A stretch of 64,000 bases of DNA from NCBI GenBank assembly GCA_002069725.1, contig MWBW01000001.1, forward strand, positions 56,583-120,582, given 5' to 3'. The position numbers and the translations under genes were made by a program. This document shows positions 1-64,000 of this stretch, piece by piece. This DNA is from Firmicutes bacterium ADurb.Bin248 (GTDB taxonomy: Bacteria; Bacillota; Clostridia; Christensenellales; CAG-138). How positions within the stretch are numbered: position 1 is the first letter of the stretch; every line of letters begins with the position of its first letter. The notes beneath the pieces are model-generated. The model was not told where the DNA came from and searched no databases. It saw only the letters and a list, made by a program, of their open reading frames with translations.

Positions 1-242
1 CCACGGAACAGGAAGCGCGAGAAAACGGAAACGATCTGCGTTCCCGCGCCGCATTTGTAGGCGACCTCCGCGATCATCATGTGCAAGAGCCAGCTTGCGG
101 CGAACGCCGCCGCGAGTATGAGCAGCGCGAGCCACACGCCGTTCTTCGCCGCGAGGTAGGGCATGGCGAGCACGCCGCCGCCGATGCCGTAGCCGGTGAT
201 GATGCACGCAGCCTCCCAGACAGTCAGTCGCTTCTTATTCAT
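1..242 (-). CDS. Amino-acid permease-like membrane protein, N-terminal part (runs off window)
   Basis: ATG at 242..240. Translation MNKKRLTVWEAACIITGYGIGGGVLAMPYLAAKNGVWLALLILAAAF... is a hydrophobic N-terminus of Trp/Tyr-type permease style. The ORF is open to the window edge and absent from the ORF track. Confidence 0.55.
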   Translation of the reverse strand, partial: MNKKRLTVWEAACIITGYGIGGGVLAMPYLAAKNGVWLALLILAAAFAASWLLHMMIAEVAYKCGAGTQIVSVFSRFLFR

Positions 243-347
243 AAGAACCGCCTTCGCAATATGATTTACTTTGTAGAAGTGGAACGTCGGGATTATTATA
301 ATACGAAAGCGCAGCGAATGCACGAAAAAGAGCCGCGCCCGCGCGTT

Positions 348-1616
348 TCAGGCGCTTTGCGCCCGGCCGGCCTGCTTTGAGATGCGCGCCGCGCGCAGCG
401 CCACCGGAACCTCCGCCGCGAGTATGCACAGGTTCAGAACAAACGGCAGCATCCTGTCGGATTGGGAGAGGAGCCCCGAGATCCAGCCGACCGGCATGCT
501 GATGAGCAGCACCAGCGCCGCGATCAGGCTGTTGACGCGCGCCCGCTCCCGCGCGGGGATCGCGACCGAGAGCATGGATTCCAACAGAGGGCTCAGTATC
601 GCCAGCGCGAACGCCTCGCACAGCGCCGAGAAAAAAACCGCGGCAAGCGCCGCCGCGCCGAACCCCTGGCACAGCAGCAGCGCGGCGAGCCCCGCGGCCT
701 GCGCGCCGAGGCCGGAGAGCAGCGGATTCCGCGCCGCGTGCAGCCGGATGCGCGGCGTGATGAGGAGATAGACAACCATGGTGATCGCCGCCTTCACGAG
801 AGGAAACAGCGAGAACGTCGAGGCGCTGACTCCGTACGCGCCCGTCACGAACAACGGCCAGAACGTCGCCTGCACGGTGTTGAAGCAGTTCATCAGGGCC
901 ATGAGCGCCACATACGGCCAGAGGCGGGCCTCCCTGAACGCGGTGATCAACGCGTCTTTTCCGCCGAAGGCCAGGGAAAACAGCGACCGCCCCCGGCAGG
1001 CGTTCATGCGGCGCAGGCCGATCGCGCTCTCGCGCAGCAGGCGGTAATGCAGCACATACTTCGCGCCCATCACCGCCGCGCTGGCGAGATACACCACGCG
1101 CATGGTCGGCACCAGCGAAAAACGGTCTATGCACAGGCCGAGCAGCGGCAGGAGGAATCCCGCGACCAGGCCGATCAGGCTCAGTATCGTATAGACGTGC
1201 ACGAGCTTTTCCGAATCGCCGTTCTCGACGATCAGGCAGCTGAAGCAGTTGCCTGAAACACGCCACATGCTGTTGAAAACGACCGCGATCATGAAATGCG
1301 CATATCCCTGGGCCATTCCCCAGAGCACGCACGGTATGGTCCAGCTCAGAAGGCCGAAAACCAGTATGGTCCGGCGCCTGCCCAGCTTGTCGACGATCGC
1401 GCCCGAAAAGACCGCCCAAACGAGCTGCACCGCGAGCCCCACGCTCGCGAGCGCGCCGATCTGCGCATCCCCAAGGCCTATGGCAGCCATATAGACGGAG
1501 GCGTAGGGGGCAAAAAAATAGTACGGAAGCGACCAGAGCGGTTCCGTCACGACGCATGCGCGCTGGTTTCCCCGAAGCGCGCGCGCCGTCTGCCATAAAG
1601 GATGGGACGCTTTCAT
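348..1616 (-). CDS. MFS transporter
   Basis: 422 aa with multiple TM segments and a DKLGRRR loop motif. RBS GAGGAG lies 8 nt upstream of the ATG. Confidence 0.8.
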   Translation of the reverse strand: MKASHPLWQTARALRGNQRACVVTEPLWSLPYYFFAPYASVYMAAIGLGDAQIGALASVGLAVQLVWAVFSGAIVDKLGRRRTILVFGLLSWTIPCVLWGMAQGYAHFMIAVVFNSMWRVSGNCFSCLIVENGDSEKLVHVYTILSLIGLVAGFLLPLLGLCIDRFSLVPTMRVVYLASAAVMGAKYVLHYRLLRESAIGLRRMNACRGRSLFSLAFGGKDALITAFREARLWPYVALMALMNCFNTVQATFWPLFVTGAYGVSASTFSLFPLVKAAITMVVYLLITPRIRLHAARNPLLSGLGAQAAGLAALLLCQGFGAAALAAVFFSALCEAFALAILSPLLESMLSVAIPARERARVNSLIAALVLLISMPVGWISGLLSQSDRMLPFVLNLCILAAEVPVALRAARISKQAGRAQSA

Positions 1617-1930
1617 ATGAAATGCTCCTCGCGCTTGTTAGCGGGCATCAACTCCTTTTTCGAATGCTTCGCCGGCTGCTCCCGGCGGGATAATAGAGCC
1701 TGATGTTTTGCGGCGCATATACGTATCACTTTCTCCGAACCGGCGGTGCGGCTGGTGGTTAGGATGATTATATGACGGACGAGGCGTATGGGCAACAGGG
1801 ACTTATCACCGGCTCGCAAAAGCCCCCGCGCCGGGCGGGGGCCTGTGTGATGAACCGATTCCTGCAATTCAACTTCGCGTTTCCTGCATTTCGCGGGGGC
1901 CGCAATTCCGGCTGCGATCCGGCGCGCGGC

Positions 1931-2146
1931 TCAACGGCCGGCGCGGCGCAGCGTTTCCGGGCAGCAGTACGCGCAGCCGCAGGCGTGGCCGTAGCCCTTC
2001 TCCTCGGCGACGGATACGGCCTTGCGCGGGTCGGCAAACAAACCGACGTAGTCCTTGTGCGCGGCGCCCTTCATCGACGGGCACCATGAGGCGTGCACTT
2101 CGGTCCGGCTTTGCGCCGCATCCCTGTCGATATAATAGTGTTTCAT
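1931..2146 (-). CDS. Small Cys/His-rich hypothetical protein (71 aa, internal Met start)
   Basis: MKHYYIDRDAAQSRTEVHASWCPS...GYGHACGCAYCCPE. RBS GGAAAGG precedes the ATG at 2146; the upstream part of the track ORF lacks an RBS. Confidence 0.4.
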   Translation of the reverse strand: MKHYYIDRDAAQSRTEVHASWCPSMKGAAHKDYVGLFADPRKAVSVAEEKGYGHACGCAYCCPETLRRAGR

Positions 2147-2338
2147 ACGCCAACCTTTCCGCGCCCTTCCGGCGCTAAAAATTTCGAACCCTTTACGGGA
2201 GAGGCGGCGCGCGCCGCCCGGATGCATTTCGCGTCCGATCGCGCTGCATAACCGTTTGGACGCCCTTGCTCCGGAAATCCGAGAAACCGGCCGCGCGGAG
2301 CGGCGTTCCCCGGGAAGATTTCATCATGTTAACACGTA

Positions 2339-2379
2339 AAAATGAAATATGCAATAGTAAATACTGCATATTTCATTTT
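2339..2379. promoter_or_regulatory. Perfect 15-bp inverted repeat (probable GntR-type operator) next to a TATAAT box
   Basis: AAAATGAAATATGCA-N11-TGCATATTTCATTTT with centre AGTAAATACT (GT..AC core). TATAAT at 2386-2391. Sits in an AT-rich island upstream of the GntR gene. Confidence 0.45.
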
Positions 2380-2540
2380 GTTGTCTATAATATATGTGCA
2401 TGGCGCGCGCGTATGCCATCGTTTTCGGAGAAAACCGCCGAATTGCATGAAGCGCGCGGCGAAGCGCGATGTTTACAGGGGCGCTTTGGCTATGTTATAT
2501 TTGAATCGATATTTCTATTTGTTCATGGAAGGGGTGGCCG

Positions 2541-3224
2541 ATGACGACGCAAATGGATATCGGAGACATACTCCTGCTCAAGGACAGGGTCTACAACACC
2601 ATCAAGACGCAGATCATGATGGGCCGCTACAAGCCCGGGGATAAGCTCAACATCGTGGACATCGCCGCGCACATGAACATCAGCTGCGCGCCGGTGCGCG
2701 AGGCGCTGAGCATGCTCAGCCGGGACGGCCTTGTGAACCTGCCGCCGCATAAGAAGCCCGTCGTGACGGAGCCGAACGCCGAGGACTGGAGCGTGAGCAT
2801 GGAGATCCGGCAGATGCTCGAGCCCTACAGCGCGCGCCTGTCGGCCCCGAACGTGCCCAAGGAGGACATCGAGGAGGTGCGCCGCGAGCAGTTGCGCGTG
2901 CTCGCCGACCCGGACGACGCGGAGGCCTACATCGATTCCGACATGGCGCTGCACAGGCTCCTGTACGAATACGCGGAGTCGGCGCTGCTCGGCGAGGTGC
3001 TGAGCATGGTCAAGACCTACAATCTTCGCGTGCGCTACGTCATAGAACGCGCGCTCGCCGACGCGCCGGAGGAGAGGCGGGCGGTCCGCATCGCCTCCAC
3101 GCGCGAGCACATCGCCATACTCGACGCGCTCGAGCGCCGCGATCCCGACCTCGCCTGCAACGCCGTGTACGAGCACATCACCAGCTGCATCTCGCGCGAG
3201 GCGAAATACCACCGCTGCGAGTGA
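2541..3224 (+). CDS. GntR family transcriptional regulator (FadR/FCD-type C-terminal domain)
   Basis: N-terminal wHTH (GDKLNIVDIAAHMNISCAPVREALSMLSRDGLV) followed by a helical C-terminal domain. Confidence 0.85.
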   Translation: MTTQMDIGDILLLKDRVYNTIKTQIMMGRYKPGDKLNIVDIAAHMNISCAPVREALSMLSRDGLVNLPPHKKPVVTEPNAEDWSVSMEIRQMLEPYSARLSAPNVPKEDIEEVRREQLRVLADPDDAEAYIDSDMALHRLLYEYAESALLGEVLSMVKTYNLRVRYVIERALADAPEERRAVRIASTREHIAILDALERRDPDLACNAVYEHITSCISREAKYHRCE

Positions 3225-3312
3225 ATGATTGGCGAGTAGCAATTCAGCGGAAACAGACGCCCTTCGCTTTCATTGCGAGGGGCGCCTTTCAATCGTTCAT
3301 TTCTTTGCGCGC

Positions 3313-4134
3313 TTATTTCTCGAAGTACGCGATCATGACCGTGCCGGGGCCGGCGTGGGTGCCCACGACGCTGCCCACGTCGCTTACGGGCCCCGTGAGG
3401 CCGAGCGTGTCCATGAACAGAGCGAGCCTCTCCTGTCCGCCCGCGGAGCAGGCGAAGGCGACGGGCTGCCTGGCGTCGATGGGGAACTGCTCGAAGACGA
3501 GCATGCGCATTTTCGAAAGCGCGTCGCGTTCGCCGCGCGCCTTGAGTATGGGCTTGACCGCGCCGTCCTCGATCATGAGCACGGGCTTTATGTTGAGCAT
3601 GCCGCCGACGTAGCCGGAAACCTTGCCGAGCCTGCCGCCCTTGACGAGGTTGTGCAGCGTGTCCACCACGCCGATCAGGCGCGAACGCGCGGCGAGCGCC
3701 TCTATGGCCGCAGTGATGTCCGCCGCGCGGCTGCCCTCGCGGGCCATCCACGCTGCGCGGCGCACGAGCAGGCCCAGCGCGGCGCAGACGGTGCGCGTAT
3801 CCACGAGATAGATGTCATCCCGCCCGGAGGCCTCCTTTGCGAGCACGGCGGACTGGTAGGTGCCGCTGAGAATCGAGGAGAGCGTGAGCACGACGAGCTC
3901 CTCGTTCGGGTGCGCGTCGAACACGGCCGCGAAGTCGCCCGGACTGAGCAGCGAGGTCGTGGGCAGTTCCGGCGCGGCGGCGAGCTTTTCGTAAAACTCC
4001 TCGTTGGTGATCTCGCGCTTGTCGAGGTATGATTCCTCTCCGAAATTCACGCTCAGGCTCAGCATCTCGATGTTGAGTTCGTTCGCCTGCGCGAGGGTCA
4101 GGTCGCAGGTGCTGTCTGCGATAATCAGAGCCAT
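3313..4134 (-). CDS. DegV family fatty-acid-binding protein
   Basis: MALIIADSTCDL..., TSLLSPGDF, SGTYQSA and GTHAGPG motifs. RBS AGGAGA. Confidence 0.9.
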   Translation of the reverse strand: MALIIADSTCDLTLAQANELNIEMLSLSVNFGEESYLDKREITNEEFYEKLAAAPELPTTSLLSPGDFAAVFDAHPNEELVVLTLSSILSGTYQSAVLAKEASGRDDIYLVDTRTVCAALGLLVRRAAWMAREGSRAADITAAIEALAARSRLIGVVDTLHNLVKGGRLGKVSGYVGGMLNIKPVLMIEDGAVKPILKARGERDALSKMRMLVFEQFPIDARQPVAFACSAGGQERLALFMDTLGLTGPVSDVGSVVGTHAGPGTVMIAYFEK

Positions 4135-4144
4135 ATACAGTCTC

Positions 4145-4618
4145 CTATCCTTCTTTGATCAGATTTTGAAAAAATCCGTCGAGCGTGGCGACGCTCGCCG
4201 TGAGCGCGGCGAGCTCCGCGTCGCCGAGCGCGTCCATGATGCCGCCGATCATGCGCCTGTGGAATTCCTCGTGCACCGCGAGCGCGTCAAGTCCGGCCGG
4301 GGTCGGGCGGATGGTCACCACGCGCCTGTCCTTCTCGTCCCCGCCGCGGGCGAGATAGCCCTTCCTTACGAGCACGTTGACCGCCGTGGTCAGCGCGCCT
4401 ACGGAAATGCCCATGCGCGCGGCGATCTGGCTCATGGTGTTGAGCCCCTTTTTGCACATTTCGTGCGCGGCCTCGAGCGTGTGCAACTCCTTGACCGAGA
4501 GGTTCGCGAGCCCGGCGGCGCGCAGGCTTCTTTCCTCCCACGCGAGTATGCTGTTGAATGTGCGCACGAAGAAGTGGTTGAGCGTTTCAAAGGACTCTCC
4601 GCGCGTCATAAACGTCAA
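4145..4618 (-). CDS. MarR family transcriptional regulator
   Basis: 157 aa with wHTH (MSQIAARMGISVGALTTAVNVLVRKGYLAR..DEKDRRVV). RBS AAGGAG. Sits 10 nt upstream of degV, so probably one operon. Confidence 0.85.
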   Translation of the reverse strand: MTFMTRGESFETLNHFFVRTFNSILAWEERSLRAAGLANLSVKELHTLEAAHEMCKKGLNTMSQIAARMGISVGALTTAVNVLVRKGYLARGGDEKDRRVVTIRPTPAGLDALAVHEEFHRRMIGGIMDALGDAELAALTASVATLDGFFQNLIKEG

Positions 4619-4850
4619 CTCCTTTTAACATAAAATAATTTTATAATAAAAGGATATTAGCACGACCACGCATAGATGTCAACGGGAAGCGCCGCCGCGC
4701 CGCGAGGAAATCCGAACCAAAAGGAACGGCTTTGATTTTGCCTGCGCGCAATCCCGTATGATTGACAGCGTCTGATCAAAGCGATAAACTGATATTCGGG
4801 GCTGAAAAGCCCGTTTCTTACGAAGGCATACGACGGAGGCATATAGAAGA

Positions 4851-5981
4851 ATGGACGGCGTTTCCCCTTCCGCCCGCACATGGGCGGAAATCGATCTCGC
4901 AAACCTGCTGCACAATTTCAACCTCGCCAAAGCCTGCGGCAAAAAGGTCATGTGCGTCATCAAGGCGGACGCATACGGCCACGGCGCGGTGCGCTGCGGG
5001 CGCTATCTCGAGGATCACGGCGCGGACGCGTTCGCGGTCGCCTGCCTCGCGGAGGCCGCGGAGCTTCGGGAGGGCGGCATCACGAGGCCCGTACTCATAC
5101 TCGGCTACACCGCCGCGCAATACGCGGGGCTCCTCGCGCGATACAACGTCGCGCAGACGCTTGTCGACGAGAGCCACGCCCTCGAGATGAGCGGGGCTGC
5201 GTCGGCCGCCGGCGTCGCGCTCGAATGCCATATCAAGCTCGATACCGGCATGAGCCGCGCGGGGCTGTACGCCCAGGGCAAAGAGGCCGCGTTTGAGGCG
5301 GCGCTTGCCGCGGAGCGCATGATGAAGCTGCCCGGCATCCGCGTGACGGGCATGTATACCCATTTCGCCGTCGCGGACACGCCGGGCGAGGACGATTACA
5401 CGGCCTGGCAGCTCGAAAACTATAACATCGTGCTCGACGAGCTGACGAAAAAGGGCCTTCGCCCCGAAACCTGCCACACGTCGAACAGCGCGTGCATCAT
5501 GAGCCACCCGGAAACCGTCGTCGACATGGTGCGCGAGGGCATCATGCTCTACGGGCTGTATCCCGACAGCGCGCCGCAAGAGGGGCCGCTAAAGTCCGTT
5601 ATGACGCTCAAAACCCGCGTATCGCAGGTGAAGGATTTCCCCGCGGGCACGACCGTCAGCTACGGCCGCACGTTCAGGGGAGGCGGGCCGTTTACAACCG
5701 CCGTGCTGCTCGCGGGCTACGCGGACGGGTATCCGCGGCGGCTCTCGAACAGCGCGAGCGTTGTCATCAACGGCAAAAAATACCCGCAGGCCGGGCGCAT
5801 CTGCATGGATATGTCGATGGCGCTTGTGGATAAAAGCGAGGTCGCGCGCGGCGACGCGGCGACGCTCATCGGCGGGGACTCGATTAGTTGGGAGCAGGCC
5901 GCGCAAATCGTCGGCACGATCAACTACGAACTGACCTGCCTTGTGACCGCGCGCGCCGAGCGGGTCTACGTCAACGGCTGA
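4851..5981 (+). CDS. alr: Alanine racemase
   Basis: VIKADAYGHGA PLP-lysine motif; 376 aa of typical Alr length and C-terminal beta domain. Confidence 0.9.
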   Translation: MDGVSPSARTWAEIDLANLLHNFNLAKACGKKVMCVIKADAYGHGAVRCGRYLEDHGADAFAVACLAEAAELREGGITRPVLILGYTAAQYAGLLARYNVAQTLVDESHALEMSGAASAAGVALECHIKLDTGMSRAGLYAQGKEAAFEAALAAERMMKLPGIRVTGMYTHFAVADTPGEDDYTAWQLENYNIVLDELTKKGLRPETCHTSNSACIMSHPETVVDMVREGIMLYGLYPDSAPQEGPLKSVMTLKTRVSQVKDFPAGTTVSYGRTFRGGGPFTTAVLLAGYADGYPRRLSNSASVVINGKKYPQAGRICMDMSMALVDKSEVARGDAATLIGGDSISWEQAAQIVGTINYELTCLVTARAERVYVNG

Positions 5982-6014
5982 AGGCCGAAACCGGGATCGG
6001 GGGAGGAGGAGCGT

Positions 6015-6944
6015 ATGTGGTATTGGTGGGCGCTGGGCGGCATACTCCTCGCCGCGCTGGCGACGGCGCTCGCGTCCTGGCGGCTCTCCTCACTCGTACT
6101 GCTCCCGAGGCGCGAGGGGTATGACGAGGCCGTCCGAAAGGAGATCGAGCGCGGCTACCTCGCGCCCGGCGAGCTCGAGACGCTGCGCCCCGAGCCGGGG
6201 GAGCTCAAGGCGTTCGACGGCACAACGCTTCGTTATTTCCGGCTTTGCTGCGGGAGGCCTACGGATAAAATCTGCGTGCTCGCGCACGGCTTCGGCAACC
6301 GCAAGGAGCACGTCGTGCGCTACGCCAGGCTCTACCTTGCGCGCGGGTACGACTGCCTGATCTACGACCAGCGCAATTGCGGCGATTCGGGCGGCGCATA
6401 CACCACGATGGGCCATCTCGAGCGGCGCGACCTGCGCGCGATGCTGCGTCTCGCGCGGGAGATGGACTCCCCGCAAAGAAAGGCCGTCGTCGGCGCGCAC
6501 GGGGAATCCCTCGGCGCGGCAACGGCGCTGCTGGCCGCGTGCACGGACGAAGCGCCGGATTTCGTCGTGGCGGACTGCCCGTTCGCGGATCTGAGCGAGC
6601 AGCTCGCCTACAACGTCACGAGCCTCAAGCGCCTGCCGGCGTATCCTTTCGCACCGCTCGCGTGTTTGTTTATGCGGCTTCGCGCGGGCTATCGGGCCTT
6701 CGACGTGTCGCCGTTGCGCGACATCGAGGTGGCGGACGGCCTGTCCGGCGTGCCCGTGCTTTTCATACACGGCGAGGCGGATACGCTGATCCCGTGCGCG
6801 GCGTCGAAGCGGCTGTATGAAGCCAAGCGCGGCATAAAGGGCCTGGCGCTTTTCCCCGGCGCGGAGCACGGCAGGAGCCTCGCCTCGGACCCGGAGCGCT
6901 ACGCGCGGGTGCTCAACGCGTTTCTCAATCAATGCGGCTATTAA
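6015..6944 (+). CDS. Alpha/beta hydrolase, membrane anchored
   Basis: N-terminal TM helix, HGFG oxyanion motif, GESLGA nucleophile elbow, and a C-terminal HG...D/H. Confidence 0.8.
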   Translation: MWYWWALGGILLAALATALASWRLSSLVLLPRREGYDEAVRKEIERGYLAPGELETLRPEPGELKAFDGTTLRYFRLCCGRPTDKICVLAHGFGNRKEHVVRYARLYLARGYDCLIYDQRNCGDSGGAYTTMGHLERRDLRAMLRLAREMDSPQRKAVVGAHGESLGAATALLAACTDEAPDFVVADCPFADLSEQLAYNVTSLKRLPAYPFAPLACLFMRLRAGYRAFDVSPLRDIEVADGLSGVPVLFIHGEADTLIPCAASKRLYEAKRGIKGLALFPGAEHGRSLASDPERYARVLNAFLNQCGY

Positions 6945-6961
6945 ACAAGGAGGATCTGTTT

Positions 6962-7768
6962 ATGAAAAAGCTGTTCATCAGCGCGGACATCGAGGGCACT
7001 TCCGGCATCGTCCACTGGAACGAGACGGATAAGGACAAGCCCCACGACTACGACTATTTTGCGGACCAGATGACGCGCGAAGTCGCGGCCGCCTGCGAGG
7101 GCGCGTTCGCCGCGGGCGCCGTGGAGGTGCTCGTCAAGGACGCGCACGACTCCGGGCGGAACATCGACCCCAGGAGGCTGCCCGAGTACGCGCGCGTGTT
7201 TCGCGGCTGGGCAAGGCATCCGTTCTCCATGATGTACGGGCTCGACGAGAGCTTCGACGGCGTCGTGTTCACGGGCTACCACAGCGCCGCGCAGATGAAC
7301 GGCAACCCGCTCTCCCACACGATGAACACGACCAACAACTACGTCAAGCTCAACGGCGAGCTGATGAGCGAGCTGATGCTCAACTGCCTCACGGCGAGCT
7401 ATGTGGGCGTGCCGGTCTACTGCGCGTGCGGCGACCGCGGCCTTTGCGACTGGCTGCAGAGCGTCAACCCGAACATCGCGGTCGTGGCGGTTTCCGAGGG
7501 CACGGGCAGCGGGTCGCTGGGCATGCACCCGGACGTCGCCGTGCGCGCCATACGCGAGGCGGTCCAAAGATCGATCGAATCCCGTTCGAAGGAAGAATGC
7601 ATGTTCCCGATGCCGGAGCGCTTCCATCTCGAGATCAACTTCAAGGAGCACATGAAGGCGCTCGGCGGCAGCTTCTATCCCGGCATGAAGCAGACCGGCG
7701 CGCGCGTGGTCGAGTTCGAGACGGACAACTGGTTCGAGGCGCTCAGGATGATGCACTTCGTGCTGTGA
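6962..7768 (+). CDS. dppA: D-aminopeptidase DppA (peptidase M55)
   Basis: MKKLFISADIEGTSGIV... M55 signature. RBS AAGGAGG precedes the ATG at 6962, an internal Met of the track ORF. Confidence 0.85.
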   Translation: MKKLFISADIEGTSGIVHWNETDKDKPHDYDYFADQMTREVAAACEGAFAAGAVEVLVKDAHDSGRNIDPRRLPEYARVFRGWARHPFSMMYGLDESFDGVVFTGYHSAAQMNGNPLSHTMNTTNNYVKLNGELMSELMLNCLTASYVGVPVYCACGDRGLCDWLQSVNPNIAVVAVSEGTGSGSLGMHPDVAVRAIREAVQRSIESRSKEECMFPMPERFHLEINFKEHMKALGGSFYPGMKQTGARVVEFETDNWFEALRMMHFVL

Positions 7769-7773
7769 CGGGA

Positions 7774-7957
7774 CAATTGACAATCATATTTGATTCGTGC
7801 GGTCTTCGCTTGAACGGCGAAGGCCGCTTTCCTTTCGCCGCAAGGTCGGATGGGATACGTCCGCCGTCCGCTTCCGCCGCGGCGGGTTTACGTCGCCGCA
7901 TAAGCGGGCTTCCGCTTTTAAAACGGAAGCCGCCCGAATTTTTACGATTGTCAATTG
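7774..7957. repeat. Family-A heptamer heads in inverted orientation flanking about 160 bp (MITE-like unit)
   Basis: CAATTGACAATC at 7774-7785 and GATTGTCAATTG at 7946-7957 are reverse complements. The interior has hairpin GCTTCCGCTTTTAAAACGGAAGC. Confidence 0.6.
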
Positions 7958-8109
7958 CCCTGCGGCGGGCATTTCTCCTTGCCGGATTTGGCCTTGCCCT
8001 GTATCTCGGGCACGGGCTCGTCGATGTTCTTGTTGAAATGCTGCTTGCGGTCGCTTTGCGTCCCGTGCGGCTCGCTCGGGTCGGGCCGCCTCATGCCGGG
8101 CTTTGGCAT
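7951..8109 (-). CDS. Small basic hydrophilic protein (52 aa), composition like minor SASPs
   Basis: MPKPGMRRPDPSEPHGTQSDRKQHFNKNIDEPVPEIQGKAKSGKEKCPPQGN. RBS GAGGAGG lies 5 nt upstream. Below the track size cut-off. The stop codon lies inside a family-A head. Confidence 0.5.
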   Translation of the reverse strand: MPKPGMRRPDPSEPHGTQSDRKQHFNKNIDEPVPEIQGKAKSGKEKCPPQGN

Positions 8110-8119
8110 ACTGTCCTCC

Positions 8120-8254
8120 TCATACGTCGTTGTTTTTTATGGAGTGCTTTTTGGCGTTCCGGTTCTGGTTCTGGTTTTCGCGGCCGATGGGCGTCTGGCC
8201 GCGGCACTTCTCCATGCTTTTCTTCTTGTTGTCGATCTGGCTGTCCTTGGGCAA
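8120..8254 (-). CDS. Small basic hydrophilic protein (44 aa, TTG start)
   Basis: (M)PKDSQIDNKKKSMEKCRGQTPIGRENQNQNRNAKKHSIKNNDV. RBS GGAGGTGA lies upstream. Its stop overlaps the RBS of the next small gene. Confidence 0.4.
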   Translation of the reverse strand: MPKDSQIDNKKKSMEKCRGQTPIGRENQNQNRNAKKHSIKNNDV

Positions 8255-8697
8255 GCGCGTCACCTCCTTCGGCTTAGTATCCGCGCGAACGCGCCCGGTA
8301 TCCGCGCTTCCGCAGGAAAAGACCGGCGAACGCGCATCACGTCCGCGGCGGCGGTTCGGCCGAACGGTTTGCGAACGGCGCGCCGGATATTGTTGTCGAA
8401 TTCTGTATGGTTTTAATCCTGCGGAGCGCGGAGAACGTCAAAAAGAGCATCCTTGAGCAAAAATTAGGTAAAAAAATCAAATATCATGAAAAATAACGAA
8501 AAAATCCTGTTAAAAAAACTATCATTTTTTGGAGAATATGGTATTATATAGGACGCCCGTAGTTTTTTGCGGCCCTTGGACCGGCGGATTTTCCGAGCAT
8601 GCAATTCGGGTTCGCGGCGCGGCGTCGTTTTTTAAGCCGGATAAGCGCCGAATATAAAAACGCGCTTGATCGATACATCAACCTTTGGAGGTGCGGT

Positions 8698-9720
8698 ATG
8701 CCCAAGTCGGCCAACCAGAAGCTCAAGCTCCTGTACATGGCGCGGATACTCCTCACGAAAACCGACGAAGCGCACCCGATGCCGCTCGAGCAGATCAAGC
8801 GGGAGCTTTCCGCCTGCGGCGTGGAGGCGGAGCGCAAGAGCCTTTACGACGACATGGAGGCGCTTCGTACCTTCGGCATCGACGTGCAGATGGTGCGCGA
8901 CCCCAAGGCGCGCTATTTCGTCGCCGAGCGGGAGTTTGAGCTGCCGGAACTGAAGCTGCTCGTGGACAGCGTGCAGTCCAGCCGGTTTTTGACGCAGAAG
9001 AAGACCTGCGCGCTCATCAAAAAGCTCGAGAAGCTGTGCAGCCATTACGAGGCGCAGCTCATGCGAAGGCAGGTCTACGTCGCCGACCGCGTCAAGACCA
9101 TGAACGAGAGCATCTTCTACAATGTGGATTGCATCCATTCCGCCATCGCCGGGGACCGGATGGTCTCTTTTAAATACTTCGAGTTCGACGCGGATAAGAA
9201 AAAGCGGTACCGCCACGGAGGCGGCCGCTATTGCGTGAGCCCTTTCGCGCTCATGCTCTCGAACGAAACCTATTACCTGCTCGCCTACGACGCAGCGGCG
9301 GAGCTCATCAAGCATTACCGCGTGGACAAGATGGATTCCATACAGCTTCTCGAAGCGCCGCGCCAGGGCGGCGAGGCGTTCGCCGAGATGGATGTCGCCT
9401 CCTACGCCAAGCACACCTTCGGCATGTTCGGCGGCGAGCGGCAGCGCGCCACGCTCGAGTTCTCGGACAAGCTTGCGGGCGTTGTGATCGACCGCTTCGG
9501 CAAGGACGTACCCTTCATCCCCGCGGGCGAAGGGCGCTTTTGCATCCATGCGGACGTGACGGTGAGCCCGCAGTTTTACGCCTGGATGTTCGCTCTGGGC
9601 CCCGACGCGCGCATCGCCGCGCCCGGCGAGGTCGCCGCGGGCATGGCCGCGCAGCTCGGGCGCGTCGCGGCGCTCTACTCTGAAACAGGAGGACGGATAC
9701 ATGAAACGGAGCGCGGATAA
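8698..9720 (+). CDS. WYL-domain transcriptional regulator (HTH + WYL)
   Basis: Starts MPKSANQKLKLLYMARILL with RBS GGAGGTG. Central block ...YYLLAYD....IKHYRVDKM is WYL-like. Confidence 0.8.
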   Translation: MPKSANQKLKLLYMARILLTKTDEAHPMPLEQIKRELSACGVEAERKSLYDDMEALRTFGIDVQMVRDPKARYFVAEREFELPELKLLVDSVQSSRFLTQKKTCALIKKLEKLCSHYEAQLMRRQVYVADRVKTMNESIFYNVDCIHSAIAGDRMVSFKYFEFDADKKKRYRHGGGRYCVSPFALMLSNETYYLLAYDAAAELIKHYRVDKMDSIQLLEAPRQGGEAFAEMDVASYAKHTFGMFGGERQRATLEFSDKLAGVVIDRFGKDVPFIPAGEGRFCIHADVTVSPQFYAWMFALGPDARIAAPGEVAAGMAAQLGRVAALYSETGGRIHETERG

Positions 9721-10345
9721 GACAAAAGCCAAGGCGGAGCCCTTCTCGGTTTCCGTGGACGACATGCGGCGAAGCGACGCCTACACCATTGAGCATTCCG
9801 TGCCGGGCGGCGAATTGATGCGCAGGGCGGCGCTTGGCGTGTTTCACGCGGCGGACTGGCGCGGCGGCGTCGCCATCGTGTCCGGCGGCGGCAACAACGG
9901 CGGGGACGGCTACGCGCTCGCGTGCGTGCTCGCAAGGCACGGCGTGCGGCCCGTGGTCTACCGCGTGGGCGAGGGCGTCACGGACACAGCCCGCCCCTTC
10001 CTTGACGAGGCGCGGGAGCTTGGCGTGGACATACTCCCCTTCCGGGAGGACACCGACCTTTCCGGCTTCGACATGGTCGCGGACTGCATACTCGGCACGG
10101 GCTTCAAAGGCCCCGTGCGCGGCCTCGCGCGCGAGGCCATACGCGCAATCAACGCCTCGGGCGCGTACGTCGTGAGCGTGGACATCAACAGCGGCCTCGA
10201 CGGGGACACCGGCGCGGCGGAGCTCGCGGTCGCAAGCGATCTCACGGTTTCCATAGGTTTCTACAAGAAGGGCATGCTGACCTGCGCCGCGAAGAAATAT
10301 ATCGGCGCGCTCGTCAACGCGGACATCGGCATCACGAGAGCGTAG
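9701..10345 (+). CDS. NAD(P)H-hydrate epimerase (YjeF N-terminal domain)
   Basis: GGGNNGGDGYALA motif, 214 aa, RBS AGGAGG. Overlaps the end of the WYL gene by 20 nt. Confidence 0.8.
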   Translation: MKRSADKTKAKAEPFSVSVDDMRRSDAYTIEHSVPGGELMRRAALGVFHAADWRGGVAIVSGGGNNGGDGYALACVLARHGVRPVVYRVGEGVTDTARPFLDEARELGVDILPFREDTDLSGFDMVADCILGTGFKGPVRGLAREAIRAINASGAYVVSVDINSGLDGDTGAAELAVASDLTVSIGFYKKGMLTCAAKKYIGALVNADIGITRA

Positions 10346-10346
10346 G

Positions 10347-10365
10347 GGGCGGACGGCATCCGCCC
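10347..10365. repeat. GC hairpin related to family C (GGGCGGA-CGGCA-TCCGCCC)
   Basis: 7-bp stem immediately after the stop at 10345. Related to the hairpins at 20130-20148 and 60245-60263. Confidence 0.4.
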
Positions 10366-10483
10366 GCGGCGGGGATCATACCGGCAATCCGGAGGACCGC
10401 GCGCGCGGCCCGTTTTCGCCTTTCTTCCTCCCGCGTTCCGTCGGATGTATAATAGATCCATCTTCACAGCCAAGGAGGGTGCT

Positions 10484-11692
10484 ATGTGCGACACGATGGG
10501 CTTCCTCGCGGGAGGCGGGGCGTATTTCGCCAAAAACAGCGACCGCAGCCCGAACGAGCCGCAGCTCGCGGAATACCATCCGCGGCGCGGCGGCGCGGGC
10601 AGGCTCAAGGCCACCTACATTGAAATCGAGGACGCGGGGGAGGCGAACGCAGTTTTGCTCTCGCGCCCTTCGTGGCTCTGGGGCGCGGAAATGGGCCTGA
10701 GCGAGCGCGGGGTCGCCATAGGCAACGAGGCGGTGTTCACCAAAGGCGCTTACGGCAAAACCGGCCTGACGGGCATGGACCTCGTGCGCCTCGGGCTCGA
10801 GCGCGGGGAGAGCGCGCGGCACGCGGTCGAGGTGATCGCCTCGCTGCTCGAGCGCTACGGGCAGGGTGGCAACTGCGGCTTCGACCACGATTTCTACTAC
10901 GACAATTCCTTCCTGATACTCGACGCACACGACGTTTATATTCTCGAAACCGCCGGCAAACGCTGGGCCGCCAAACGCTTCGCGCGCGCGGCCATCTCCA
11001 ACAGGCTCTCGCTGGGCGCGCAGGCCGACCTTCTCGGCGGCGGCGCGAAGGCGGGCGAGGATTTCGCGAAGAAGCACCTCGAACCCGTGTATTCCTTTTT
11101 TTCCGGCTCGAAGCAGAGGAACGGCATGGCCTGCGCCGCGCTCGCGGCAGCGGCGGGCGCGCCGGAGCTGATGCGCGCGCTTCGCGCGCACGCGCCCGGC
11201 GTCGCGAACCCGCTGTGCCAAAACAGCGTCGGGAGCGTGTGCATGCACGCGGGGGGCGCCATAGGCGACCACACGACCGCGAGCATGATCGTCGAGTTCG
11301 GCAAGATCGCGAAAGTGTGGATCACGGGAAGCTCCACGCCCTGCGTATCTCTTTTCAAGCCCTGGGCTTTCGGCAACCCTCCGGCGCCGCCCGTATTCGA
11401 GGCGGGGGACGCGCGCGCGAAGGAACACTGGCTCGCGCGCGAGCGCTTCCACAGGAGCCTTCTCGGCGGGGAATTGCCCGCCGCGTATTTCGCCGAGCGG
11501 GACGCGCTCGAAAAAAGCTGGCTTGCGCAAGCGGAAAACGCCGACCTCGCCGCCATGCGGGAGCTTTCGCTTCGCGCGGCCGCCGAGGAAGAAGCCTTCT
11601 ACGAAAAATGGGGACGGGCGGCGCCCGCCCGGGGCAAGGCGCGCGCGTCCTTTTTGAGCTACTGGAAAAAGAAGAACGCGGCGCTCGAATGA
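10484..11692 (+). CDS. Peptidase C69 / secernin-like Ntn hydrolase
   Basis: Mature N-terminus MCDT..., AKNSDRSPNEPQ motif. RBS AAGGAGG precedes the internal Met at 10484. Confidence 0.75.
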   Translation: MCDTMGFLAGGGAYFAKNSDRSPNEPQLAEYHPRRGGAGRLKATYIEIEDAGEANAVLLSRPSWLWGAEMGLSERGVAIGNEAVFTKGAYGKTGLTGMDLVRLGLERGESARHAVEVIASLLERYGQGGNCGFDHDFYYDNSFLILDAHDVYILETAGKRWAAKRFARAAISNRLSLGAQADLLGGGAKAGEDFAKKHLEPVYSFFSGSKQRNGMACAALAAAAGAPELMRALRAHAPGVANPLCQNSVGSVCMHAGGAIGDHTTASMIVEFGKIAKVWITGSSTPCVSLFKPWAFGNPPAPPVFEAGDARAKEHWLARERFHRSLLGGELPAAYFAERDALEKSWLAQAENADLAAMRELSLRAAAEEEAFYEKWGRAAPARGKARASFLSYWKKKNAALE

Positions 11693-11819
11693 GGCCGGGA
11701 AAGCGGCGCGCCGCGGCCGCCGCGCGTGCAAAAACGAAGTAAAATCCCCGCCTCGTCCGCGCGGGTTCCCCGTTGTTTTCCGCCATGCCGGGCATACTAG
11801 AATAAAAGGAGGCGGGAAC

Positions 11820-11987
11820 ATGCGCGGCAGAACCATCATCCCCGGCGGGGATGCGCCCTTCGATCAGGAGGATTCCTACGGCTGGGGCATGCTCATCGGC
11901 TTTTCGGGAGACGGGGAGGAGCGCGCGGACGCGGATGCGTACGGCCTCCCGGACGACTGGGACGCGGACCCTTTGGAAAGGCCGTAG
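11820..11987 (+). CDS. Small acidic hypothetical protein (55 aa)
   Basis: RBS AAAGGAGG. MRGRTIIPGGDAPFDQEDSYGWGMLIGFSGDGEERADADAYGLPDDWDADPLERP. Not in the track (under 60 aa). Confidence 0.4.
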   Translation: MRGRTIIPGGDAPFDQEDSYGWGMLIGFSGDGEERADADAYGLPDDWDADPLERP

Positions 11988-12065
11988 GAAGCGCGCCCTC
12001 TAAGTCCTGTTTATCGCCCCGGAAAACCGCTATGATGAGGACATAAAACGCAAGGAGGAGCGCGC

Positions 12066-12293
12066 ATGAGGCTTTTCGGCGATCCCTTTGACCTCAACGG
12101 CGACGGCAGGGTCGATCCCGGCGAGGAGCTCGTCAGCCTGCTGGTGATTTACGACGAGGATGAGGAAAAGCTCCTGCTCGATCGGGACGATCCCGACGAC
12201 TTCCTCGACGGCGGGGACGAGCCGGCCGGATATGAGGATGACGACGAGGACGACGGCCTTTTCAGCCTTCCCGGAGACGACGGGGACGAATGA
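12066..12293 (+). CDS. Small very acidic protein with a DxNxDGxxD calcium-loop-like motif
   Basis: RBS AAGGAGG. DLNGDGRVDPGEE followed by a D/E-rich tail. Confidence 0.5.
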   Translation: MRLFGDPFDLNGDGRVDPGEELVSLLVIYDEDEEKLLLDRDDPDDFLDGGDEPAGYEDDDEDDGLFSLPGDDGDE

Positions 12294-12352
12294 GCGGCGG
12301 GGCTTCCGGCAACTGGAAGCCCCGCACGGTTTGTGATAAAGGTTTTGCGGGT

Positions 12353-13201
12353 TTATCGAATGCTTCCCGCAATCTTGCGCGCGAGCGCGTCGAGCCAATC
12401 GCCCTCGAACAGCTCGACCATGCCCGCGTCGCACGCGGCGGCGAGTTTCGGGTCGATGGGCAAGCGCGCGGTGTCGGGTATGTTCAGCCGCGCGGCCGTG
12501 TCCGCGAGGCGGCTCTCGCCGAAGGGGAATATGCGCCTGCCGCAGTCCGGGCAATCGATATAGCTCATGTTTTCGACGAGCGCGATGACGGGTATGTTCA
12601 TCATGGCGGCCATGTTGACCGCTTTTTCAACGATCATGCCCACGAGTTCCTGCGGCGTGGTGACGATGACGATGCCGTCGACCGGTATGGACTGAAATAC
12701 CGTGAGCGGCACGTCTCCCGTGCCCGGCGGCATGTCGATGAGCATCACGTCCACGTCGCCCCAGACGACGTCGGTCCAGAACTGTTTGACCGCGCCCGCG
12801 AGTATGGGCCCGCGCCAGACGACGGGCTGCGTATCCTCATCGAGAAGGAGGTTGATGCTCATCACCGGTATGCCCGTTTTGGTCGTCACGGGATAGATGC
12901 CGTCCTCGCCCGCCTCGGCCTTGCCCGTCAGGCGGAACGCCTTCGGGATCGAGGGCCCCGTCACGTCCGCGTCGAGTATGGCGCACTTCAGCCCCATCCT
13001 TCGCAGCAGCACCGCGCTCAGGGAGGTCACGAGGGATTTGCCCACGCCCCCTTTTCCGCTCACGACGCCGATCACGCGGCGGATGCGGCTCATGCGGTGC
13101 GGCTTCTCCAGAAAATCCGTTTTCTCCCGCGAAGGGCAGTTGGCCTCGCAGGAGGAGCAATCGTGGTTGCAGGTTTCGTTCATGTCGCCTCTCCGTTCCA
13201 T
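12353..13201 (-). CDS. Mrp/NBP35 (ApbC) family Fe-S cluster carrier ATPase
   Basis: GKGGVGKS deviant Walker A, N-terminal CxxC..C cluster, conserved CPxC (IDCPDCG). The start could instead be the Met 6 codons downstream. Confidence 0.9.
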   Translation of the reverse strand: MERRGDMNETCNHDCSSCEANCPSREKTDFLEKPHRMSRIRRVIGVVSGKGGVGKSLVTSLSAVLLRRMGLKCAILDADVTGPSIPKAFRLTGKAEAGEDGIYPVTTKTGIPVMSINLLLDEDTQPVVWRGPILAGAVKQFWTDVVWGDVDVMLIDMPPGTGDVPLTVFQSIPVDGIVIVTTPQELVGMIVEKAVNMAAMMNIPVIALVENMSYIDCPDCGRRIFPFGESRLADTAARLNIPDTARLPIDPKLAAACDAGMVELFEGDWLDALARKIAGSIR

Positions 13202-13340
13202 GTATTCGCACCGTTATTATACACCCGCGTGCCGCAACATAGAAGCCCCGCGATCGTCCCTGAAGGATACGCGCGCGGCGAATTCGATTTCCCGCTTGGG
13301 GCGGGAGCCTCTTGCATATTTCGCGCCAAAACCTTATAAT

Positions 13341-13478
13341 AAGAGCGCTTCGGGGGTGGTGCGATTCCACACCGGCGGTGATGCGGCGTATGCCGACGAG
13401 CCCGCGAACCGGCCATGCGGCCGGCCGAGCCGGTGAGATCCCGGAGCCGACGGTACAGTCCGGATGGGAGAAGCGGGC
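13341..13478 (+). promoter_or_regulatory. FMN riboswitch (RFN element)
   Basis: CTTCGGGGGTGGTGCGATTCCACACCGGCGGT...GAGCCCGCGA...GCCGACGGTACAGTCCGGATGGGAGAAG matches conserved RFN core blocks. Lies upstream of an ECF riboflavin S-component. Confidence 0.85.
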
Positions 13479-13487
13479 TTTTTGCTG

Positions 13488-13520
13488 CGTCCCCCCGCTA
13501 AGAGGCGGGGGTATTTTTTA
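13488..13520 (+). terminator. Riboswitch expression-platform terminator
   Basis: CCCCCCGC-TAAGAG-GCGGGGG followed by TATTTTTT. Confidence 0.7.
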
Positions 13521-13534
13521 TGTCGGGAGGAAAT

Positions 13535-14116
13535 ATGAGAAATCCCAGGATTGAGAAGATCGTCAAGATGGGGCTGCTGTGCGCGATGTCGGTCGCGCTG
13601 ATGTACGTCGTGCGTTTTCCGCTGATACTGCCCTTTCTCGAATACGACATGGCGGACGTGCCCATGCTCATAGGCGCGTTCCTCTACGGCCCTTTCTGGG
13701 GGCTGCTGCTCGTGGGCATCGTGTGCGTGCTGCAGGCTTTGACGGTTTCCGCCGGGAGCGGATGGATCGGCTGCGTCATGCACTTCGTCGCCACGGGCGC
13801 GTATGTGCTCGTCGCGGGCACGATCTACCGCGGGAAGCGCACGCTCGGCGGCGCGCTTCTGGGGCTGCTGCTCGGCTCGCTCGCGATGATGCTGATCATG
13901 GTGCCGATGAACCTGTATCTCTCGCCGCTGTTCCTCATGAGCGCCGAGATGGATTACGCGGCGGCGCAGAGCAGCATCATGGGTATCGTGTGGAGCTTCG
14001 TCGCCTTCAACGCCATCAAGGCCGGCATCAACTCGAGCGTGACGTACTTCCTCTATAAGCCCGTGTCGCGGCTGTTCAAAAAGGACTTCTTTACCTGGGA
14101 AAAACGCGCACAATAG
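13535..14116 (+). CDS. ribU: ECF transporter S component, riboflavin (RibU-like)
   Basis: Multi-TM protein directly downstream of the FMN riboswitch. RBS GGGAGG precedes the ATG at 13535. Confidence 0.8.
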   Translation: MRNPRIEKIVKMGLLCAMSVALMYVVRFPLILPFLEYDMADVPMLIGAFLYGPFWGLLLVGIVCVLQALTVSAGSGWIGCVMHFVATGAYVLVAGTIYRGKRTLGGALLGLLLGSLAMMLIMVPMNLYLSPLFLMSAEMDYAAAQSSIMGIVWSFVAFNAIKAGINSSVTYFLYKPVSRLFKKDFFTWEKRAQ

Positions 14117-14212
14117 CTTTGACGGGCACGCGGATTCCATGTATGATAAAGGGGACACGGGCCAGGGCGCTCATGCGCCGGACCGGGCTGAAAAGGAGGC
14201 CGGAAAGGGACG

Positions 14213-16069
14213 ATGCCCAACAGGGACAAGCGCGAAAACGCAATGCTCGCGGTCATGCTCGCGATCCTCGTGGCGGCGACGTTTTACTCCATGTTCCTCT
14301 ATCAGCACGCGTCCGTCGAACGCATCCGCGGCAAGACGAACGAAACCCTCTCCGCGGAGGTGCGGGAGAACAAAAGCGTGTTCCTCGCCGCGCTCGACTG
14401 GCAGTACCGCTCGCTCGAGGCCGTCGCCGCGGGGCTTTCCGCCGCGGGCGTTGAGAACGCGCAGGCGGAGCTTGAAAGGCTTGGCCAATTCGTCGGAGGC
14501 GCGGCGTTTTTTGAGATCTATCTCGCCGACGCCGCGGGGGATTCCCTTGCCGGCGACGAAGGCGCCATCAACATATCCGACAGGCTCTATTTCCGGCAGT
14601 CCCTCGCGGGGGAGCGCGGGCTCGAGGCGGTCGCGAGCCGCATAGACGGCGCGCCGCGCTTCGCGCTCTCCGTTCCCGTCAAATCGGGGGACGCGGTCGA
14701 ACTTGTGCTTTACGCGCTCTTCAGCGAGGACGCCTTTACGGGCGTGCTGCAAACGAAAGCATCCTACGACGGCAGCCGCACGCTGATACTCTCCTGCGCG
14801 GGCGAGAAGGTCTATGGGGGAAGCGGGCTCATGCAGGGCAGCCTGCTTGTGGATCTCGAGCGCGCCGGGGAAGCCGGGGCGCTCGCCGTTCTTCAAAATG
14901 ATTTTGCATCGGGCGCTTCGGGCATCGTCAACTACACGCTTTACGACACGGAAACATACCTCGCCTACGCGCCTCTGGGCGTGAACGGATGGATGATCTG
15001 CACCAGCGCGCCCGCCGCGCGCGTCAACGAGGAGATCTCGCAGACCGTGAAGTCCGGCTACCTGATCGTTGCGGCGATCCTGATACTCGCGGCGGCGTTC
15101 GTGCTGCTCTTCGCGTACGTGGTCAGGCAAAATACGAAGCGGCTTATCGCGGACCAGACGCGCCTTAACGAGATCGGCGCCCGCTACCGCATGGCGCTCG
15201 AGAACACCTCCGTCGCGGTGTGGGACTTCGACCCCGTGCGCCGCGTGCTTTCGATAGACGCGCGCTCCGCGAGGCTCCTTGGCGTGCGCGAGGGCTCGCA
15301 CGAGGATGTGCCGGAATCGCTCATCGCTTCCGGCTTCGTGCATCCCGACAGCGCGCAAGACCTGCGCGGACTTCACGCGAGACTGGCCGCCGGAGAAAAG
15401 TCGCTCGAGGAAGTTTTTTTGCTGCGCGCGCAGAACGGCGAAGGCTGGCGCTATGAGCGCGTGCGCTACACGAACCTGTTCGACGAGAAGGGGCGCGCGT
15501 ATCTCGCCATAGGCATGGGCGAGGACGTCAGCGCCGAGTACGCCGAAAAGCGCCGGCTCGACGAGCTTTCCCTGGCCGCGCAGAGCGACTCGATGACGGG
15601 CCTGTTGAACCATGACGCGACCTTCAGCCACATCAGGCGCTACCTTCGCGCGGAGGGCGCGACGGGTATGCACGCGCTGTTCGTGATCGACATAGACGAT
15701 TTCAAGCGCGTCAACGACACGCTCGGCCACCAGCGCGGCGACGCGGCCATCGAGCAGATCGCCGCCGCGATACGGGCGACCTTCCGCGCGACGGACGTCG
15801 TGGGCCGCGTGGGCGGGGACGAGTTCATGGTGCTTTTGAAGAACGCGCCGGATTTGAGCTTCATCGAGCGCAAGGCGCGCGAGCTCAGGGACGCGCTGCA
15901 CATCCCCTGCGGCGCGGGGGATTGCCTGCCCGTGTCCGCGAGCGCGGGCGTCGCCCTTTACCGCGGGGACGGGAGGCCCTTCGAGCAGATCTACGCCGAG
16001 GCGGACGAAGCGCTGTACCGCGCCAAGAGCGAGGGCAAGGACCGCTTCTTCATAGGCGCGCGCCCGTGA
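14213..16069 (+). CDS. Membrane sensor diguanylate cyclase (extracytoplasmic sensor-PAS-GGDEF)
   Basis: Two TM segments flank a roughly 250-aa sensor domain, then a PAS-like region and a GGDEF motif (RVGGDEFMVL). Confidence 0.85.
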   Translation: MPNRDKRENAMLAVMLAILVAATFYSMFLYQHASVERIRGKTNETLSAEVRENKSVFLAALDWQYRSLEAVAAGLSAAGVENAQAELERLGQFVGGAAFFEIYLADAAGDSLAGDEGAINISDRLYFRQSLAGERGLEAVASRIDGAPRFALSVPVKSGDAVELVLYALFSEDAFTGVLQTKASYDGSRTLILSCAGEKVYGGSGLMQGSLLVDLERAGEAGALAVLQNDFASGASGIVNYTLYDTETYLAYAPLGVNGWMICTSAPAARVNEEISQTVKSGYLIVAAILILAAAFVLLFAYVVRQNTKRLIADQTRLNEIGARYRMALENTSVAVWDFDPVRRVLSIDARSARLLGVREGSHEDVPESLIASGFVHPDSAQDLRGLHARLAAGEKSLEEVFLLRAQNGEGWRYERVRYTNLFDEKGRAYLAIGMGEDVSAEYAEKRRLDELSLAAQSDSMTGLLNHDATFSHIRRYLRAEGATGMHALFVIDIDDFKRVNDTLGHQRGDAAIEQIAAAIRATFRATDVVGRVGGDEFMVLLKNAPDLSFIERKARELRDALHIPCGAGDCLPVSASAGVALYRGDGRPFEQIYAEADEALYRAKSEGKDRFFIGARP

Positions 16070-17055
16070 ACGGCGCAGCGGACGATCGCGAAGCGCGCCT
16101 TAACGCCGCGCTCGCGCAATTCGGCCTGGCGGGCGCTCAGGTAAAACTCATACGCCACAACGAAAACGAAATCTACGACGTGCAAGCGGAGGAGCGCCGC
16201 TTCGCGTTGCGCATCCATATCCCGGCCGAGGGCTTCGCGCCTTTGCCGCTGTGCGGCGCGGACGGGTTCGCCAAACGGCGCGCCGAGGCGGAGCTGCTCC
16301 TGCTGCTTGCGGAGAACGGCTTTCGCGTGCAGCGCCCCGTGCCGGGGAAGGACGGCAAAACCGTGCAGACGCTCCCCGGCGGCGTCCCCGCGACGCTGCT
16401 TTGCTGGCTCGCGGGCGAGAGCTTCGACGCGCTCTGGAAAGAGGCCGACGTGCCGGACGGCGCGGCCTTCGCCGCGGGGCGCGCCGCGGGCAGGCTCGAC
16501 GGCTTCACGAAGGATTGCGTACGCCGCTTCGCGTCCCGCCGCCCGCACTACGGAGAGCGGACGCTGCCCGTGCTCGCGCAAAGACTTCGCGCGGCGCGCG
16601 AGGCGGGCGCAGTGAACGACGCTCAGCTCGCCGGTCTTCTCGCGGCGCTCGCCGCCATGGCGCCGCGCATGCGCGCGGCGGAGCGGGAAACCGGCCTCTG
16701 CGTCTGCCACGCGGACCTGTCGGGCGGCAACCTCATCTGGGACGGAACGGACGCTTCGCCCATCGACTTTTCGCTTTCGGGCCTCGCGAGCCCGTATTTC
16801 GACCTCGCGGGCATGTTCGCGAGCTTCACGCGCGAAAACGTGCGCAAAGCCCTGCTCGCGGGCTTCGAGGAGGGATATGGAAAAAGGGCCGAGCTTCGGC
16901 TCGCGGAGCCGTACTTCGCCCTCGGGATACTGCTGTTCGTCTGCCAGAGATACGAGGCCGCCGGGGATTGGGACTGGTTCTCCTCGGCGCTCGCGCGCTG
17001 GCTCCGGGAAACATTCCTGCCCCTCGCGCGCGGGGAGAGCTTCCTCGCGCTCTGA
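16066..17055 (+). CDS. Phosphotransferase family protein (APH / homoserine-kinase-II-like)
   Basis: HADLSGGNLIW catalytic loop. GTG start overlaps the upstream stop (GTGA). The longer track ORF start lies inside the GGDEF gene. Confidence 0.7.
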   Translation: MNGAADDREARLNAALAQFGLAGAQVKLIRHNENEIYDVQAEERRFALRIHIPAEGFAPLPLCGADGFAKRRAEAELLLLLAENGFRVQRPVPGKDGKTVQTLPGGVPATLLCWLAGESFDALWKEADVPDGAAFAAGRAAGRLDGFTKDCVRRFASRRPHYGERTLPVLAQRLRAAREAGAVNDAQLAGLLAALAAMAPRMRAAERETGLCVCHADLSGGNLIWDGTDASPIDFSLSGLASPYFDLAGMFASFTRENVRKALLAGFEEGYGKRAELRLAEPYFALGILLFVCQRYEAAGDWDWFSSALARWLRETFLPLARGESFLAL

Positions 17056-17059
17056 TCCT

Positions 17060-17881
17060 CTACGCCTTTTTTAAAAACTCCATGACGAGCTTTGAGAAAT
17101 AGGGCTTGGCGCGCTCCGCCGCCTCGAGCACCTCCTGCTCGGTGACGGGTTTGTCCGAAAGTCCGGCCGCATAGTTGCACAAAAGAGAGATGCCAAGCGT
17201 CCTTATGCCGCAGTGCGCGGCCGCGATGCTCTCGGGCACCGTGGACATGCCCACCGCGTCCCCGCCGAGCATGCGAAACGCCCGTATCTCCGCGTGCGAC
17301 TCGTACTGCGGGCCGAGCGCGTTGCAATATACGCCCTCGCGAAGCGCGAGGCCCATTTCCGCGGCGGCTTCCCTGGCCAGGGCGCGGTAGTCCTTGTTGA
17401 ATACGACGCCCACATCCGGGAAGCGCACGCCGAACGCGGGGATGTTCGGCCCCGCGAGCGGGCTTGCCTGCGACAGGTTCAGATAATCCGAAATCAGCAT
17501 CAGCTCGCCTATGCGAAAGTCCGTGTTGAGGATGCCCGCGGCGTTGGTGACGACCATGCTCCGCGCGCCCAGAAGCTTTGCGACGCGCACCGGGAAGGCG
17601 ACCTCGGCGGGCTCGTAGCCCTCGTAGCGGTGCATGCGTCCCTGCATGATCATGACGCGCTTGCCGCACAGCTCGCCGAGAACGAGCCTGCCCTTGTGGC
17701 CCGGCGCGGTCGAAGCGCGAAAGCCGGGGATTTCTTCGTAGGGAATATACGCCGCGCCCTCGGCCAAATCGCCGAGGAAACCCAGCCCTGAGCCGAGTAT
17801 CAGCAGGAATTCCGGCTCCAGCGGGGTTTTTTGGCGTATGGCCTGCGCCGCGCGCAGGTAATCGTCGTAGGTGTAGAACAT
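17060..17881 (-). CDS. punA: Purine nucleoside phosphorylase (PunA type)
   Basis: GHKGRLVLGEL..GRMHRYEGY motifs. RBS AAGGAGG precedes the ATG at 17881. The N-terminal 12 aa of the track ORF read through a repeat. Confidence 0.85.
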   Translation of the reverse strand: MFYTYDDYLRAAQAIRQKTPLEPEFLLILGSGLGFLGDLAEGAAYIPYEEIPGFRASTAPGHKGRLVLGELCGKRVMIMQGRMHRYEGYEPAEVAFPVRVAKLLGARSMVVTNAAGILNTDFRIGELMLISDYLNLSQASPLAGPNIPAFGVRFPDVGVVFNKDYRALAREAAAEMGLALREGVYCNALGPQYESHAEIRAFRMLGGDAVGMSTVPESIAAAHCGIRTLGISLLCNYAAGLSDKPVTEQEVLEAAERAKPYFSKLVMEFLKKA

Positions 17882-17900
17882 GCGCCGGCCTCCTTTGGGG

Positions 17901-17950
17901 CAATTGAAAATTGACAATTGACAATCAGGGAACGCCGCCGTCGGGCGGGA
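17901..17950 (+). repeat. Family-A repeat (heptamer head + GC hairpin)
   Basis: CAATTGAAAATTGACAATTGACAATC + AGGGAACGCCGCCGTCGGGCGGGA. Followed by the 10-bp hairpin GCGGGGCGGC-TTGC-GCCGCCCCGC (17958-17981). Confidence 0.7.
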
Positions 17951-17995
17951 AATTTTTGCGGGGCGGCTTGCGCCGCCCCGCTGCGTTCGTCGTTC

Positions 17996-18988
17996 TTACT
18001 GGCGGCCTATGGTCGCGACCATGACGGCCTTGATGGTGTGCATGCGGTTTTCCGCCTCGTCGAACACCTTGGATTGCGCGGAGCGGAACACTTCGTCCGA
18101 AACCTCCATCTCCCTGAGGCCGTACTTCTCGAAGATCTCGCGGCCCACGCTCGTTTCGAGGTCGTGGAAGCTCGGCAGGCAATGCAGGAAGATGCAATCC
18201 AGGTTGCCGGTTCTTTCCATGAGCGCCCTGTCGACGCGGTACGGCTCGAGAAGCCTGATGCGCTCCTCGAACTGCGCCTCCTCGCCCATGGATACCCACA
18301 CGTCGGAGTAGACCGCGTCCGCGCCCGCGACCGCTTCGAGGTCCTCGGAAAACTCGATCACGGCGCCGGTCGCTTTGGCGACCTCGCGCATTTCGGCGAT
18401 GAGTTTTTCCTCCGGGAACAGCGCCTTCGGCGCGACGCCCACGAAGTGCATGCCCATCTTTGCGCAGCCGATCATCAAAGCGTTGCCCATGTTGTTGCGC
18501 GCGTCGCCTACGAAGCACAGCTTCACCTTCGAGAGGGGTTTGTGGACGTGCTCCTCGATGGTCATGAAGTCCGCGAGTATCTGCGTGGGGTGGTCCACGT
18601 CGGTCAGGCCGTTCCACACGGGCACGCCCGAGTGCCTGGCGAGAAGCTCGACGTCGCTCTGCCTGTAGCCGCGGTATTCTATGCCGTCGTAGTAGCGGCC
18701 GAGCACCTTGGCGGTATCCTCGAGCGATTCCTTCTTGCCCATCTGCGAGTTCGAGAGGAAGGTGCAGCACGCGCCCTCGTCGAACGCCGCGACCTCGAAG
18801 GCGCAGCGCGTGCGCGTGGAGGTCTTTTCGAACAGCAGCACGATGTTGCGGCCCGCGAGCAGATCGCCCCGGATGCCCGCGCGCTTCTTGGCCTTGAGGT
18901 CGTGCGAAAGGTCGAGAAGGTAGCGGAGCTCTTCGGGGGTGAAGTCCTTGAGCGTGAGCAGGGAGCGTCCCTTCAGATTGACTGGCAT
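17996..18988 (-). CDS. argF: Ornithine carbamoyltransferase
   Basis: STRTR, HPTQ and HCLP motifs; 330 aa. Could be the catabolic (ArcB-type) enzyme given its neighbours. Confidence 0.9.
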
Positions 18989-19024
18989 ATGCTTTCTCCT
19001 TTTCTTATTCTGATTGACGGTAAG

Positions 19025-20101
19025 TCAACATTCGTCTCCCGTATACGCCTTTTCGACGTACGCGCTCGTGAAGGCGCGCAGCAGCGCGCCGTAGTCCGGC
19101 GTGAAGGAAAGCACGTCGCCGACCCGGTATTGCTCCCCCGCGCGCGTGAGGTCGACGATCAGGTGGTCCGAACTCGCGCCGAGGATATCGACGCCCGCGC
19201 CGCGCGGCGCGAGGCCGTCGGGCACGACGTCCTGCCGGCCGACGGCTAATATGCCGCGCAACATCTCGCCTCTGTCCTCGAACGAAACATATTCGCCGAA
19301 GGCATTCGGCCCGCTCCGGCCGATGGGCTTGCTGGGCTTGCGCTTGACTTCGACAAGCTGCGCTTCGAGCGTGAAGCAGTCAGGGTGGAACCCCTCCATC
19401 CGCGTTCCCGAGGCGGTTTCGTTGCCAAGAAGATACCCTTCCCCGATGCGGAGGCCGTTGACGCCTGAAGGCAGCTTCCCCGCGAGCAGCATGGGCAGCG
19501 TGCTCGAGTTGCCGCCCGAAACGAGCGGGATGGGAAGCTTGGTTTCGGCGCGGAGCCACTCCGCGATTTCAACGAGGCAGCCGAGGTTATCCGCATCCGG
19601 CAGTATGCCGCCGAAGCAAGTCAGGTTCACGCCCACGCCGTGGAGCTCGAGCATGTCCTCGCATGCGACGGCTTTGGCGAGCGCGAGGATTTCCGCGCGG
19701 TCCCGGCAGAACACGCCCTCGCGCAAATCGCCCATGTCGAGCATCAGCACGATCTTGTGCCGCCGTGCCTGACGCTTTGCCTGCGCGCCGAGCAGCCGCA
19801 CGGTCGAAATCTCGCTCTGCTGGCTCACCTCGCTGTGTGCGACGACCTGCGCCGCTTCGCACGGCTGCGCGACGCGCAGCAGGTAGCGCGGCTTTCGAGT
19901 TTTGAGCGAAGCGAGGTTTTGGAGGCGCGAGTCCGCGATATAATCCGCGCCGCTTTTTTCGATGACGGCCGCGACGAGCGCGTCCGCGCAGACGCACTTG
20001 GTCACGATCGCGCACGACGCGCCCGCGCCGTGGCAGAGGGTGACGACGCGCTCGACGTTATGCTTGAGCTTTTCCAAATCCGTAACGATTCTCGGATACA
20101 T
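19025..20101 (-). CDS. orr: Ornithine racemase (alanine-racemase-fold PLP enzyme)
   Basis: Starts MYPRIVTDLEKL with RBS GGAGGAAGC. Has a VTKC PLP-lysine region. Last gene of the ornithine degradation cluster. Confidence 0.75.
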   Translation of the reverse strand: MYPRIVTDLEKLKHNVERVVTLCHGAGASCAIVTKCVCADALVAAVIEKSGADYIADSRLQNLASLKTRKPRYLLRVAQPCEAAQVVAHSEVSQQSEISTVRLLGAQAKRQARRHKIVLMLDMGDLREGVFCRDRAEILALAKAVACEDMLELHGVGVNLTCFGGILPDADNLGCLVEIAEWLRAETKLPIPLVSGGNSSTLPMLLAGKLPSGVNGLRIGEGYLLGNETASGTRMEGFHPDCFTLEAQLVEVKRKPSKPIGRSGPNAFGEYVSFEDRGEMLRGILAVGRQDVVPDGLAPRGAGVDILGASSDHLIVDLTRAGEQYRVGDVLSFTPDYGALLRAFTSAYVEKAYTGDEC

Positions 20102-20176
20102 GCTTCCTCCGGTGGTTGGTTTCGGATGCGGGCGGATGATATCCGCCCCTACAGGGATTGTGGGTTCCCGTTCCCC

Positions 20177-20369
20177 GATTGTCAATGATCAATTGTCAAT
20201 TGTCAATTACCCCGTCCCCCGCCCGCAGGCGGGCGTTCCCTAGATTGTCAATTGTCAATTATCAATTATCCCGTCCCCGCCCGCAGGCGGACGTTCCCTT
20301 GATTGTCAATTGTCAATTATTCCGTCCCCGCTCGCAGGCGGACGTTCCCTAGATTGTCAATTGTCAATC
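20177..20369 (-). repeat. Family-A array: 3 full units plus a terminal head (periods 66, 58, 51 bp)
   Basis: GATTGTCAAT(T/G)...(heptamers) + CCGTCCCCGCCCGCAGGCGG(G/A)CGTTCCC, repeated at 20177, 20243 and 20301. The final head at 20352-20369 contains the stop of the upstream gene. Confidence 0.85.
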
Positions 20370-21727
20370 ACCCCAAGGCTTTTGCGCAGCAGCTTCAGCG
20401 CCGCCTCCGGATAATGCTTTGAGAGCACGCCGAGCGAGGCCATGATGTAATCGTCGTCAAACAGAAGCCGCGCTTCGCCGGGCTTGGGGTAGAGCATCAT
20501 GCCCGCGGAGTTGCAGTCCGCGATGGCGCGAAGGAGCGTTTCCCTGTGGGGCAGCCTTGTGAGCGCGCCGCCCGTGCCCACGATCGTTCGCACGGCGCTC
20601 AGATCCTTGCCCTCGGCGACGGTCTTTCGGCCCGACGGCGTGTAGATGTAGCGAAGCGCGCCCGCGTGGCGCTCCACGGCGCGGATGCCCGCCTCGCGGC
20701 AGAGGCGCGAGGCCAGCAAAAACTGTTCCGGCGTCTCCGGGATGGGCTTATAATCGGCCAGGACGGCCGCGACATCGAGCCTGAGCTCGTTTTTGAGCGC
20801 GTCGAGGCCGATCATGTCCACAACGTTCCTGGCGTTGATGTAAAGGCCGAGATCGCCCTCGACCGTGCGCTTGGCGAACGGCTCGGGATTGGTCAGAAGG
20901 ATCGCGATCTCCTCGGAGCCGCCGGTCACGCTGTGCACGTCCGTCGTCGCGCCGCCGATGTCTATGGCCACGAGATCGCCTATGTCGTCATAAAGAAGCT
21001 GAGCCGCCTCCATGACCGCGCCGGGCGTGGGGATGATGCTGCCCGTGACCATATCGCGGATGTGCTCCATGCCGGGCGCTTTGACGATGTGCTCCTCAAA
21101 AACCGCGTGTATGATTTTGCGCGCGGGCTCGATGTTCAGCTTATCGAGCCGGGGATAGACGTTTTCCACGACGCTGCACGGGATGCCCGCCGCGTCGAAT
21201 ATCTCCCGCACGGCGCGCTGGTTCTGGATGTTCCCCGCGTAGATGACCGGCGCGCGGACGCCGGAACCGGCCAAACGCTTCGCGTTGTAGAGCGCGGTTT
21301 CGCGCTCGCCGTAATCCGTGCCGCCCGCGAGGAGGATAAGGTTGGGCTTGACCGCGTCGATGTCCGCGAGGTCGTAATCGGTGAGCCTGCCCGCCGTCGC
21401 GAGCTTGATGATGGCGCCCGCGCCGAGCGCGGCGGCTTCTGCGGCACGGACGGTCATGTCGTACACGAGGCCGTGCACGCACATACGAAGGCCGCCCGCG
21501 GCGGAGCTGGTCGCGAGCATCTCGCCGAAGGTGATCCCGTCGCAGCCCATGCTGCGCGAAAGACCGTCTATCGCGCCCTGAAGGCCCGCGCGCACATCCC
21601 CCGCGAGCACGGAGGTCGGCGCGCAGCCCTGTCCCAAAAAGCGCGGCTCGCCCTCGTGAACGCCCGAGAAGGCGTTCACGAGGGTCGTGGTCGAGCCGAT
21701 TTCCGCTACGAGTACGTCGATATGCAT
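20357..21727 (-). CDS. MutL(GlmL)-like protein, putative aminomutase reactivase
   Basis: Starts MHIDVLVAEIGSTTT (ASKHA-like ATPase N-terminus). Position downstream of oraE matches ornithine clusters. C-terminus ...GVIDN-stop is encoded by repeat sequence. Confidence 0.7.
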   Translation of the reverse strand: MHIDVLVAEIGSTTTLVNAFSGVHEGEPRFLGQGCAPTSVLAGDVRAGLQGAIDGLSRSMGCDGITFGEMLATSSAAGGLRMCVHGLVYDMTVRAAEAAALGAGAIIKLATAGRLTDYDLADIDAVKPNLILLAGGTDYGERETALYNAKRLAGSGVRAPVIYAGNIQNQRAVREIFDAAGIPCSVVENVYPRLDKLNIEPARKIIHAVFEEHIVKAPGMEHIRDMVTGSIIPTPGAVMEAAQLLYDDIGDLVAIDIGGATTDVHSVTGGSEEIAILLTNPEPFAKRTVEGDLGLYINARNVVDMIGLDALKNELRLDVAAVLADYKPIPETPEQFLLASRLCREAGIRAVERHAGALRYIYTPSGRKTVAEGKDLSAVRTIVGTGGALTRLPHRETLLRAIADCNSAGMMLYPKPGEARLLFDDDYIMASLGVLSKHYPEAALKLLRKSLGVIDN

Positions 21728-21741
21728 GGTTCTTATTCCTA

Positions 21742-21866
21742 GATTGTCAATTGCCCCCACGGTTCGGGCCGATACGGCCCTCGGGCGACGCTCTCGGACA
21801 CTGGGCTGCGGCCGTCAGGATCGGCCCCTGCAGCCCGCCCGCGGCGGCGTTTTCCGATTGTCAATT
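21742..21866 (-). repeat. Two family-A fragments filling the oraE-reactivase spacer
   Basis: Head GATTGTCAATTG at 21742-21753. Hairpin CCCGCCCGCGGCGGCGTT + head GATTGTCAATTA at 21834-21866, overlapping the oraE stop. Confidence 0.6.
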
Positions 21867-24081
21867 ATTTGTTCGCTTCCAACTCCCTGCGGCGCTTCAC
21901 GAGGAAGGTCGCCACGTGGTTGCCGTGGCTGCCGCGGCCGAAGCCCTCGTCCGCGCCGTTGGCGCGCGCCTGGGCGGAGGCCACCTGCGTGCCGCCCGCG
22001 ACGAAAATAAGCTTGTCGCGCACGCCCATTTCGGTGGCGATGCGGTTGATCTTGCCGATGTTCTTATAGTGGATGTCGTCGTGGCTGATGATGGTGGAGG
22101 CCAGCATCGCGTCCGCGTTCAACTCTATGGCGGCGTTGACGAGCTTTTCGGGCGGCACGGAGGTCCCCAGGTAGTGCACCTCTATGCCGTATTTCTCGAT
22201 GCCGCCGTGCTTGATGTCGATGATCTCGCGAAGGCCCACGCTGTGCTCGTCCTCGCCCACGGTGCCGCACACGATCTTCATCGGGCGGCGCTCGATGTCC
22301 TTGCGGATTTCCTCGTCGCTCAATACGTCCGGCTCCTTGGGAATCACGAGCTTGTCGATCTCGATGGAGAAGGGCACCTTGCCCTTGATCTCGATGCGCG
22401 TGCCCTCGGCGCGGTGGCCGGTCTCGCGGGAAATGACCTCCACGTCCGTGAGGCCCATGCGCCTGCCGCACTCGATGGCCGCGGCCTCGGCGATGCCCTT
22501 TTCGGCGGGGAAGAACATCGTGAGCATCACGGTGCCGTCGGCGAGCCATTCCATTTCGGGGCGGATGAGCTTGGCGCCGGGCTGGGCGAATTCCTTGACC
22601 TCGGCCATGCGCACGTTGCAGTTGTCCTCCTCGTCGAGCTCGTCGATATAGACGATTTTCTCGGGCTTTTCGAGCGTGCAGCCGCCGATGAGGTCGGAAG
22701 GATTGCTCGCGCCGTACTGCGCGACGTTGTTGCAGCCGTAGTGCGCGGTAACGGGCGCGCAGTAGTCCTCCGCGCGCTTGACGATGGTGCCCGCGCCTAT
22801 GCCGCCGTTGATCTTGCGCGCGATGCCGTCGCCGTTGCGCTCGGGGTACATGCCCGAGTCGACGAACATGCCCGCCTCGACCGCGGCGAAGTAGCCGCCG
22901 AGCTCCACGATCTCCTCCATGAAGAGCACCGCGCGCTCCTTGAGCTCGCGCGCCTTGTCCCTGAGATAGCCGTCCTTCTTGAGTTCGACCATCTCCATGA
23001 GGCCGTCCATGCCCACGAGCGCCTGCTTGGCGGTGTCGCACGCCTCGAGGTTGTAGATGTGCCAGGGCACGTTTCGGCCTTCGTCCGGCGTGATGGTGGA
23101 CTGTATGTCCGCGCTGGTCAGCTTGGAGATTACCATGTTCAACACGTGCGTCACCGTCGCCTCGCGCGTAGAGGATTCGATGTATTTCGTGTTCATCTGC
23201 GCGCGCATGCGGTACTCGTGGAACAGGTCGCGCAGCGCCACCGCGTAGGGCAGATCCTGATGGATGCACGGCCCCGGCGTCGCCGAGGGCGGCACGGTCG
23301 AGAGGCAGATGTTCTTTTTGGGCACGCCGACCTTCGCGGAGAAAATCGAGTTGATCGCGTGCTGCACCATCAGTTCCGGCATGACCTTCCAGGCGTCGCG
23401 CGCTGTGGCGTTGGCGTTGTGCGCGCCGTCGATCTGCGCCTGTTTCGCCCAGGCGATCAGGGTCTTTGATTCGCACGCGTCCACGAAGGAGCGGACCATG
23501 TTGATGTTGCGGTAAATGACGTTGTACTGCGGGTCCTGGTGGGCGCCGTTGACGCCCTCCTCGGCGAACATCACGGCGATGTCCGGCCCCGCCACGCCCG
23601 AAACGTAGCTGTGGTAGTTGATGGGGCGGCCGACCTCATCCTCGATCCGGTCGAGCGCCTTCCTCTGCGCGCGGACCTGCTTGCGCGTGACCGGCACGCC
23701 GCCCATGCCCTGCGGGGTACCCTCGATGAGGCCGTCGAAATGGCTCTGCCCTGCGGTGCGTATGACCATGATGTGGTCCGCGCCGTGGTGCGCCGCCATG
23801 CGCATGCGACGGATGTCGTCCTCGAAACGGCCCGAGGAGATCTCGGTCGTGATCACGGGCGAGGGCTGCGGGTCGATGTCCCCGAAATAGTGCGCGGGGG
23901 GCAGGGGCACGGAGTCCGCGAGCGGCTTGGTGCAATCCTGATATTCGAAGGGGCCCATGCGAAGCCCGGGCGCGGGCTCGCGCCACGTCCAGCCGCGCCT
24001 GCGGGGGCGGTAGTTCCCGAGGTCCTTGAGTATCTCGGCGACGTCGATGTTCTCGTTCGGGTCAAGCTTATATTCGCTCAT
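21865..24081 (-). CDS. oraE: D-ornithine 4,5-aminomutase, E (large, B12/PLP) subunit
   Basis: 738 aa. C-terminal B12-binding DxHxxG motif (GEDEHSVG). RBS GGGAGG. Confidence 0.9.
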   Translation of the reverse strand: MSEYKLDPNENIDVAEILKDLGNYRPRRRGWTWREPAPGLRMGPFEYQDCTKPLADSVPLPPAHYFGDIDPQPSPVITTEISSGRFEDDIRRMRMAAHHGADHIMVIRTAGQSHFDGLIEGTPQGMGGVPVTRKQVRAQRKALDRIEDEVGRPINYHSYVSGVAGPDIAVMFAEEGVNGAHQDPQYNVIYRNINMVRSFVDACESKTLIAWAKQAQIDGAHNANATARDAWKVMPELMVQHAINSIFSAKVGVPKKNICLSTVPPSATPGPCIHQDLPYAVALRDLFHEYRMRAQMNTKYIESSTREATVTHVLNMVISKLTSADIQSTITPDEGRNVPWHIYNLEACDTAKQALVGMDGLMEMVELKKDGYLRDKARELKERAVLFMEEIVELGGYFAAVEAGMFVDSGMYPERNGDGIARKINGGIGAGTIVKRAEDYCAPVTAHYGCNNVAQYGASNPSDLIGGCTLEKPEKIVYIDELDEEDNCNVRMAEVKEFAQPGAKLIRPEMEWLADGTVMLTMFFPAEKGIAEAAAIECGRRMGLTDVEVISRETGHRAEGTRIEIKGKVPFSIEIDKLVIPKEPDVLSDEEIRKDIERRPMKIVCGTVGEDEHSVGLREIIDIKHGGIEKYGIEVHYLGTSVPPEKLVNAAIELNADAMLASTIISHDDIHYKNIGKINRIATEMGVRDKLIFVAGGTQVASAQARANGADEGFGRGSHGNHVATFLVKRRRELEANK

Positions 24082-24093
24082 GTTCTGCCTCCC

Positions 24094-24444
24094 TCAAAAC
24101 GCGGCCGCGGCTTCGTCCCAAAGCCTGCCCTCGCACAATGCGAGTCCCGCGTCCCGTATGTCCAGCTTCTGCGCCCGCGCGAGCCGCAGCACCACGTTGC
24201 CCGCGCCGTGGGCGAGCAGGTTCCTTTCGATGCAGCCGTCCACGATCTGCTTCGCCTCGATGGAGGAGAAGCCCATGCGCAGCAGCACGCTGCGCTCGAT
24301 GGCGGGCGAGGTGTTCTCATAGCCCATTTTCAGCATGGGCTCTACGATCTGCCCCGCGAGCGCCCAGAAGCGCTCCCCGAGCTCCTTATCGCTCAGGTTC
24401 GCGAGGGGTGCGCGCCTTACTTGATAATCGTCCTCTCTCTTCAT
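24094..24444 (-). CDS. oraS: D-ornithine 4,5-aminomutase, S (small) subunit
   Basis: 116 aa, directly upstream of oraE. RBS AAGGAGA. Confidence 0.85.
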   Translation of the reverse strand: MKREDDYQVRRAPLANLSDKELGERFWALAGQIVEPMLKMGYENTSPAIERSVLLRMGFSSIEAKQIVDGCIERNLLAHGAGNVVLRLARAQKLDIRDAGLALCEGRLWDEAAAAF

Positions 24445-24454
24445 GGTGCTCTCC

Positions 24455-25858
24455 TTACTGGTTGGCCTCTATGGCCGCGCGTACGAACGCCTCGTCCGTC
24501 CTGGTTTCCTCGGCGAGGAAGGCGACGTCCGCGTCGGTCGGCGCGACTTTGAAGTTCGCGAGTGCGTTGCGGATCAAAGAACCGCGCAGGTGGCCGAGGT
24601 CGGCGTCGCGCGCTTTGATCAGGTTGGGATGCGCGGGCAGTATGATGCTCTTGCCCGGAACCTCCTCGGCGGGGTCGCCGAAGCGGATGTCTATGCCGTT
24701 TTTCCTCGCGAAGTCGAGCTGCGGGTTGATGTGCTTGCCCGCGCCCGTATATTCGGTCTCCTGCACGACGATGCACTGATCCGCGTCCATTTCCTGCGCG
24801 ATGGAGAACGCCGCCGCGAGCGACACGTTGCCCGCGGGCCCGCGCTCGAGCCCCTCGAGGGAGGCGAGCATCTCGGTGGTGTAGAACACCTCGCCCTGGC
24901 TGAGGGTGACGTAGCGCTCCATATAGCGCAGCGGGCGCGCCGCGCTCCTCGGCACGTCGCTCCTGTCCGGCCAGGTGGAAAACGGCATGCCGAAGCCCGT
25001 GTGGCCCGTCGTGAAGGACTTTCTGTTAAACTGCGTGTCGCTTGCCATGTGGAGGCCCGCGAGGTTCACGCTCGCGCCGATGACCGTGGCCTTGCAGCCG
25101 GCCTTGATGAGACCGCGCGCCGTGCCCGTGAGGTTGCCGCCGCCTGCGTTGGTGGCGACGACCGCGTCCGGATCGCGGCCGAACTTGGCGCGGAACTGCT
25201 CGGCGATTTCGTAGCCGAGCGTCTCCACGCCGACGACGCCGTAGGCGTTGTAGAGCGAGGCGTTGAAGTAGCCCGTATCCTCGAGCGCCCTGAGGAACAT
25301 GTAAAAGAGCTCGGGGCCGACCGTGAGCTGCACGACCTCCGCGCCGAAGGCCTCGCACTTCCTGGCTTTTTCGATGATTTCGGGCTGGCCGAGCTTATGC
25401 GAGTCGTAGCATTCCTGCATGACGATGCAGCGAAGGCCGCTCATGGCGCACACGCTGGCCACCGCCGCGCCGTAGTTGCCCGAGGTCGCAGCGATGGCGC
25501 CCTTGTAGCCCATCTTTTTGGCGGTGTAAATGCTCGTCGCCGCGCGGCGGGCCTTGAAGCTGCCCGAAGGGTTCGCGGCCTCGTCCTTGATGAAGATGCG
25601 CGCGCCCTTGCCCGCGGGGGCGAGCTTGCGCGCGAGGGCCGTGATGTTTTTGAGTTCGATCAGAGGCGTGTTGCCGATCGAGAAGCCGCTCTGGATGCGC
25701 CTGACCTCCTCGATGTTAAGGCCGGTGGAGGCGAGCATGCCCTCGTAATCGAAGGCGATCGAGCCGGATTCGAACTTCGCGTAATCCATGCCGACTGCCG
25801 TCTTCATGATTTCGCCCTTGCGGGCCATGACCGCTTCGTAGCTGTTGTCGCGCATCAC
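24455..25858 (-). CDS. ortB: 2-amino-4-ketopentanoate thiolase, beta (PLP) subunit
   Basis: Tryptophan-synthase-beta-fold PLP enzyme with SGSFKARRA lysine motif. Start is GTG 25858 or ATG 25855, overlapping the ortA stop. Confidence 0.85.
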   Translation of the reverse strand: MMRDNSYEAVMARKGEIMKTAVGMDYAKFESGSIAFDYEGMLASTGLNIEEVRRIQSGFSIGNTPLIELKNITALARKLAPAGKGARIFIKDEAANPSGSFKARRAATSIYTAKKMGYKGAIAATSGNYGAAVASVCAMSGLRCIVMQECYDSHKLGQPEIIEKARKCEAFGAEVVQLTVGPELFYMFLRALEDTGYFNASLYNAYGVVGVETLGYEIAEQFRAKFGRDPDAVVATNAGGGNLTGTARGLIKAGCKATVIGASVNLAGLHMASDTQFNRKSFTTGHTGFGMPFSTWPDRSDVPRSAARPLRYMERYVTLSQGEVFYTTEMLASLEGLERGPAGNVSLAAAFSIAQEMDADQCIVVQETEYTGAGKHINPQLDFARKNGIDIRFGDPAEEVPGKSIILPAHPNLIKARDADLGHLRGSLIRNALANFKVAPTDADVAFLAEETRTDEAFVRAAIEANQ

Positions 25859-26154
25859 CGCTCACCTCCGAACAAAATGTCGCGCACGTCGTCGCCGATT
25901 TTGAGTATCTCCGGCACGAAATCGCCGTAGCCGTGCCTGTGCTGCGGATCGACCTCGACGAGCGTGCCGCGAAGGCTGCGCTTTGTCCGGGTCGTGATCT
26001 CGACCTCGTCGCCGATCTCGGCGTCCTGCGTGAGGTAGCCCTTCGTCCACATCTCCAGAGGCACCCGACGGGTATCCTCCGGCACCTGCGGAGCGCGCTG
26101 CTCCGGCGTGAGCACGACGGTGTGCAGCAGCACCCAATCGCCTTTTTTAGCCAT
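25855..26154 (-). CDS. ortA: 2-amino-4-ketopentanoate thiolase, alpha subunit
   Basis: 99 aa (MAKKGDWVLLHTVVL...). RBS GGAGGG lies 6 nt before the ATG at 26154. Confidence 0.8.
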   Translation of the reverse strand: MAKKGDWVLLHTVVLTPEQRAPQVPEDTRRVPLEMWTKGYLTQDAEIGDEVEITTRTKRSLRGTLVEVDPQHRHGYGDFVPEILKIGDDVRDILFGGER

Positions 26155-26244
26155 GACCATCCCTCCGATTTTTTAATGATAAACCAATGATTGCGGGGGA
26201 GCGCCGGAAGGCCGAAGCCCGCCGGCGTCCCAATGATGCTCCGT

Positions 26245-27291
26245 TTATTTTTCGATCATGTCCCTCATGTCGCCCATGATGGCGTGGGGGACGGGCAGGT
26301 CGAGCATGGTCTTGAGGCCGGGCCTCGCGTTGATGACGTGCGGGATCATATTGACGCACATGGCGATGGTGCCTATGCCGCCGTCCACCTCGGGGGTGTT
26401 GGCCATGTTGATGTTCGGCGTGCCCTTGATGACGATGTAGTCGCCGGTCTGGGTGCCTTCCATCTCGGGCTCGATCTGCTGGGGATGGATGAGGTCGATG
26501 CGCTGCACGCCGTCCACATAGGCCTGCGCGGTCATGTTGACGCCGGCCACGTCGCCGGCCTTGGCGAAGCCGTAGGGGGACTTGCGATCCACGCCCGTCA
26601 CGATGGGCTTCATCTGCTGCTCGAATTTGTCGATCTTCCAGCCCATGGCTTCGGCGATCATGCCCGCGGACTCCGCGAAGCCCACGTGGCCCGAGAGATG
26701 GCCGTTCTTGCAGCCTTCCTCGAACTCTTTCACCGTGATGCCGATGCCCTGCTCCTTCATGACCAGCGGGCCGAAGGGCGAGAGGGAGTTGACGCGCTTG
26801 CACATCACGCTCTCGACGTCCGTCATGCAGCCGGAGAAGCAGATCGCCAAAAGATCCATCATCAGGCCGGGGTTGATGCCCGTGCCGAGCACCGTGACGC
26901 CGTTTTCCTTGGCGAGCCGGTCCATCTCGGCAGCGAGCTCGGGCTCCTGCGCCTTGGGGTAGCTCATCTCCTCCGCGATGGAGACGACGTTGATGCCCTG
27001 CTCGACGGCGTACTTGATCTTGGGGAACACGTCGCGCGTGAACGAGTCGGTCGCGATCACGCAGATGTCGGCCGCGCCCTTGTAAACGACCTTGGTGATG
27101 TCGGTGTGGATGAGCGCCTCGGGACGATCTCCGCGCTCGATGCCCAGCACCTCGTACATGCTCTTGCCCTCGTACTTGGGGTTCTGACGGCATACGCCCG
27201 TGATTTCGACGCCCTTTTTGCGGCAGAGCACCTCGGCGATGCCGCTGCCCATGGCCCCGAAGCCCCACATAGCTACCCTGATGTTGTTCAT
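26245..27291 (-). CDS. ord: 2,4-diaminopentanoate dehydrogenase
   Basis: N-terminal Rossmann motif (VAMWGFGAMGSG), dihydrodipicolinate-reductase-like fold, 348 aa. First gene of the cluster. RBS GGAGGAAG. Confidence 0.85.
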   Translation of the reverse strand: MNNIRVAMWGFGAMGSGIAEVLCRKKGVEITGVCRQNPKYEGKSMYEVLGIERGDRPEALIHTDITKVVYKGAADICVIATDSFTRDVFPKIKYAVEQGINVVSIAEEMSYPKAQEPELAAEMDRLAKENGVTVLGTGINPGLMMDLLAICFSGCMTDVESVMCKRVNSLSPFGPLVMKEQGIGITVKEFEEGCKNGHLSGHVGFAESAGMIAEAMGWKIDKFEQQMKPIVTGVDRKSPYGFAKAGDVAGVNMTAQAYVDGVQRIDLIHPQQIEPEMEGTQTGDYIVIKGTPNINMANTPEVDGGIGTIAMCVNMIPHVINARPGLKTMLDLPVPHAIMGDMRDMIEK

Positions 27292-27494
27292 GTTTCTTCC
27301 TCCGTCATGATGATGATTCTTATTGATTTTGCAGCGCCCTCATTATAACACGGCTACTGCATAAGGTGAACCGATTCATTGAAAATATGCATTATCGACA
27401 TTTCAACTATCGATACTTAGTGTACTATATGCCCGCGGAATCCGCAAGGGTCAAACGCATGTAAAACTTAAGCAAACGGCGTGGCGGACGAGGG

Positions 27495-27550
27495 CAATTG
27501 ACAATGGACAATGGACGATTGACAATCGGGAACGCCGCCTGCGGGCGGGG
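27495..27550 (+). repeat. Family-A repeat (variant head + GC hairpin)
   Basis: CAATTGACAATGGACAATGGACGATTGACAATC + GGGAACGCCGCCTGCGGGCGGGG. Confidence 0.75.
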
Positions 27551-27694
27551 GTTTCCCGTTCCTTTTATGCGCCGGGGACGGTTCCGCGTTTTTCCGGCGT
27601 CCCTGTTCCGGCGAAGCGGCATCTTCATCCTTTGCCCTGCTCATCCTCACGCGTGCAAAACCGTCCCCCGAGCGGCGAAGAACCTTTTGTTCCG

Positions 27695-27980
27695 CTCCGG
27701 GGACGGTTTTCGGTGAAAGAGGGTAGTGAAAGTCAAAGGCGGCCGCTGCCGCTTTTCGGAAGATGACCTGCCGGAAGCTGCCGAGAACCGTCGCCGACGC
27801 CCGAACAAACAGAGTTCCCCGCCCGCAGGCGGCGTTTTATGCTCCGGGGACGGCTCTCAGTAAAAGAGGGTGGTGAAAGTCAAAGGCGGTCGCTGCCGCT
27901 TTTCGGAAAATGACCTGCCGGAAACTGCCGAGAACCGGCGCTCGAAGGAAAAGAGTTCCCCGCCCGCAGGCGGCGTTTCT
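27695..27980 (+). repeat. Tandem duplication, 2 x about 147 bp, each unit ending in a family-A hairpin
   Basis: Units start CTCCGGGGACGG at 27695 and 27842. They share ...GTGAAAGTCAAAGGCGG(C/T)CGCTGCCGCTTTTCGGAA.ATGACCTGCCGGAA.CTGCCGAGAACCG...GTTCCCCGCCCGCAGGCGGCGTT. Confidence 0.8.
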
Positions 27981-28020
27981 TGTCCCCGATTGTCAATTGT
28001 CCATTGTCAATTGTCCATTG
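27955..28020 (-). repeat. Family-A repeat, inverted relative to 27495-27550
   Basis: GTTCCCCGCCCGCAGGCGGCGTT ... GATTGTCAATTGTCCATTGTCAATTGTCCATTG. The head contains the stop codon of the 28007..29374 gene. Confidence 0.75.
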
Positions 28021-29374
28021 CTTTCAGCGCCGCGTTCGTCAGCTGCCGCATCTCCTCGTCGCCGACGGCGTCGGTGCGCCCGGTCAGGAACATCGCGTCC
28101 ACGGCTTGTTTGACGCTGCGCACGACGGGGGAGGTTTTGTCGAGCGAGAGGCCGAAGTGCCGGTTGATCCAGAACGTCACGCCCGCGGCGCCGCTTCGCG
28201 CGTCGACGACGACCTCGTTTTCGCGCCCGAGGAGCGATCGCGTGTCGAATATCGAGTAGATGCGCTCGTCCTTCAGCAGGCCGTCCGCATGGACGCCCGC
28301 GCGCGTCGTGCAGAAACCGTCGCCCACGAAGGGCGTTTGCGGGGGAATGGCGTAGCCGAGCTCGCGCTTGAAGTATTCGGCGATCTTCGTGAGCGCCGGG
28401 AGGTTCATTCCGCCGCTCGCGCCGCGAAGCTGGCAGTATTCCATGACCATCGCCTCGAGCGGCACGTTGCCCGTGCGTTCGCCTATGCCCAGCAGGCAGC
28501 AGTTGACCGCGGCCGCGCCGTAGAGCCACGCGGCGGAGGCGTTGGCCACGCCCATGTGGAAGTCGTTGTGCCCGTGCCACTCGAGCTGCGCGCACGGCAC
28601 GCCCGAAACGGTGCGAAGCGCGTGGAGTATGCCCGGCACGCTCCGGGGCAGCGCCGCGCCCGGATATGGAACGCCGACGCCGAGCGTGTCGCAGCAGCGG
28701 ATTTTGATGGACACGCCGGACTCGCGCGCGAGCTTCATCAGTTCGTCCGCGAAGGGCAGCACGAAGCCCGCGATGTCCGCGCGCGTGACGTCCTCGAGGT
28801 GGCAGCGCGGCCTGATGCCGCGCGCGAGCGCCATCTTGACGACGGAGAGATACTTCTCCATCGCCTGCGCGCGCGTGAGGCGGAGCTTGTGGAAGATGTG
28901 GTAATCCGAGCAGGAGGTCAGTATGCCGGTTTCCGATATGCCCAGATCGCGCACGAGGTCGAAATCCTCCTTCGTCGCGCGAATCCACGAGGTGATCTCA
29001 GGGAAGCGATGGCCCCGCTCGCGGCAGAGAGCCAGCGCGCGCCTGTCCTCGGGCGTATAGACGAAGAATTCACATTGCCGCACGATGCCCTTCGGCCCGC
29101 CCAGCTCGTGCATCAGCTCGTAGAGGCCGCGCACCTGCCCGGCCGTGAACGGCGCGCGCGCCTGCTGCCCGTCGCGAAAGGTCGTGTCGGTGATGAAGAT
29201 CTCCTCCGGCACGCGCATGGGGATTTCCCCCGCGCCGAAAGCGACCCTTGGCACCTCGCGGTAGGGGAAAAGCTCGGGATAGAGGTTGGCCTCGTCCGCG
29301 TCCCGCGCGGCGCGCTCCTTCGCGCGCACATGAAGCAGATTTGTGTCGTCGTCGAAAACAAGCCCGTCCGTCAT
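28007..29374 (-). CDS. HMGL-like family synthase (Re-citrate synthase / homocitrate synthase-like)
   Basis: FITDTTFRDGQQA and HGHNDFHMG motifs of the isopropylmalate/homocitrate synthase family. 455 aa without a LeuA regulatory domain. Confidence 0.65.
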   Translation of the reverse strand: MTDGLVFDDDTNLLHVRAKERAARDADEANLYPELFPYREVPRVAFGAGEIPMRVPEEIFITDTTFRDGQQARAPFTAGQVRGLYELMHELGGPKGIVRQCEFFVYTPEDRRALALCRERGHRFPEITSWIRATKEDFDLVRDLGISETGILTSCSDYHIFHKLRLTRAQAMEKYLSVVKMALARGIRPRCHLEDVTRADIAGFVLPFADELMKLARESGVSIKIRCCDTLGVGVPYPGAALPRSVPGILHALRTVSGVPCAQLEWHGHNDFHMGVANASAAWLYGAAAVNCCLLGIGERTGNVPLEAMVMEYCQLRGASGGMNLPALTKIAEYFKRELGYAIPPQTPFVGDGFCTTRAGVHADGLLKDERIYSIFDTRSLLGRENEVVVDARSGAAGVTFWINRHFGLSLDKTSPVVRSVKQAVDAMFLTGRTDAVGDEEMRQLTNAALKAMDN

Positions 29375-29511
29375 ATTGCGCCTCCTTTGTATTTACGTAT
29401 CCATGTATACGTGTATACAATTTATAAGCCATATTATACGCGCGGCGCGGGATTTGTCAAGCGCCGAACCGGAGGCTTGCGCGAGGAACCGCGGGGTGCT
29501 ACACTGCTCCC

Positions 29512-30489
29512 ATGAACGCATTGTATTTTGGCGATTCCTTCGATCCGTGGCGCAACCTCGCCGCGGAGGAAATCATGTTCGACGAGCCTGACGACGCTAT
29601 GACGCTCTACCTGTGGCAGAACGCGAACACAGTCGTCGTCGGCCGCAACCAGAACGCCTGGAGGGAGTGCCGCGCGGCGCTGCTCGAGCAAGAAGGCGGC
29701 AGGCTTGCGCGGCGCACGACGGGCGGCGGCGCGGTCTACCACGATTTGGGCAACCTCAACTTCAGCTTCGCCTGCAAGCGGGAGGCCTACGACCTCGCGC
29801 GGCAGACATCGGTGATACTCGAAGCCGTGCGCGCGCTCGGCGTGGACGCGATGTTCTCCGGGCGAAACGACCTTGTGACCTCCGACGGGGCGAAGTTCTC
29901 GGGCAACGCGTTCCGCTTCACGAAGCATTCGGCGCTGCAGCACGGCACGCTGCTCGTGAACGTCGAGATGGACAGGCTCGCGCGCTACCTCGCGCCCTCT
30001 CCGGAAAAGCTTCGCAGCAAGGGCGTGGAGAGCGTGCGCGCGCGCGTGAAGAACCTTTCGGAATACGGGCCGCACATCACGGTAAAGAGCGTGCGCGACG
30101 CTGTCGCCAACGCGTTTTTCGGGGAATACGGCGCGTATGAAGTCCGTGCGGTCGAGGAGTTCGACGCGCAAAAGCTCGCGCGGCTTTACGAGCGGAACGC
30201 CTCGTGGGAATGGCGCATGGGCGCGACGCCGCAGTTCGACGCGTCGCTCGAAACACGCTTCGCCTGGGGCGCGCTCGAGGTGCAGCTCTCGGTCGAAAAC
30301 GGCCGCGTCGCGCGCGCGGCGGTCTATTCGGACGCCATGGACGAGGCGTTCATACGCAAGCTCGCGCCGGCGCTCGCGGGCGCGCGGCTCGAGGGGAGCG
30401 CGCTCGCCGAGCGGATTCAAAAAATCGGATGTGAAAACCTGGAAATTGCGGCAGACATTACGGCGTGGCTCTCGTCGAAAACGTTTTGA
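29512..30489 (+). CDS. lplA: Lipoate-protein ligase A
   Basis: RRTTGGGAVYHDLGN and KFSGNA lipoyl-AMP motifs; 325 aa. Confidence 0.85.
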   Translation: MNALYFGDSFDPWRNLAAEEIMFDEPDDAMTLYLWQNANTVVVGRNQNAWRECRAALLEQEGGRLARRTTGGGAVYHDLGNLNFSFACKREAYDLARQTSVILEAVRALGVDAMFSGRNDLVTSDGAKFSGNAFRFTKHSALQHGTLLVNVEMDRLARYLAPSPEKLRSKGVESVRARVKNLSEYGPHITVKSVRDAVANAFFGEYGAYEVRAVEEFDAQKLARLYERNASWEWRMGATPQFDASLETRFAWGALEVQLSVENGRVARAAVYSDAMDEAFIRKLAPALAGARLEGSALAERIQKIGCENLEIAADITAWLSSKTF

Positions 30490-30553
30490 CCGGCCGCATA
30501 GCGCGTTCCTTTTCGGGCACACTAAGCTCAGTCAATGAACAGGAGGATGCGTA

Positions 30554-30730
30554 ATGTCCGGTAAGAGAGCAGGAACCCAGACCATTGGCTGCCGCGTTAC
30601 CAGTTGTCGCTACAACAGCGAGGGGAGCGGATGTTCGCTTTCCAAAATCGAGGTCGAGCCTTCACCCAATTGCCATAGCGGCGAGGCGTGTGACGAAAGC
30701 CTTTGCGGAAGCTACGTATCTCGCAACTGA
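30554..30730 (+). CDS. DUF1540-like Cys-rich small protein (58 aa)
   Basis: RBS AGGAGG. MSGKRAGTQTIGCRVTSCRYNSEGSGCSLSKIEVEPSPNCHSGEACDESLCGSY... Below the track cut-off. Confidence 0.6.
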   Translation: MSGKRAGTQTIGCRVTSCRYNSEGSGCSLSKIEVEPSPNCHSGEACDESLCGSYVSRN

Positions 30731-30743
30731 CGCGGTAAAAAAG

Positions 30744-30771
30744 AGGAGGGGCAATACGCTCCTCCTTTTTT
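30744..30771 (+). terminator. Rho-independent terminator
   Basis: AGGAGGGGC-AATAC-GCTCCTCCT followed by TTTTT. Confidence 0.7.
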
Positions 30772-30827
30772 ATGTCCGCATGCGGCGGATTTACTGGAAT
30801 TCCATGTTTCGGGCGTCCGGATTTCAA

Positions 30828-30856
30828 TTGTCATTTATGTTTCAATATGCTAAAAT
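30828..30856 (+). promoter_or_regulatory. Sigma-A-type promoter for the ABC ATPase gene
   Basis: TTGTCA, 17-nt spacer, TG-n-TAAAAT (extended -10). Followed by a leader of about 185 nt. Confidence 0.5.
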
Positions 30857-31041
30857 CCGTATTAAATAACAACGCGCGGCGCTACTCCACAAAATAGCCC
30901 GCAGACGTTGGAAAAAGGAGGCCGTTCCAACCGCGCGGGCTCGCGGTGCGGCAGTGTGGAGACCTGCCGTAATGCGCGTCGTATCAATTTTGCGCGCGCG
31001 AGGCGTATTCCGCGGAGGCGGGTGCGCCGGAGCCCGGATGT

Positions 31042-32235
<1,194 letters not shown>

Positions 32236-32253
32236 TCGAAACTTATTGAAACC

Positions 32254-32441
32254 CCGGGGATTGTCAAGGGGCCGCGGCCCCTTGACTTTCATTCCGGCTT
32301 TGACGACACGCGCGTCAAAACGGATGAAAGCCGTAGGCGTTCGTACCTTTCACGCTTTGCCGCTCGGAAATACCGCAGTATTTTGGGCAAAGCGTGCAGT
32401 CTAAAAAAAAGCGGCTTTGTCGCTTTTTTGAAAGCGAAGCG
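32254..32441 (+). repeat. Family-B structured repeat, copy 1
   Basis: GGGGATTGTCAAGGGGCCGCGGCCCCTTGAC... Shares four helices with the copies at 48087 and 53238. Lies between the msmX-like stop and a terminator. Confidence 0.75.
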
Positions 32442-32447
32442 CAGCGC

Positions 32448-32476
32448 GGGGCGGATTCGTTCCGCCCCGTTTTTTT
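32448..32476 (+). terminator. Rho-independent terminator
   Basis: GGGGCGGA-TTCGT-TCCGCCCC followed by GTTTTTTT. Confidence 0.75.
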
Positions 32477-32494
32477 GAAAGGAAACGGCAGAAT

Positions 32495-33007
32495 ATGGAC
32501 ATCTCTCCCCGCGAACGGGAAACGCTCGCCCTGCTCGACGCCCGCGGCGTATCGTATGCGCGCATCGAACATCCCCTCGCGTTGACCATGCGGGATTGCG
32601 AGGCCGTGGGCGCACAGCTCGGCGCGCGCCACTTCAAAAACCTGTTCCTCGTCAACCGGCGGGGCACGGAGTTTTATTTGCTGCTCATCGCGGCGCAAAA
32701 GTCGTTCCGCACGGCGGAAATGTCAAAGCGGCTCGGCGTGTCGCGGCTGTCGTTCGCCACGAACGCGCAGCTTATGGAAAAGCTCGGCCTCCTGCCCGGC
32801 AGCGTCACGCCGCTCGCGCTGGCCCGCCCCGGCGCGCGGGACGTGACTGTCGTCATCGACCGGGAAATACTCGATATGGGCCTCGTCTGCGTCCATCCCT
32901 GCGCCTCGACGGCCTCGCTCGCGCTTGAATGGCGCGACGTGCTCGCCTTCATCGAAAGCTGCGGCAACCGCGCGGTGGTTCTGGATATCGCGGACGCGCC
33001 GGTTTGA
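32495..33007 (+). CDS. YbaK/ProX-type aminoacyl-tRNA deacylase
   Basis: 170 aa. KNLFL...G..TPL motifs typical of the YbaK/EbsC family. Confidence 0.75.
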   Translation: MDISPRERETLALLDARGVSYARIEHPLALTMRDCEAVGAQLGARHFKNLFLVNRRGTEFYLLLIAAQKSFRTAEMSKRLGVSRLSFATNAQLMEKLGLLPGSVTPLALARPGARDVTVVIDREILDMGLVCVHPCASTASLALEWRDVLAFIESCGNRAVVLDIADAPV

Positions 33008-33075
33008 CAAGCCCCCATGCGCGCTCCTATAATGAGCGTAGCGGCATCTCCATCCCCCGTTAAGGAGCGTTTGGT

Positions 33076-34167
33076 ATGAAACTCGGCGTCGTCGGCTTGC
33101 CCAACGTGGGCAAATCTACACTGTTCAACGCCATCACGCGCGCGGGCGCGGCGGCGGCGAACTATCCTTTTTGCACCATAGAGCCCAACGTGGGCATCGT
33201 CGCCGTGCCGGACGAGCGGCTCGACGTGCTCGCGGCAATGTATTCCCCCGAGAAGTACACGCCCACGGCCATCGAGTTCGTGGACATCGCGGGCCTCGTC
33301 AGGGACGCGCACAAAGGCGAGGGCCTCGGCAACAAGTTCCTCTCGCACATACGCGAGGTGGACGCCGTCGTCCACGTCGTGCGCTGCTTCGAGGGCGGCA
33401 ACGTCGTGCACGTCGACGGCTCGGTGAGCCCCGCGCGGGATGTGGAAACCATCGAAATCGAGCTGATCTTCGCCGACCTCGAGACCGTCGAGCGCCGCGC
33501 GGAGCGCGCGAGGAAGGCCAGCAAGTCGGGCGACAAGGCCGTCGCCGCGGAGGCGGATTTTTACGAGGCCATCAAGGCCTGGCTCGAGGCGGGCAAGCCC
33601 GTGCGCACCATGCCCATGGACGAGAAGCAGGCGGAGTTCGCAAAAAGCCTGTTCCTTCTCACGACAAAGCCCGTCATCTATGTGGCCAACATCGCCGAGG
33701 GCGACATCGGCATGCCCGACAACGCGCATGTTCGCGCCGTAAAGCAGATCGCGGCCGCCGAGGGCGCGGAGGCCGTCGTCATTTGCGCCAGGGTCGAGGA
33801 GGAGATCGCCGAGCTTTCCCGCGAGGAGAAAGAGGCGTTCATCGAGGAGCTGGGCATAGGCGAGAGCGGCCTCGACAAGCTCGTGCGCGCGTGCTACAAG
33901 CTGCTCGGGCTTATCAGTTTCCTGACCGCGGGGCCTAAGGAGGTGCGCGCGTGGACCATAGAGCGCGGCACGAAGGCGCCGCAGGCCGCGGGCAAGATCC
34001 ACACGGACTTCGAGCGTGGCTTCATCCGCGCGGAAATCGTGCCGTTCGAAACGCTCAGGCAGTTCGGCTCCATGCAATCCTGCAAGGAGAAAGGGCTCGT
34101 GCGCAGCGAGGGCAAGGATTACGTCATGCAGGACGGCGACGTGACGCTGTTCCGGTTTAACGTGTAG
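33076..34167 (+). CDS. ychF: Redox-regulated ATPase YchF
   Basis: [10 protein letters not shown]-loop, a 363-aa OBG-family protein with a TGS-like C-terminus. Confidence 0.95.
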
Positions 34168-34168
34168 G

Positions 34169-34290
34169 GCAATTGACAATTGAAAATTGACAATTGACAA
34201 TCAGAGAACGCCGCCTGCGGGCGGGGCACGGAGCAATTGACAATTGAAAATTGACAATTGACAATCAGAGAACGCCGCCTGCGGGCGGGG
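34169..34290 (+). repeat. Family-A repeat, two tandem full units (period 64 bp)
   Basis: Twice: GCAATTGACAATTGAAAATTGACAATTGACAATCAGAGAACGCCGCCTGCGGGCGGGG. Starts 2 nt after the ychF stop. Confidence 0.9.
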
Positions 34291-34348
34291 TTTCGTGCGG
34301 GGACGGATTCCGAGGGCCGCATCCGCCCGCGCTTTGCCGGGAGAAAAC

Positions 34349-35473
34349 ATGGATCTTCGCATCAAGGTATTCCTCCGAAAAAATCCGTACGATACCTCCC
34401 GCGTGTCGCCGCATTTCGTCGCGGCGGCGCGGGAAAACCTGCGCTTCCACGCGCGGCGCTGCCCGGAATACGCGAAGCTTCTCGCTTCTTTTGATTTTGA
34501 TCCCGATTCGCTGAAAACGGAGGACGATCTCCCCCGCATACCGCCGCTGCCCACGCTCTTTCTCAAGCGGCACAAACTTCTGAGCGTTCCCGAGGAAAAA
34601 ATCGTGCTTCGCGCGGCCTCGTCCGGCACGAGCGGGGCGCGCAGCGCACTCGCTTTCGACGCGGCGAGCTATCGTTTGGGCGCAGGCGCGCTCGTCAGGC
34701 TGTTCGGCTATCTCGGCCTCATCTCGGCGGTTCCCGCCAACTATGTCGTATTGAGCTATCCGCCCGGCGAGGGCATGGAGCTTGGCGCGGCGAAAACCGC
34801 GCTTGGCGCGACGCGCTTCGCGCCCGCGCTCTCGCGCATCTACGCGCTCAGGCGGGACGGAGGCGGCTATGCGCCCGATATCGAGGGCGTCGCCGCGGCG
34901 CTCTCGCGCTTCGCAAAGGAGCCCTTCCCCGTGCGCTTCACGGGCTTCCCGGCGTATCTGTACGCGCTGTGCGGCATGATGGAGGCGTGCGGCATGGCGC
35001 TCAAATTGCCGCGCGGCTCGCTCGCGCTTCTCGGCGGCGGCTTCAAGGGAATGGACGCTGACGCGCAGGCGCTGCGCCCGCTCGCGGAACGCGCGCTCGG
35101 GCTGCCGCGCGAACGCATCTTCGAGTTCTTCAGCGCGGCGGAGCATCCGCTGGCGTATTACAAATGCAAAAACGGGCATTTCCACATCCCCGCGTACAGC
35201 CGCGTCTACATCCGCGGCGCGGACGGGATATCCGTGCTGCCCGACGGGGAGGCGGGGCTTTTGAGCTTCGTGTCGCCCTTGGTCACGAGCATGCCGCTCC
35301 TCTCGCTCATGACGGACGACGTGGCCGTCCGCTCTGCCGGCGGCTGCGGCTGCGGCATCGAGTCGCCTTACTTCGCGCTGCTCGGGCGCGCGGGCGGCTC
35401 GGGCGTCGTCACCTGCGCCGCCAACGCCGCGCAGACGCTCGCGGGCGGGGAAGGAGGGGACAAGCGTGTTTGA
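34349..35473 (+). CDS. LuxE-like acyl-protein synthetase / adenylate-forming enzyme
   Basis: Starts MDLRIKVF with RBS GGGAGA. ...DDLPRIPPLPTLFLKRHKL... and the overall pattern resemble the LuxE family. Confidence 0.65.
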   Translation: MDLRIKVFLRKNPYDTSRVSPHFVAAARENLRFHARRCPEYAKLLASFDFDPDSLKTEDDLPRIPPLPTLFLKRHKLLSVPEEKIVLRAASSGTSGARSALAFDAASYRLGAGALVRLFGYLGLISAVPANYVVLSYPPGEGMELGAAKTALGATRFAPALSRIYALRRDGGGYAPDIEGVAAALSRFAKEPFPVRFTGFPAYLYALCGMMEACGMALKLPRGSLALLGGGFKGMDADAQALRPLAERALGLPRERIFEFFSAAEHPLAYYKCKNGHFHIPAYSRVYIRGADGISVLPDGEAGLLSFVSPLVTSMPLLSLMTDDVAVRSAGGCGCGIESPYFALLGRAGGSGVVTCAANAAQTLAGGEGGDKRV

Positions 35474-36722
35474 GGAGCTTTCCCGGTCGATCAACCTCGC
35501 GCTCGCCAAGCCCGTTCCGCCGGTCGATGCCGTGATCGCCGCGTGCGACAGGCTCGCGGGCATGCTCAACGAAGAAACGCACGCCCCGCTGCTCATGCGC
35601 CTGGGCATGGGCCGCGGGAAGGCGCTGTGGGAGCTCGCGCACGCGAAGCGCATGATGAGCAGGCCGTATCTTGAGCAGCGCGTTCGCGCGGAGTTCGGCG
35701 CGGCGGGCATTCCGGGCAGGCGGGAGTACGTGCCTTTGGGAGAAACGCAAACCGTGATCGAGGAGTGGCGGCCGCTCGGCGTGCTCCTTCACATTTCCGC
35801 GGGCAACGCCGACGCTCTGCCGGCCTACTCGGTCATAGAAGGGCTAATCACGGGCAACGTCAACCTGCTCAAACTCCCCGAGGGGGAGAGCGGGCTTTCC
35901 GCGGGCATACTCGAGGCGCTGTGCGCGGCGGAGCCTTGTCTCGCGGACAGGGTACACATACTCGACGTCCGCTCGCGCGAGACGGAGAAGCTCAAAGCCC
36001 TCGCCGTGCTCGCGGACGGCATTGCCCTGTGGGGGTCGGACGAGGCCGTGCGCGCGGTGCGCGCGCTCGCCGAACCGCGGACAAAGCTCATCGAGTGGGG
36101 GAACAGGCTCAGTTTCGCCTACGTTTCGCCGGAAGCAGCCGACGAATTCCTGCGCGGCGTCGCGCGGGACATGGCCTTCACGAACCAGCTCTACTGCTCC
36201 TCCGCGCAGGGCATTTTCGTCGATACGCAGGAGTGGGAGGACGTCCGCCGCATCGCTTCGCGCTTCCTGCCGCTGCTCGAAGCCGAGGCGCGCGATCATC
36301 CCGCGAACCTCGACGCCTTCGCGCGCGCGGGGCTTTCCTTCGGCCTCCTGGCGGATTCTCTCGAGGCGCGCCTTTCGGGTGAGTGGGAGCTCCTTCGCGG
36401 GGAAAATTGCAGCGTCGCGGCGTATCCGGATTTCGCGCTCGCATCTTCCCGGCAATACGCCAACTGCTGGGTGCGGCCGCTGCCGCGCGGGCAGATCATA
36501 GAAAGGCTCCGCCCGCACGCGGGGCTGTTGCAGACCGTGGCGCTTCAGTGCGCGGACGGCGTCCGCGCGCAGGTCGCGCACGCGCTGTTCGCCGCGGGCG
36601 CGGCGCGCGTCACGGACGGCTTTCACATGTCGCAGACCTATTGCGCCATGCCGCGCGACGGAATGCTTCCGCTCTCGCGCTGCATGAAGCGGGTGAGTAT
36701 GGCGCGCGAAAACGGCGTGTGA
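35466..36722 (+). CDS. LuxC-like acyl-CoA reductase
   Basis: GTG start overlaps the upstream stop. LLHISAGNADALPAYSVIEGLITGNVNLLKLP resembles the LuxC signature. Confidence 0.65.
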   Translation: MFEELSRSINLALAKPVPPVDAVIAACDRLAGMLNEETHAPLLMRLGMGRGKALWELAHAKRMMSRPYLEQRVRAEFGAAGIPGRREYVPLGETQTVIEEWRPLGVLLHISAGNADALPAYSVIEGLITGNVNLLKLPEGESGLSAGILEALCAAEPCLADRVHILDVRSRETEKLKALAVLADGIALWGSDEAVRAVRALAEPRTKLIEWGNRLSFAYVSPEAADEFLRGVARDMAFTNQLYCSSAQGIFVDTQEWEDVRRIASRFLPLLEAEARDHPANLDAFARAGLSFGLLADSLEARLSGEWELLRGENCSVAAYPDFALASSRQYANCWVRPLPRGQIIERLRPHAGLLQTVALQCADGVRAQVAHALFAAGAARVTDGFHMSQTYCAMPRDGMLPLSRCMKRVSMARENGV

Positions 36723-36734
36723 TATAATGCCCGC

Positions 36735-38099
36735 ATGAAGGAAAAGATCGCGGCGTTTATCCGGGAAAACGGGCTGATCCCCGCGGGAAGCGGGGTCGTC
36801 GCGGGCGTGAGCGGGGGCGCGGATTCCGTGGCGCTGCTGCGCGCGCTGACGTTGCTTGCGCCGGGGATGGGTTTTTCCGTGTTCGCCGCGCACCTCAACC
36901 ACGGCATACGCGGGGAGGAGGCCGACGCGGACGAAGCTTTCGTCGCGGACCTGTGCGAAAGCTGGGGCGTGCCGCTGATCCGCGAAAAGCTCGATATTCC
37001 CGCGCTCGCGCGCGCGCATTCCCGCACGCTCGAGCAGGAGGGGCGCGAGGCGCGCTACGCGTTTTTCGAGCGGGCGAAGGCGCGCTTCGGCGCGGACCTC
37101 GTCGCGGTCGCCCACCATAAGGACGACCAGGCTGAAAGCGTATTGCTGCACCTGACGCGGGGGAGCGGCCTCGCGGGCCTTGCGGGCATGCGGCCCAGGC
37201 GCGGGAGCCTCATCCGCCCCATGCTGTGCGTGCGCCGCGCCGAGATCGAGGCGTATCTCGAGGCCGAGGGCATCCCCTACCGCACGGACGCGACCAACCT
37301 CGTGCCCGCAGGCACGCGCAACCGCCTCAGGCTCGACGTGATCCCGTACATCGAGGCGCACATCAACCCGGCGTTCACGGAAATGCTCTGCTCCGGGGCG
37401 GAGCTTCTCAGGCGGGATGAGGACTACCTCGCGGACGCCGCGCGCGAAGCGCTCGCGCAGGCTTTGCGGGAGGGCGGGTACGACCGCGCGCAGCTTCTTG
37501 CGCTGCCGCCGCCCATAAGGACCCGCGCCGTGCGCCTCGCGCTGGCCGCAATCGGCGCGGACGTGGACGTCGAGCGCACGCACGTCGAAAAGGCGTGCGA
37601 GCTTCTCGCGGCGAAAACCGGCGCGCGGCTCGACTTGCCGGGCGCGCGCGTGCGCACGAGCTACGGCCTCGTGTTCTTCGGGAAGCCGGGGAAGCCCGCG
37701 CCGCGGGAATTCGAATCGAAGCTCGCGATCCCCGGGGATACCGCCGCGCCGGAGGGCGTTTTTCGCGCCGAGATCACGCCGGATACGGCGGTCACGGCCG
37801 ACCCGTACGTCGCCTGCTTCGACCTGGACAGGCTCCCGCCGGACGTCGTCGCCCGCCGCAGGAGGGCGGGGGACCGGTTCTTCCCGCTCGGCGCGCCGGG
37901 GAGCCGCAAGCTCAAGGAATGCTTCATCGACCGGAAGGTCCCGCGCGAGGCGCGCGACGCGCCGCTGCTCGCCTCGGGGAGCGATGTGCTCTTCGTGCCG
38001 GGCTTTCGCATCGCCGAGTCCGTGAAGGTGATTGGGGAAACGACGCGCGTGCTGCGCGTTACATATATTTCCACAGGAAAAAAAGGAGGAACCGAATGA
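36735..38099 (+). CDS. tilS: tRNA(Ile)-lysidine synthase
   Basis: SGGADS PP-loop; 454 aa with a TilS C-terminal domain. Confidence 0.9.
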   Translation: MKEKIAAFIRENGLIPAGSGVVAGVSGGADSVALLRALTLLAPGMGFSVFAAHLNHGIRGEEADADEAFVADLCESWGVPLIREKLDIPALARAHSRTLEQEGREARYAFFERAKARFGADLVAVAHHKDDQAESVLLHLTRGSGLAGLAGMRPRRGSLIRPMLCVRRAEIEAYLEAEGIPYRTDATNLVPAGTRNRLRLDVIPYIEAHINPAFTEMLCSGAELLRRDEDYLADAAREALAQALREGGYDRAQLLALPPPIRTRAVRLALAAIGADVDVERTHVEKACELLAAKTGARLDLPGARVRTSYGLVFFGKPGKPAPREFESKLAIPGDTAAPEGVFRAEITPDTAVTADPYVACFDLDRLPPDVVARRRRAGDRFFPLGAPGSRKLKECFIDRKVPREARDAPLLASGSDVLFVPGFRIAESVKVIGETTRVLRVTYISTGKKGGTE

Positions 38100-38638
38100 C
38101 GCAGCGCACCGACATGAACAGGGACATCGACCATGTGCTCATCAGCGCGGAGCAGATCGGCCGCAGGGTCAGGGAGCTGGGCGCGCAGATCAGCGAGGAT
38201 TACGAAGGCAAGGACGTCGTGCTCGTATGCATACTCAAAGGCGCGGTGATTTTCTTTTCGGATCTCGCGCGCGCGATCACCTGCCACATGGAGATGGATT
38301 TCCTTTCGATCTCAAGCTATGGCAACAACACCAAAACCTCCGGCATCGTTCGCATCTCCAAGGATATGGATACCTCCATCACGGGGCGGCACGTGCTCAT
38401 CGTCGAGGACATCATGGACAGCGGCCTCACGCTCAACCACCTGACGCATCTGCTGAAGGCGCGCGAGCCCGCGAGCCTGAGGATCGCGTGCCTGCTCGAC
38501 AAGCCCGAGCGGCGCGAGTGCGCCATCACGCCGGACTACGTGGGCTTCGTGATCCCCAACGAGTTCGTGCTCGGCTACGGCCTCGATTACGAGCAGAGGT
38601 ACAGGAATCTGCCGTACGTGGGGGTTATGAAGACGTAA
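38096..38638 (+). CDS. hpt: Hypoxanthine phosphoribosyltransferase
   Basis: VLIVEDIMDSGLTL PRPP motif. ATGA overlap with the tilS stop. Confidence 0.9.
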   Translation: MTQRTDMNRDIDHVLISAEQIGRRVRELGAQISEDYEGKDVVLVCILKGAVIFFSDLARAITCHMEMDFLSISSYGNNTKTSGIVRISKDMDTSITGRHVLIVEDIMDSGLTLNHLTHLLKAREPASLRIACLLDKPERRECAITPDYVGFVIPNEFVLGYGLDYEQRYRNLPYVGVMKT

Positions 38639-38680
38639 CAGGCCGCCGCCGCCATAACCCGGGCTGAAACGGAAAACGGG

Positions 38681-38714
38681 GAATCCCTGCGGGGAAAAGC
38701 AGGGATTCTTCTTT
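38681..38714 (+). terminator. Rho-independent terminator after hpt
   Basis: GAATCCCTGC-GGGGAAAA-GCAGGGATTC followed by TTCTTT. Confidence 0.65.
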
Positions 38715-38875
38715 ACCCTTTCTCCGGAAATTCGGTTTCGCGCAGACCGAAGCCGGGGGGATTGGCCGCTTGTTTCGGCCAAATCCCCCCGGCTTTTCAT
38801 TGTTATTGCTCGGTTGCTGCGTGTTTCTCTGCTTTAACTGGCGATTAGCTCGCCAGCCGGCAATTGCCCGGCGTT

Positions 38876-39247
38876 TTACTTGATTTCGACCGTCGCGCCG
38901 ACTTCCTTGAACATGGCGGCGATCTTCTCGCACTCTTCCTTGGAAACGCCTTCCTTGAGGGGCTTGGGCGCGCCGTCCACGAGGTCCTTGGCTTCCTTGA
39001 GGCCCAGGCCCGTCAGCTCGCGCACGGCCTTGATGACCTTGATCTTCTCGGGGCCGACTTCCTTGAGTATGGCGTCGAACTCGGTCTTTTCCTCGACCTC
39101 CTCGGCGGGGCCCGCGGCGGGACCCGCGACGGCGACGGCGGTCGCGGCGGCGGATACGCCGAACTCCTCCTCGAGGGCTTTGACGAGCTCTGCGAGCTCC
39201 AGAACGGTCATGGACTTGATGTCCGCAATCAGCTGCTCCTTATTCAT
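38876..39247 (-). CDS. rplL: 50S ribosomal protein L7/L12
   Basis: [31 protein letters not shown]... Confidence 0.97.
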
Positions 39248-39289
39248 GTTATCTTCCTCCCATATTTATTCGGTTGATGGTGTGCCGCT

Positions 39290-39808
39290 TTACTCCGCGG
39301 CGGCCGCGGGTTCGCCGCGCTTCTTGGCGATCTGGTCGAGCGCGATGACGAAGCCGGAAATCGGGCTCATCATGCTGCCCAGCAGCCTTGCGATGAGCTG
39401 CTCGCGCGAGGGCAGGTCGGCCAGGGTTTCCATCGCCGCGGCGTTGGCCACGGTGCCGTTGATGAGGCCGCCCTTGATCGCGCACTTCTTGAGTTTTTTG
39501 ACGGAGTCCCTGAGTATGCGCGCGGGCGCGACGGGATCGTCGTACCCGAAGGCGAACGCGGAGGGGCCCTTGAGATGCTCGCCGAACGAGGCGTCGATGC
39601 CGGCGGCCTGCGCCGCGCGCTCGACCATGCCGTTCTTGAGCACGACGTACTCGACGCCGGCGTTGCGCATATCCTTGCGAAGGTTCGTGACCTCCTCGAC
39701 CGTAAGGCCGCGGTAATCGAACACCACCATGGACTGTGCCTTTTCGATGCGCGCCCTGATCTCTTCGACCTGCTGCGCTTTCATCTCGATGTTCTTGATG
39801 TTTGCCAT
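39290..39808 (-). CDS. rplJ: 50S ribosomal protein L10
   Basis: 172 aa, L10 family, upstream of rplL. Confidence 0.95.
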   Translation of the reverse strand: MANIKNIEMKAQQVEEIRARIEKAQSMVVFDYRGLTVEEVTNLRKDMRNAGVEYVVLKNGMVERAAQAAGIDASFGEHLKGPSAFAFGYDDPVAPARILRDSVKKLKKCAIKGGLINGTVANAAAMETLADLPSREQLIARLLGSMMSPISGFVIALDQIAKKRGEPAAAAE

Positions 39809-39811
39809 AGT

Positions 39812-39987
39812 TTCACCTCCTTGAAAATAAAATCCTTTGCCTAAGACAAAGGATGAAAGGACGCCGTATGCTTGCGTCGCGCTTCACCTCGGCGGGATAT
39901 TGAGCCGCAAAGCGGCACCTGCTGTCTTCGGCCTGCGGTATTTGATTTTCCACGGGGCAGTGTATCACACCGCCCCGCGGTTGTCAA
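39812..39987 (-). promoter_or_regulatory. rplJL promoter plus L10-leader-like attenuator
   Basis: Minus strand: TTGACA (39987-39982), 17-nt spacer, TACACT (39964-39959). The roughly 130-nt leader ends in hairpin ATCCTTTG-N7-CAAAGGAT + TTTTATTTT (39854-39823) just before the RBS. Confidence 0.55.
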
Positions 39988-39994
39988 CGATGGT

Positions 39995-40684
39995 TTAGAA
40001 CTTCAACCCGCTGAATTTCACGCCCGGGCCCATGGTGGTCGAGAGCACGAGGCTCTTGATGTAGGTGCCCTTGGCGGAGGCGGGCTTGGCCTTGATGACG
40101 GCGTCCATGAGCGCGGAGAGGTTCTCGACGAGCTTCTCGCCGCCGAAGGATACCTTGCCCACCGGCACGTGTATGATGGAGGTCTTGTCCACGCGGTATT
40201 CGACCTTGCCGGCCTTGATGTCCGCGATGGCCTTGGCGACGTCCATGGTCACGGTGCCGCTCTTGGGGTTGGGCATAAGGCCTTTGGGACCGAGTATGCG
40301 CGCGATGCGGCCGATGGTGCCCATCATGTCCGGAGTCGCGACGCACACGTCGAAATCGAACCAGTTCTCGGTCTGGATCTTCTTGACCATGTCGTCGTCG
40401 CCCACGTAATCCGCGCCGGCGTCCTGCGCCTCCCTGGCCTTGTCGCCCTTGGCGAAGACCAGCACGCGGACCTTCTTGCCCGTGCCGTGCGGCAGCACAA
40501 CCGTGCCGCGGACCTGCTGGTCGGCGTGGCGGGGGTCTACGCCCAGGCGGATGCTCGCCTCGACGGTTTCGTCGAACTTGGCCTTCGAGGTGGAGATGAC
40601 CACGTCCATGCCCTCGCGCGGGTCATAGAGCTTCTGGGGATCGACCAGCTTTACGCTTTCCTGATACTTTTTGCCATGCTTCAT
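39995..40684 (-). CDS. rplA: 50S ribosomal protein L1
   Basis: 229 aa, L1 family. Confidence 0.95.
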
Positions 40685-40749
40685 ATTATTTTCCTTCCTG
40701 TGGTAGTAGCGGCCTTTGGCCTCCCACTTCTATATCAGGGCGGCGCCCA

Positions 40750-41175
40750 TCAGTCCACTACGGTGACGCCCATGCTGCGGGCGGTGCCGGCGACCATGCT
40801 CATGGCGGCCTCAATGCTTGCGGCGTTGAGGTCGGGCATCTTCATGGCCGCGATCTCGCGGACCTGCGCCTGGGTGATCTTGGCGACCTTGTCCGCGTTC
40901 GGGCGGCCGGAGCCGGACTGGAGGCCGCAATACTTCTTGATGAGCACGCTGGCGGGCGGGGTTTTGGTCACGAAGGTGAAGGTGCGGTCCTGATAAACGG
41001 TGATCACGACCGGGATGATCAGCCCCATGTCCTTGGCGGTGCGCTCGTTGAACTCCTTGCAGAAGCCCATGATGTTGACCTGATGCTGGCCGAGCGCGGG
41101 GCCGACCGGCGGCGCGGGCGTTGCTTTGCCGGCAGGGATCTGCAGCTTCACAAAGCCTGTGATCTTCTTTGCCAT
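40750..41175 (-). CDS. rplK: 50S ribosomal protein L11
   Basis: [29 protein letters not shown]... Confidence 0.97.
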
Positions 41176-41503
41176 TGAAATTTCCTCCTAAAAATAATGT
41201 GGTGCGAGCGGACAAATCTTATGTCCTCCCACCTATGCGAACCCCGGAGGGGTGCATACCTGAACTGCTTGCCTCGCAGTTCACAATGGTCGCCGCGCGT
41301 CGCCGTGGGAACGGCTTCCTTCGGCTCCCCTGTTCACTGGCCTTGCGCCTCGCTCCGTCCGCCTCTGACAGCGCTCGGCTCCGGCCTAACACTATATGGA
41401 CCCCAAACTAAGAAGGGGTACATACCTGAATAAACGTTCGGCGGCGCAACTAATAATTGTAGTGATTCACCATTCACTATTAGTTGTTAGCTGCAAAAGC
41501 TCT

Positions 41504-42022
41504 TCAGAGCTTTTGCACCTGTATGTAGTCGAGCTCCACCGGCGTGTTGCGCCCGAACATCGACACAACCAGCTTGACCTTCTGCCGCTCGGGATCGAGC
41601 GCCTCGACGGTGCCTATGAAGTTCTCGAGAGGCCCGGAGATCACGCGCACGCTTTCGCCCACGACGATGTCCAGCTCGATGGGAATGTGCTCCACGCCCA
41701 TGGCCGTGACTTCCTCGTCGGTGAGGGGGATGGGCTTGCTTCCCGGCCCCACGAAGCCCGTGACGCCGCGGGTGTTGCGCACGACGTACCAGGTGTTGTC
41801 GTTCATGATCATCTTGACCATGACGTAGCCGGGGAAGAGCTTGCGCTGGACGACCTTGCGCTTGGAGTCTTTCATCTCCACGACTTCCTCCGTGGGGTAC
41901 TTGACCTCCAGGATCAGGTCCTGCAGGCTGCGGTTCTCCACGGTCTTTTCAAGGTCTTCCTTAACCTTGTTCTCGTAGCCCGAATAGGTATGGACTACAT
42001 ACCATTTGGCTTCCTCGGACAT
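41504..42022 (-). CDS. nusG: Transcription termination/antitermination factor NusG
   Basis: Starts MSEEAKWYVVHTYSGYENKV; 172 aa with a KOW domain. A hairpin overlaps the stop codon (41491-41516). Confidence 0.95.
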   Translation of the reverse strand: MSEEAKWYVVHTYSGYENKVKEDLEKTVENRSLQDLILEVKYPTEEVVEMKDSKRKVVQRKLFPGYVMVKMIMNDNTWYVVRNTRGVTGFVGPGSKPIPLTDEEVTAMGVEHIPIELDIVVGESVRVISGPLENFIGTVEALDPERQKVKLVVSMFGRNTPVELDYIQVQKL

Positions 42023-42030
42023 AATGCTCC

Positions 42031-42381
42031 TCAGTTGGCCGCGGCCGGCGTGGCGGCCGCATCCGGGGTAGCGGTTGCCTCGGGCGTTGGGGTCGCCTCG
42101 GGCGTCGCGGTCGCGCTGACGGCGGCGCCGAGATCGACGGCGCTCAGCGCCGTGAAGCCCTTGCCGAAGCCGAAGTCGAGCACGCCGATCATCACCGAGA
42201 TGATCACGATGAACGCCAGCACCGTCGCCGTATAGGCGATCAGCTCCTTGGGCGTCGGCCAGGTGACCTTCTTGAGCTCGCCGTACACCTCGCGGAAGAA
42301 CTTGCCCGCGCGCTGGAGAATGTTGGGTCCGGCGGACCTGCCCTTTTCCTTCTTGTCCTTCTTGTCCGTATCCTTGGCCAT
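42031..42381 (-). CDS. secE: Preprotein translocase SecE with a low-complexity C-terminal extension
   Basis: KVTWPT motif plus a single TM helix, then an extra tail AAVSATATPEATPTPEATATPDAAATPAAAN. Confidence 0.85.
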   Translation of the reverse strand: MAKDTDKKDKKEKGRSAGPNILQRAGKFFREVYGELKKVTWPTPKELIAYTATVLAFIVIISVMIGVLDFGFGKGFTALSAVDLGAAVSATATPEATPTPEATATPDAAATPAAAN

Positions 42382-42396
42382 CGTGCTCTCCTTTGC

Positions 42397-42546
42397 TTAC
42401 TTGGCTTCCCTGTGCGGGGTGTGCTTGCGGCAGAAGCGGCAATACTTGCTGAACTCCACGCGGTCGGGATCGTTCTTCTTGTTCTTGAACGTATTGTAGT
42501 TCCTCTGCTTGCACTCCGTGCAGGCCAACGTGATCTTGACGCGCAT
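42397..42546 (-). CDS. rpmG: 50S ribosomal protein L33
   Basis: [49 protein letters not shown]. Confidence 0.95.
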
Positions 42547-42754
42547 TCCGGTAACCTCCTGTATTTCACGGCACGCCGCCGCCATCGCAAACTACGTACC
42601 TAAATAAACCCCCCTCGCGGGGGATACCTTCAATAATCTACCACACGGACGTATCGATGTCAACGAAAAGAAATGCAAAAACGCTGGTTTTTTCAGGCAG
42701 TTTTGGGGCGTTTGTACCTGTGTTTGCGCGATGCCGCCATATGTTGTGGCGCTC

Positions 42755-43630
42755 TCATCGCGGCCTTCCGGAGCGCCCGCGCGGCTGCCTTGCGTTGCGG
42801 CTCACGGACGGATAGACGCCGTGTCTCCCGGCGGGCGGAAAGGGGGCGCGCGCGTTGCGTACGCTGCGCCTGACGCCGTAGCCCTGCGTGGACGGGGCGG
42901 GCTTTTGCGTACCGGCGCCTTTCTCGACGTAGGCGGTCTCGGCGCCTTCTTTGCCCGAGGGGGTAAAAAGCCTGTTCGCCATGGATACGATCGAGAGCGC
43001 GGCCTCGCTTTTGACATCGGGCATGCGCAGCGCCTCCCGCATGAGGCGCTCCGCGCGCTCTTCGCGTTTGATTGAGCGGTTCGCCCCGGCGGGGGAGGAA
43101 AACGGCGTTTCCGCCGCCCGGCTCGCGGGGACGATGCGCTCCCTTTGCGCCTGCGTCTGAGCCTGCGTTTGGTCCTGCGCCTGCGGCGGCCTTGCTTGGG
43201 CGGGCTTCGGGGAAACCGCTTCCGGCTCCGGGACGGCCGCAGCCTCCGCCGCGCGGACGGGTTCCTCCGCGCGCTGCCGCGCGGCCGGGGGCTTCGGCCC
43301 GGACCCTTGCGCGAGCGCGAGCTGCACGCGCAGCGCCGCCGCTTCCATCTGCGCGCGGGTCAGGCCGGAAAATCCGCTGGCGACGATCTTCCCCGCGCGG
43401 GAGACGAGCACGCCGGAGGCGTCCTTCGCGTTTGCGGGGAGGCTCGCCGTCATCGCGGGACCGAGCGGCGCGCGCAACAGCGCGCCCGCGCCGTGCACGA
43501 GCCACGCCACATACTCTCCGTCCCCGCGGGGGAGGAGTTCCACGGCGAGCGCGCCGGACGAGCCCTCGTACGACAGGCGCGCCGCGCCGCGCGCCTCGCC
43601 CTGAAGCGCGAACAGCTTTCGATTTGGCAT
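42755..43630 (-). CDS. Hypothetical protein with a P/A/Q-rich central region
   Basis: Starts MPNRKLFALQGE with RBS GGAGGATG. The longer track ORF overlaps the opposite-strand NUDIX gene and is rejected. Confidence 0.45.
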   Translation of the reverse strand: MPNRKLFALQGEARGAARLSYEGSSGALAVELLPRGDGEYVAWLVHGAGALLRAPLGPAMTASLPANAKDASGVLVSRAGKIVASGFSGLTRAQMEAAALRVQLALAQGSGPKPPAARQRAEEPVRAAEAAAVPEPEAVSPKPAQARPPQAQDQTQAQTQAQRERIVPASRAAETPFSSPAGANRSIKREERAERLMREALRMPDVKSEAALSIVSMANRLFTPSGKEGAETAYVEKGAGTQKPAPSTQGYGVRRSVRNARAPFPPAGRHGVYPSVSRNARQPRGRSGRPR

Positions 43631-43726
43631 TATATCATCCTCCGCGCGAATTTCATACTTATATATATTGCCGTCGCCGGGATATGATATAATCGACGCG
43701 ATGAAAATACCGGAGGAAATGGGGAT

Positions 43727-44344
43727 ATGCGGGAAATGCTTGACGAAAAGGGACGCACGCTCGCGCGATTTCTCGCCGAGTACGACATAGACAAGTACCG
43801 CCGCCCGTCCTGCGCGGTCGACATGGCGGTGTTCACCGACGAACAGGAACCCTCCGTGCTGCTCATCCGGCGGCGCAACCATCCCTACATCGGCCGCTGG
43901 GCGCTGCCGGGCGGCTTCGTCGGGTTCGACGAAACGCTCGAGCACGCCGCCGCGCGCGAGCTCGAGGAGGAAACGGGCGTAACGGACGCGGAGCTTCACC
44001 CGTTCGGCGTGTTCGACGCGGTGGACCGCGACCCGCGCACGCGCGTCATTTCGACCGGGTTTTACGCCGTGCTGCCGCGCGAGCGGCTTTGCTTTCGCGC
44101 GGGGGACGATGCCGCAGACGCCGCGCTTTTCTGCGTAACTTCCGTGCGCGAGCTCGCGCACAGCGCCGCGGCCTCGATCTTGGGCATAACGCTCGTCGGG
44201 CCGGCTCTCATAGAATGCCGCGCGCGCGTGCTCTACGGCGCGCGCGGCGAGAAGGTCGTTCCCCTGGCAAAGCCCGGCGAAGGGGGCCTCGCCGCCGACC
44301 ACGACTGCATTTTGCTGAGCGCGCTGCGCGCTTTAAACAATTGA
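43727..44344 (+). CDS. NUDIX hydrolase
   Basis: Nudix box GGFVGFDETLEHAAARELEEETGV. Extended -10 TGATATAAT upstream. The stop TGA lies inside a family-A head. Confidence 0.85.
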   Translation: MREMLDEKGRTLARFLAEYDIDKYRRPSCAVDMAVFTDEQEPSVLLIRRRNHPYIGRWALPGGFVGFDETLEHAAARELEEETGVTDAELHPFGVFDAVDRDPRTRVISTGFYAVLPRERLCFRAGDDAADAALFCVTSVRELAHSAAASILGITLVGPALIECRARVLYGARGEKVVPLAKPGEGGLAADHDCILLSALRALNN

Positions 44345-44532
44345 CAATTGAAAATTGACAATTGACAATCGGCTTACAATCGAACGGGCTTTCGCTTTAA
44401 GGTGCGCAAGCCCGTTTTCGTTGGGTTCCTCACATGTTTTTCGCGGTTTTCTGTCCGCGATGCAAATAACCGGCAGCCAAACCGATTCACTTGATTGTCA
44501 ATTGTCCATTGTCAATTGTCAATTGTCAATTA
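44338..44532. repeat. Inverted pair of family-A heads bracketing a convergent intergenic region
   Basis: CAATTGACAATTGAAAATTGACAATTGACAATC (44338-44370) and GATTGTCAATTGTCCATTGTCAATTGTCAATTGTCAATTA (44493-44532). The interior has hairpin AACGGGCTT...AAGCCCGTTTT. Confidence 0.8.
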
Positions 44533-44766
44533 TTCATCGATCACAAGGTACGGCCGCAGCCGCTCGAAGTCCGCCGGATTGCTCACGACCAGCTCCACGC
44601 AGGTGATGCGCTCGTCCTGGAACATCTGCGTCAGGGCGATGTACTGGCAGAGCGTGGACTTGAGGTTGAGCCTGTCCCCCTCCTGCGTGACGAGCTCCAC
44701 GCGGCCGGGGCAGGCGTTGACCGCCGCGAAGAAGAGCCGCGGCTCGGCGATATTGGTGATCTTCAT
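44530..44766 (-). CDS. Hypothetical protein (78 aa)
   Basis: ORF with good coding character, 4 nt downstream of the preceding gene. Confidence 0.5.
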   Translation of the reverse strand: MKITNIAEPRLFFAAVNACPGRVELVTQEGDRLNLKSTLCQYIALTQMFQDERITCVELVVSNPADFERLRPYLVIDE

Positions 44767-44770
44767 ACTC

Positions 44771-45094
44771 TCACTCCCATTCTATGGCGCCCACGGAGGC
44801 GAGGTATTCCTCCGCGAAATCCATGTAGTCCTCCGCGAGGCGCATGGCGTACATTTTGTATTGGGGGAAGCGGGCCTTCATCCCCTCGAAGAGCACCTCG
44901 TAGGCCGCGTCGTCGTCGTATACTTCGCCCGCGTCCGCGCCCGACGCTTTCATATACTGTTCGTCGAGCGCCATGAGCGCGTCCACCATCGCGGGCAGCT
45001 CCCCTTCCTTGAGGAAGGAGAAATCCCCTTCGGCGTCGAATTTGCCGAGGATATACTTCTTCATTTCGTTGACATCCACATCGGCGTACATCAT
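44771..45094 (-). CDS. Hypothetical acidic protein (107 aa)
   Basis: ORF overlaps the pepF stop by 4 nt (translational coupling). Confidence 0.5.
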   Translation of the reverse strand: MMYADVDVNEMKKYILGKFDAEGDFSFLKEGELPAMVDALMALDEQYMKASGADAGEVYDDDAAYEVLFEGMKARFPQYKMYAMRLAEDYMDFAEEYLASVGAIEWE

Positions 45095-46881
45095 TTCACC
45101 CCCTTGAGCTGCGTTTCAAAATCGGCGAGCGCTTCTGCGAACGCGTCCAGAGAGGAAAGCACCGCCTCGGGCTTTGTGAGGTCCACGCCCGCGATCTTGA
45201 GTTCCTCGAGCGGATAGTCGCTGCCGCCCGTCGAGAGGAAGCGGAGGTAATCCGCCGCGTCCCCGGTCTTTAATATGCGCGTCGCGATGGCGACCGCGCT
45301 GCAAAAGCCCGTCGCGTACTGGTAAACGTAGAACGCGCGGTAGAAGTGCGGTATGCGCGCCCACTCGACCGCCTGGCAGTCGTCCACGACCGCGCCCTCG
45401 TAATAGAGCTCGTTGAGCGAGCGGTACAGCGCGTTGAGGCTCTCGGCCGTGAGCGGCTCGCCCGCCTCGTGCATCTCGTGCGCCTTGCGCTCGAACTCGG
45501 CGAACAGCGTCTGGCGGAACACGGTCGTGCGGAAGCCCTCGAGGAAGTGGTTCAACACGTACGCGCGCCGCGCGGGATTGGTTTCCGTCGCGAGCAGGTA
45601 TTTGCACAACAGCACCTCGTTGACGGTCGAGGCCACCTCCGCGACGAGTATGTGGTAATCGTGGTTGACGTAATCCTGCGCCGCGTTGGATTTGTAGGAG
45701 TGCATGGCGTGGCCGAGCTCGTGCGCCATGGTGAAGGCGTCGTCGAGCTTGCCCGCGTAGTTCAGGAGGATGTACGGGTGCGAGCCGTACACGCCGCAGG
45801 AGAACGCGCCCGTGGTCTTGCCGCGGTTTTCGTAGGCGTCCATCCAGCGGTTGGCGTACGCTTCGTCGAGAAGCTTTCCGTATTCCTCGCCCAGCGGCGC
45901 GAGCGCCTTTTTAACGAGCGTTTTGCTCGCCTCATAGTCGATGTGGAAATCCACCTCGGGCAGCAGCGGGCAGTAGAGGTCGTACATGTGCAGCTCGTCG
46001 AGCCCGAGCGCCTGCTTTCGCACGGCGAGGTATTTTTTCATCGTCGAGAGGCGGGCGTGTATGGCCTCCGTGAGGCTGTCGAGCACGCTTACGGGCACGT
46101 TACTGCGGAACAGCGCGGCCTCGCAGGCGTTTTTGTAGCCGCGCGTCGAGGCGTCGTAGCAGTCGAGCTTGACGGAACCCGAATAGAGCGCGGCGATGGT
46201 GTTGATGAACTTGTTGTATTCGCCGAAGTATGTTTCGAACGCTTCCTTCCTCACGCGGCGGTCCGCGCTCTCGCGGTATACGCCGAAGCGCGCGTGCGTA
46301 AGCGGCGCCTTCTCCCCGTTTTCATCCGTGATGTCGGGGAAGGTCATGTCCACGCTCGAGAGCATCGTGAAGGCGTTGTGCGGCGTCTGCGCGGCGTCCC
46401 CGAGGCGGGCGAGCATCTCCTCGCGCGCGGCGTCGAGCGTGTGGGCGCGGGCGCGGCAGATGTCCTCGACCATGTGGCGGTAGGTCGCAAGGCCCGGGGA
46501 CTGCATGTATTGCGCGAGCGTGTCCGCGGGGATGGCGAGCAGTTCCGGCGTCAGGAACGATTCCGCGGCGCGCGCGGATACGGACAGGCGCGTCGCCCGG
46601 GCTTCCATCTTCTGGTACTCGGGGTCGGAATTGTCCGCGCTCTTGTGCAGCATGGCGTAGACGTAGACGAGCTCGAGCTTCTGCTCCATGGCCATGACGG
46701 CGTCGAGCGCCGCCTGGAGGGCTTCCGCGCTCCTGCCAAGCGTGCCCGCGCGCGCGGGGATGCCTTCGATGAGCGCCTCCGTTTCCGAAAACGCCTTTTC
46801 CCATTCCGCTTTCGACGCGTAGATGTGGGCGAAGTCCCACAGGTAGCGCGGGTCCATATCCTTTCTGTGTTTAAGCTCCAT
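45091..46881 (-). CDS. pepF: Oligoendopeptidase F (M3B)
   Basis: HELGH zinc motif. Starts MELKHRKDMDPRYLWDF with RBS GGAGGAGA. Confidence 0.9.
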   Translation of the reverse strand: MELKHRKDMDPRYLWDFAHIYASKAEWEKAFSETEALIEGIPARAGTLGRSAEALQAALDAVMAMEQKLELVYVYAMLHKSADNSDPEYQKMEARATRLSVSARAAESFLTPELLAIPADTLAQYMQSPGLATYRHMVEDICRARAHTLDAAREEMLARLGDAAQTPHNAFTMLSSVDMTFPDITDENGEKAPLTHARFGVYRESADRRVRKEAFETYFGEYNKFINTIAALYSGSVKLDCYDASTRGYKNACEAALFRSNVPVSVLDSLTEAIHARLSTMKKYLAVRKQALGLDELHMYDLYCPLLPEVDFHIDYEASKTLVKKALAPLGEEYGKLLDEAYANRWMDAYENRGKTTGAFSCGVYGSHPYILLNYAGKLDDAFTMAHELGHAMHSYKSNAAQDYVNHDYHILVAEVASTVNEVLLCKYLLATETNPARRAYVLNHFLEGFRTTVFRQTLFAEFERKAHEMHEAGEPLTAESLNALYRSLNELYYEGAVVDDCQAVEWARIPHFYRAFYVYQYATGFCSAVAIATRILKTGDAADYLRFLSTGGSDYPLEELKIAGVDLTKPEAVLSSLDAFAEALADFETQLKGVK

Positions 46882-48031
46882 ATTCTCCTCCGTTGTTCTC
46901 ATTGCCGGGCGCGCCGTCCTGCCCAACGCGCCGCGCGTCGTTCTGGTTCGTTTGCGCCGCCTCGTCGTAGTGCGCCTGCCCGGCCGGGTATGCTTCCGGC
47001 CCGCTTCGGGCTTCGGGCTTCTCCATGCGAAGCCACGCGTCTCCCTCGAGCCGTACGCGCGCGTCGTAGTAGAGCACGGTGTCGAGCGCGGGGACATAGA
47101 GCGTGCACACGATTGTCGCGCACGTTGCCGCGAGCGCGAGCACGGCCGAAATGACAATGCCCGCCGTGACGCTCGCCGCGCTTGCGGAATCGATGAGCAG
47201 CAGTATGCCGGGCAGCATCAGCGCGCCGAGCGCCAGCTCGCCGCACAGGACGATCAGCAGGAACAGCGCCTTTACACCGAGTATGCGGCCGAAGCGCTTT
47301 GAGGCGAGCTTGAGGGATCTTCCCACGGCGTCGAAGTTGAAAGCGCTCTCGTTGACCGCGACCGGATAGGTGAAGCACAGAAAGCTCTGCCCGCACAGCT
47401 GCACGCCGAACTGCAGTATCATCGTGAACAGGAAGAAGCCCGCGAGGCCCGCGCCGAAGCTCGAGATCAGGCGCAGCGGGTCCGCGAACGAACCGTTCCA
47501 CGCGCGCTCCATCAGGCCGCCCGAGAAGATGGCGGGCAGCGCCGCCGCGGTCCCGGCGAAGCTGAATATGCCGCCGAACAGGCCCGACAGGATCGACTGC
47601 GCGATGCTCACGACGATGCCGCACACGACCAGGCAAAGGTAGGTCGTAAAAAAGCGCTTGAGCGCGTATTTCGAGCGGCGGAACAGGTTGCCCAAAGACG
47701 CGCCGTGGCCGTACACGCGCGCGGACATTTCCCCGTAAACCACGCCGCTGTAAATGGGCTGGTAGAGCAGAAACACCGCGAGCATCAGGGCAAGGAACAG
47801 CAACACCGCCACGACGATGCCGATGACGAAGTCCGCGCTCTCGTAATCGCCCTTGATGAGGCTGCCCAGCACCGGCGAGACCGCGACGGCCGCGCCGAAT
47901 AAAAGTATGAGCTGCATGATGAGCGCATAGAAGAAGGCCGCGCCGAAGTTGCGGCGCAGGAGCCTCCACGCGATGCCGAACGTGCCGCGCACCGTCAGCG
48001 GCCGGATGTCGATGGGTCCCTCGAATCTCAT
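46871..48031 (-). CDS. Polytopic membrane protein, unknown function
   Basis: Six or more TM segments. RBS AAAGGAGAT precedes the ATG at 48031. Overlaps the pepF start by 11 nt. Confidence 0.6.
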   Translation of the reverse strand: MRFEGPIDIRPLTVRGTFGIAWRLLRRNFGAAFFYALIMQLILLFGAAVAVSPVLGSLIKGDYESADFVIGIVVAVLLFLALMLAVFLLYQPIYSGVVYGEMSARVYGHGASLGNLFRRSKYALKRFFTTYLCLVVCGIVVSIAQSILSGLFGGIFSFAGTAAALPAIFSGGLMERAWNGSFADPLRLISSFGAGLAGFFLFTMILQFGVQLCGQSFLCFTYPVAVNESAFNFDAVGRSLKLASKRFGRILGVKALFLLIVLCGELALGALMLPGILLLIDSASAASVTAGIVISAVLALAATCATIVCTLYVPALDTVLYYDARVRLEGDAWLRMEKPEARSGPEAYPAGQAHYDEAAQTNQNDARRVGQDGAPGNENNGGEYGA

Positions 48032-48086
48032 GCGGATCTCCTTTCGCAAAGCCGCGTCGGAGCAGCTTTTGCACGATAATGTCTTT

Positions 48087-48308
48087 GGGGATTGCCAAGG
48101 GGCCGCGCCCCTTTATTTTTATTCCGGCTTTGACGAACAAGGCGGATTGCCGCGCGGCGGCAAGAGGGGATTTCCTGGGGCACATGCGCGTCAAAACGGA
48201 TAAAAGCCGAAGGCTTTTGCACCCGTCGCGCTTTGGCGCCCGGAAACGCGCAGCGGTCCGGGCAAAGCGCGCAGCCTCAAAAAAGCGGCGGAGCCGGGTT
48301 TTTGAAAG
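48087..48308 (+). repeat. Family-B structured repeat, copy 2 (with a roughly 45-nt loop insertion)
   Basis: GGGGATTGCCAAGGGGCCGCGCCCC...TTTTATTCCGGCTTTGACG...CGTCAAAACGGATAAAAGCCG...CGCGCTTTGGCGCCCGG...CCGGGCAAAGCGCG... Confidence 0.75.
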
Positions 48309-48309
48309 A

Positions 48310-49671
48310 CTAGAGCAGTTTCTTCGTTTGCACGTATACGTCCCCGCTGCCCACGGTGACCACGAGGTCGCCCGGGCGCGCGTTTTTCTCAAGATAGCTG
48401 TTGATTTCCTCGAAGGTCGCAAGGTATACGGCCTCCGATCCTCCCGCCCGGATGCCGCGCACCATGTCGCGCGCATGGACGCTTCCGTCGTCCTTCTCGC
48501 GGCCGGGGTAGATGTCCGGCACGAGCACGGCGTCCGCGTCGGCAAAGCAGGTCACGTTTTCGAGGAAAAGCGTCTTGGCGCGCGTGTAGGAGTTGCACTG
48601 GAACACGCAGTAGAGCTTCCCGTGACGCATGCGCTTTGCCGCGGCGAGCGTCGCGGCGATCTCGGCGGGGTGGTGCCCGTAGTCATGGTAGATCCTCACG
48701 CCGTTCTTCTCGCCGTAGAATTCGAAGCGCCTGCGCGTGTTCTCGAACCGGGCGAGGGCGAAGGAGATCTGCTCCATCGGCGCGCCGAGCGCGAGGGCGA
48801 CCGCCGCGGCCGCCACCGCGTCTATGAGCGCGTGCCCTCCCGGCACCTTAAGCTTTATGCTGCCCAGTTTTTCCCCGCGGAACACGAGCTCGAACGAGGC
48901 GCAGCCGAACTCGTCGAACGCGACGTTTTCGGGGGTGTAATCCGCGTCCCTCATGCCGTAGGAAAGCTTGTTCCCCGCGTGCGCCGCGAGCAGCGCACGC
49001 ACGCGCGGGTCGTCCGCGCAGCCGAGGAAAAGCCCGTCCCCGGGCAAAAGCGCGACGAATCTTCGGAACGCGTCAACGATGTGCTCCATATCCCCGTAGT
49101 AGTCGAGGTGGTCGTTGTCGATGTTGTTGACGAGCGCGACGGTGGGCCGGAGCGTCAAAAAGCTTTCGACGTACTCGCACGCCTCGGTGATGAACAGCTC
49201 GTGCGAGCCCAGGCGCACGCCGCCCTTGAGGAAATCCACGAAGCCGCCGACGTGCACCGTCGCGTCGAGCGCGCCGGTTTCGCAGATCAGCGCGAGCATC
49301 GAGGTGACGGTGGTCTTGCCGTGGCAGCCCGCGATGCCCGCGACCTGCCCGTAGCCCTCCGTGAGCTGCCCGAGCGCCGCGCTGCGCTCGATTTCGGGTA
49401 TGCCCCGCGCCCGCGCCGCCGCGCGTTCGATGTTATCCGCCCTGACCGCCGCGGAGTAGATCACGAGATCCGCGTCGCCGAGGTTCCCCGCGTCGTGGCC
49501 GATGAAAACGGGTATTTTAAGCTCGGCCAGCCTCTGCGTGAACGGGGAAACATTCTGGTCCGAGCCCTGCACCGCGTATCCGCGCGCGTTAAGTATCTGC
49601 GCGAGGCCGCTCATCGAGCAGCCGCCGATGCCGATCAAATGGATGCGTTTGTGTTCGCTGATGTGCGCCAT
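48310..49671 (-). CDS. murC: UDP-N-acetylmuramate--L-alanine ligase
   Basis: GIGGCSMSGLA and GCHGKTT motifs; 453 aa. Confidence 0.95.
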   Translation of the reverse strand: MAHISEHKRIHLIGIGGCSMSGLAQILNARGYAVQGSDQNVSPFTQRLAELKIPVFIGHDAGNLGDADLVIYSAAVRADNIERAAARARGIPEIERSAALGQLTEGYGQVAGIAGCHGKTTVTSMLALICETGALDATVHVGGFVDFLKGGVRLGSHELFITEACEYVESFLTLRPTVALVNNIDNDHLDYYGDMEHIVDAFRRFVALLPGDGLFLGCADDPRVRALLAAHAGNKLSYGMRDADYTPENVAFDEFGCASFELVFRGEKLGSIKLKVPGGHALIDAVAAAAVALALGAPMEQISFALARFENTRRRFEFYGEKNGVRIYHDYGHHPAEIAATLAAAKRMRHGKLYCVFQCNSYTRAKTLFLENVTCFADADAVLVPDIYPGREKDDGSVHARDMVRGIRAGGSEAVYLATFEEINSYLEKNARPGDLVVTVGSGDVYVQTKKLL

Positions 49672-49703
49672 GTCAGACTCCCATATTGGTTTTCAAATAC
49701 TGA

Positions 49704-50531
49704 TTATACCACATGATAGACGCCCGCGCACGCGCGCGCGAAGGGCAGATCCCGAAACGCCTCCAAAGCGCGCCGCGCCGCTTCTTCCCGCTCGAATATG
49801 CCGAACACCGCGCTGCCGCTGCCCGTCATGGAAGCGGCAAGGGCGCCGGAGCGCCGCATGCGCGAAAGAAGCTCCGCGATCTCGGGCGCGAGCGAGCCGG
49901 CGGCGTCCGTCAGCGCGTTGCCGACGTGCGGGAGCAGCCCCGCGAAATCGCCCTTGCGGATGGCGGCGAGCGCGCCGTCCGTCGTGCCCGCGGGATAGGG
50001 CGGGCGGAGCCGCGCGAACACCTCCCGCGTCGAAGCGCCCCGCCCGGGCTTGACGACGAGCAGGTTCATGCGCATCGGCGTCAGGGGCGTTACGATCTCG
50101 CCCCGTCCCTCGCACAGCGCGAGGCCGCCCCGCATCAAAAACGGCACGTCGGAGCCGACGGACGAGGCGAGGCAAACCAGCTCCTCCTCTGTCAGCGCGC
50201 CGTAGCGGGCCTGCAGCGCGCTAAGCACCGCCGCCGCGTCCGCGGAGGAGCCGCCCAGGCCCGCCTCGGGCGGTATGTTCCGGCGGATGAACGCGCGCAG
50301 GCCCTTGCCGCCGCAGCGCGCGAGGTAGCCCTTTGCCGCGCGGTACGCGGCGCTGTCGTCCGGGAGCGGAGGGTCCGCCTCTATTCTTATGCCGGGCGCG
50401 TCGAAGCTAAGCGCGAGTTCGTCGGCAAGGTCGATGGCGAGCATGATTGTGCGAAGGCTGTGGTAGCCGTCCGCCGTTTTGCCCAGAACGTCGAGCGTGA
50501 GGTTGATCTTCCCGTAAGCCGCTGCATCCAT
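49704..50531 (-). CDS. ispE: 4-diphosphocytidyl-2-C-methyl-D-erythritol kinase
   Basis: Starts MDAAAYGKINLTLDV. GHMP kinase motif PPEAGLGGSSADAA. Confidence 0.9.
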   Translation of the reverse strand: MDAAAYGKINLTLDVLGKTADGYHSLRTIMLAIDLADELALSFDAPGIRIEADPPLPDDSAAYRAAKGYLARCGGKGLRAFIRRNIPPEAGLGGSSADAAAVLSALQARYGALTEEELVCLASSVGSDVPFLMRGGLALCEGRGEIVTPLTPMRMNLLVVKPGRGASTREVFARLRPPYPAGTTDGALAAIRKGDFAGLLPHVGNALTDAAGSLAPEIAELLSRMRRSGALAASMTGSGSAVFGIFEREEAARRALEAFRDLPFARACAGVYHVV

Positions 50532-50623
50532 ACCTGCATTATATACAAGCCCGGCATAAAAATCACGCTTCCTGTCAATGCTAACCAAAGGATTTATGGG
50601 AATCACGGGAACGGAGGGGTTCT

Positions 50624-51214
50624 ATGCTGACGAAACGCCTGCTTGCCGCCGCCGTCGCGGCGGCGCTCTGCCTGCTGACGGTTAAGCCCTGCGATGAAAA
50701 CATACTCAGATTGCACGTGATCGCCAACAGCGACGGCGCCGCCGACCAGGCGGCCAAGCTCGCGGTCCGCGACGCGATACTCGCTTACGAAGCCGATATG
50801 GCGTCCTGTTCAAACAGCGGCCAGGCCAGGGCCGCGCTCATGGAGGACGGGGGAGAACTGCTCGATATAATTGAAGATACGCTGCGCGCGCAAGGCATGG
50901 ACTACGGCGCGCAGCTCATGATCGGCGTCTACGATTTTCCCGACAGGACCTACGGGGACGCGTTTTACCCCGCGGGAAAATACGAGGCGCTGCGCGTCGT
51001 GCTCGGCGCGGGCGAGGGGCATAACTGGTGGTGCGTGATGTTTCCGCCGCTGTGCATATTGGAGCTTCCCGGCGGGAAAATTGACTATGAGGAGTTGGAC
51101 GCCGACTTCGAGCTGGACGGACTCAAGCTCAACAGCCTGCTCCTGAAGCTCCTCAAAAGCATTGACGGAGGGAAGCTATGGCAAAGGATACGGGACATGC
51201 AAAATTCGCCGTAA
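50624..51214 (+). CDS. spoIIR: Stage II sporulation protein R
   Basis: ILRLHVIANSD...WWCVMFPPLC signature. Confidence 0.9.
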   Translation: MLTKRLLAAAVAAALCLLTVKPCDENILRLHVIANSDGAADQAAKLAVRDAILAYEADMASCSNSGQARAALMEDGGELLDIIEDTLRAQGMDYGAQLMIGVYDFPDRTYGDAFYPAGKYEALRVVLGAGEGHNWWCVMFPPLCILELPGGKIDYEELDADFELDGLKLNSLLLKLLKSIDGGKLWQRIRDMQNSP

Positions 51215-51870
51215 CGCTCGCTTTGGCGCTCGCGCTGTGCGTGCTGCTGCAGAGCGCGGCGTACGCGGCCTCGGTGCTCAAGGTCGGTTCGTCCGGGGAC
51301 GAGGTGGTGACGCTGCAGACCAAGCTCAAGCGCTGGGGCTACTACACGGGCAGCATAGACGGCAAATTCGGCACGCAGACAAAGAAGGCCGTCGTCTATT
51401 TTCAACAGAAGAACGGCCTCGTGGCGGACGGCGTCGTCGGCCCCGCGACGGCCAAGGCCATGGGCATGGCGCTTTCGACCTCGAGCTCCGGCTCGAGCGG
51501 CGCGTCGAACTCAAACAGCGATCTCTACCTGCTCGCGCGGTGCGTCTACGGCGAGGCGCGCGGCGAACCCTACAAGGGGCAGGTCGCCGTGGCGGCGGTG
51601 ATCTTAAACCGCGTCAAGAGCGGCGAATTTCCGGATTCGATCAGCGGCGTGATCTACCAGAGCGGCGCGTTCGACGCCGTGAAGGACGGGCAAGTCAATC
51701 TAACGCCGGATGAAACCTCAATCAAGGCCGCGACCGACGCCATGAACGGCTGGGACCCGACCAACGGCTGCCTGTTCTATTACAACCCGGCCACGAGCAC
51801 GAACAAGTGGATGCTATCGCTTCCCGTCACGCTCTCCATCGGCCGGCACAACTTCTGCCTGGGGAATTGA
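51178..51870 (+). CDS. sleB: Spore cortex-lytic enzyme SleB-like (PG-binding + hydrolase domain)
   Basis: Signal peptide, PG_binding_1 repeat (GSSGDEVVTLQTKLKRWGYY), and SleB domain (ARCVYGEARGEPY...VILNRV). Confidence 0.85.
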   Translation: MAKDTGHAKFAVTLALALALCVLLQSAAYAASVLKVGSSGDEVVTLQTKLKRWGYYTGSIDGKFGTQTKKAVVYFQQKNGLVADGVVGPATAKAMGMALSTSSSGSSGASNSNSDLYLLARCVYGEARGEPYKGQVAVAAVILNRVKSGEFPDSISGVIYQSGAFDAVKDGQVNLTPDETSIKAATDAMNGWDPTNGCLFYYNPATSTNKWMLSLPVTLSIGRHNFCLGN

Positions 51871-51873
51871 ATT

Positions 51874-53220
51874 ATGAAATACGAAAAAGCTGAAAAAGCC
51901 GGTCACATCATCACCAGGGTGATCGTTCCGCTGGCCCTCGTGGTCGCGGTCGTGTCGCTCGCGTTCTGGGGCACGCAGCAGCGCGCGCTCGCGGACGAAT
52001 ACAAAAACACGGCCACCAACATGTACAAACGCGCGTTCAACGAGCTCTGCACGGATATGAACGATCTGCAGACGGCGCTGGGCAAGCTGCGCGTCGTGAC
52101 GAGCCCGACGCAGAACGTGCTGCTCCTGGACGACATCTGGCGGATATCGGGCTCGTGCGTGAGCATGTTGAGCCAGATCCCCTCGAGCCACCTGGACGTC
52201 GGCGAACTGAACCTGTTCATCACGCGCGTGGGCGACTACGCGCATGCTCTCACCAAGAAGGCGCTCGCCGGGGAAACGGCCTCCGACGAGGACAGGGATC
52301 AGCTCGACCAGCTCTACGCGCGCTGCGGGGAGATCGCCAAAGACCTCAACGACCGCCTCTCGGTCGGAGACGTGCCCGTCGCCGCGATCACGAGCGACGA
52401 GTTCCTCACCGCCGTGGACGACACCTACGCGAGCACGGAGGACGAATCGAAGTTCCCCACGCTCATCTACGACGGCCCGTTCTCCGAGAGCACGCAGAAG
52501 CAGGAGGCGCGCGGCGTCACGGGGGACGAGGTCGACATGGACAAGGCGCGCGAGCTCGCGCTCAAGCTTGCGGACATCCCCTCGTTTGACAGCGAGGGCG
52601 ACTCGAACGGCAAGATCCCCGCCTACGACTTCCACGGGACCTACGAAGACGGCCGCGAAGTGGATATTTCCATCACAAAGACCGGCGGGCTGCTGATTTG
52701 GCTCATGTCCTCGGCGACGGGCACGGCCTCCGGCATACCCGACGACGCGACCGTCGAGGAGCTTAAGAAGGCGGCGCTCGACTGGCTCTCCGCGCAGGGC
52801 TACGAGAGCATGAAGGCGACCTACGCGCAGTATTACGCGGGTACGGCGCTGATCAACTTCGCCTATGTCGAGAACGACGCCATCGTCTACAACGACCTGA
52901 TCAAGGTATGGGTCGACCGGGAGACGCGCGGCATCGTGGGCGCGGACGCGCGCAACTACCTCTTCAGCCATGTCGAGCGGGACATACCCGCCCCGACGCT
53001 CTCCAAGGAAGAGGCCGAGGCAAAGGTCTCCGTCAACCTCGACATCGAGAGCAGCGAGCTCGCGCTCATCCCCGTGACGCCCACGAAAGAGAGGCTGTGC
53101 TACGAGTTCAAGGGCAAGTGCGACGGGGATGAGTACATCGTCTATATCGACGCCGAAACCGGAGAGGAACAGCAGATATTCGTGATCATCAACACCGAAA
53201 ACGGGCAGCTCACGCTGTAA
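51874..53220 (+). CDS. ypeB: Germination protein YpeB
   Basis: N-terminal TM helix, 448 aa, C-terminal PepSY-like repeats, immediately after sleB. Confidence 0.8.
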   Translation: MKYEKAEKAGHIITRVIVPLALVVAVVSLAFWGTQQRALADEYKNTATNMYKRAFNELCTDMNDLQTALGKLRVVTSPTQNVLLLDDIWRISGSCVSMLSQIPSSHLDVGELNLFITRVGDYAHALTKKALAGETASDEDRDQLDQLYARCGEIAKDLNDRLSVGDVPVAAITSDEFLTAVDDTYASTEDESKFPTLIYDGPFSESTQKQEARGVTGDEVDMDKARELALKLADIPSFDSEGDSNGKIPAYDFHGTYEDGREVDISITKTGGLLIWLMSSATGTASGIPDDATVEELKKAALDWLSAQGYESMKATYAQYYAGTALINFAYVENDAIVYNDLIKVWVDRETRGIVGADARNYLFSHVERDIPAPTLSKEEAEAKVSVNLDIESSELALIPVTPTKERLCYEFKGKCDGDEYIVYIDAETGEEQQIFVIINTENGQLTL

Positions 53221-53237
53221 AATCAATCGTTTCAATC

Positions 53238-53436
53238 CGGGGATCGTCAAGGGGCCGCGGCCCCTTGACTTTTGATCCGGCTTCGGCGGCATGTGCGCCG
53301 AAACGGACGAAAGCCGGAGTTTTTTGGTTCCGCCGCGCTTTGGTCCGCGGCGGAAGCGCCGCCCGGAAACGCGCGGCATTTCAGGCAAGAGCCTGCAGGC
53401 TCAAAGAAACGGCGAAACCGCCGCTTTGAAGGCGAA
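53238..53436 (+). repeat. Family-B structured repeat, copy 3
   Basis: GGGGATCGTCAAGGGGCCGCGGCCCCTTGAC...GGCTTCGGCG...CGCCGAAACGG... with compensatory changes relative to copies 1 and 2. Confidence 0.75.
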
Positions 53437-53446
53437 GCCTGAATCG

Positions 53447-53475
53447 TTGACAAGCAAAAGAGAATACTTTATGAT
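53447..53475 (+). promoter_or_regulatory. Sigma-A-type promoter
   Basis: TTGACA, 17-nt spacer, TATGAT. Confidence 0.55.
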
Positions 53476-53531
53476 TAGTTAAATCGCACAGTTGCCTCAT
53501 AACCGTGCGATTCTTTTACCCGGAGGCGCCC

Positions 53532-53960
53532 ATGGAGGATGTATACCGCCTGCTTCTGGGGCAGGACGCCCCCGAATGGCGCGAGAGGCCGCCGGCGCTC
53601 GATTTCGCGGCGCTCGCGGCGCGCGCAAGCGCGCTTTTGCCCGAGGCGGGCGAGGCGGATGTTTCAACGCCGGAGGGCTTCGCGCTCGCCCGGCTCAAGA
53701 CCCTCGCCCGCAAGCCGCGCGCCGGCATCCCCGGGGACGAGAGGGTCGGGCGCGCGCTGTGGCTCTGCATCGGCGCGATCGCCTTCCCGAACGAGCCCGC
53801 GCGCGCCCGGACGAGGCTTCGCGCGGCGGCGGAGGCATCGCTCGGGCTCACGCACGGCGTGCCCGCGCGCGAGCGCGAGGCGCTGCGCAGCCGCCTGGGC
53901 GCCGCGGCGGACGCCATGGCGCGGCTTTTATCCCTTGCGATCCGACAGAAAGGAGCTTGA
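53532..53960 (+). CDS. Hypothetical protein (142 aa)
   Basis: RBS GGAGG precedes the ATG at 53532 (MEDVYRLLLGQD...). Confidence 0.45.
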   Translation: MEDVYRLLLGQDAPEWRERPPALDFAALAARASALLPEAGEADVSTPEGFALARLKTLARKPRAGIPGDERVGRALWLCIGAIAFPNEPARARTRLRAAAEASLGLTHGVPAREREALRSRLGAAADAMARLLSLAIRQKGA

Positions 53961-53963
53961 CGC

Positions 53964-54623
53964 ATGGACATCAAATGGTATGGCCACAGCTGTTTCCTGA
54001 TCGCGGCCGAAAGCGGCCTTAAAATCCTGACCGATCCCTACGACCCCAAGGTCGGCTATCCGATGCACAGCATCGCCTGCGACGTCGTGACCGCGAGCCA
54101 CCAGCACTACGACCACAACTACTTCGCCATGTGCGAAGGGGACCCCCTGCGCATCACCGAGCCCGGCGAATACCGGGTCGGGGAGGTTTCCATCACGGGC
54201 GTACCGACCTTCCACGACGACGCGCGCGGGGAGAAGCGCGGGCGCAACATCGTGTTCGTGTTCGACATCGAGGGCATGCGCGTGGCGCACGCGGGGGACC
54301 TCGGGGAAATGCCGGACGAGGAGGCGCTCGCTGCCATCGGCCGCGTGGACGTGCTGCTCGTGCCCGTGGGCGGGTATTACACCATAGACGCGCGCGGCGC
54401 GCGCGAATTTGCCAACCGGCTCAAACCCAAGGTCGTCATCCCTATGCACTACCGCACGGCCGCGCTCGGGCGCAACTTCAAAATCAGCGACATCGATCCG
54501 TTCATCTCCACGCTGGCCAACTGCGCCATACACCGCCTGCGCCAGAGCGACTGCGTGCTGAGCAAGGAAAGCCTCGGCAACGACCGCGTCATCACGCTCG
54601 AGTACGCGGGGGAAGATGAATAA
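53964..54623 (+). CDS. MBL-fold metallo-hydrolase (UPF0173-like)
   Basis: WYGHSCF...TASHQHYDH motif; 219 aa. Confidence 0.85.
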   Translation: MDIKWYGHSCFLIAAESGLKILTDPYDPKVGYPMHSIACDVVTASHQHYDHNYFAMCEGDPLRITEPGEYRVGEVSITGVPTFHDDARGEKRGRNIVFVFDIEGMRVAHAGDLGEMPDEEALAAIGRVDVLLVPVGGYYTIDARGAREFANRLKPKVVIPMHYRTAALGRNFKISDIDPFISTLANCAIHRLRQSDCVLSKESLGNDRVITLEYAGEDE

Positions 54624-54731
54624 TCGGCAACCGTATTGCCGGTTATTCAGCTAATAACCAATGACCAATGGTGAATAACTATATGGAAAACAGGCGGCTT
54701 CCGTTTTAAGGGAACCGCCTGAATCTCATAT

Positions 54732-54764
54732 GATTATCAATTGTCAATTATCAATTATCAATTG
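54732..54764 (-). repeat. Family-A head (GATAAT-rich variant), no hairpin
   Basis: GATTATCAATTGTCAATTATCAATTATCAATTG, 6 nt from the stop of the 54771..56111 gene. Confidence 0.7.
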
Positions 54765-54770
54765 CCCCCG

Positions 54771-56111
54771 TCACCTCAGCTCCACGCCCGCGAATATGAA
54801 CCCCATGGGCGAAGCGCCGCTCGAAGTCAGCGTTACGGTCGCTGCGCACAGCTCGCCCGAGTCGGAGGTGCCGGGCACGCCGTAGAGTATCATGCCGTAG
54901 AGCACGAGGCCGGTATCGGTGCGCACGGCTTCGTCTATGCGCATCGACCAGACGCCGTGCGGATATACGGGCAGCATGTAGGCGTCCCCCTCGAGGCGGG
55001 TGCCGTCGCCCGCTTCGGCGAAGTCTGCCGGGAACGCGCCGGAGAAGAAGCGCGAATAGAGCGCCTCGTATTCCGCGCGCGCGACGGGCACGTAGAGCGC
55101 GTCCTCGGCGCCCGTGGTCAGCGTCAAAGTCATAAACGCGGTCGCGATGAAGGCGGGGGGCGAGGAGGAATCGAAGCCCGCGTAATAATCCATGCCGAAC
55201 GCGGAAACCAGCGTGTCGAGCGGGCCGCGTATGGCCTCGTATTCCTCGGCGGAGATCACAGTGCCCACGGCATCCGGGTAGAAAGCCGCGCGGTCGACGA
55301 GGAACACCAGCATGCCGTCGTCCTCGGGCGCGAGCGTGCCCGGCGCCGCGACGAGGCCGAATCCCTCCTCCGTGACGAAAAAGCCGTTATAGAGGTCGAG
55401 CGCGTTGGGGATGTCGTCGAGCGTGACGTCCCCGTAGTACGCGGCCCGGTTCGCGTCGATGAGGTTGAACACCTGCTGCGCGGCCACTGCTTCCACGCCG
55501 TAGACGCCCGTGGCCGAGTAGAGCGACTCGCGCGCGCCGCCCGGCCCGAGCACGAGCACGCGCGGGAGCAGCTCTTCCCCGCCGCCGAACGAGGTGAACT
55601 CATAAAGGTAGACGTTGACGTAGTCGCCGCAAGCTTCCGCGCGGCACTCGACGCGCGTGTAGGGCACAGCGCCGCCTTCGGCCGCGTCCGCGTAGGGCAG
55701 GCGCTCCGCGCTCACGCGCTCGAGCAACTCCTCCTCGTAGAGCGCCGCCTGCGCGTTCATCGCCTCATACGCGGGGAACGCGTCGCCAAACACGGGAAGC
55801 GTGTAGTCGAGCCGGAACTGCGCGTCCGCCTCGCCCGCCCCGTCGGGATAGAACACGGTCTTGCCGGCGAAGCTCACGCCGTCCGCCTCGCCCAACGCGC
55901 CGGCCGCGGGAGTCCCCTCGGGCGTCATGGGCATTGCGGGCGTCGCGCCCTCGGCGGCGGGCGAGGTTTCGGGGAAGCCGGTCTGCCCGGGCGCGGGGGT
56001 ATCGCCCGTCTGCGCGGGCGGGGCGAAGCCGATTTCATCGCAGCCCGATATGCTCAGCATCAACAGCAGCGCGGCAAAAGCCGCGAAAATTTTGAAAGCT
56101 TGCTTTTTCAT
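54771..56111 (-). CDS. Putative lipoprotein, unknown function
   Basis: Signal peptide plus lipobox LSISGC, then a P/T/A-rich linker. Confidence 0.6.
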   Translation of the reverse strand: MKKQAFKIFAAFAALLLMLSISGCDEIGFAPPAQTGDTPAPGQTGFPETSPAAEGATPAMPMTPEGTPAAGALGEADGVSFAGKTVFYPDGAGEADAQFRLDYTLPVFGDAFPAYEAMNAQAALYEEELLERVSAERLPYADAAEGGAVPYTRVECRAEACGDYVNVYLYEFTSFGGGEELLPRVLVLGPGGARESLYSATGVYGVEAVAAQQVFNLIDANRAAYYGDVTLDDIPNALDLYNGFFVTEEGFGLVAAPGTLAPEDDGMLVFLVDRAAFYPDAVGTVISAEEYEAIRGPLDTLVSAFGMDYYAGFDSSSPPAFIATAFMTLTLTTGAEDALYVPVARAEYEALYSRFFSGAFPADFAEAGDGTRLEGDAYMLPVYPHGVWSMRIDEAVRTDTGLVLYGMILYGVPGTSDSGELCAATVTLTSSGASPMGFIFAGVELR

Positions 56112-56237
56112 GGATACAACTTATCACAACGCGCAGGCGCTTACAACTGAATAATTTGTGACAACTGCGCCCGCCATTGCGAAAAACGTGCGGAAGATTG
56201 TATAATAACATCAAATCAGGGAGGAGATGGAGGCATT

Positions 56238-56951
56238 ATGTCGAACGCCGTGACCCCCGAGATGATACGGCTTCTCAACAGCGGCGACCAACGCGAGCTT
56301 CGGGCGTTTCTCACGCTCTACGCGAAGCCCGTATACGACCGCGCCATGGCCATAACCGGGAACGAGACGGACGCGCGCCGCGTCACGCGCCGCGTCGTGT
56401 CCGAAACGGCCCTGCTCGCCGTCAAGGGCGCGCTCGAGGAGGATGTGGACGCGCAGCTCATGAAACTGACCGACGCCTGCTGCAGCGAGGACCTTTTCTT
56501 TGCCAGGCTTGTGGACGAAACCATGCAGGAGCTTTCCGTCCGCCCGGCCGGCGAGCCGGACAGGCTCCTGCCGCGCGCCCCGGCTTTCGCGCCCGAGCCC
56601 CCGCAGGATCCGCCCGCGCAGAAAAAGGTTGTTCCCGCCGAGGCGCCGCCGCCCGACGCCGCGCCCGCGCCAAGGGAAGCGCCCGAGGCGCCCCCGCCCT
56701 TGTACGTGTCCGACCTCGCCCCGGCCCAAGAGGTCGATGTGCCCGACCTTTTCGCCGAGGAGGAAGCCGAGGCCGAGGCCGAGGGCAAAAAGGCCGGCCC
56801 GCTGATGGTGGTGCTGATCTTTACGCTCTCGCTGATCACCATCGCGCTCGTATGGGTGCTGCTCGTGAAGCTCATGTACGTCGGCGCGATACCCAAGTTC
56901 GATTTCGGTTTTGCCGAATGGTTCAACGCGCACATGTTTAAATTGTATTAA
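56238..56951 (+). CDS. Membrane-anchored hypothetical protein (proline-rich linker, C-terminal TM)
   Basis: RBS GGGAGGAG. A C-terminal TM helix (LMVVLIFTLSLITIALVWVLLV) follows a P/A/E-rich region. Confidence 0.5.
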   Translation: MSNAVTPEMIRLLNSGDQRELRAFLTLYAKPVYDRAMAITGNETDARRVTRRVVSETALLAVKGALEEDVDAQLMKLTDACCSEDLFFARLVDETMQELSVRPAGEPDRLLPRAPAFAPEPPQDPPAQKKVVPAEAPPPDAAPAPREAPEAPPPLYVSDLAPAQEVDVPDLFAEEEAEAEAEGKKAGPLMVVLIFTLSLITIALVWVLLVKLMYVGAIPKFDFGFAEWFNAHMFKLY

Positions 56952-57016
56952 GCGTATATCCTTGCATCCGTTTGTGCTGGATATGATATAATAAACGAAG
57001 AAAGGGGGGGTGTCGT

Positions 57017-57526
57017 ATGGAATTTTTCGCGCAATACATCGCGGGATGGAGCCTCGTCGCGCTGATCTGCCTGATCGCGGGGCTCGTGCTGATGGTGGTT
57101 GAAATGTTCATCCCCGGTATGGGCGTGCCCGGCATACTCGGCTTCCTGCTGCTCATCGCGGCGGTGGTGCTCAGGGCGAACTCGTTCGCAAACGGCGCGA
57201 TGACGCTCGCCATCATACTGGTGCTGCTCTGCGGCGCGGGGTTTTTCATCTTCCGCTCGTTCCGCAGGGGCGCGATCTCGCGCTCGCCGATCGTGCTCAA
57301 GGAAAGCATCGACCGGGAGTCCACCGAGCTTTCCAACAAGGAGATGCAGTCCCTCGCCGGGCGCGAGGGTGTCGCGCTCACCGCGCTTCGTCCATCGGGC
57401 AACGCCGAGATCGACGGGCGGCGCGTGGACGTCGTGAGCGAGGGCGCGTTCGTCGCCAAGGGCGCGAAGATCGTCGTCATGCGCGTGGAGGGGCTCCGCG
57501 TGCTCGTAAAACCCGCCGCGGAATAA
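57017..57526 (+). CDS. NfeD family membrane protein
   Basis: N-terminal TM helices plus a C-terminal OB-fold (GREGVALTALRPSGNAEIDGRRVDVVSEG). Confidence 0.8.
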   Translation: MEFFAQYIAGWSLVALICLIAGLVLMVVEMFIPGMGVPGILGFLLLIAAVVLRANSFANGAMTLAIILVLLCGAGFFIFRSFRRGAISRSPIVLKESIDRESTELSNKEMQSLAGREGVALTALRPSGNAEIDGRRVDVVSEGAFVAKGAKIVVMRVEGLRVLVKPAAE

Positions 57527-57593
57527 GCGGCGCGCAAGCGAAACGCCCGTTTGTTGTCGGCAAACCGCACCATTATAAACAGGAGGTAACATT

Positions 57594-58598
57594 ATGCCCA
57601 TCGTGTTGCTCGAAAGCGGCCTGAACGTCGTGCTCGCCGTCGTCATCATCATCGCGGCGATCATCTTCCTCGCGATCTTCTTCAGCTACGTGCCCATCAG
57701 CCTGTGGATCTCCGCCACCGCGTCCGGCGTCAAGGTCGGCATCTTCCAGCTCGTGGCCATGCGCATCAGAAAGGTCGTCCCCAGCCGCATCATCAACCCC
57801 ATGATCAAGGCGACCAAGGCCGGCCTCGTGCTCTCGCTCAACAAGCTCGAGGCGCACTACCTCGCGGGCGGCAACGTGGACCGCGTGGTAAACGCGCTCA
57901 TCGCCGCGCAGCGCGCGGGCATACCGCTCGAATTCGAGCAGGCCTGCGCCATTGACCTCGCCGGGCGCGACGTGTTGAACGCCGTGCAGATGAGCGTCAA
58001 CCCCAAGGTCATCGAAACCCCGGTCATCGCCGCCATCGCCAAGGACGGCATAGAGCTTCGCGCCAAGGCGCGCGTGACGGTGCGCGCGAACATCGGCCGC
58101 CTCGTGGGCGGCGCGGGCGAGGAGACCATCATCGCGCGCATCGGCGAGGGCATCGTGACGACCGTCGGTTCCTCGGCAAGCCACAAGGACGTGCTCGAAA
58201 ACCCGGACCTCATCTCCCAGACCGTTTTGAACAAGGGCCTCGACGCGGGCACCGCTTTCGAGATACTTTCCATCGACATCGCGGACGTGGACGTGGGCAG
58301 GAACATCGGCGCGCAGCTCCAGATCGACCAGGCCGAGGCAGACAAGCGCATCGCCCAGGCCAAGGCCGAGGAACGCCGCGCCATGGCCGTCGCGCAGGAG
58401 CAGGAGAACAAGGCCGACGTGCAGGGCATGCGCGCGCGCGTCATCGAGGCGGAGGCAGAGGTGCCAAAGGCCATCGCGATGGCTTTCCGCGAGGGCAAGC
58501 TCGGCGTCATGGATTACTACAACATGCAAAACGTCATCTCCGATACGAGGATGCGCGAAACCATCGCGGGCGTCGGCCACAGCGAGAAAAAGGAATGA
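57594..58598 (+). CDS. floA: Flotillin-like protein FloA (UPF0365/YqfA)
   Basis: N-terminal TM helix plus an SPFH-like domain with very conserved blocks ([25 protein letters not shown]). Confidence 0.85.
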
Positions 58599-58639
58599 GC
58601 TTACTCGCCGCCATACCGCTTGGGAAAGGGGGATAAGCC

Positions 58640-59416
58640 GTGGAAGGCTTCATTATCTTCGCGATCATCGTGATCGTGTTCATCAGCGCCGCCTCCAAGG
58701 CGAAGAAACAGCAGCAGCGCAAGGTGCCCCCGGACCAGTCCGCCGCCCCGAGGGCGCCGCTCACGCCCGCTCAGCTCGCGCAGCTCGAGGCGCACAGGCG
58801 CGCCGCCGTGGAGGCGGAGCGCCGCCGCGCGGCGGGCCGGACGGCGGCGCCCCGCGTGCAGCCGTCCGTATCCGCGCCCGGCGCGGGAACGGCCGCCGGC
58901 GGGCAAGGCGCGGGCTGGCACTGCGCCTGCGGCAAGGACAACCGCAGCGAAGCGCGCTTTTGCGTCAAGTGCGGGCGCAGCCGCGCCGACGGGGAGACGG
59001 GCTCGCTCGGCTACTACTCCACGCAGGGCGAATCCCTGCGCGGGAGCGGGGAGGGCATGAGTTCGGAGGGCGCGGGCCTTCGGGGCGACACGGAGGGCTA
59101 TTCCACCGAGGGACGCTTTGCGGGCGCGCCGGGCGCTGCCAAGCCGAGCCTTCGCCACGTCGTCCGGGCCGTGACGGAATCCGCGCACGCGCACACGGAG
59201 GGAGGCCCTTCGGAGGAGGGCGGCGCGCTTTGCGAGGAGGAGTACGACCCGCACACGCGCGACAGCTACGAACTCACGGGGCCCGACGCTTACGAGATCG
59301 GCCAGGAAACGCAGGAGCTGCCCTACGGGCTGAGCTTCGCGGGCTCCGGCGACCTCGCGCGCGGCGTGCTTCTCGCCGAAATACTCGCCAAACCCCGGGC
59401 GCTGCGCGCCCGCTGA
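58640..59416 (+). CDS. Membrane-anchored zinc-ribbon protein
   Basis: GTG start, N-terminal TM helix, CACGKDN...CVKCG zinc ribbon. Confidence 0.5.
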   Translation: MEGFIIFAIIVIVFISAASKAKKQQQRKVPPDQSAAPRAPLTPAQLAQLEAHRRAAVEAERRRAAGRTAAPRVQPSVSAPGAGTAAGGQGAGWHCACGKDNRSEARFCVKCGRSRADGETGSLGYYSTQGESLRGSGEGMSSEGAGLRGDTEGYSTEGRFAGAPGAAKPSLRHVVRAVTESAHAHTEGGPSEEGGALCEEEYDPHTRDSYELTGPDAYEIGQETQELPYGLSFAGSGDLARGVLLAEILAKPRALRAR

Positions 59417-59446
59417 ACGGACATCACCAACTACGGAGGTCGCATT

Positions 59447-60154
59447 ATGCCCATACCCACGCCGCACATCAGCGCGAAAGCGGGCGATTTCGCCCAAACG
59501 GTTCTCATGCCGGGCGATCCGCTGCGCGCGAAGTTCATCGCCGAAACGTATTTCGAAAATCCCGTGCTCGTCAACAACGTGCGCGGCGTGCAGGGGCACA
59601 CGGGCTTTTATAAGGGCAAGCGCGTGTCCGTCATGGCAAGCGGCATGGGCATGCCCGCCATAGGCATCTATTCCTACGAACTGTACAACTTCTACGGCGT
59701 GGAGAACATCATCCGCGTCGGCTCGGCGGGGTCGATCAGCAAGGATCTGCCGCTTCGAAGCCTCGTCATCGCCATGAGCGCGTCGACCAACTCCAACTTC
59801 GCCGCGCAGTACGGCATGCCCGGCCTCATCGCGCCCACCGCGAGCTGGAATCTCGTCAAAAAGGCCGCGGAGCAGGCCGAGCGCATGGGCCTTGTCTACA
59901 AGGTCGGCAACATACTCTCGAGCGACACCTTCTACGACGACGCGGGCCGCACGCTCGAGTGGGGGCGCATGGGCGCGCTCGCCGTCGAGATGGAGGCCGC
60001 GGCGCTTTATTTGAGCGCCGCCCGCGCGGGCAAGCAGGCGCTTTGCGTGTGCACCATTTCCGACAGCCTCGTAACCGGCGAGGAATGCACGAGCGAGGAG
60101 AGGCAGAACACGTTCACCGCCATGATGGAGCTGGCCTTGGAGATCGCGGAGTGA
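59447..60154 (+). CDS. deoD: Purine nucleoside phosphorylase DeoD type
   Basis: MPIPTPHISAKAGDFAQTVLMPGDPLRAKFIAE... Confidence 0.95.
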   Translation: MPIPTPHISAKAGDFAQTVLMPGDPLRAKFIAETYFENPVLVNNVRGVQGHTGFYKGKRVSVMASGMGMPAIGIYSYELYNFYGVENIIRVGSAGSISKDLPLRSLVIAMSASTNSNFAAQYGMPGLIAPTASWNLVKKAAEQAERMGLVYKVGNILSSDTFYDDAGRTLEWGRMGALAVEMEAAALYLSAARAGKQALCVCTISDSLVTGEECTSEERQNTFTAMMELALEIAE

Positions 60155-60158
60155 TCGG

Positions 60159-60199
60159 TAATTGACAATTGATAATTGACAATTGACAATCGGGGAACG
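60159..60199 (+). repeat. Family-A head with a degenerate tail
   Basis: TAATTGACAATTGATAATTGACAATTGACAATC + GGGGAACG, 4 nt after the deoD stop. The family-C hairpin follows at 60245-60263. Confidence 0.7.
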
Positions 60200-60375
60200 A
60201 CAACGGCGTTGGGGACGATCCCGTTTCTCCGCGGTGTGAAAGGCGGGCGCATGATATCCGCCCCTATAACGAAATATGCGCGAGCAAACAGTACCGTCCC
60301 GTTTACCCCGTGTAAGGGCGGCCCTGTGCGGCCGCCCGATACGGGACGCATCAATACTCCCAAAGGAGAAATTCC

Positions 60376-60963
60376 TTGGCCAAAAAGAAAGCGCGCAACA
60401 CCAAGAGCAGGATCGTGACCGCGGCGTGGAAGCTCTTCTACGAGCAGGGCTACGACGACACCACCGTGGAGGAGATCATCGAGGCTTCGGGCACCTCGCG
60501 CGGCTCGTTCTACCACTACTTCGAAGGCAAGGACGCGCTGCTCTCGTCGCTCTCCTACCTGTTCGACGACAAATACGTTTCGCTCATGGAAGCGGTCGAA
60601 TCCGATATGAACGCCTTCGACAAGCTCATGTACCTCAACGGCGAGCTGTTCGGCATGATCGAAAACAGCGTGGCCCTCGACCTGCTCGCCAGGCTCTACT
60701 CCTCGCAGCTCGTCACCCGCGGCGACAAGCACCTGCTCGACCACAACCGCGTCTATTACAGGCTGCTGCGCCAGATCGCCTCCGAGGGCATCGCGCGGGG
60801 CGAGTTTTCCGCACGCTTCACGGTCAACGAGATCGTCAACGCCTACGCCATGCTCGAGCGCGGGCTGCTGTACGACTGGTGCATCTCGGGCGGCGGCTAC
60901 TCCCTGAAAAACTACGCGGCGCGCATGCTCCCGCTGCTGTTCGGCTTTGCGCGCGGGGGATAA
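60376..60963 (+). CDS. TetR/AcrR family transcriptional regulator
   Basis: TTG start after RBS AAAGGAGA. HTH TTVEEIIEASGTSRGSFYHYF. Confidence 0.85.
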   Translation: MAKKKARNTKSRIVTAAWKLFYEQGYDDTTVEEIIEASGTSRGSFYHYFEGKDALLSSLSYLFDDKYVSLMEAVESDMNAFDKLMYLNGELFGMIENSVALDLLARLYSSQLVTRGDKHLLDHNRVYYRLLRQIASEGIARGEFSARFTVNEIVNAYAMLERGLLYDWCISGGGYSLKNYAARMLPLLFGFARGG

Positions 60964-61046
60964 TATATTTTACATCACAAATAGTATTTAGATAATCGTA
61001 CGGTAAAAAAGCCAAATAAAATAAGTATAAACCGTGAATGACGCGG

Positions 61047-61071
61047 TATAATGTACAGAATTTATTCTGTA
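61047..61071 (+). promoter_or_regulatory. -10 box plus 8-2-8 palindrome (probable TetR operator)
   Basis: TATAAT 61047-61052, followed by TACAGAAT-TT-ATTCTGTA (61054-71). Sits between the TetR gene and the LOR/SDH gene. Confidence 0.5.
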
Positions 61072-61141
61072 TTTCATCCTGTTTTTTTATATGCTATTAT
61101 GTCACCCATTGAAGCGCGTTTGCGCGATGGGAGGCTGTGCA

Positions 61142-62314
61142 ATGCTCCGCATGCCCGAGTTCAAAGCGCCGGATTTTACCCGGCTCAAATATACGGCGGC
61201 GCCCCGGGTCAAAACCGTCCCCGCCCCGGCGGACGGGGTTCTGCCCGAGGATTTCTACGCGACCACCATCTATCCCGAGTTCTTCAAGCTCGCGGGCGGC
61301 TGGACGCTCATCGAGAACGCGCGCATGGACTGCGCCGCCGTCGTCAAAGGCGCGCGCGTCTTTGCCGTGGAGGCGCGCCGCGTGAAGCAGGGGGACGCCG
61401 TGGTCGTCGGCCGCGCGGAGGATCTTTCCAACGGCGTATGCATCGTGACGGACGGCTTTTGCGCGGCGGAGCGGCGCGCTTCGCAGGCGTTCGCCTTCCG
61501 TACGGAGCGCTCGCGCGAGACCGCGAGCTCGCAGGATTACGACAGGCTCTGCGATATTTTGCGCCACGACCGCGACCGCGGGCACATCGTCTGGGTGCTC
61601 GGCCCGGCCGTGGATTTCGACCGCAACGCGCGCGAAGCCATGGCGGGGCTGATCCGAAACGGCTACGCGCACGCGATCTTCGCGGGCAACGCCCTGGCCA
61701 CGCACGACCTCGAGGCCGCGCTGTTCCACACGGGCCTCGGGCAGGACATCTATACCAAGGAGCCCGTATTCAACGGGCATTACCACCACCTCGACGCCAT
61801 CAACCGCGCGCGCCGCGCAGGCTCCGTCGGGAAGCTCATCAAACAGGAGGGCATCGCGGACGGCATACTCGCCGCCTGCGTCGAGAAAAACGTGCCCTTC
61901 GTGCTCGCGGGCTCCATACGCGACGACGGGCCCCTGCCCGGCGTGATCTCGGACGTATACGAAGCACAGGACGCCATGCGCGCCCATACGATCCGGGCGA
62001 CCACGATCATAGGCCTCGCGACGCAGCTCCATTCGATCGCGACCGGCAACATGACGCCGACCTGGCAGCGCGTCGCGGGCGATGTGCGCCCCGTGTACTT
62101 CTACACTGTGGATATCTCGGAGTTCGCCGTCAACAAGCTCAGGGACCGCGGAAGCCTCGCCGTCAACAGCATCGTGACCAACGTGCAGGACTTCCTCGTC
62201 AACACGTCGAGGTCGCTGATTCCCGCGTTCGGGGCCGCGGCGCGCTGCCGCCTCGCGGACGCCGCGCGGGGGGAAAAGCGCGCCGTCACGCTCGGCGCGG
62301 GCGCGAAAGCGTAA
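61142..62314 (+). CDS. LOR/SDH-domain protein (TIGR00300-like)
   Basis: RBS GGGAGG. 390 aa with conserved blocks HIVWVLGPAV, FAGNALATHD, GHYHHL and AGSIRDDGPLP typical of this family as I recall it. Confidence 0.6.
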   Translation: MLRMPEFKAPDFTRLKYTAAPRVKTVPAPADGVLPEDFYATTIYPEFFKLAGGWTLIENARMDCAAVVKGARVFAVEARRVKQGDAVVVGRAEDLSNGVCIVTDGFCAAERRASQAFAFRTERSRETASSQDYDRLCDILRHDRDRGHIVWVLGPAVDFDRNAREAMAGLIRNGYAHAIFAGNALATHDLEAALFHTGLGQDIYTKEPVFNGHYHHLDAINRARRAGSVGKLIKQEGIADGILAACVEKNVPFVLAGSIRDDGPLPGVISDVYEAQDAMRAHTIRATTIIGLATQLHSIATGNMTPTWQRVAGDVRPVYFYTVDISEFAVNKLRDRGSLAVNSIVTNVQDFLVNTSRSLIPAFGAAARCRLADAARGEKRAVTLGAGAKA

Positions 62315-62418
62315 GCGCGGACGCGTCGGCGCAAGCGGATCAAAGCGGAAACGGACGAGCGCCTTCGCGGGCGCTTTTTCTTAATAAGAAAGCCGGCTTC
62401 GTTCCCGGGAAATAAAAC

Positions 62419-62455
62419 TTGACAGATTTAACTGTAACTGTTATAAATACAGTAT
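62419..62455 (+). promoter_or_regulatory. Promoter with embedded 26-nt operator motif (copy 1)
   Basis: TTGACA, 17-nt spacer, TATAAA. Motif AACTGTAACTGTTATAAATACAGTAT at 62430-62455. Confidence 0.6.
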
Positions 62456-62476
62456 AAATCTCCCGGAGGCTTTCAT

Positions 62477-63172
62477 ATGACGTTCAAGCATAGATCGGGC
62501 GGCTCCGCCCTGCCGCGCGCGGCGGCTCTGCTGCTCGCGCTCCTGTTCCTTTTCGCCGGATGCGCGGGAAGCGGCGGGGCCGGCGGCACGCAGCCGCCCG
62601 CGCCGAGCGAAAGCGGTATCGACAGCGGCACGCAACCGCCCGCGCCGGGGCAAGGCGGCGCTGACGGCGGCGCGCAGTCGCCCGCCCCAAGTGAAAGCGG
62701 CGCGGACGGCGAGGTATCCGACAAGGCGCTCTTTGGCGATTTCACAGCCAAGGACACCGAAGGCAACGCCGTCACCAACGACATCTTCGCGGATTACGAC
62801 GTAACCATGGTCAACATCTGGGCCACGTTCTGCGGCTATTGCGTGCGGGAGATGCCCGCGCTCGAAGAACTCGACGAGGAGTATCGCGACCGCGGCTTCC
62901 AGATCGTGGGCGTCGTCGTCGACGCGACGGACCAGAAGGGCAACGTGGACGACGCGCTGCTCGCCGAGGCGCTGGACATCATCGCGCAAACCGGCGCGGA
63001 CTACACGCACATCGTCCCCTCGGCCGAAATGTTCGGCAAGTTCCTCAAGGGCGTGCGCTATCTGCCCACGACCGTGTTTGTCAACAGCAGGGGCGAAGCC
63101 ATAGGTTCCGCCTACGAGGGCGCTATGGAAAAGGAGGACTGGGCGAAAATCATCGAGGAAAAGCTCGGATAA
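62477..63172 (+). CDS. TlpA/ResA-like thiol-disulfide oxidoreductase lipoprotein
   Basis: Lipobox LFAGC; thioredoxin-fold WATFCGYC active site. Confidence 0.85.
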   Translation: MTFKHRSGGSALPRAAALLLALLFLFAGCAGSGGAGGTQPPAPSESGIDSGTQPPAPGQGGADGGAQSPAPSESGADGEVSDKALFGDFTAKDTEGNAVTNDIFADYDVTMVNIWATFCGYCVREMPALEELDEEYRDRGFQIVGVVVDATDQKGNVDDALLAEALDIIAQTGADYTHIVPSAEMFGKFLKGVRYLPTTVFVNSRGEAIGSAYEGAMEKEDWAKIIEEKLG

Positions 63173-63359
63173 CCATAACGGGAAGGCCGCGCGCGGCGGA
63201 ATTTCTCCCGTGCGGCGCGGCAGGCGGACGTAAACCTGTGAATAAAATGTGTCAATGCGTCGCATTTATGCAAAACGTATTTTGAAAAAAGCGCCATGCG
63301 CCATAGGGATTTGAGCGTTTTCCAGAAAACGGAATGGGAATTCGCCTAACAATATGCAT

Positions 63360-63396
63360 TTGACGCCTCCAACTGTAACTGTTATAACTACAGTAT
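63360..63396 (+). promoter_or_regulatory. Promoter with embedded 26-nt operator motif (copy 2)
   Basis: TTGACG, 17-nt spacer, TATAAC. Motif AACTGTAACTGTTATAACTACAGTAT at 63371-63396, matching copy 1 at 25 of 26 positions with the same geometry. Confidence 0.6.
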
Positions 63397-63420
63397 CAAA
63401 AATGTTTGGAGGTAAGTTTG

Positions 63421-64000
63421 ATGAAGTTTTCGGAACAGCTCAAGGGATTCATTCGGCTGCGCAACCTCGTCGTTGCCGCGCTGCTCGCGATAATGCTGAC
63501 GCTGGGCGGGTGCGCGGGCAACGCCGCGATCATCGACGAACAGGCTGAGCCCGAGGCGCGCAGCGCGCAGCTTGCGCCCGAGACGACCGAGCCCGAGGCC
63601 GCCCCGACCGAGGCCGCCGCGACCGACGAACCCGCGCTCGACGCGAGCGCGACCGAGCCCGCGGTTTCCGGCGCAGACGAAAGCGCCGCCCCCGCGAACG
63701 AGAGCGCCGCGCCCGCGGCCAAGCCGGACGCGACCGCCACGGCGAAGCCTGCGGCGAGCGCCAAGTCGACCACGGCCCCGACCGCGAAGCCGACCGCGGC
63801 CCCGACGGCGAAGCCGACTACAGCTCCGACCGCGAAGCCAACTGCGGCTCCGACGGTGAAGCCGACCGCGGCCCCAACGGCGAAGCCGACTGCGAAGCCG
63901 ACCACGGCCCCGACGGCGAAGCCGACCGCGAAGCCCACGGCTGCGCCGACCGCCAAGCCGACCGCGAAGCCCACGGCCGCGCCGACCGCCAAGCCTGCCG
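63421..64000 (+). CDS. Lipoprotein with a (T/A)AKPT(A/T)AP tandem-repeat region, partial (runs off window)
   Basis: RBS GGAGG. MKFSEQLKGFIRLRNLVVAALLAIMLTLGGCAG has a lipobox. From about 63700 the sequence repeats PTAKPTAA. The minus-strand track ORF 63396..63992 is its shadow. Confidence 0.65.
   Translation, partial: MKFSEQLKGFIRLRNLVVAALLAIMLTLGGCAGNAAIIDEQAEPEARSAQLAPETTEPEAAPTEAAATDEPALDASATEPAVSGADESAAPANESAAPAAKPDATATAKPAASAKSTTAPTAKPTAAPTAKPTTAPTAKPTAAPTVKPTAAPTAKPTAKPTTAPTAKPTAKPTAAPTAKPTAKPTAAPTAKPA

Follow-up and report, generated by a model that had tools for sequence, protein, structure and literature searches.

A polar CAATTGA heptamer array, often joined to a GC palindrome, at stop codons of a Christensenellales-like Clostridia genome

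The gap between ychF and luxE, within the 64,000-nucleotide stretch of DNA analysed here (‘the window’), is occupied by two copies of a composite repeat. Each copy is built from a ‘head’ of four AT-rich heptamers with a CAATC end, then a short linker, and then a GC-rich palindrome, such that positions 34169–34290 form a perfect tandem of 64 nt × 1.9, in agreement with the two full 64-bp units described there by an earlier, sequence-only reading of this DNA. Beyond the second unit lies a longer and imperfect GC hairpin, which is related to the GGGGACGG and GTAGGGGCGGAT modules that adjoin other heads. The coordinates of these features, together with those of all other heads in the window, are collected in Table 1.

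Table 1. Heptamer heads and associated features in the window
Feature	Coordinates	Strand	Composition and context
Head, one heptamer + CAATC	7774..7785	+	5 nt past stop of M55 peptidase gene
Head, one heptamer + CAATC	7946..7957	-	TGA is the stop of a 52-aa ORF (7951-8109); then terminator-like hairpin
Head, three heptamers + CAATC, with hairpin	17901..17948	+	Hairpin CCGCC-GTCG-GGCGG; antisense to both neighbours
Four tandem units, periods 51-59 nt	20177..20370	-	Heads at 20177, 20243, 20301 and 20352; ornithine-fermentation operon, 5' of racemase gene; first two heptamers overlap end of mutL-like gene (protein ..GVIDN*)
Single heptamer + CAATC	21742..21753	-	14 nt 5' of mutL-like start codon
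Head + hairpin	21828..21867	-	Head at 21856; hairpin CCGCC-GCG-GGCGG; TAA is the stop of the ornithine aminomutase (oraE-like) gene
Head, four heptamers with CAATGGA variants, + hairpin	27495..27548	+	Orphan, no sense gene upstream
Head, four heptamers, + hairpin	27960..28020	-	Head at 27988; overlaps end of HMGL-like gene (protein ..AMDN*)
Unit 1 head	34170..34202	+	CAATTGA CAATTGA AAATTGA CAATTGA + CAATC, 33 nt; begins 2 nt past ychF stop (TAG 34165-34167)
Unit 1 GC palindrome	34210..34224	+	GCCGCC-TGCG-GGCGG, 5-bp stem, tetraloop; linker AGAGAAC 5', GGCACGGAG (G-rich tail) 3'
Unit 2 head	34234..34266	+	Same sequence as unit 1 head
Unit 2 GC palindrome	34274..34288	+	
Longer imperfect GC hairpin	34296..34333	+	GCGGGGACGGAT...ATCCGCCCGC; between last unit and luxE start (ATG 34349)
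Head, 33 nt	44338..44370	+	TGA of first heptamer is the stop of a NUDIX gene; then terminator-like hairpin
Head, five heptamers	44493..44532	-	TAA is the stop of a 78-aa ORF (44530-44766); convergent with 44338 head
Head, 33 nt, TAATTGA variants	54732..54764	-	6 nt past gene stop; then intrinsic-terminator-like hairpin + T-run
Head, 33 nt	60159..60191	+	4 nt past stop of PNP_UDP_1 gene; then degenerate GC palindrome

The host carries sporulation genes (SpoIIR, YpeB and SleB-type) and, as judged from its gene content, is a spore-forming lineage of the Clostridia that is Christensenellales-like. In this regard, the YchF protein of Christensenellales bacterium AnMBR.bin257 is 87% identical to that of the window, and its genome also contains the composite. 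The exact YchF protein is found on 11 contigs, from two NCBI MAGs, ENA sewage and wastewater assemblies, JGI and Logan, and the ychF–luxE locus was recovered in nine independent assemblies, eight of which span the full gap while the ninth ends within the first array. The presence of the 34169–34290 locus in independent assemblies means that it is not an assembly artefact, which was one of the concerns on which the significance of the repeat had earlier been made to depend.

A census of heptamers by regular expression gives 17 heads at 13 sites in the window, each of the form (YAATTGA)1–5 followed by a terminal YAATC, and with both strands in use. Every head position given in the sequence-only reading was recovered, as was its use of both strands; its total of 14 was a miscount. 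The family is a genuine interspersed composite repeat, and its excess over chance is extreme: a two-heptamer pattern, CAATTGACAATTGA, with up to two mismatches allowed, has 49 matches in the window where 0.17 are expected, and the pattern of the junction has nine matches where 0.41 are expected. YAATTGA occurs 41 times in the window, with 39 of these occurrences inside heads, the GC content of which is 28.7% as against 63.7% for the window as a whole. A period of 7 is returned by TRF at the multi-heptamer heads, the four heads with a single heptamer before the YAATC (7774, 7946, 21742 and 21856) being too short for this program.

The YAATC terminus is invariant (17/17), and the modal head, to which eight of the 17 conform exactly, is of four heptamers plus CAATC, giving a length of 33 nt. 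What follows the head is far less uniform. The earlier statement that every copy has the same build does not hold, since the CCGCC-TGCG-GGCGG hairpin is attached to only nine of the 17 heads; where a GC palindrome (14 nt) does follow, it is separated from the array by a linker of 6–8 nt (RRGGAAC). Elsewhere, a terminator-like hairpin of ordinary type is found 3' of the heads at 7946, 44338 and 54732, a different palindrome 3' of those at 20177 and 60159 (degenerate in the latter case), and a ribosome binding site with a start codon 3' of that at 21742. The array is therefore an independent module, as some heads precede ordinary terminators in place of the GC palindrome. In other words, the core of the repeat is a polar YAATTGA array with a fixed YAATC end, which in this lineage is usually fused to a GC palindrome. 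In the clusters at 20177–20370 and 34169–34290, the units are arranged head-to-tail.

The only palindromic stretch of the heptamer array is CAATTG (6 bp). A 12-mer, TGTCAATTGACA, that had been taken as a palindromic core is absent from the window, and the proposal of a binding site for a dimeric DNA-binding protein loses its basis, having been founded on that 12-bp palindrome; nor would such a site explain the sense orientation of the copies described below. No transposase, RAYT or cas gene is present among the ca 60 genes of the window, as had been stated, and a tRNA scan found no tRNA. Rfam covariance models gave no match on any head, either at the gathering score or at E-values up to 1, and a string search of one library of papers with CAATTGACAATTGA and CAATTGA matched no bacterial repeat paper. 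A BLAST search of plasmids and phages with the 34169–34290 locus returned no composite unit, its matches being 32-nt runs of bare heptamers only, in one Sphaerospermopsis plasmid and one gut phage; a scan of viral contigs gave just five matches.

The placement of the heads with respect to genes is strongly polar. At ten of the 13 window sites, the repeat starts at -14 to +6 nt relative to the final base of a stop codon that closes a gene-like ORF of its own strand. Pooling the window with related high-GC Clostridia loci gives 40 independent heads, of which 23 are stop-adjacent (-14 to +11 nt), as compared with none of 40 in a mirror control on the same heads, in which the same question is asked of the opposite strand and the other end of the array, using GC3-filtered ORFs as befits high-GC DNA. 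Copies sit between a stop codon and the next signal, their first base being 0–11 nt past the stop of the upstream gene unless they supply that stop themselves, and are oriented with the upstream gene. This start of the heads at stop codons is the most informative feature of the repeat, and was missed in the sequence-only reading. The three exceptions among the window sites are the antisense or orphan heads at 17901 and 27495, and the head at 21742, which adjoins a start codon.

The earlier assertion that all copies are intergenic holds only in part: at six heads (7946, 20352, 21856, 27988, 44338 and 44493) the upstream ORF enters the head and stops at a heptamer TGA or TAA. ORFs that run into arrays in this way give proteins with tails such as ..GVIDN*, ..AMDN*, ..LNN*, ..PQGN* and ..VIDE*. 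In about half of the stop-adjacent copies, the native stop codon is retained and lies only 1–11 nt upstream of the array. The heptamer itself is asymmetric in this respect: read on the head strand as CAA TTG ACA ATT GAC AAT TGA, three heptamers stop all three frames, whereas the reverse strand is open in every frame, such that stops occur on the head strand only. Where genes converge, each has its own head, the two forming an inverted pair around a central terminator (7774/7946 and 44338/44493).

The heptamer arrays are not confined to this lineage. A scan with AATTGACAATTGACAATC, sampled at one genome per species, found at least 110 loci with identical CAATTGA arrays in many phyla; Bacteroidota, Clostridia, Planctomycetota, Cyanobacteria, Acidobacteriota and Patescibacteria, among others, are represented in the matches listed. 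Most of these listed loci have the heptamers without a GC palindrome, and many also contain other tandem heptamers. In the low-GC loci among the matches listed, for which long ORFs are reliable and were taken at 100 codons or more, a sense ORF ends at the start of the array in 26 of 89 cases as against two of 89 for the mirror, and a long ORF enters the array in the sense direction in 23 cases as against five in the antisense direction. Adjacency to start codons has no polarity in these same low-GC loci among the matches listed (16 versus 16 for the mirror). The stop polarity across phyla is weaker than in the window, and its existence there indicates that the stop rule belongs to the heptamer array and is not special to the composite.

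Comparison of strains and relatives shows that the repeat is dynamic in number and in site. Unit number at the ychF–luxE locus is polymorphic between strains, there being three 64-nt units in strain L112 and two in the window, with point differences among the units. Across 21 kb common to four strains, at a divergence of ca 0.13%, a gain of 63 nt is the sole repeat indel, and the number of heptamers in every array is constant among these same strains. The units multiply locally, probably through unequal recombination or slippage between arrays. At a greater distance, the stop of the M55 peptidase gene is a site common to three species, with one heptamer in the window, four in L020 and at least three in L208. 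Relatives with 85–91% YchF identity have no heptamers between ychF and luxE; all of them have an acetyltransferase gene in this gap, where the window has the repeat units instead. Conversely, hpt is followed by a head in the closest relative but not in the window.

Sites are hence gained or lost between related species, such that the comparison of relatives called for in the sequence-only reading does return presence or absence of sites, in addition to the difference of unit number between strains. The density of sites varies accordingly, from ca one per 5 kb in the window, and three in 10.6 kb in L208, to zero over 21 kb in L207 and in L210. In the window, four units separate the mutL-like gene from the racemase gene; in relatives in which the racemase gene follows, this gap is usually far shorter (ca 10–130 nt), and no heptamers occur in this gap in any of 80 metagenome relatives examined (67–77% protein identity); one lineage among those relatives has the composite in a neighbouring gap. 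Degenerate remnants of the repeat also exist.

With regard to structure in the RNA, the self-complementarity of CAAUUG means that a four-heptamer array can fold as an interrupted AU hairpin beside the 5-bp GC hairpin. The whole ychF–luxE gap folds better than shuffled controls (z = -4.7). Among 20 copies drawn from several genomes the GC palindrome hardly varies, and in this nearly invariant alignment no base pair of the hairpin is changed on both sides, covariation being no better than in shuffles, such that selection on RNA structure is not evident from it. The possibility that a GTAG-type REP beside the heads is a component of the family was set aside: GTAGGGGCGGAT, a REP-like hairpin of this type, has one exact copy, at 20141 beside the 20177–20370 cluster, and its near-matches in the window are not enriched (eight found versus 6.1 expected).

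In terms of known systems, the heptamer part of the repeat falls within the bacterial tandem heptanucleotide repeats, a class that includes LSSR, STRR and TAACTGA repeats. It consists of a 7-nt unit placed head-to-tail two or more times in the multi-heptamer heads, is dispersed over 13 sites in 64 kb which are mainly extragenic, and has stops on one strand; dispersed sets are also present in the related MAG loci. The earlier view that this is not a described family accordingly stands in so far as no match was found in Rfam or the paper library, but not for the heptamer arrays, which lie within the known class. Among long simple repeats, those with heptanucleotide units are given as the most frequent in many bacteria (Mrazek 2007, as cited in PMC4679880 and PMC4692102), and bacterial tandem heptanucleotide repeats are over-represented without an explained function (PMC4679880, PMC4692102, bioRxiv 10.1101/2022.06.06.494920).

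The closest comparison is with the TAACTGA repeats, which are abundant in marine Beggiatoaceae and occur also in some Cyanobacteria and Bacteroidetes (MacGregor 2015, PMC4679880), and which have three-frame stops on the forward strand and no known function (PMC4679880). Their unit is one or two bases from TAATTGA or CAATTGA, and like the window repeat they are tandem heptamers, with two to six per set, at many intergenic sites and with a patchy distribution across phyla, some sets overlapping the upstream stop codon. The differences are that most TAACTGA sets in Beggiatoaceae lie a few nt 5' of start codons, whereas the window repeat is at stops with only 21742 being start-adjacent; that no GC palindrome is attached to TAACTGA repeats, whereas the window repeat often has one; that CAATTG is self-complementary and TAACTG is not; and that the high-GC Clostridia host is unlike the hosts of TAACTGA. 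The STRR and LSSR (the cyanobacterial STRR and the GGGAATC of Xanthomonas) are likewise dispersed 7-nt tandems that are mainly intergenic, enriched in particular lineages and different in array length between related genomes. They have other units and other hosts, however, and are often long (up to 26–43 units) and variable, whereas the window arrays are short, peak at four units, end in a fixed CAATC and are joined to a hairpin. Assignment to the STRR in the strict sense was rejected, as the host is a member of the Clostridia, not a heterocystous cyanobacterium, and the unit sequence differs.

A further likeness is with the REP and BIME elements of Enterobacteria and Pseudomonas, which are also numerous extragenic GC palindromes in 3'-UTRs or between the genes of operons, and are also mosaics of modules in tandem clusters. 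REPs are often near stop codons, and effects on mRNA 3'-end stability and on translation termination have been proposed for them. The window palindrome is of 14 nt, follows GGAAC and lacks GTAG, whereas REPs are of ca 20–40 nt with a conserved 5' GTAG; its units run head-to-tail where those of BIMEs alternate; the AT-rich heptamer array is integral to it, unlike in REP/BIME; and the RAYT gene of the REP/BIME system is missing from the genes of the window. Promoter heptads, such as TTTTGAT 5' of ctxAB, are again tandem 7-bp units near genes, and a regulatory role has been proposed for TTTTGAA heptads at recF and recO of Nostoc (bioRxiv 10.1101/2022.06.06.494920). Such heptads are positioned upstream of genes, where they affect, or are supposed to affect, transcription factor binding, whereas the window copies are past stop codons with many facing no gene. 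A CRISPR array was rejected, since whole units repeat without unique spacers and cas genes are lacking in the window. As for a MITE, the convergent pairs 7774/7946, 27495/27988 and 44338/44493 resemble terminal inverted repeats, but each arm abuts the stop of its own gene; single heads occur without an inverted partner, and no target-site duplication is evident.

Against this background, the features that are new are the strict stop-codon polarity on the sense strand; the fusion of the array with a GC palindrome into a unit that multiplies in tandem, and, within a narrow lineage that is Christensenellales-like, its amplification to a density of ca one site per 5 kb; and a sharp peak of array length at 33 nt, with CAATC as the constant end. 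The reading that we favour, tentatively, is of a mosaic repeat of REP/BIME-like type that was amplified in this lineage, a Christensenellales-like spore-forming Clostridium, and that resides in 3'-UTRs or between cistrons. The element would be transcribed within 3'-UTR or intercistronic RNA, where the array would serve as a three-frame translational backstop and spacer, and the stem-loops after the array could protect or process RNA ends in the manner of REPs. It would not be an efficient terminator, as its tolerance inside the ornithine operon and the few T-runs indicate. In this way it would act at the level of RNA, as punctuation of the mRNA. Several details count against this reading: three of the 13 window sites depart from the stop rule, the GC hairpin has no compensatory changes, and the window offers no transposase by which copies could reach new sites. 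As for the backstop, stops in all three frames would already be reached with one to three heptamers, although four is the mode, and the variants CAATGGA and CAATCGA hold no stop.

A further point against it is that the sense bias could stem purely from the filtering of insertions by selection. The main rival to the backstop reading takes this course, and regards the repeat as selfish or neutral and without host function, arising and spreading by slippage, recombination or an unseen RAYT/IS200-type single-strand DNA transposase, with selection leaving copies only just past stop codons, with their own stops facing the ribosome, as the sole harmless place and orientation. It is possible, if on balance doubtful. 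The turnover of sites between close species and of units between strains speaks for it, as do the contrast in density between the window (ca one site per 5 kb) and L207 and L210, the lack of covariation in the hairpin, the degenerate remnants, and the REP-like GTAG-type hairpin next to one cluster; moreover, the self-complementarity of CAATTG makes the arrays both direct and inverted repeats, which favours slippage. Yet filtering poorly explains why the native stop is kept 1–11 nt upstream in half of the stop-adjacent copies, and it leaves the mirror count of 0/40 unexplained, even in non-coding 3' zones. Nor would this rival lead one to expect a length that peaks at 33 nt and is not broad, or heptamer counts that are unchanged among four strains, and the window offers no transposase to drive it.

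Alternatively, the arrays may be platforms for proteins: on RNA for a cold-shock, S1 or CsrA-type protein, or as an entry site for an endoribonuclease guided by the hairpin; on DNA for a nucleoid or regulatory protein that reads half-sites. The occurrence of the same heptamer in many phyla is consistent with such a role, as are the regular 7-nt period and the AT-rich, single-strand-prone character of these stretches in a GC-rich genome. For the TAACTGA repeats, RNA-binding candidates have been put forward (PMC4679880), and for the Nostoc heptamers a binding partner (bioRxiv 10.1101/2022.06.06.494920). We consider it improbable, as nothing in the window ties a candidate protein to the repeats, the DNA-binding version predicts no orientation relative to the upstream gene, and the supposed dimer site, a 12-bp palindrome, does not occur.

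The four-heptamer array also resembles a sigma-A promoter. All of the 33-nt heads read as TTGACA-17-GACAAT and score 9–10 out of 12 with a spacing of exactly 17 nt, and matches of 12/12 nearby indicate that the TTGACA/TATAAT consensus is present in the genome. The end of the array would be the last T of the putative -10 element, which would place the start site at the foot of the GC hairpin, and the latter could then stabilise the 5' end of a transcript. At least six heads, however, face convergent gene ends and have nothing to drive (see 7774, 7946, 17901, 27495, 44338, 44493 and 54732), which speaks against a promoter as the general role. Both hexamers do not fit in heads of one to three heptamers, the start codons of the low-GC loci among the matches listed show no polarity, and identical arrays are found in Bacteroidota, the promoters of which are of a different type. 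A promoter function is thus quite improbable. Least probable is a family of intrinsic terminators, for which there is the position after stop codons, the GC stem, a short T-rich stretch that often comes after the last unit of a cluster (17935, 27543) and GGGCGGTGTTTTTTG in one relative copy, but against which the stem is of only 5 bp, the T-run after it is missing in most copies (17935 alone being flagged as a terminator on the head strand), units lie within an operon, and several heads precede a separate and much better terminator.

For experimental work there are three handles on the repeat: a short module, sharply defined at 33 nt, a sense-strand stop rule that holds more weakly across phyla, and natural variants with two or three units between strains and with presence or absence between close species. 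If the stop rule reflects function, it points to control where translation termination meets the formation of mRNA 3' ends; if selection on insertions is all that lies behind it, the repeat would be a map of where a compact genome tolerates junk. There are also practical consequences, in that gene callers will carry ORFs on into the arrays, with protein tails of the ..IDN* type as a result, and tandem units may be collapsed during assembly.

A wider proposal, which we regard as unlikely on present evidence, is that (YAATTGA)n may be a cross-phylum, orientation-specific signal for the end of translation, which in a Christensenellales-like lineage has been fused to a REP-like hairpin and amplified genome-wide. 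Such a signal could take the form of the three-frame backstop, or of a docking point, just past stop codons, for a conserved factor associated with the ribosome or with RNA. In many bacterial genomes, no long simple repeats are more over-represented than tandem heptanucleotide repeats, which have been without an accepted function for decades; were the proposal true, it would give these long-unexplained repeats a concrete and testable role.

Between ychF and luxE, where the window (34168-34348) was compared with the loci L205, L207, L208 and L210 from other genomes or metagenome assemblies, a 164-aa GNAT acetyltransferase gene is present in all relatives with 85-91% YchF identity. This gene is missing from the interval in the window, and the repeat units occupy its place. 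Repeat units are inserted in two internal gaps of the ornithine-fermentation cluster, the genes of which encode 2,4-diaminopentanoate dehydrogenase, OrtA/OrtB-like proteins, ornithine aminomutase S/E, a MutL-like reactivase and a racemase-like protein. At the mutL-like gene of a human-gut lineage (L140-L142, 76-77% MutL identity), a composite of heptamers plus palindrome lies ca 25 nt upstream of the start, in antisense orientation and directly abutting the ribosome-binding site; of this composite, the sister lineages L145 and L148 have only a degenerate CAATGATCCGC remnant.

The gene-free gap between two convergent heads is itself rich in repeats, containing a 147-nt tandem duplication (27694-27794 and 27841-27941, 91% alike), additional copies of the GC palindrome at 27819 and 27960, and the inverted modules GGGGACGGTT and AACCGTCCCC. 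Over 357 nt this gap has 73% similarity to L058, from another Clostridia MAG. Elsewhere, heads meet two putative small ORFs with gene-like codon bias, both of which take their stop codon from the first heptamer of a head; neither ORF has a match in Pfam.

Features of the window by position
Feature	Position	Strand	Remarks
Putative small ORF	7951-8109	-	52 aa
FMN riboswitch	13342-13479	+	upstream of ECF transporter S-component gene
Ornithine-fermentation gene cluster	19028-27291	-	
Gene-free gap	27560-27990		700 nt
malK-I RNA motif	30868-31047	+	strong match, 131.6 bits
Second repeat family	32254-32444		one copy
Ribosomal protein L10 leader	39817-39949	-	upstream of rplJ-rplL
Putative small ORF	44530-44766	-	78 aa
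Second repeat family	48182-48318		one copy
Second repeat family	53237-53442		one copy
Coding tandem repeat	62569-62711	+	42-nt period, 3.4 copies
Coding tandem repeat	63396-63994	-	periods of 12 and 24 nt

A second interspersed family, with a repeat of ca 180 nt, is represented by three copies in the window with pairwise likeness of 62-83%, the blocks GCGTCAAAACGGATGAAAGCCG and CCCGGAAACGCGCAGC being among those conserved. A gene precedes the gap that holds each copy, and Rfam gave no match for any of the three. Among the structured RNAs, the malK-I motif lies directly upstream of a MalK-type ABC ATPase gene (31042-32235), slightly overlapping its start. Tandem repetition also extends into coding sequence, at 62569-62711 within the N-terminal region of a protein resembling thioredoxin, and at 63396-63994 encoding a (G/A)-A-V-G-F-A-V-G-like repeat protein that continues past the window end.

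Other tandem heptamers often adjoin CAATTGA arrays in the same genomes, among the matches listed at L029, L044, L050, L074, L081, L087 and L102, with neighbours such as GTAATTC/GTAATTA, GGTCATC, GGTCATT, CCATTAT, AACCAAT and AATCATA. This adjacency suggests that proneness to heptamer repeats is a property of whole genomes.
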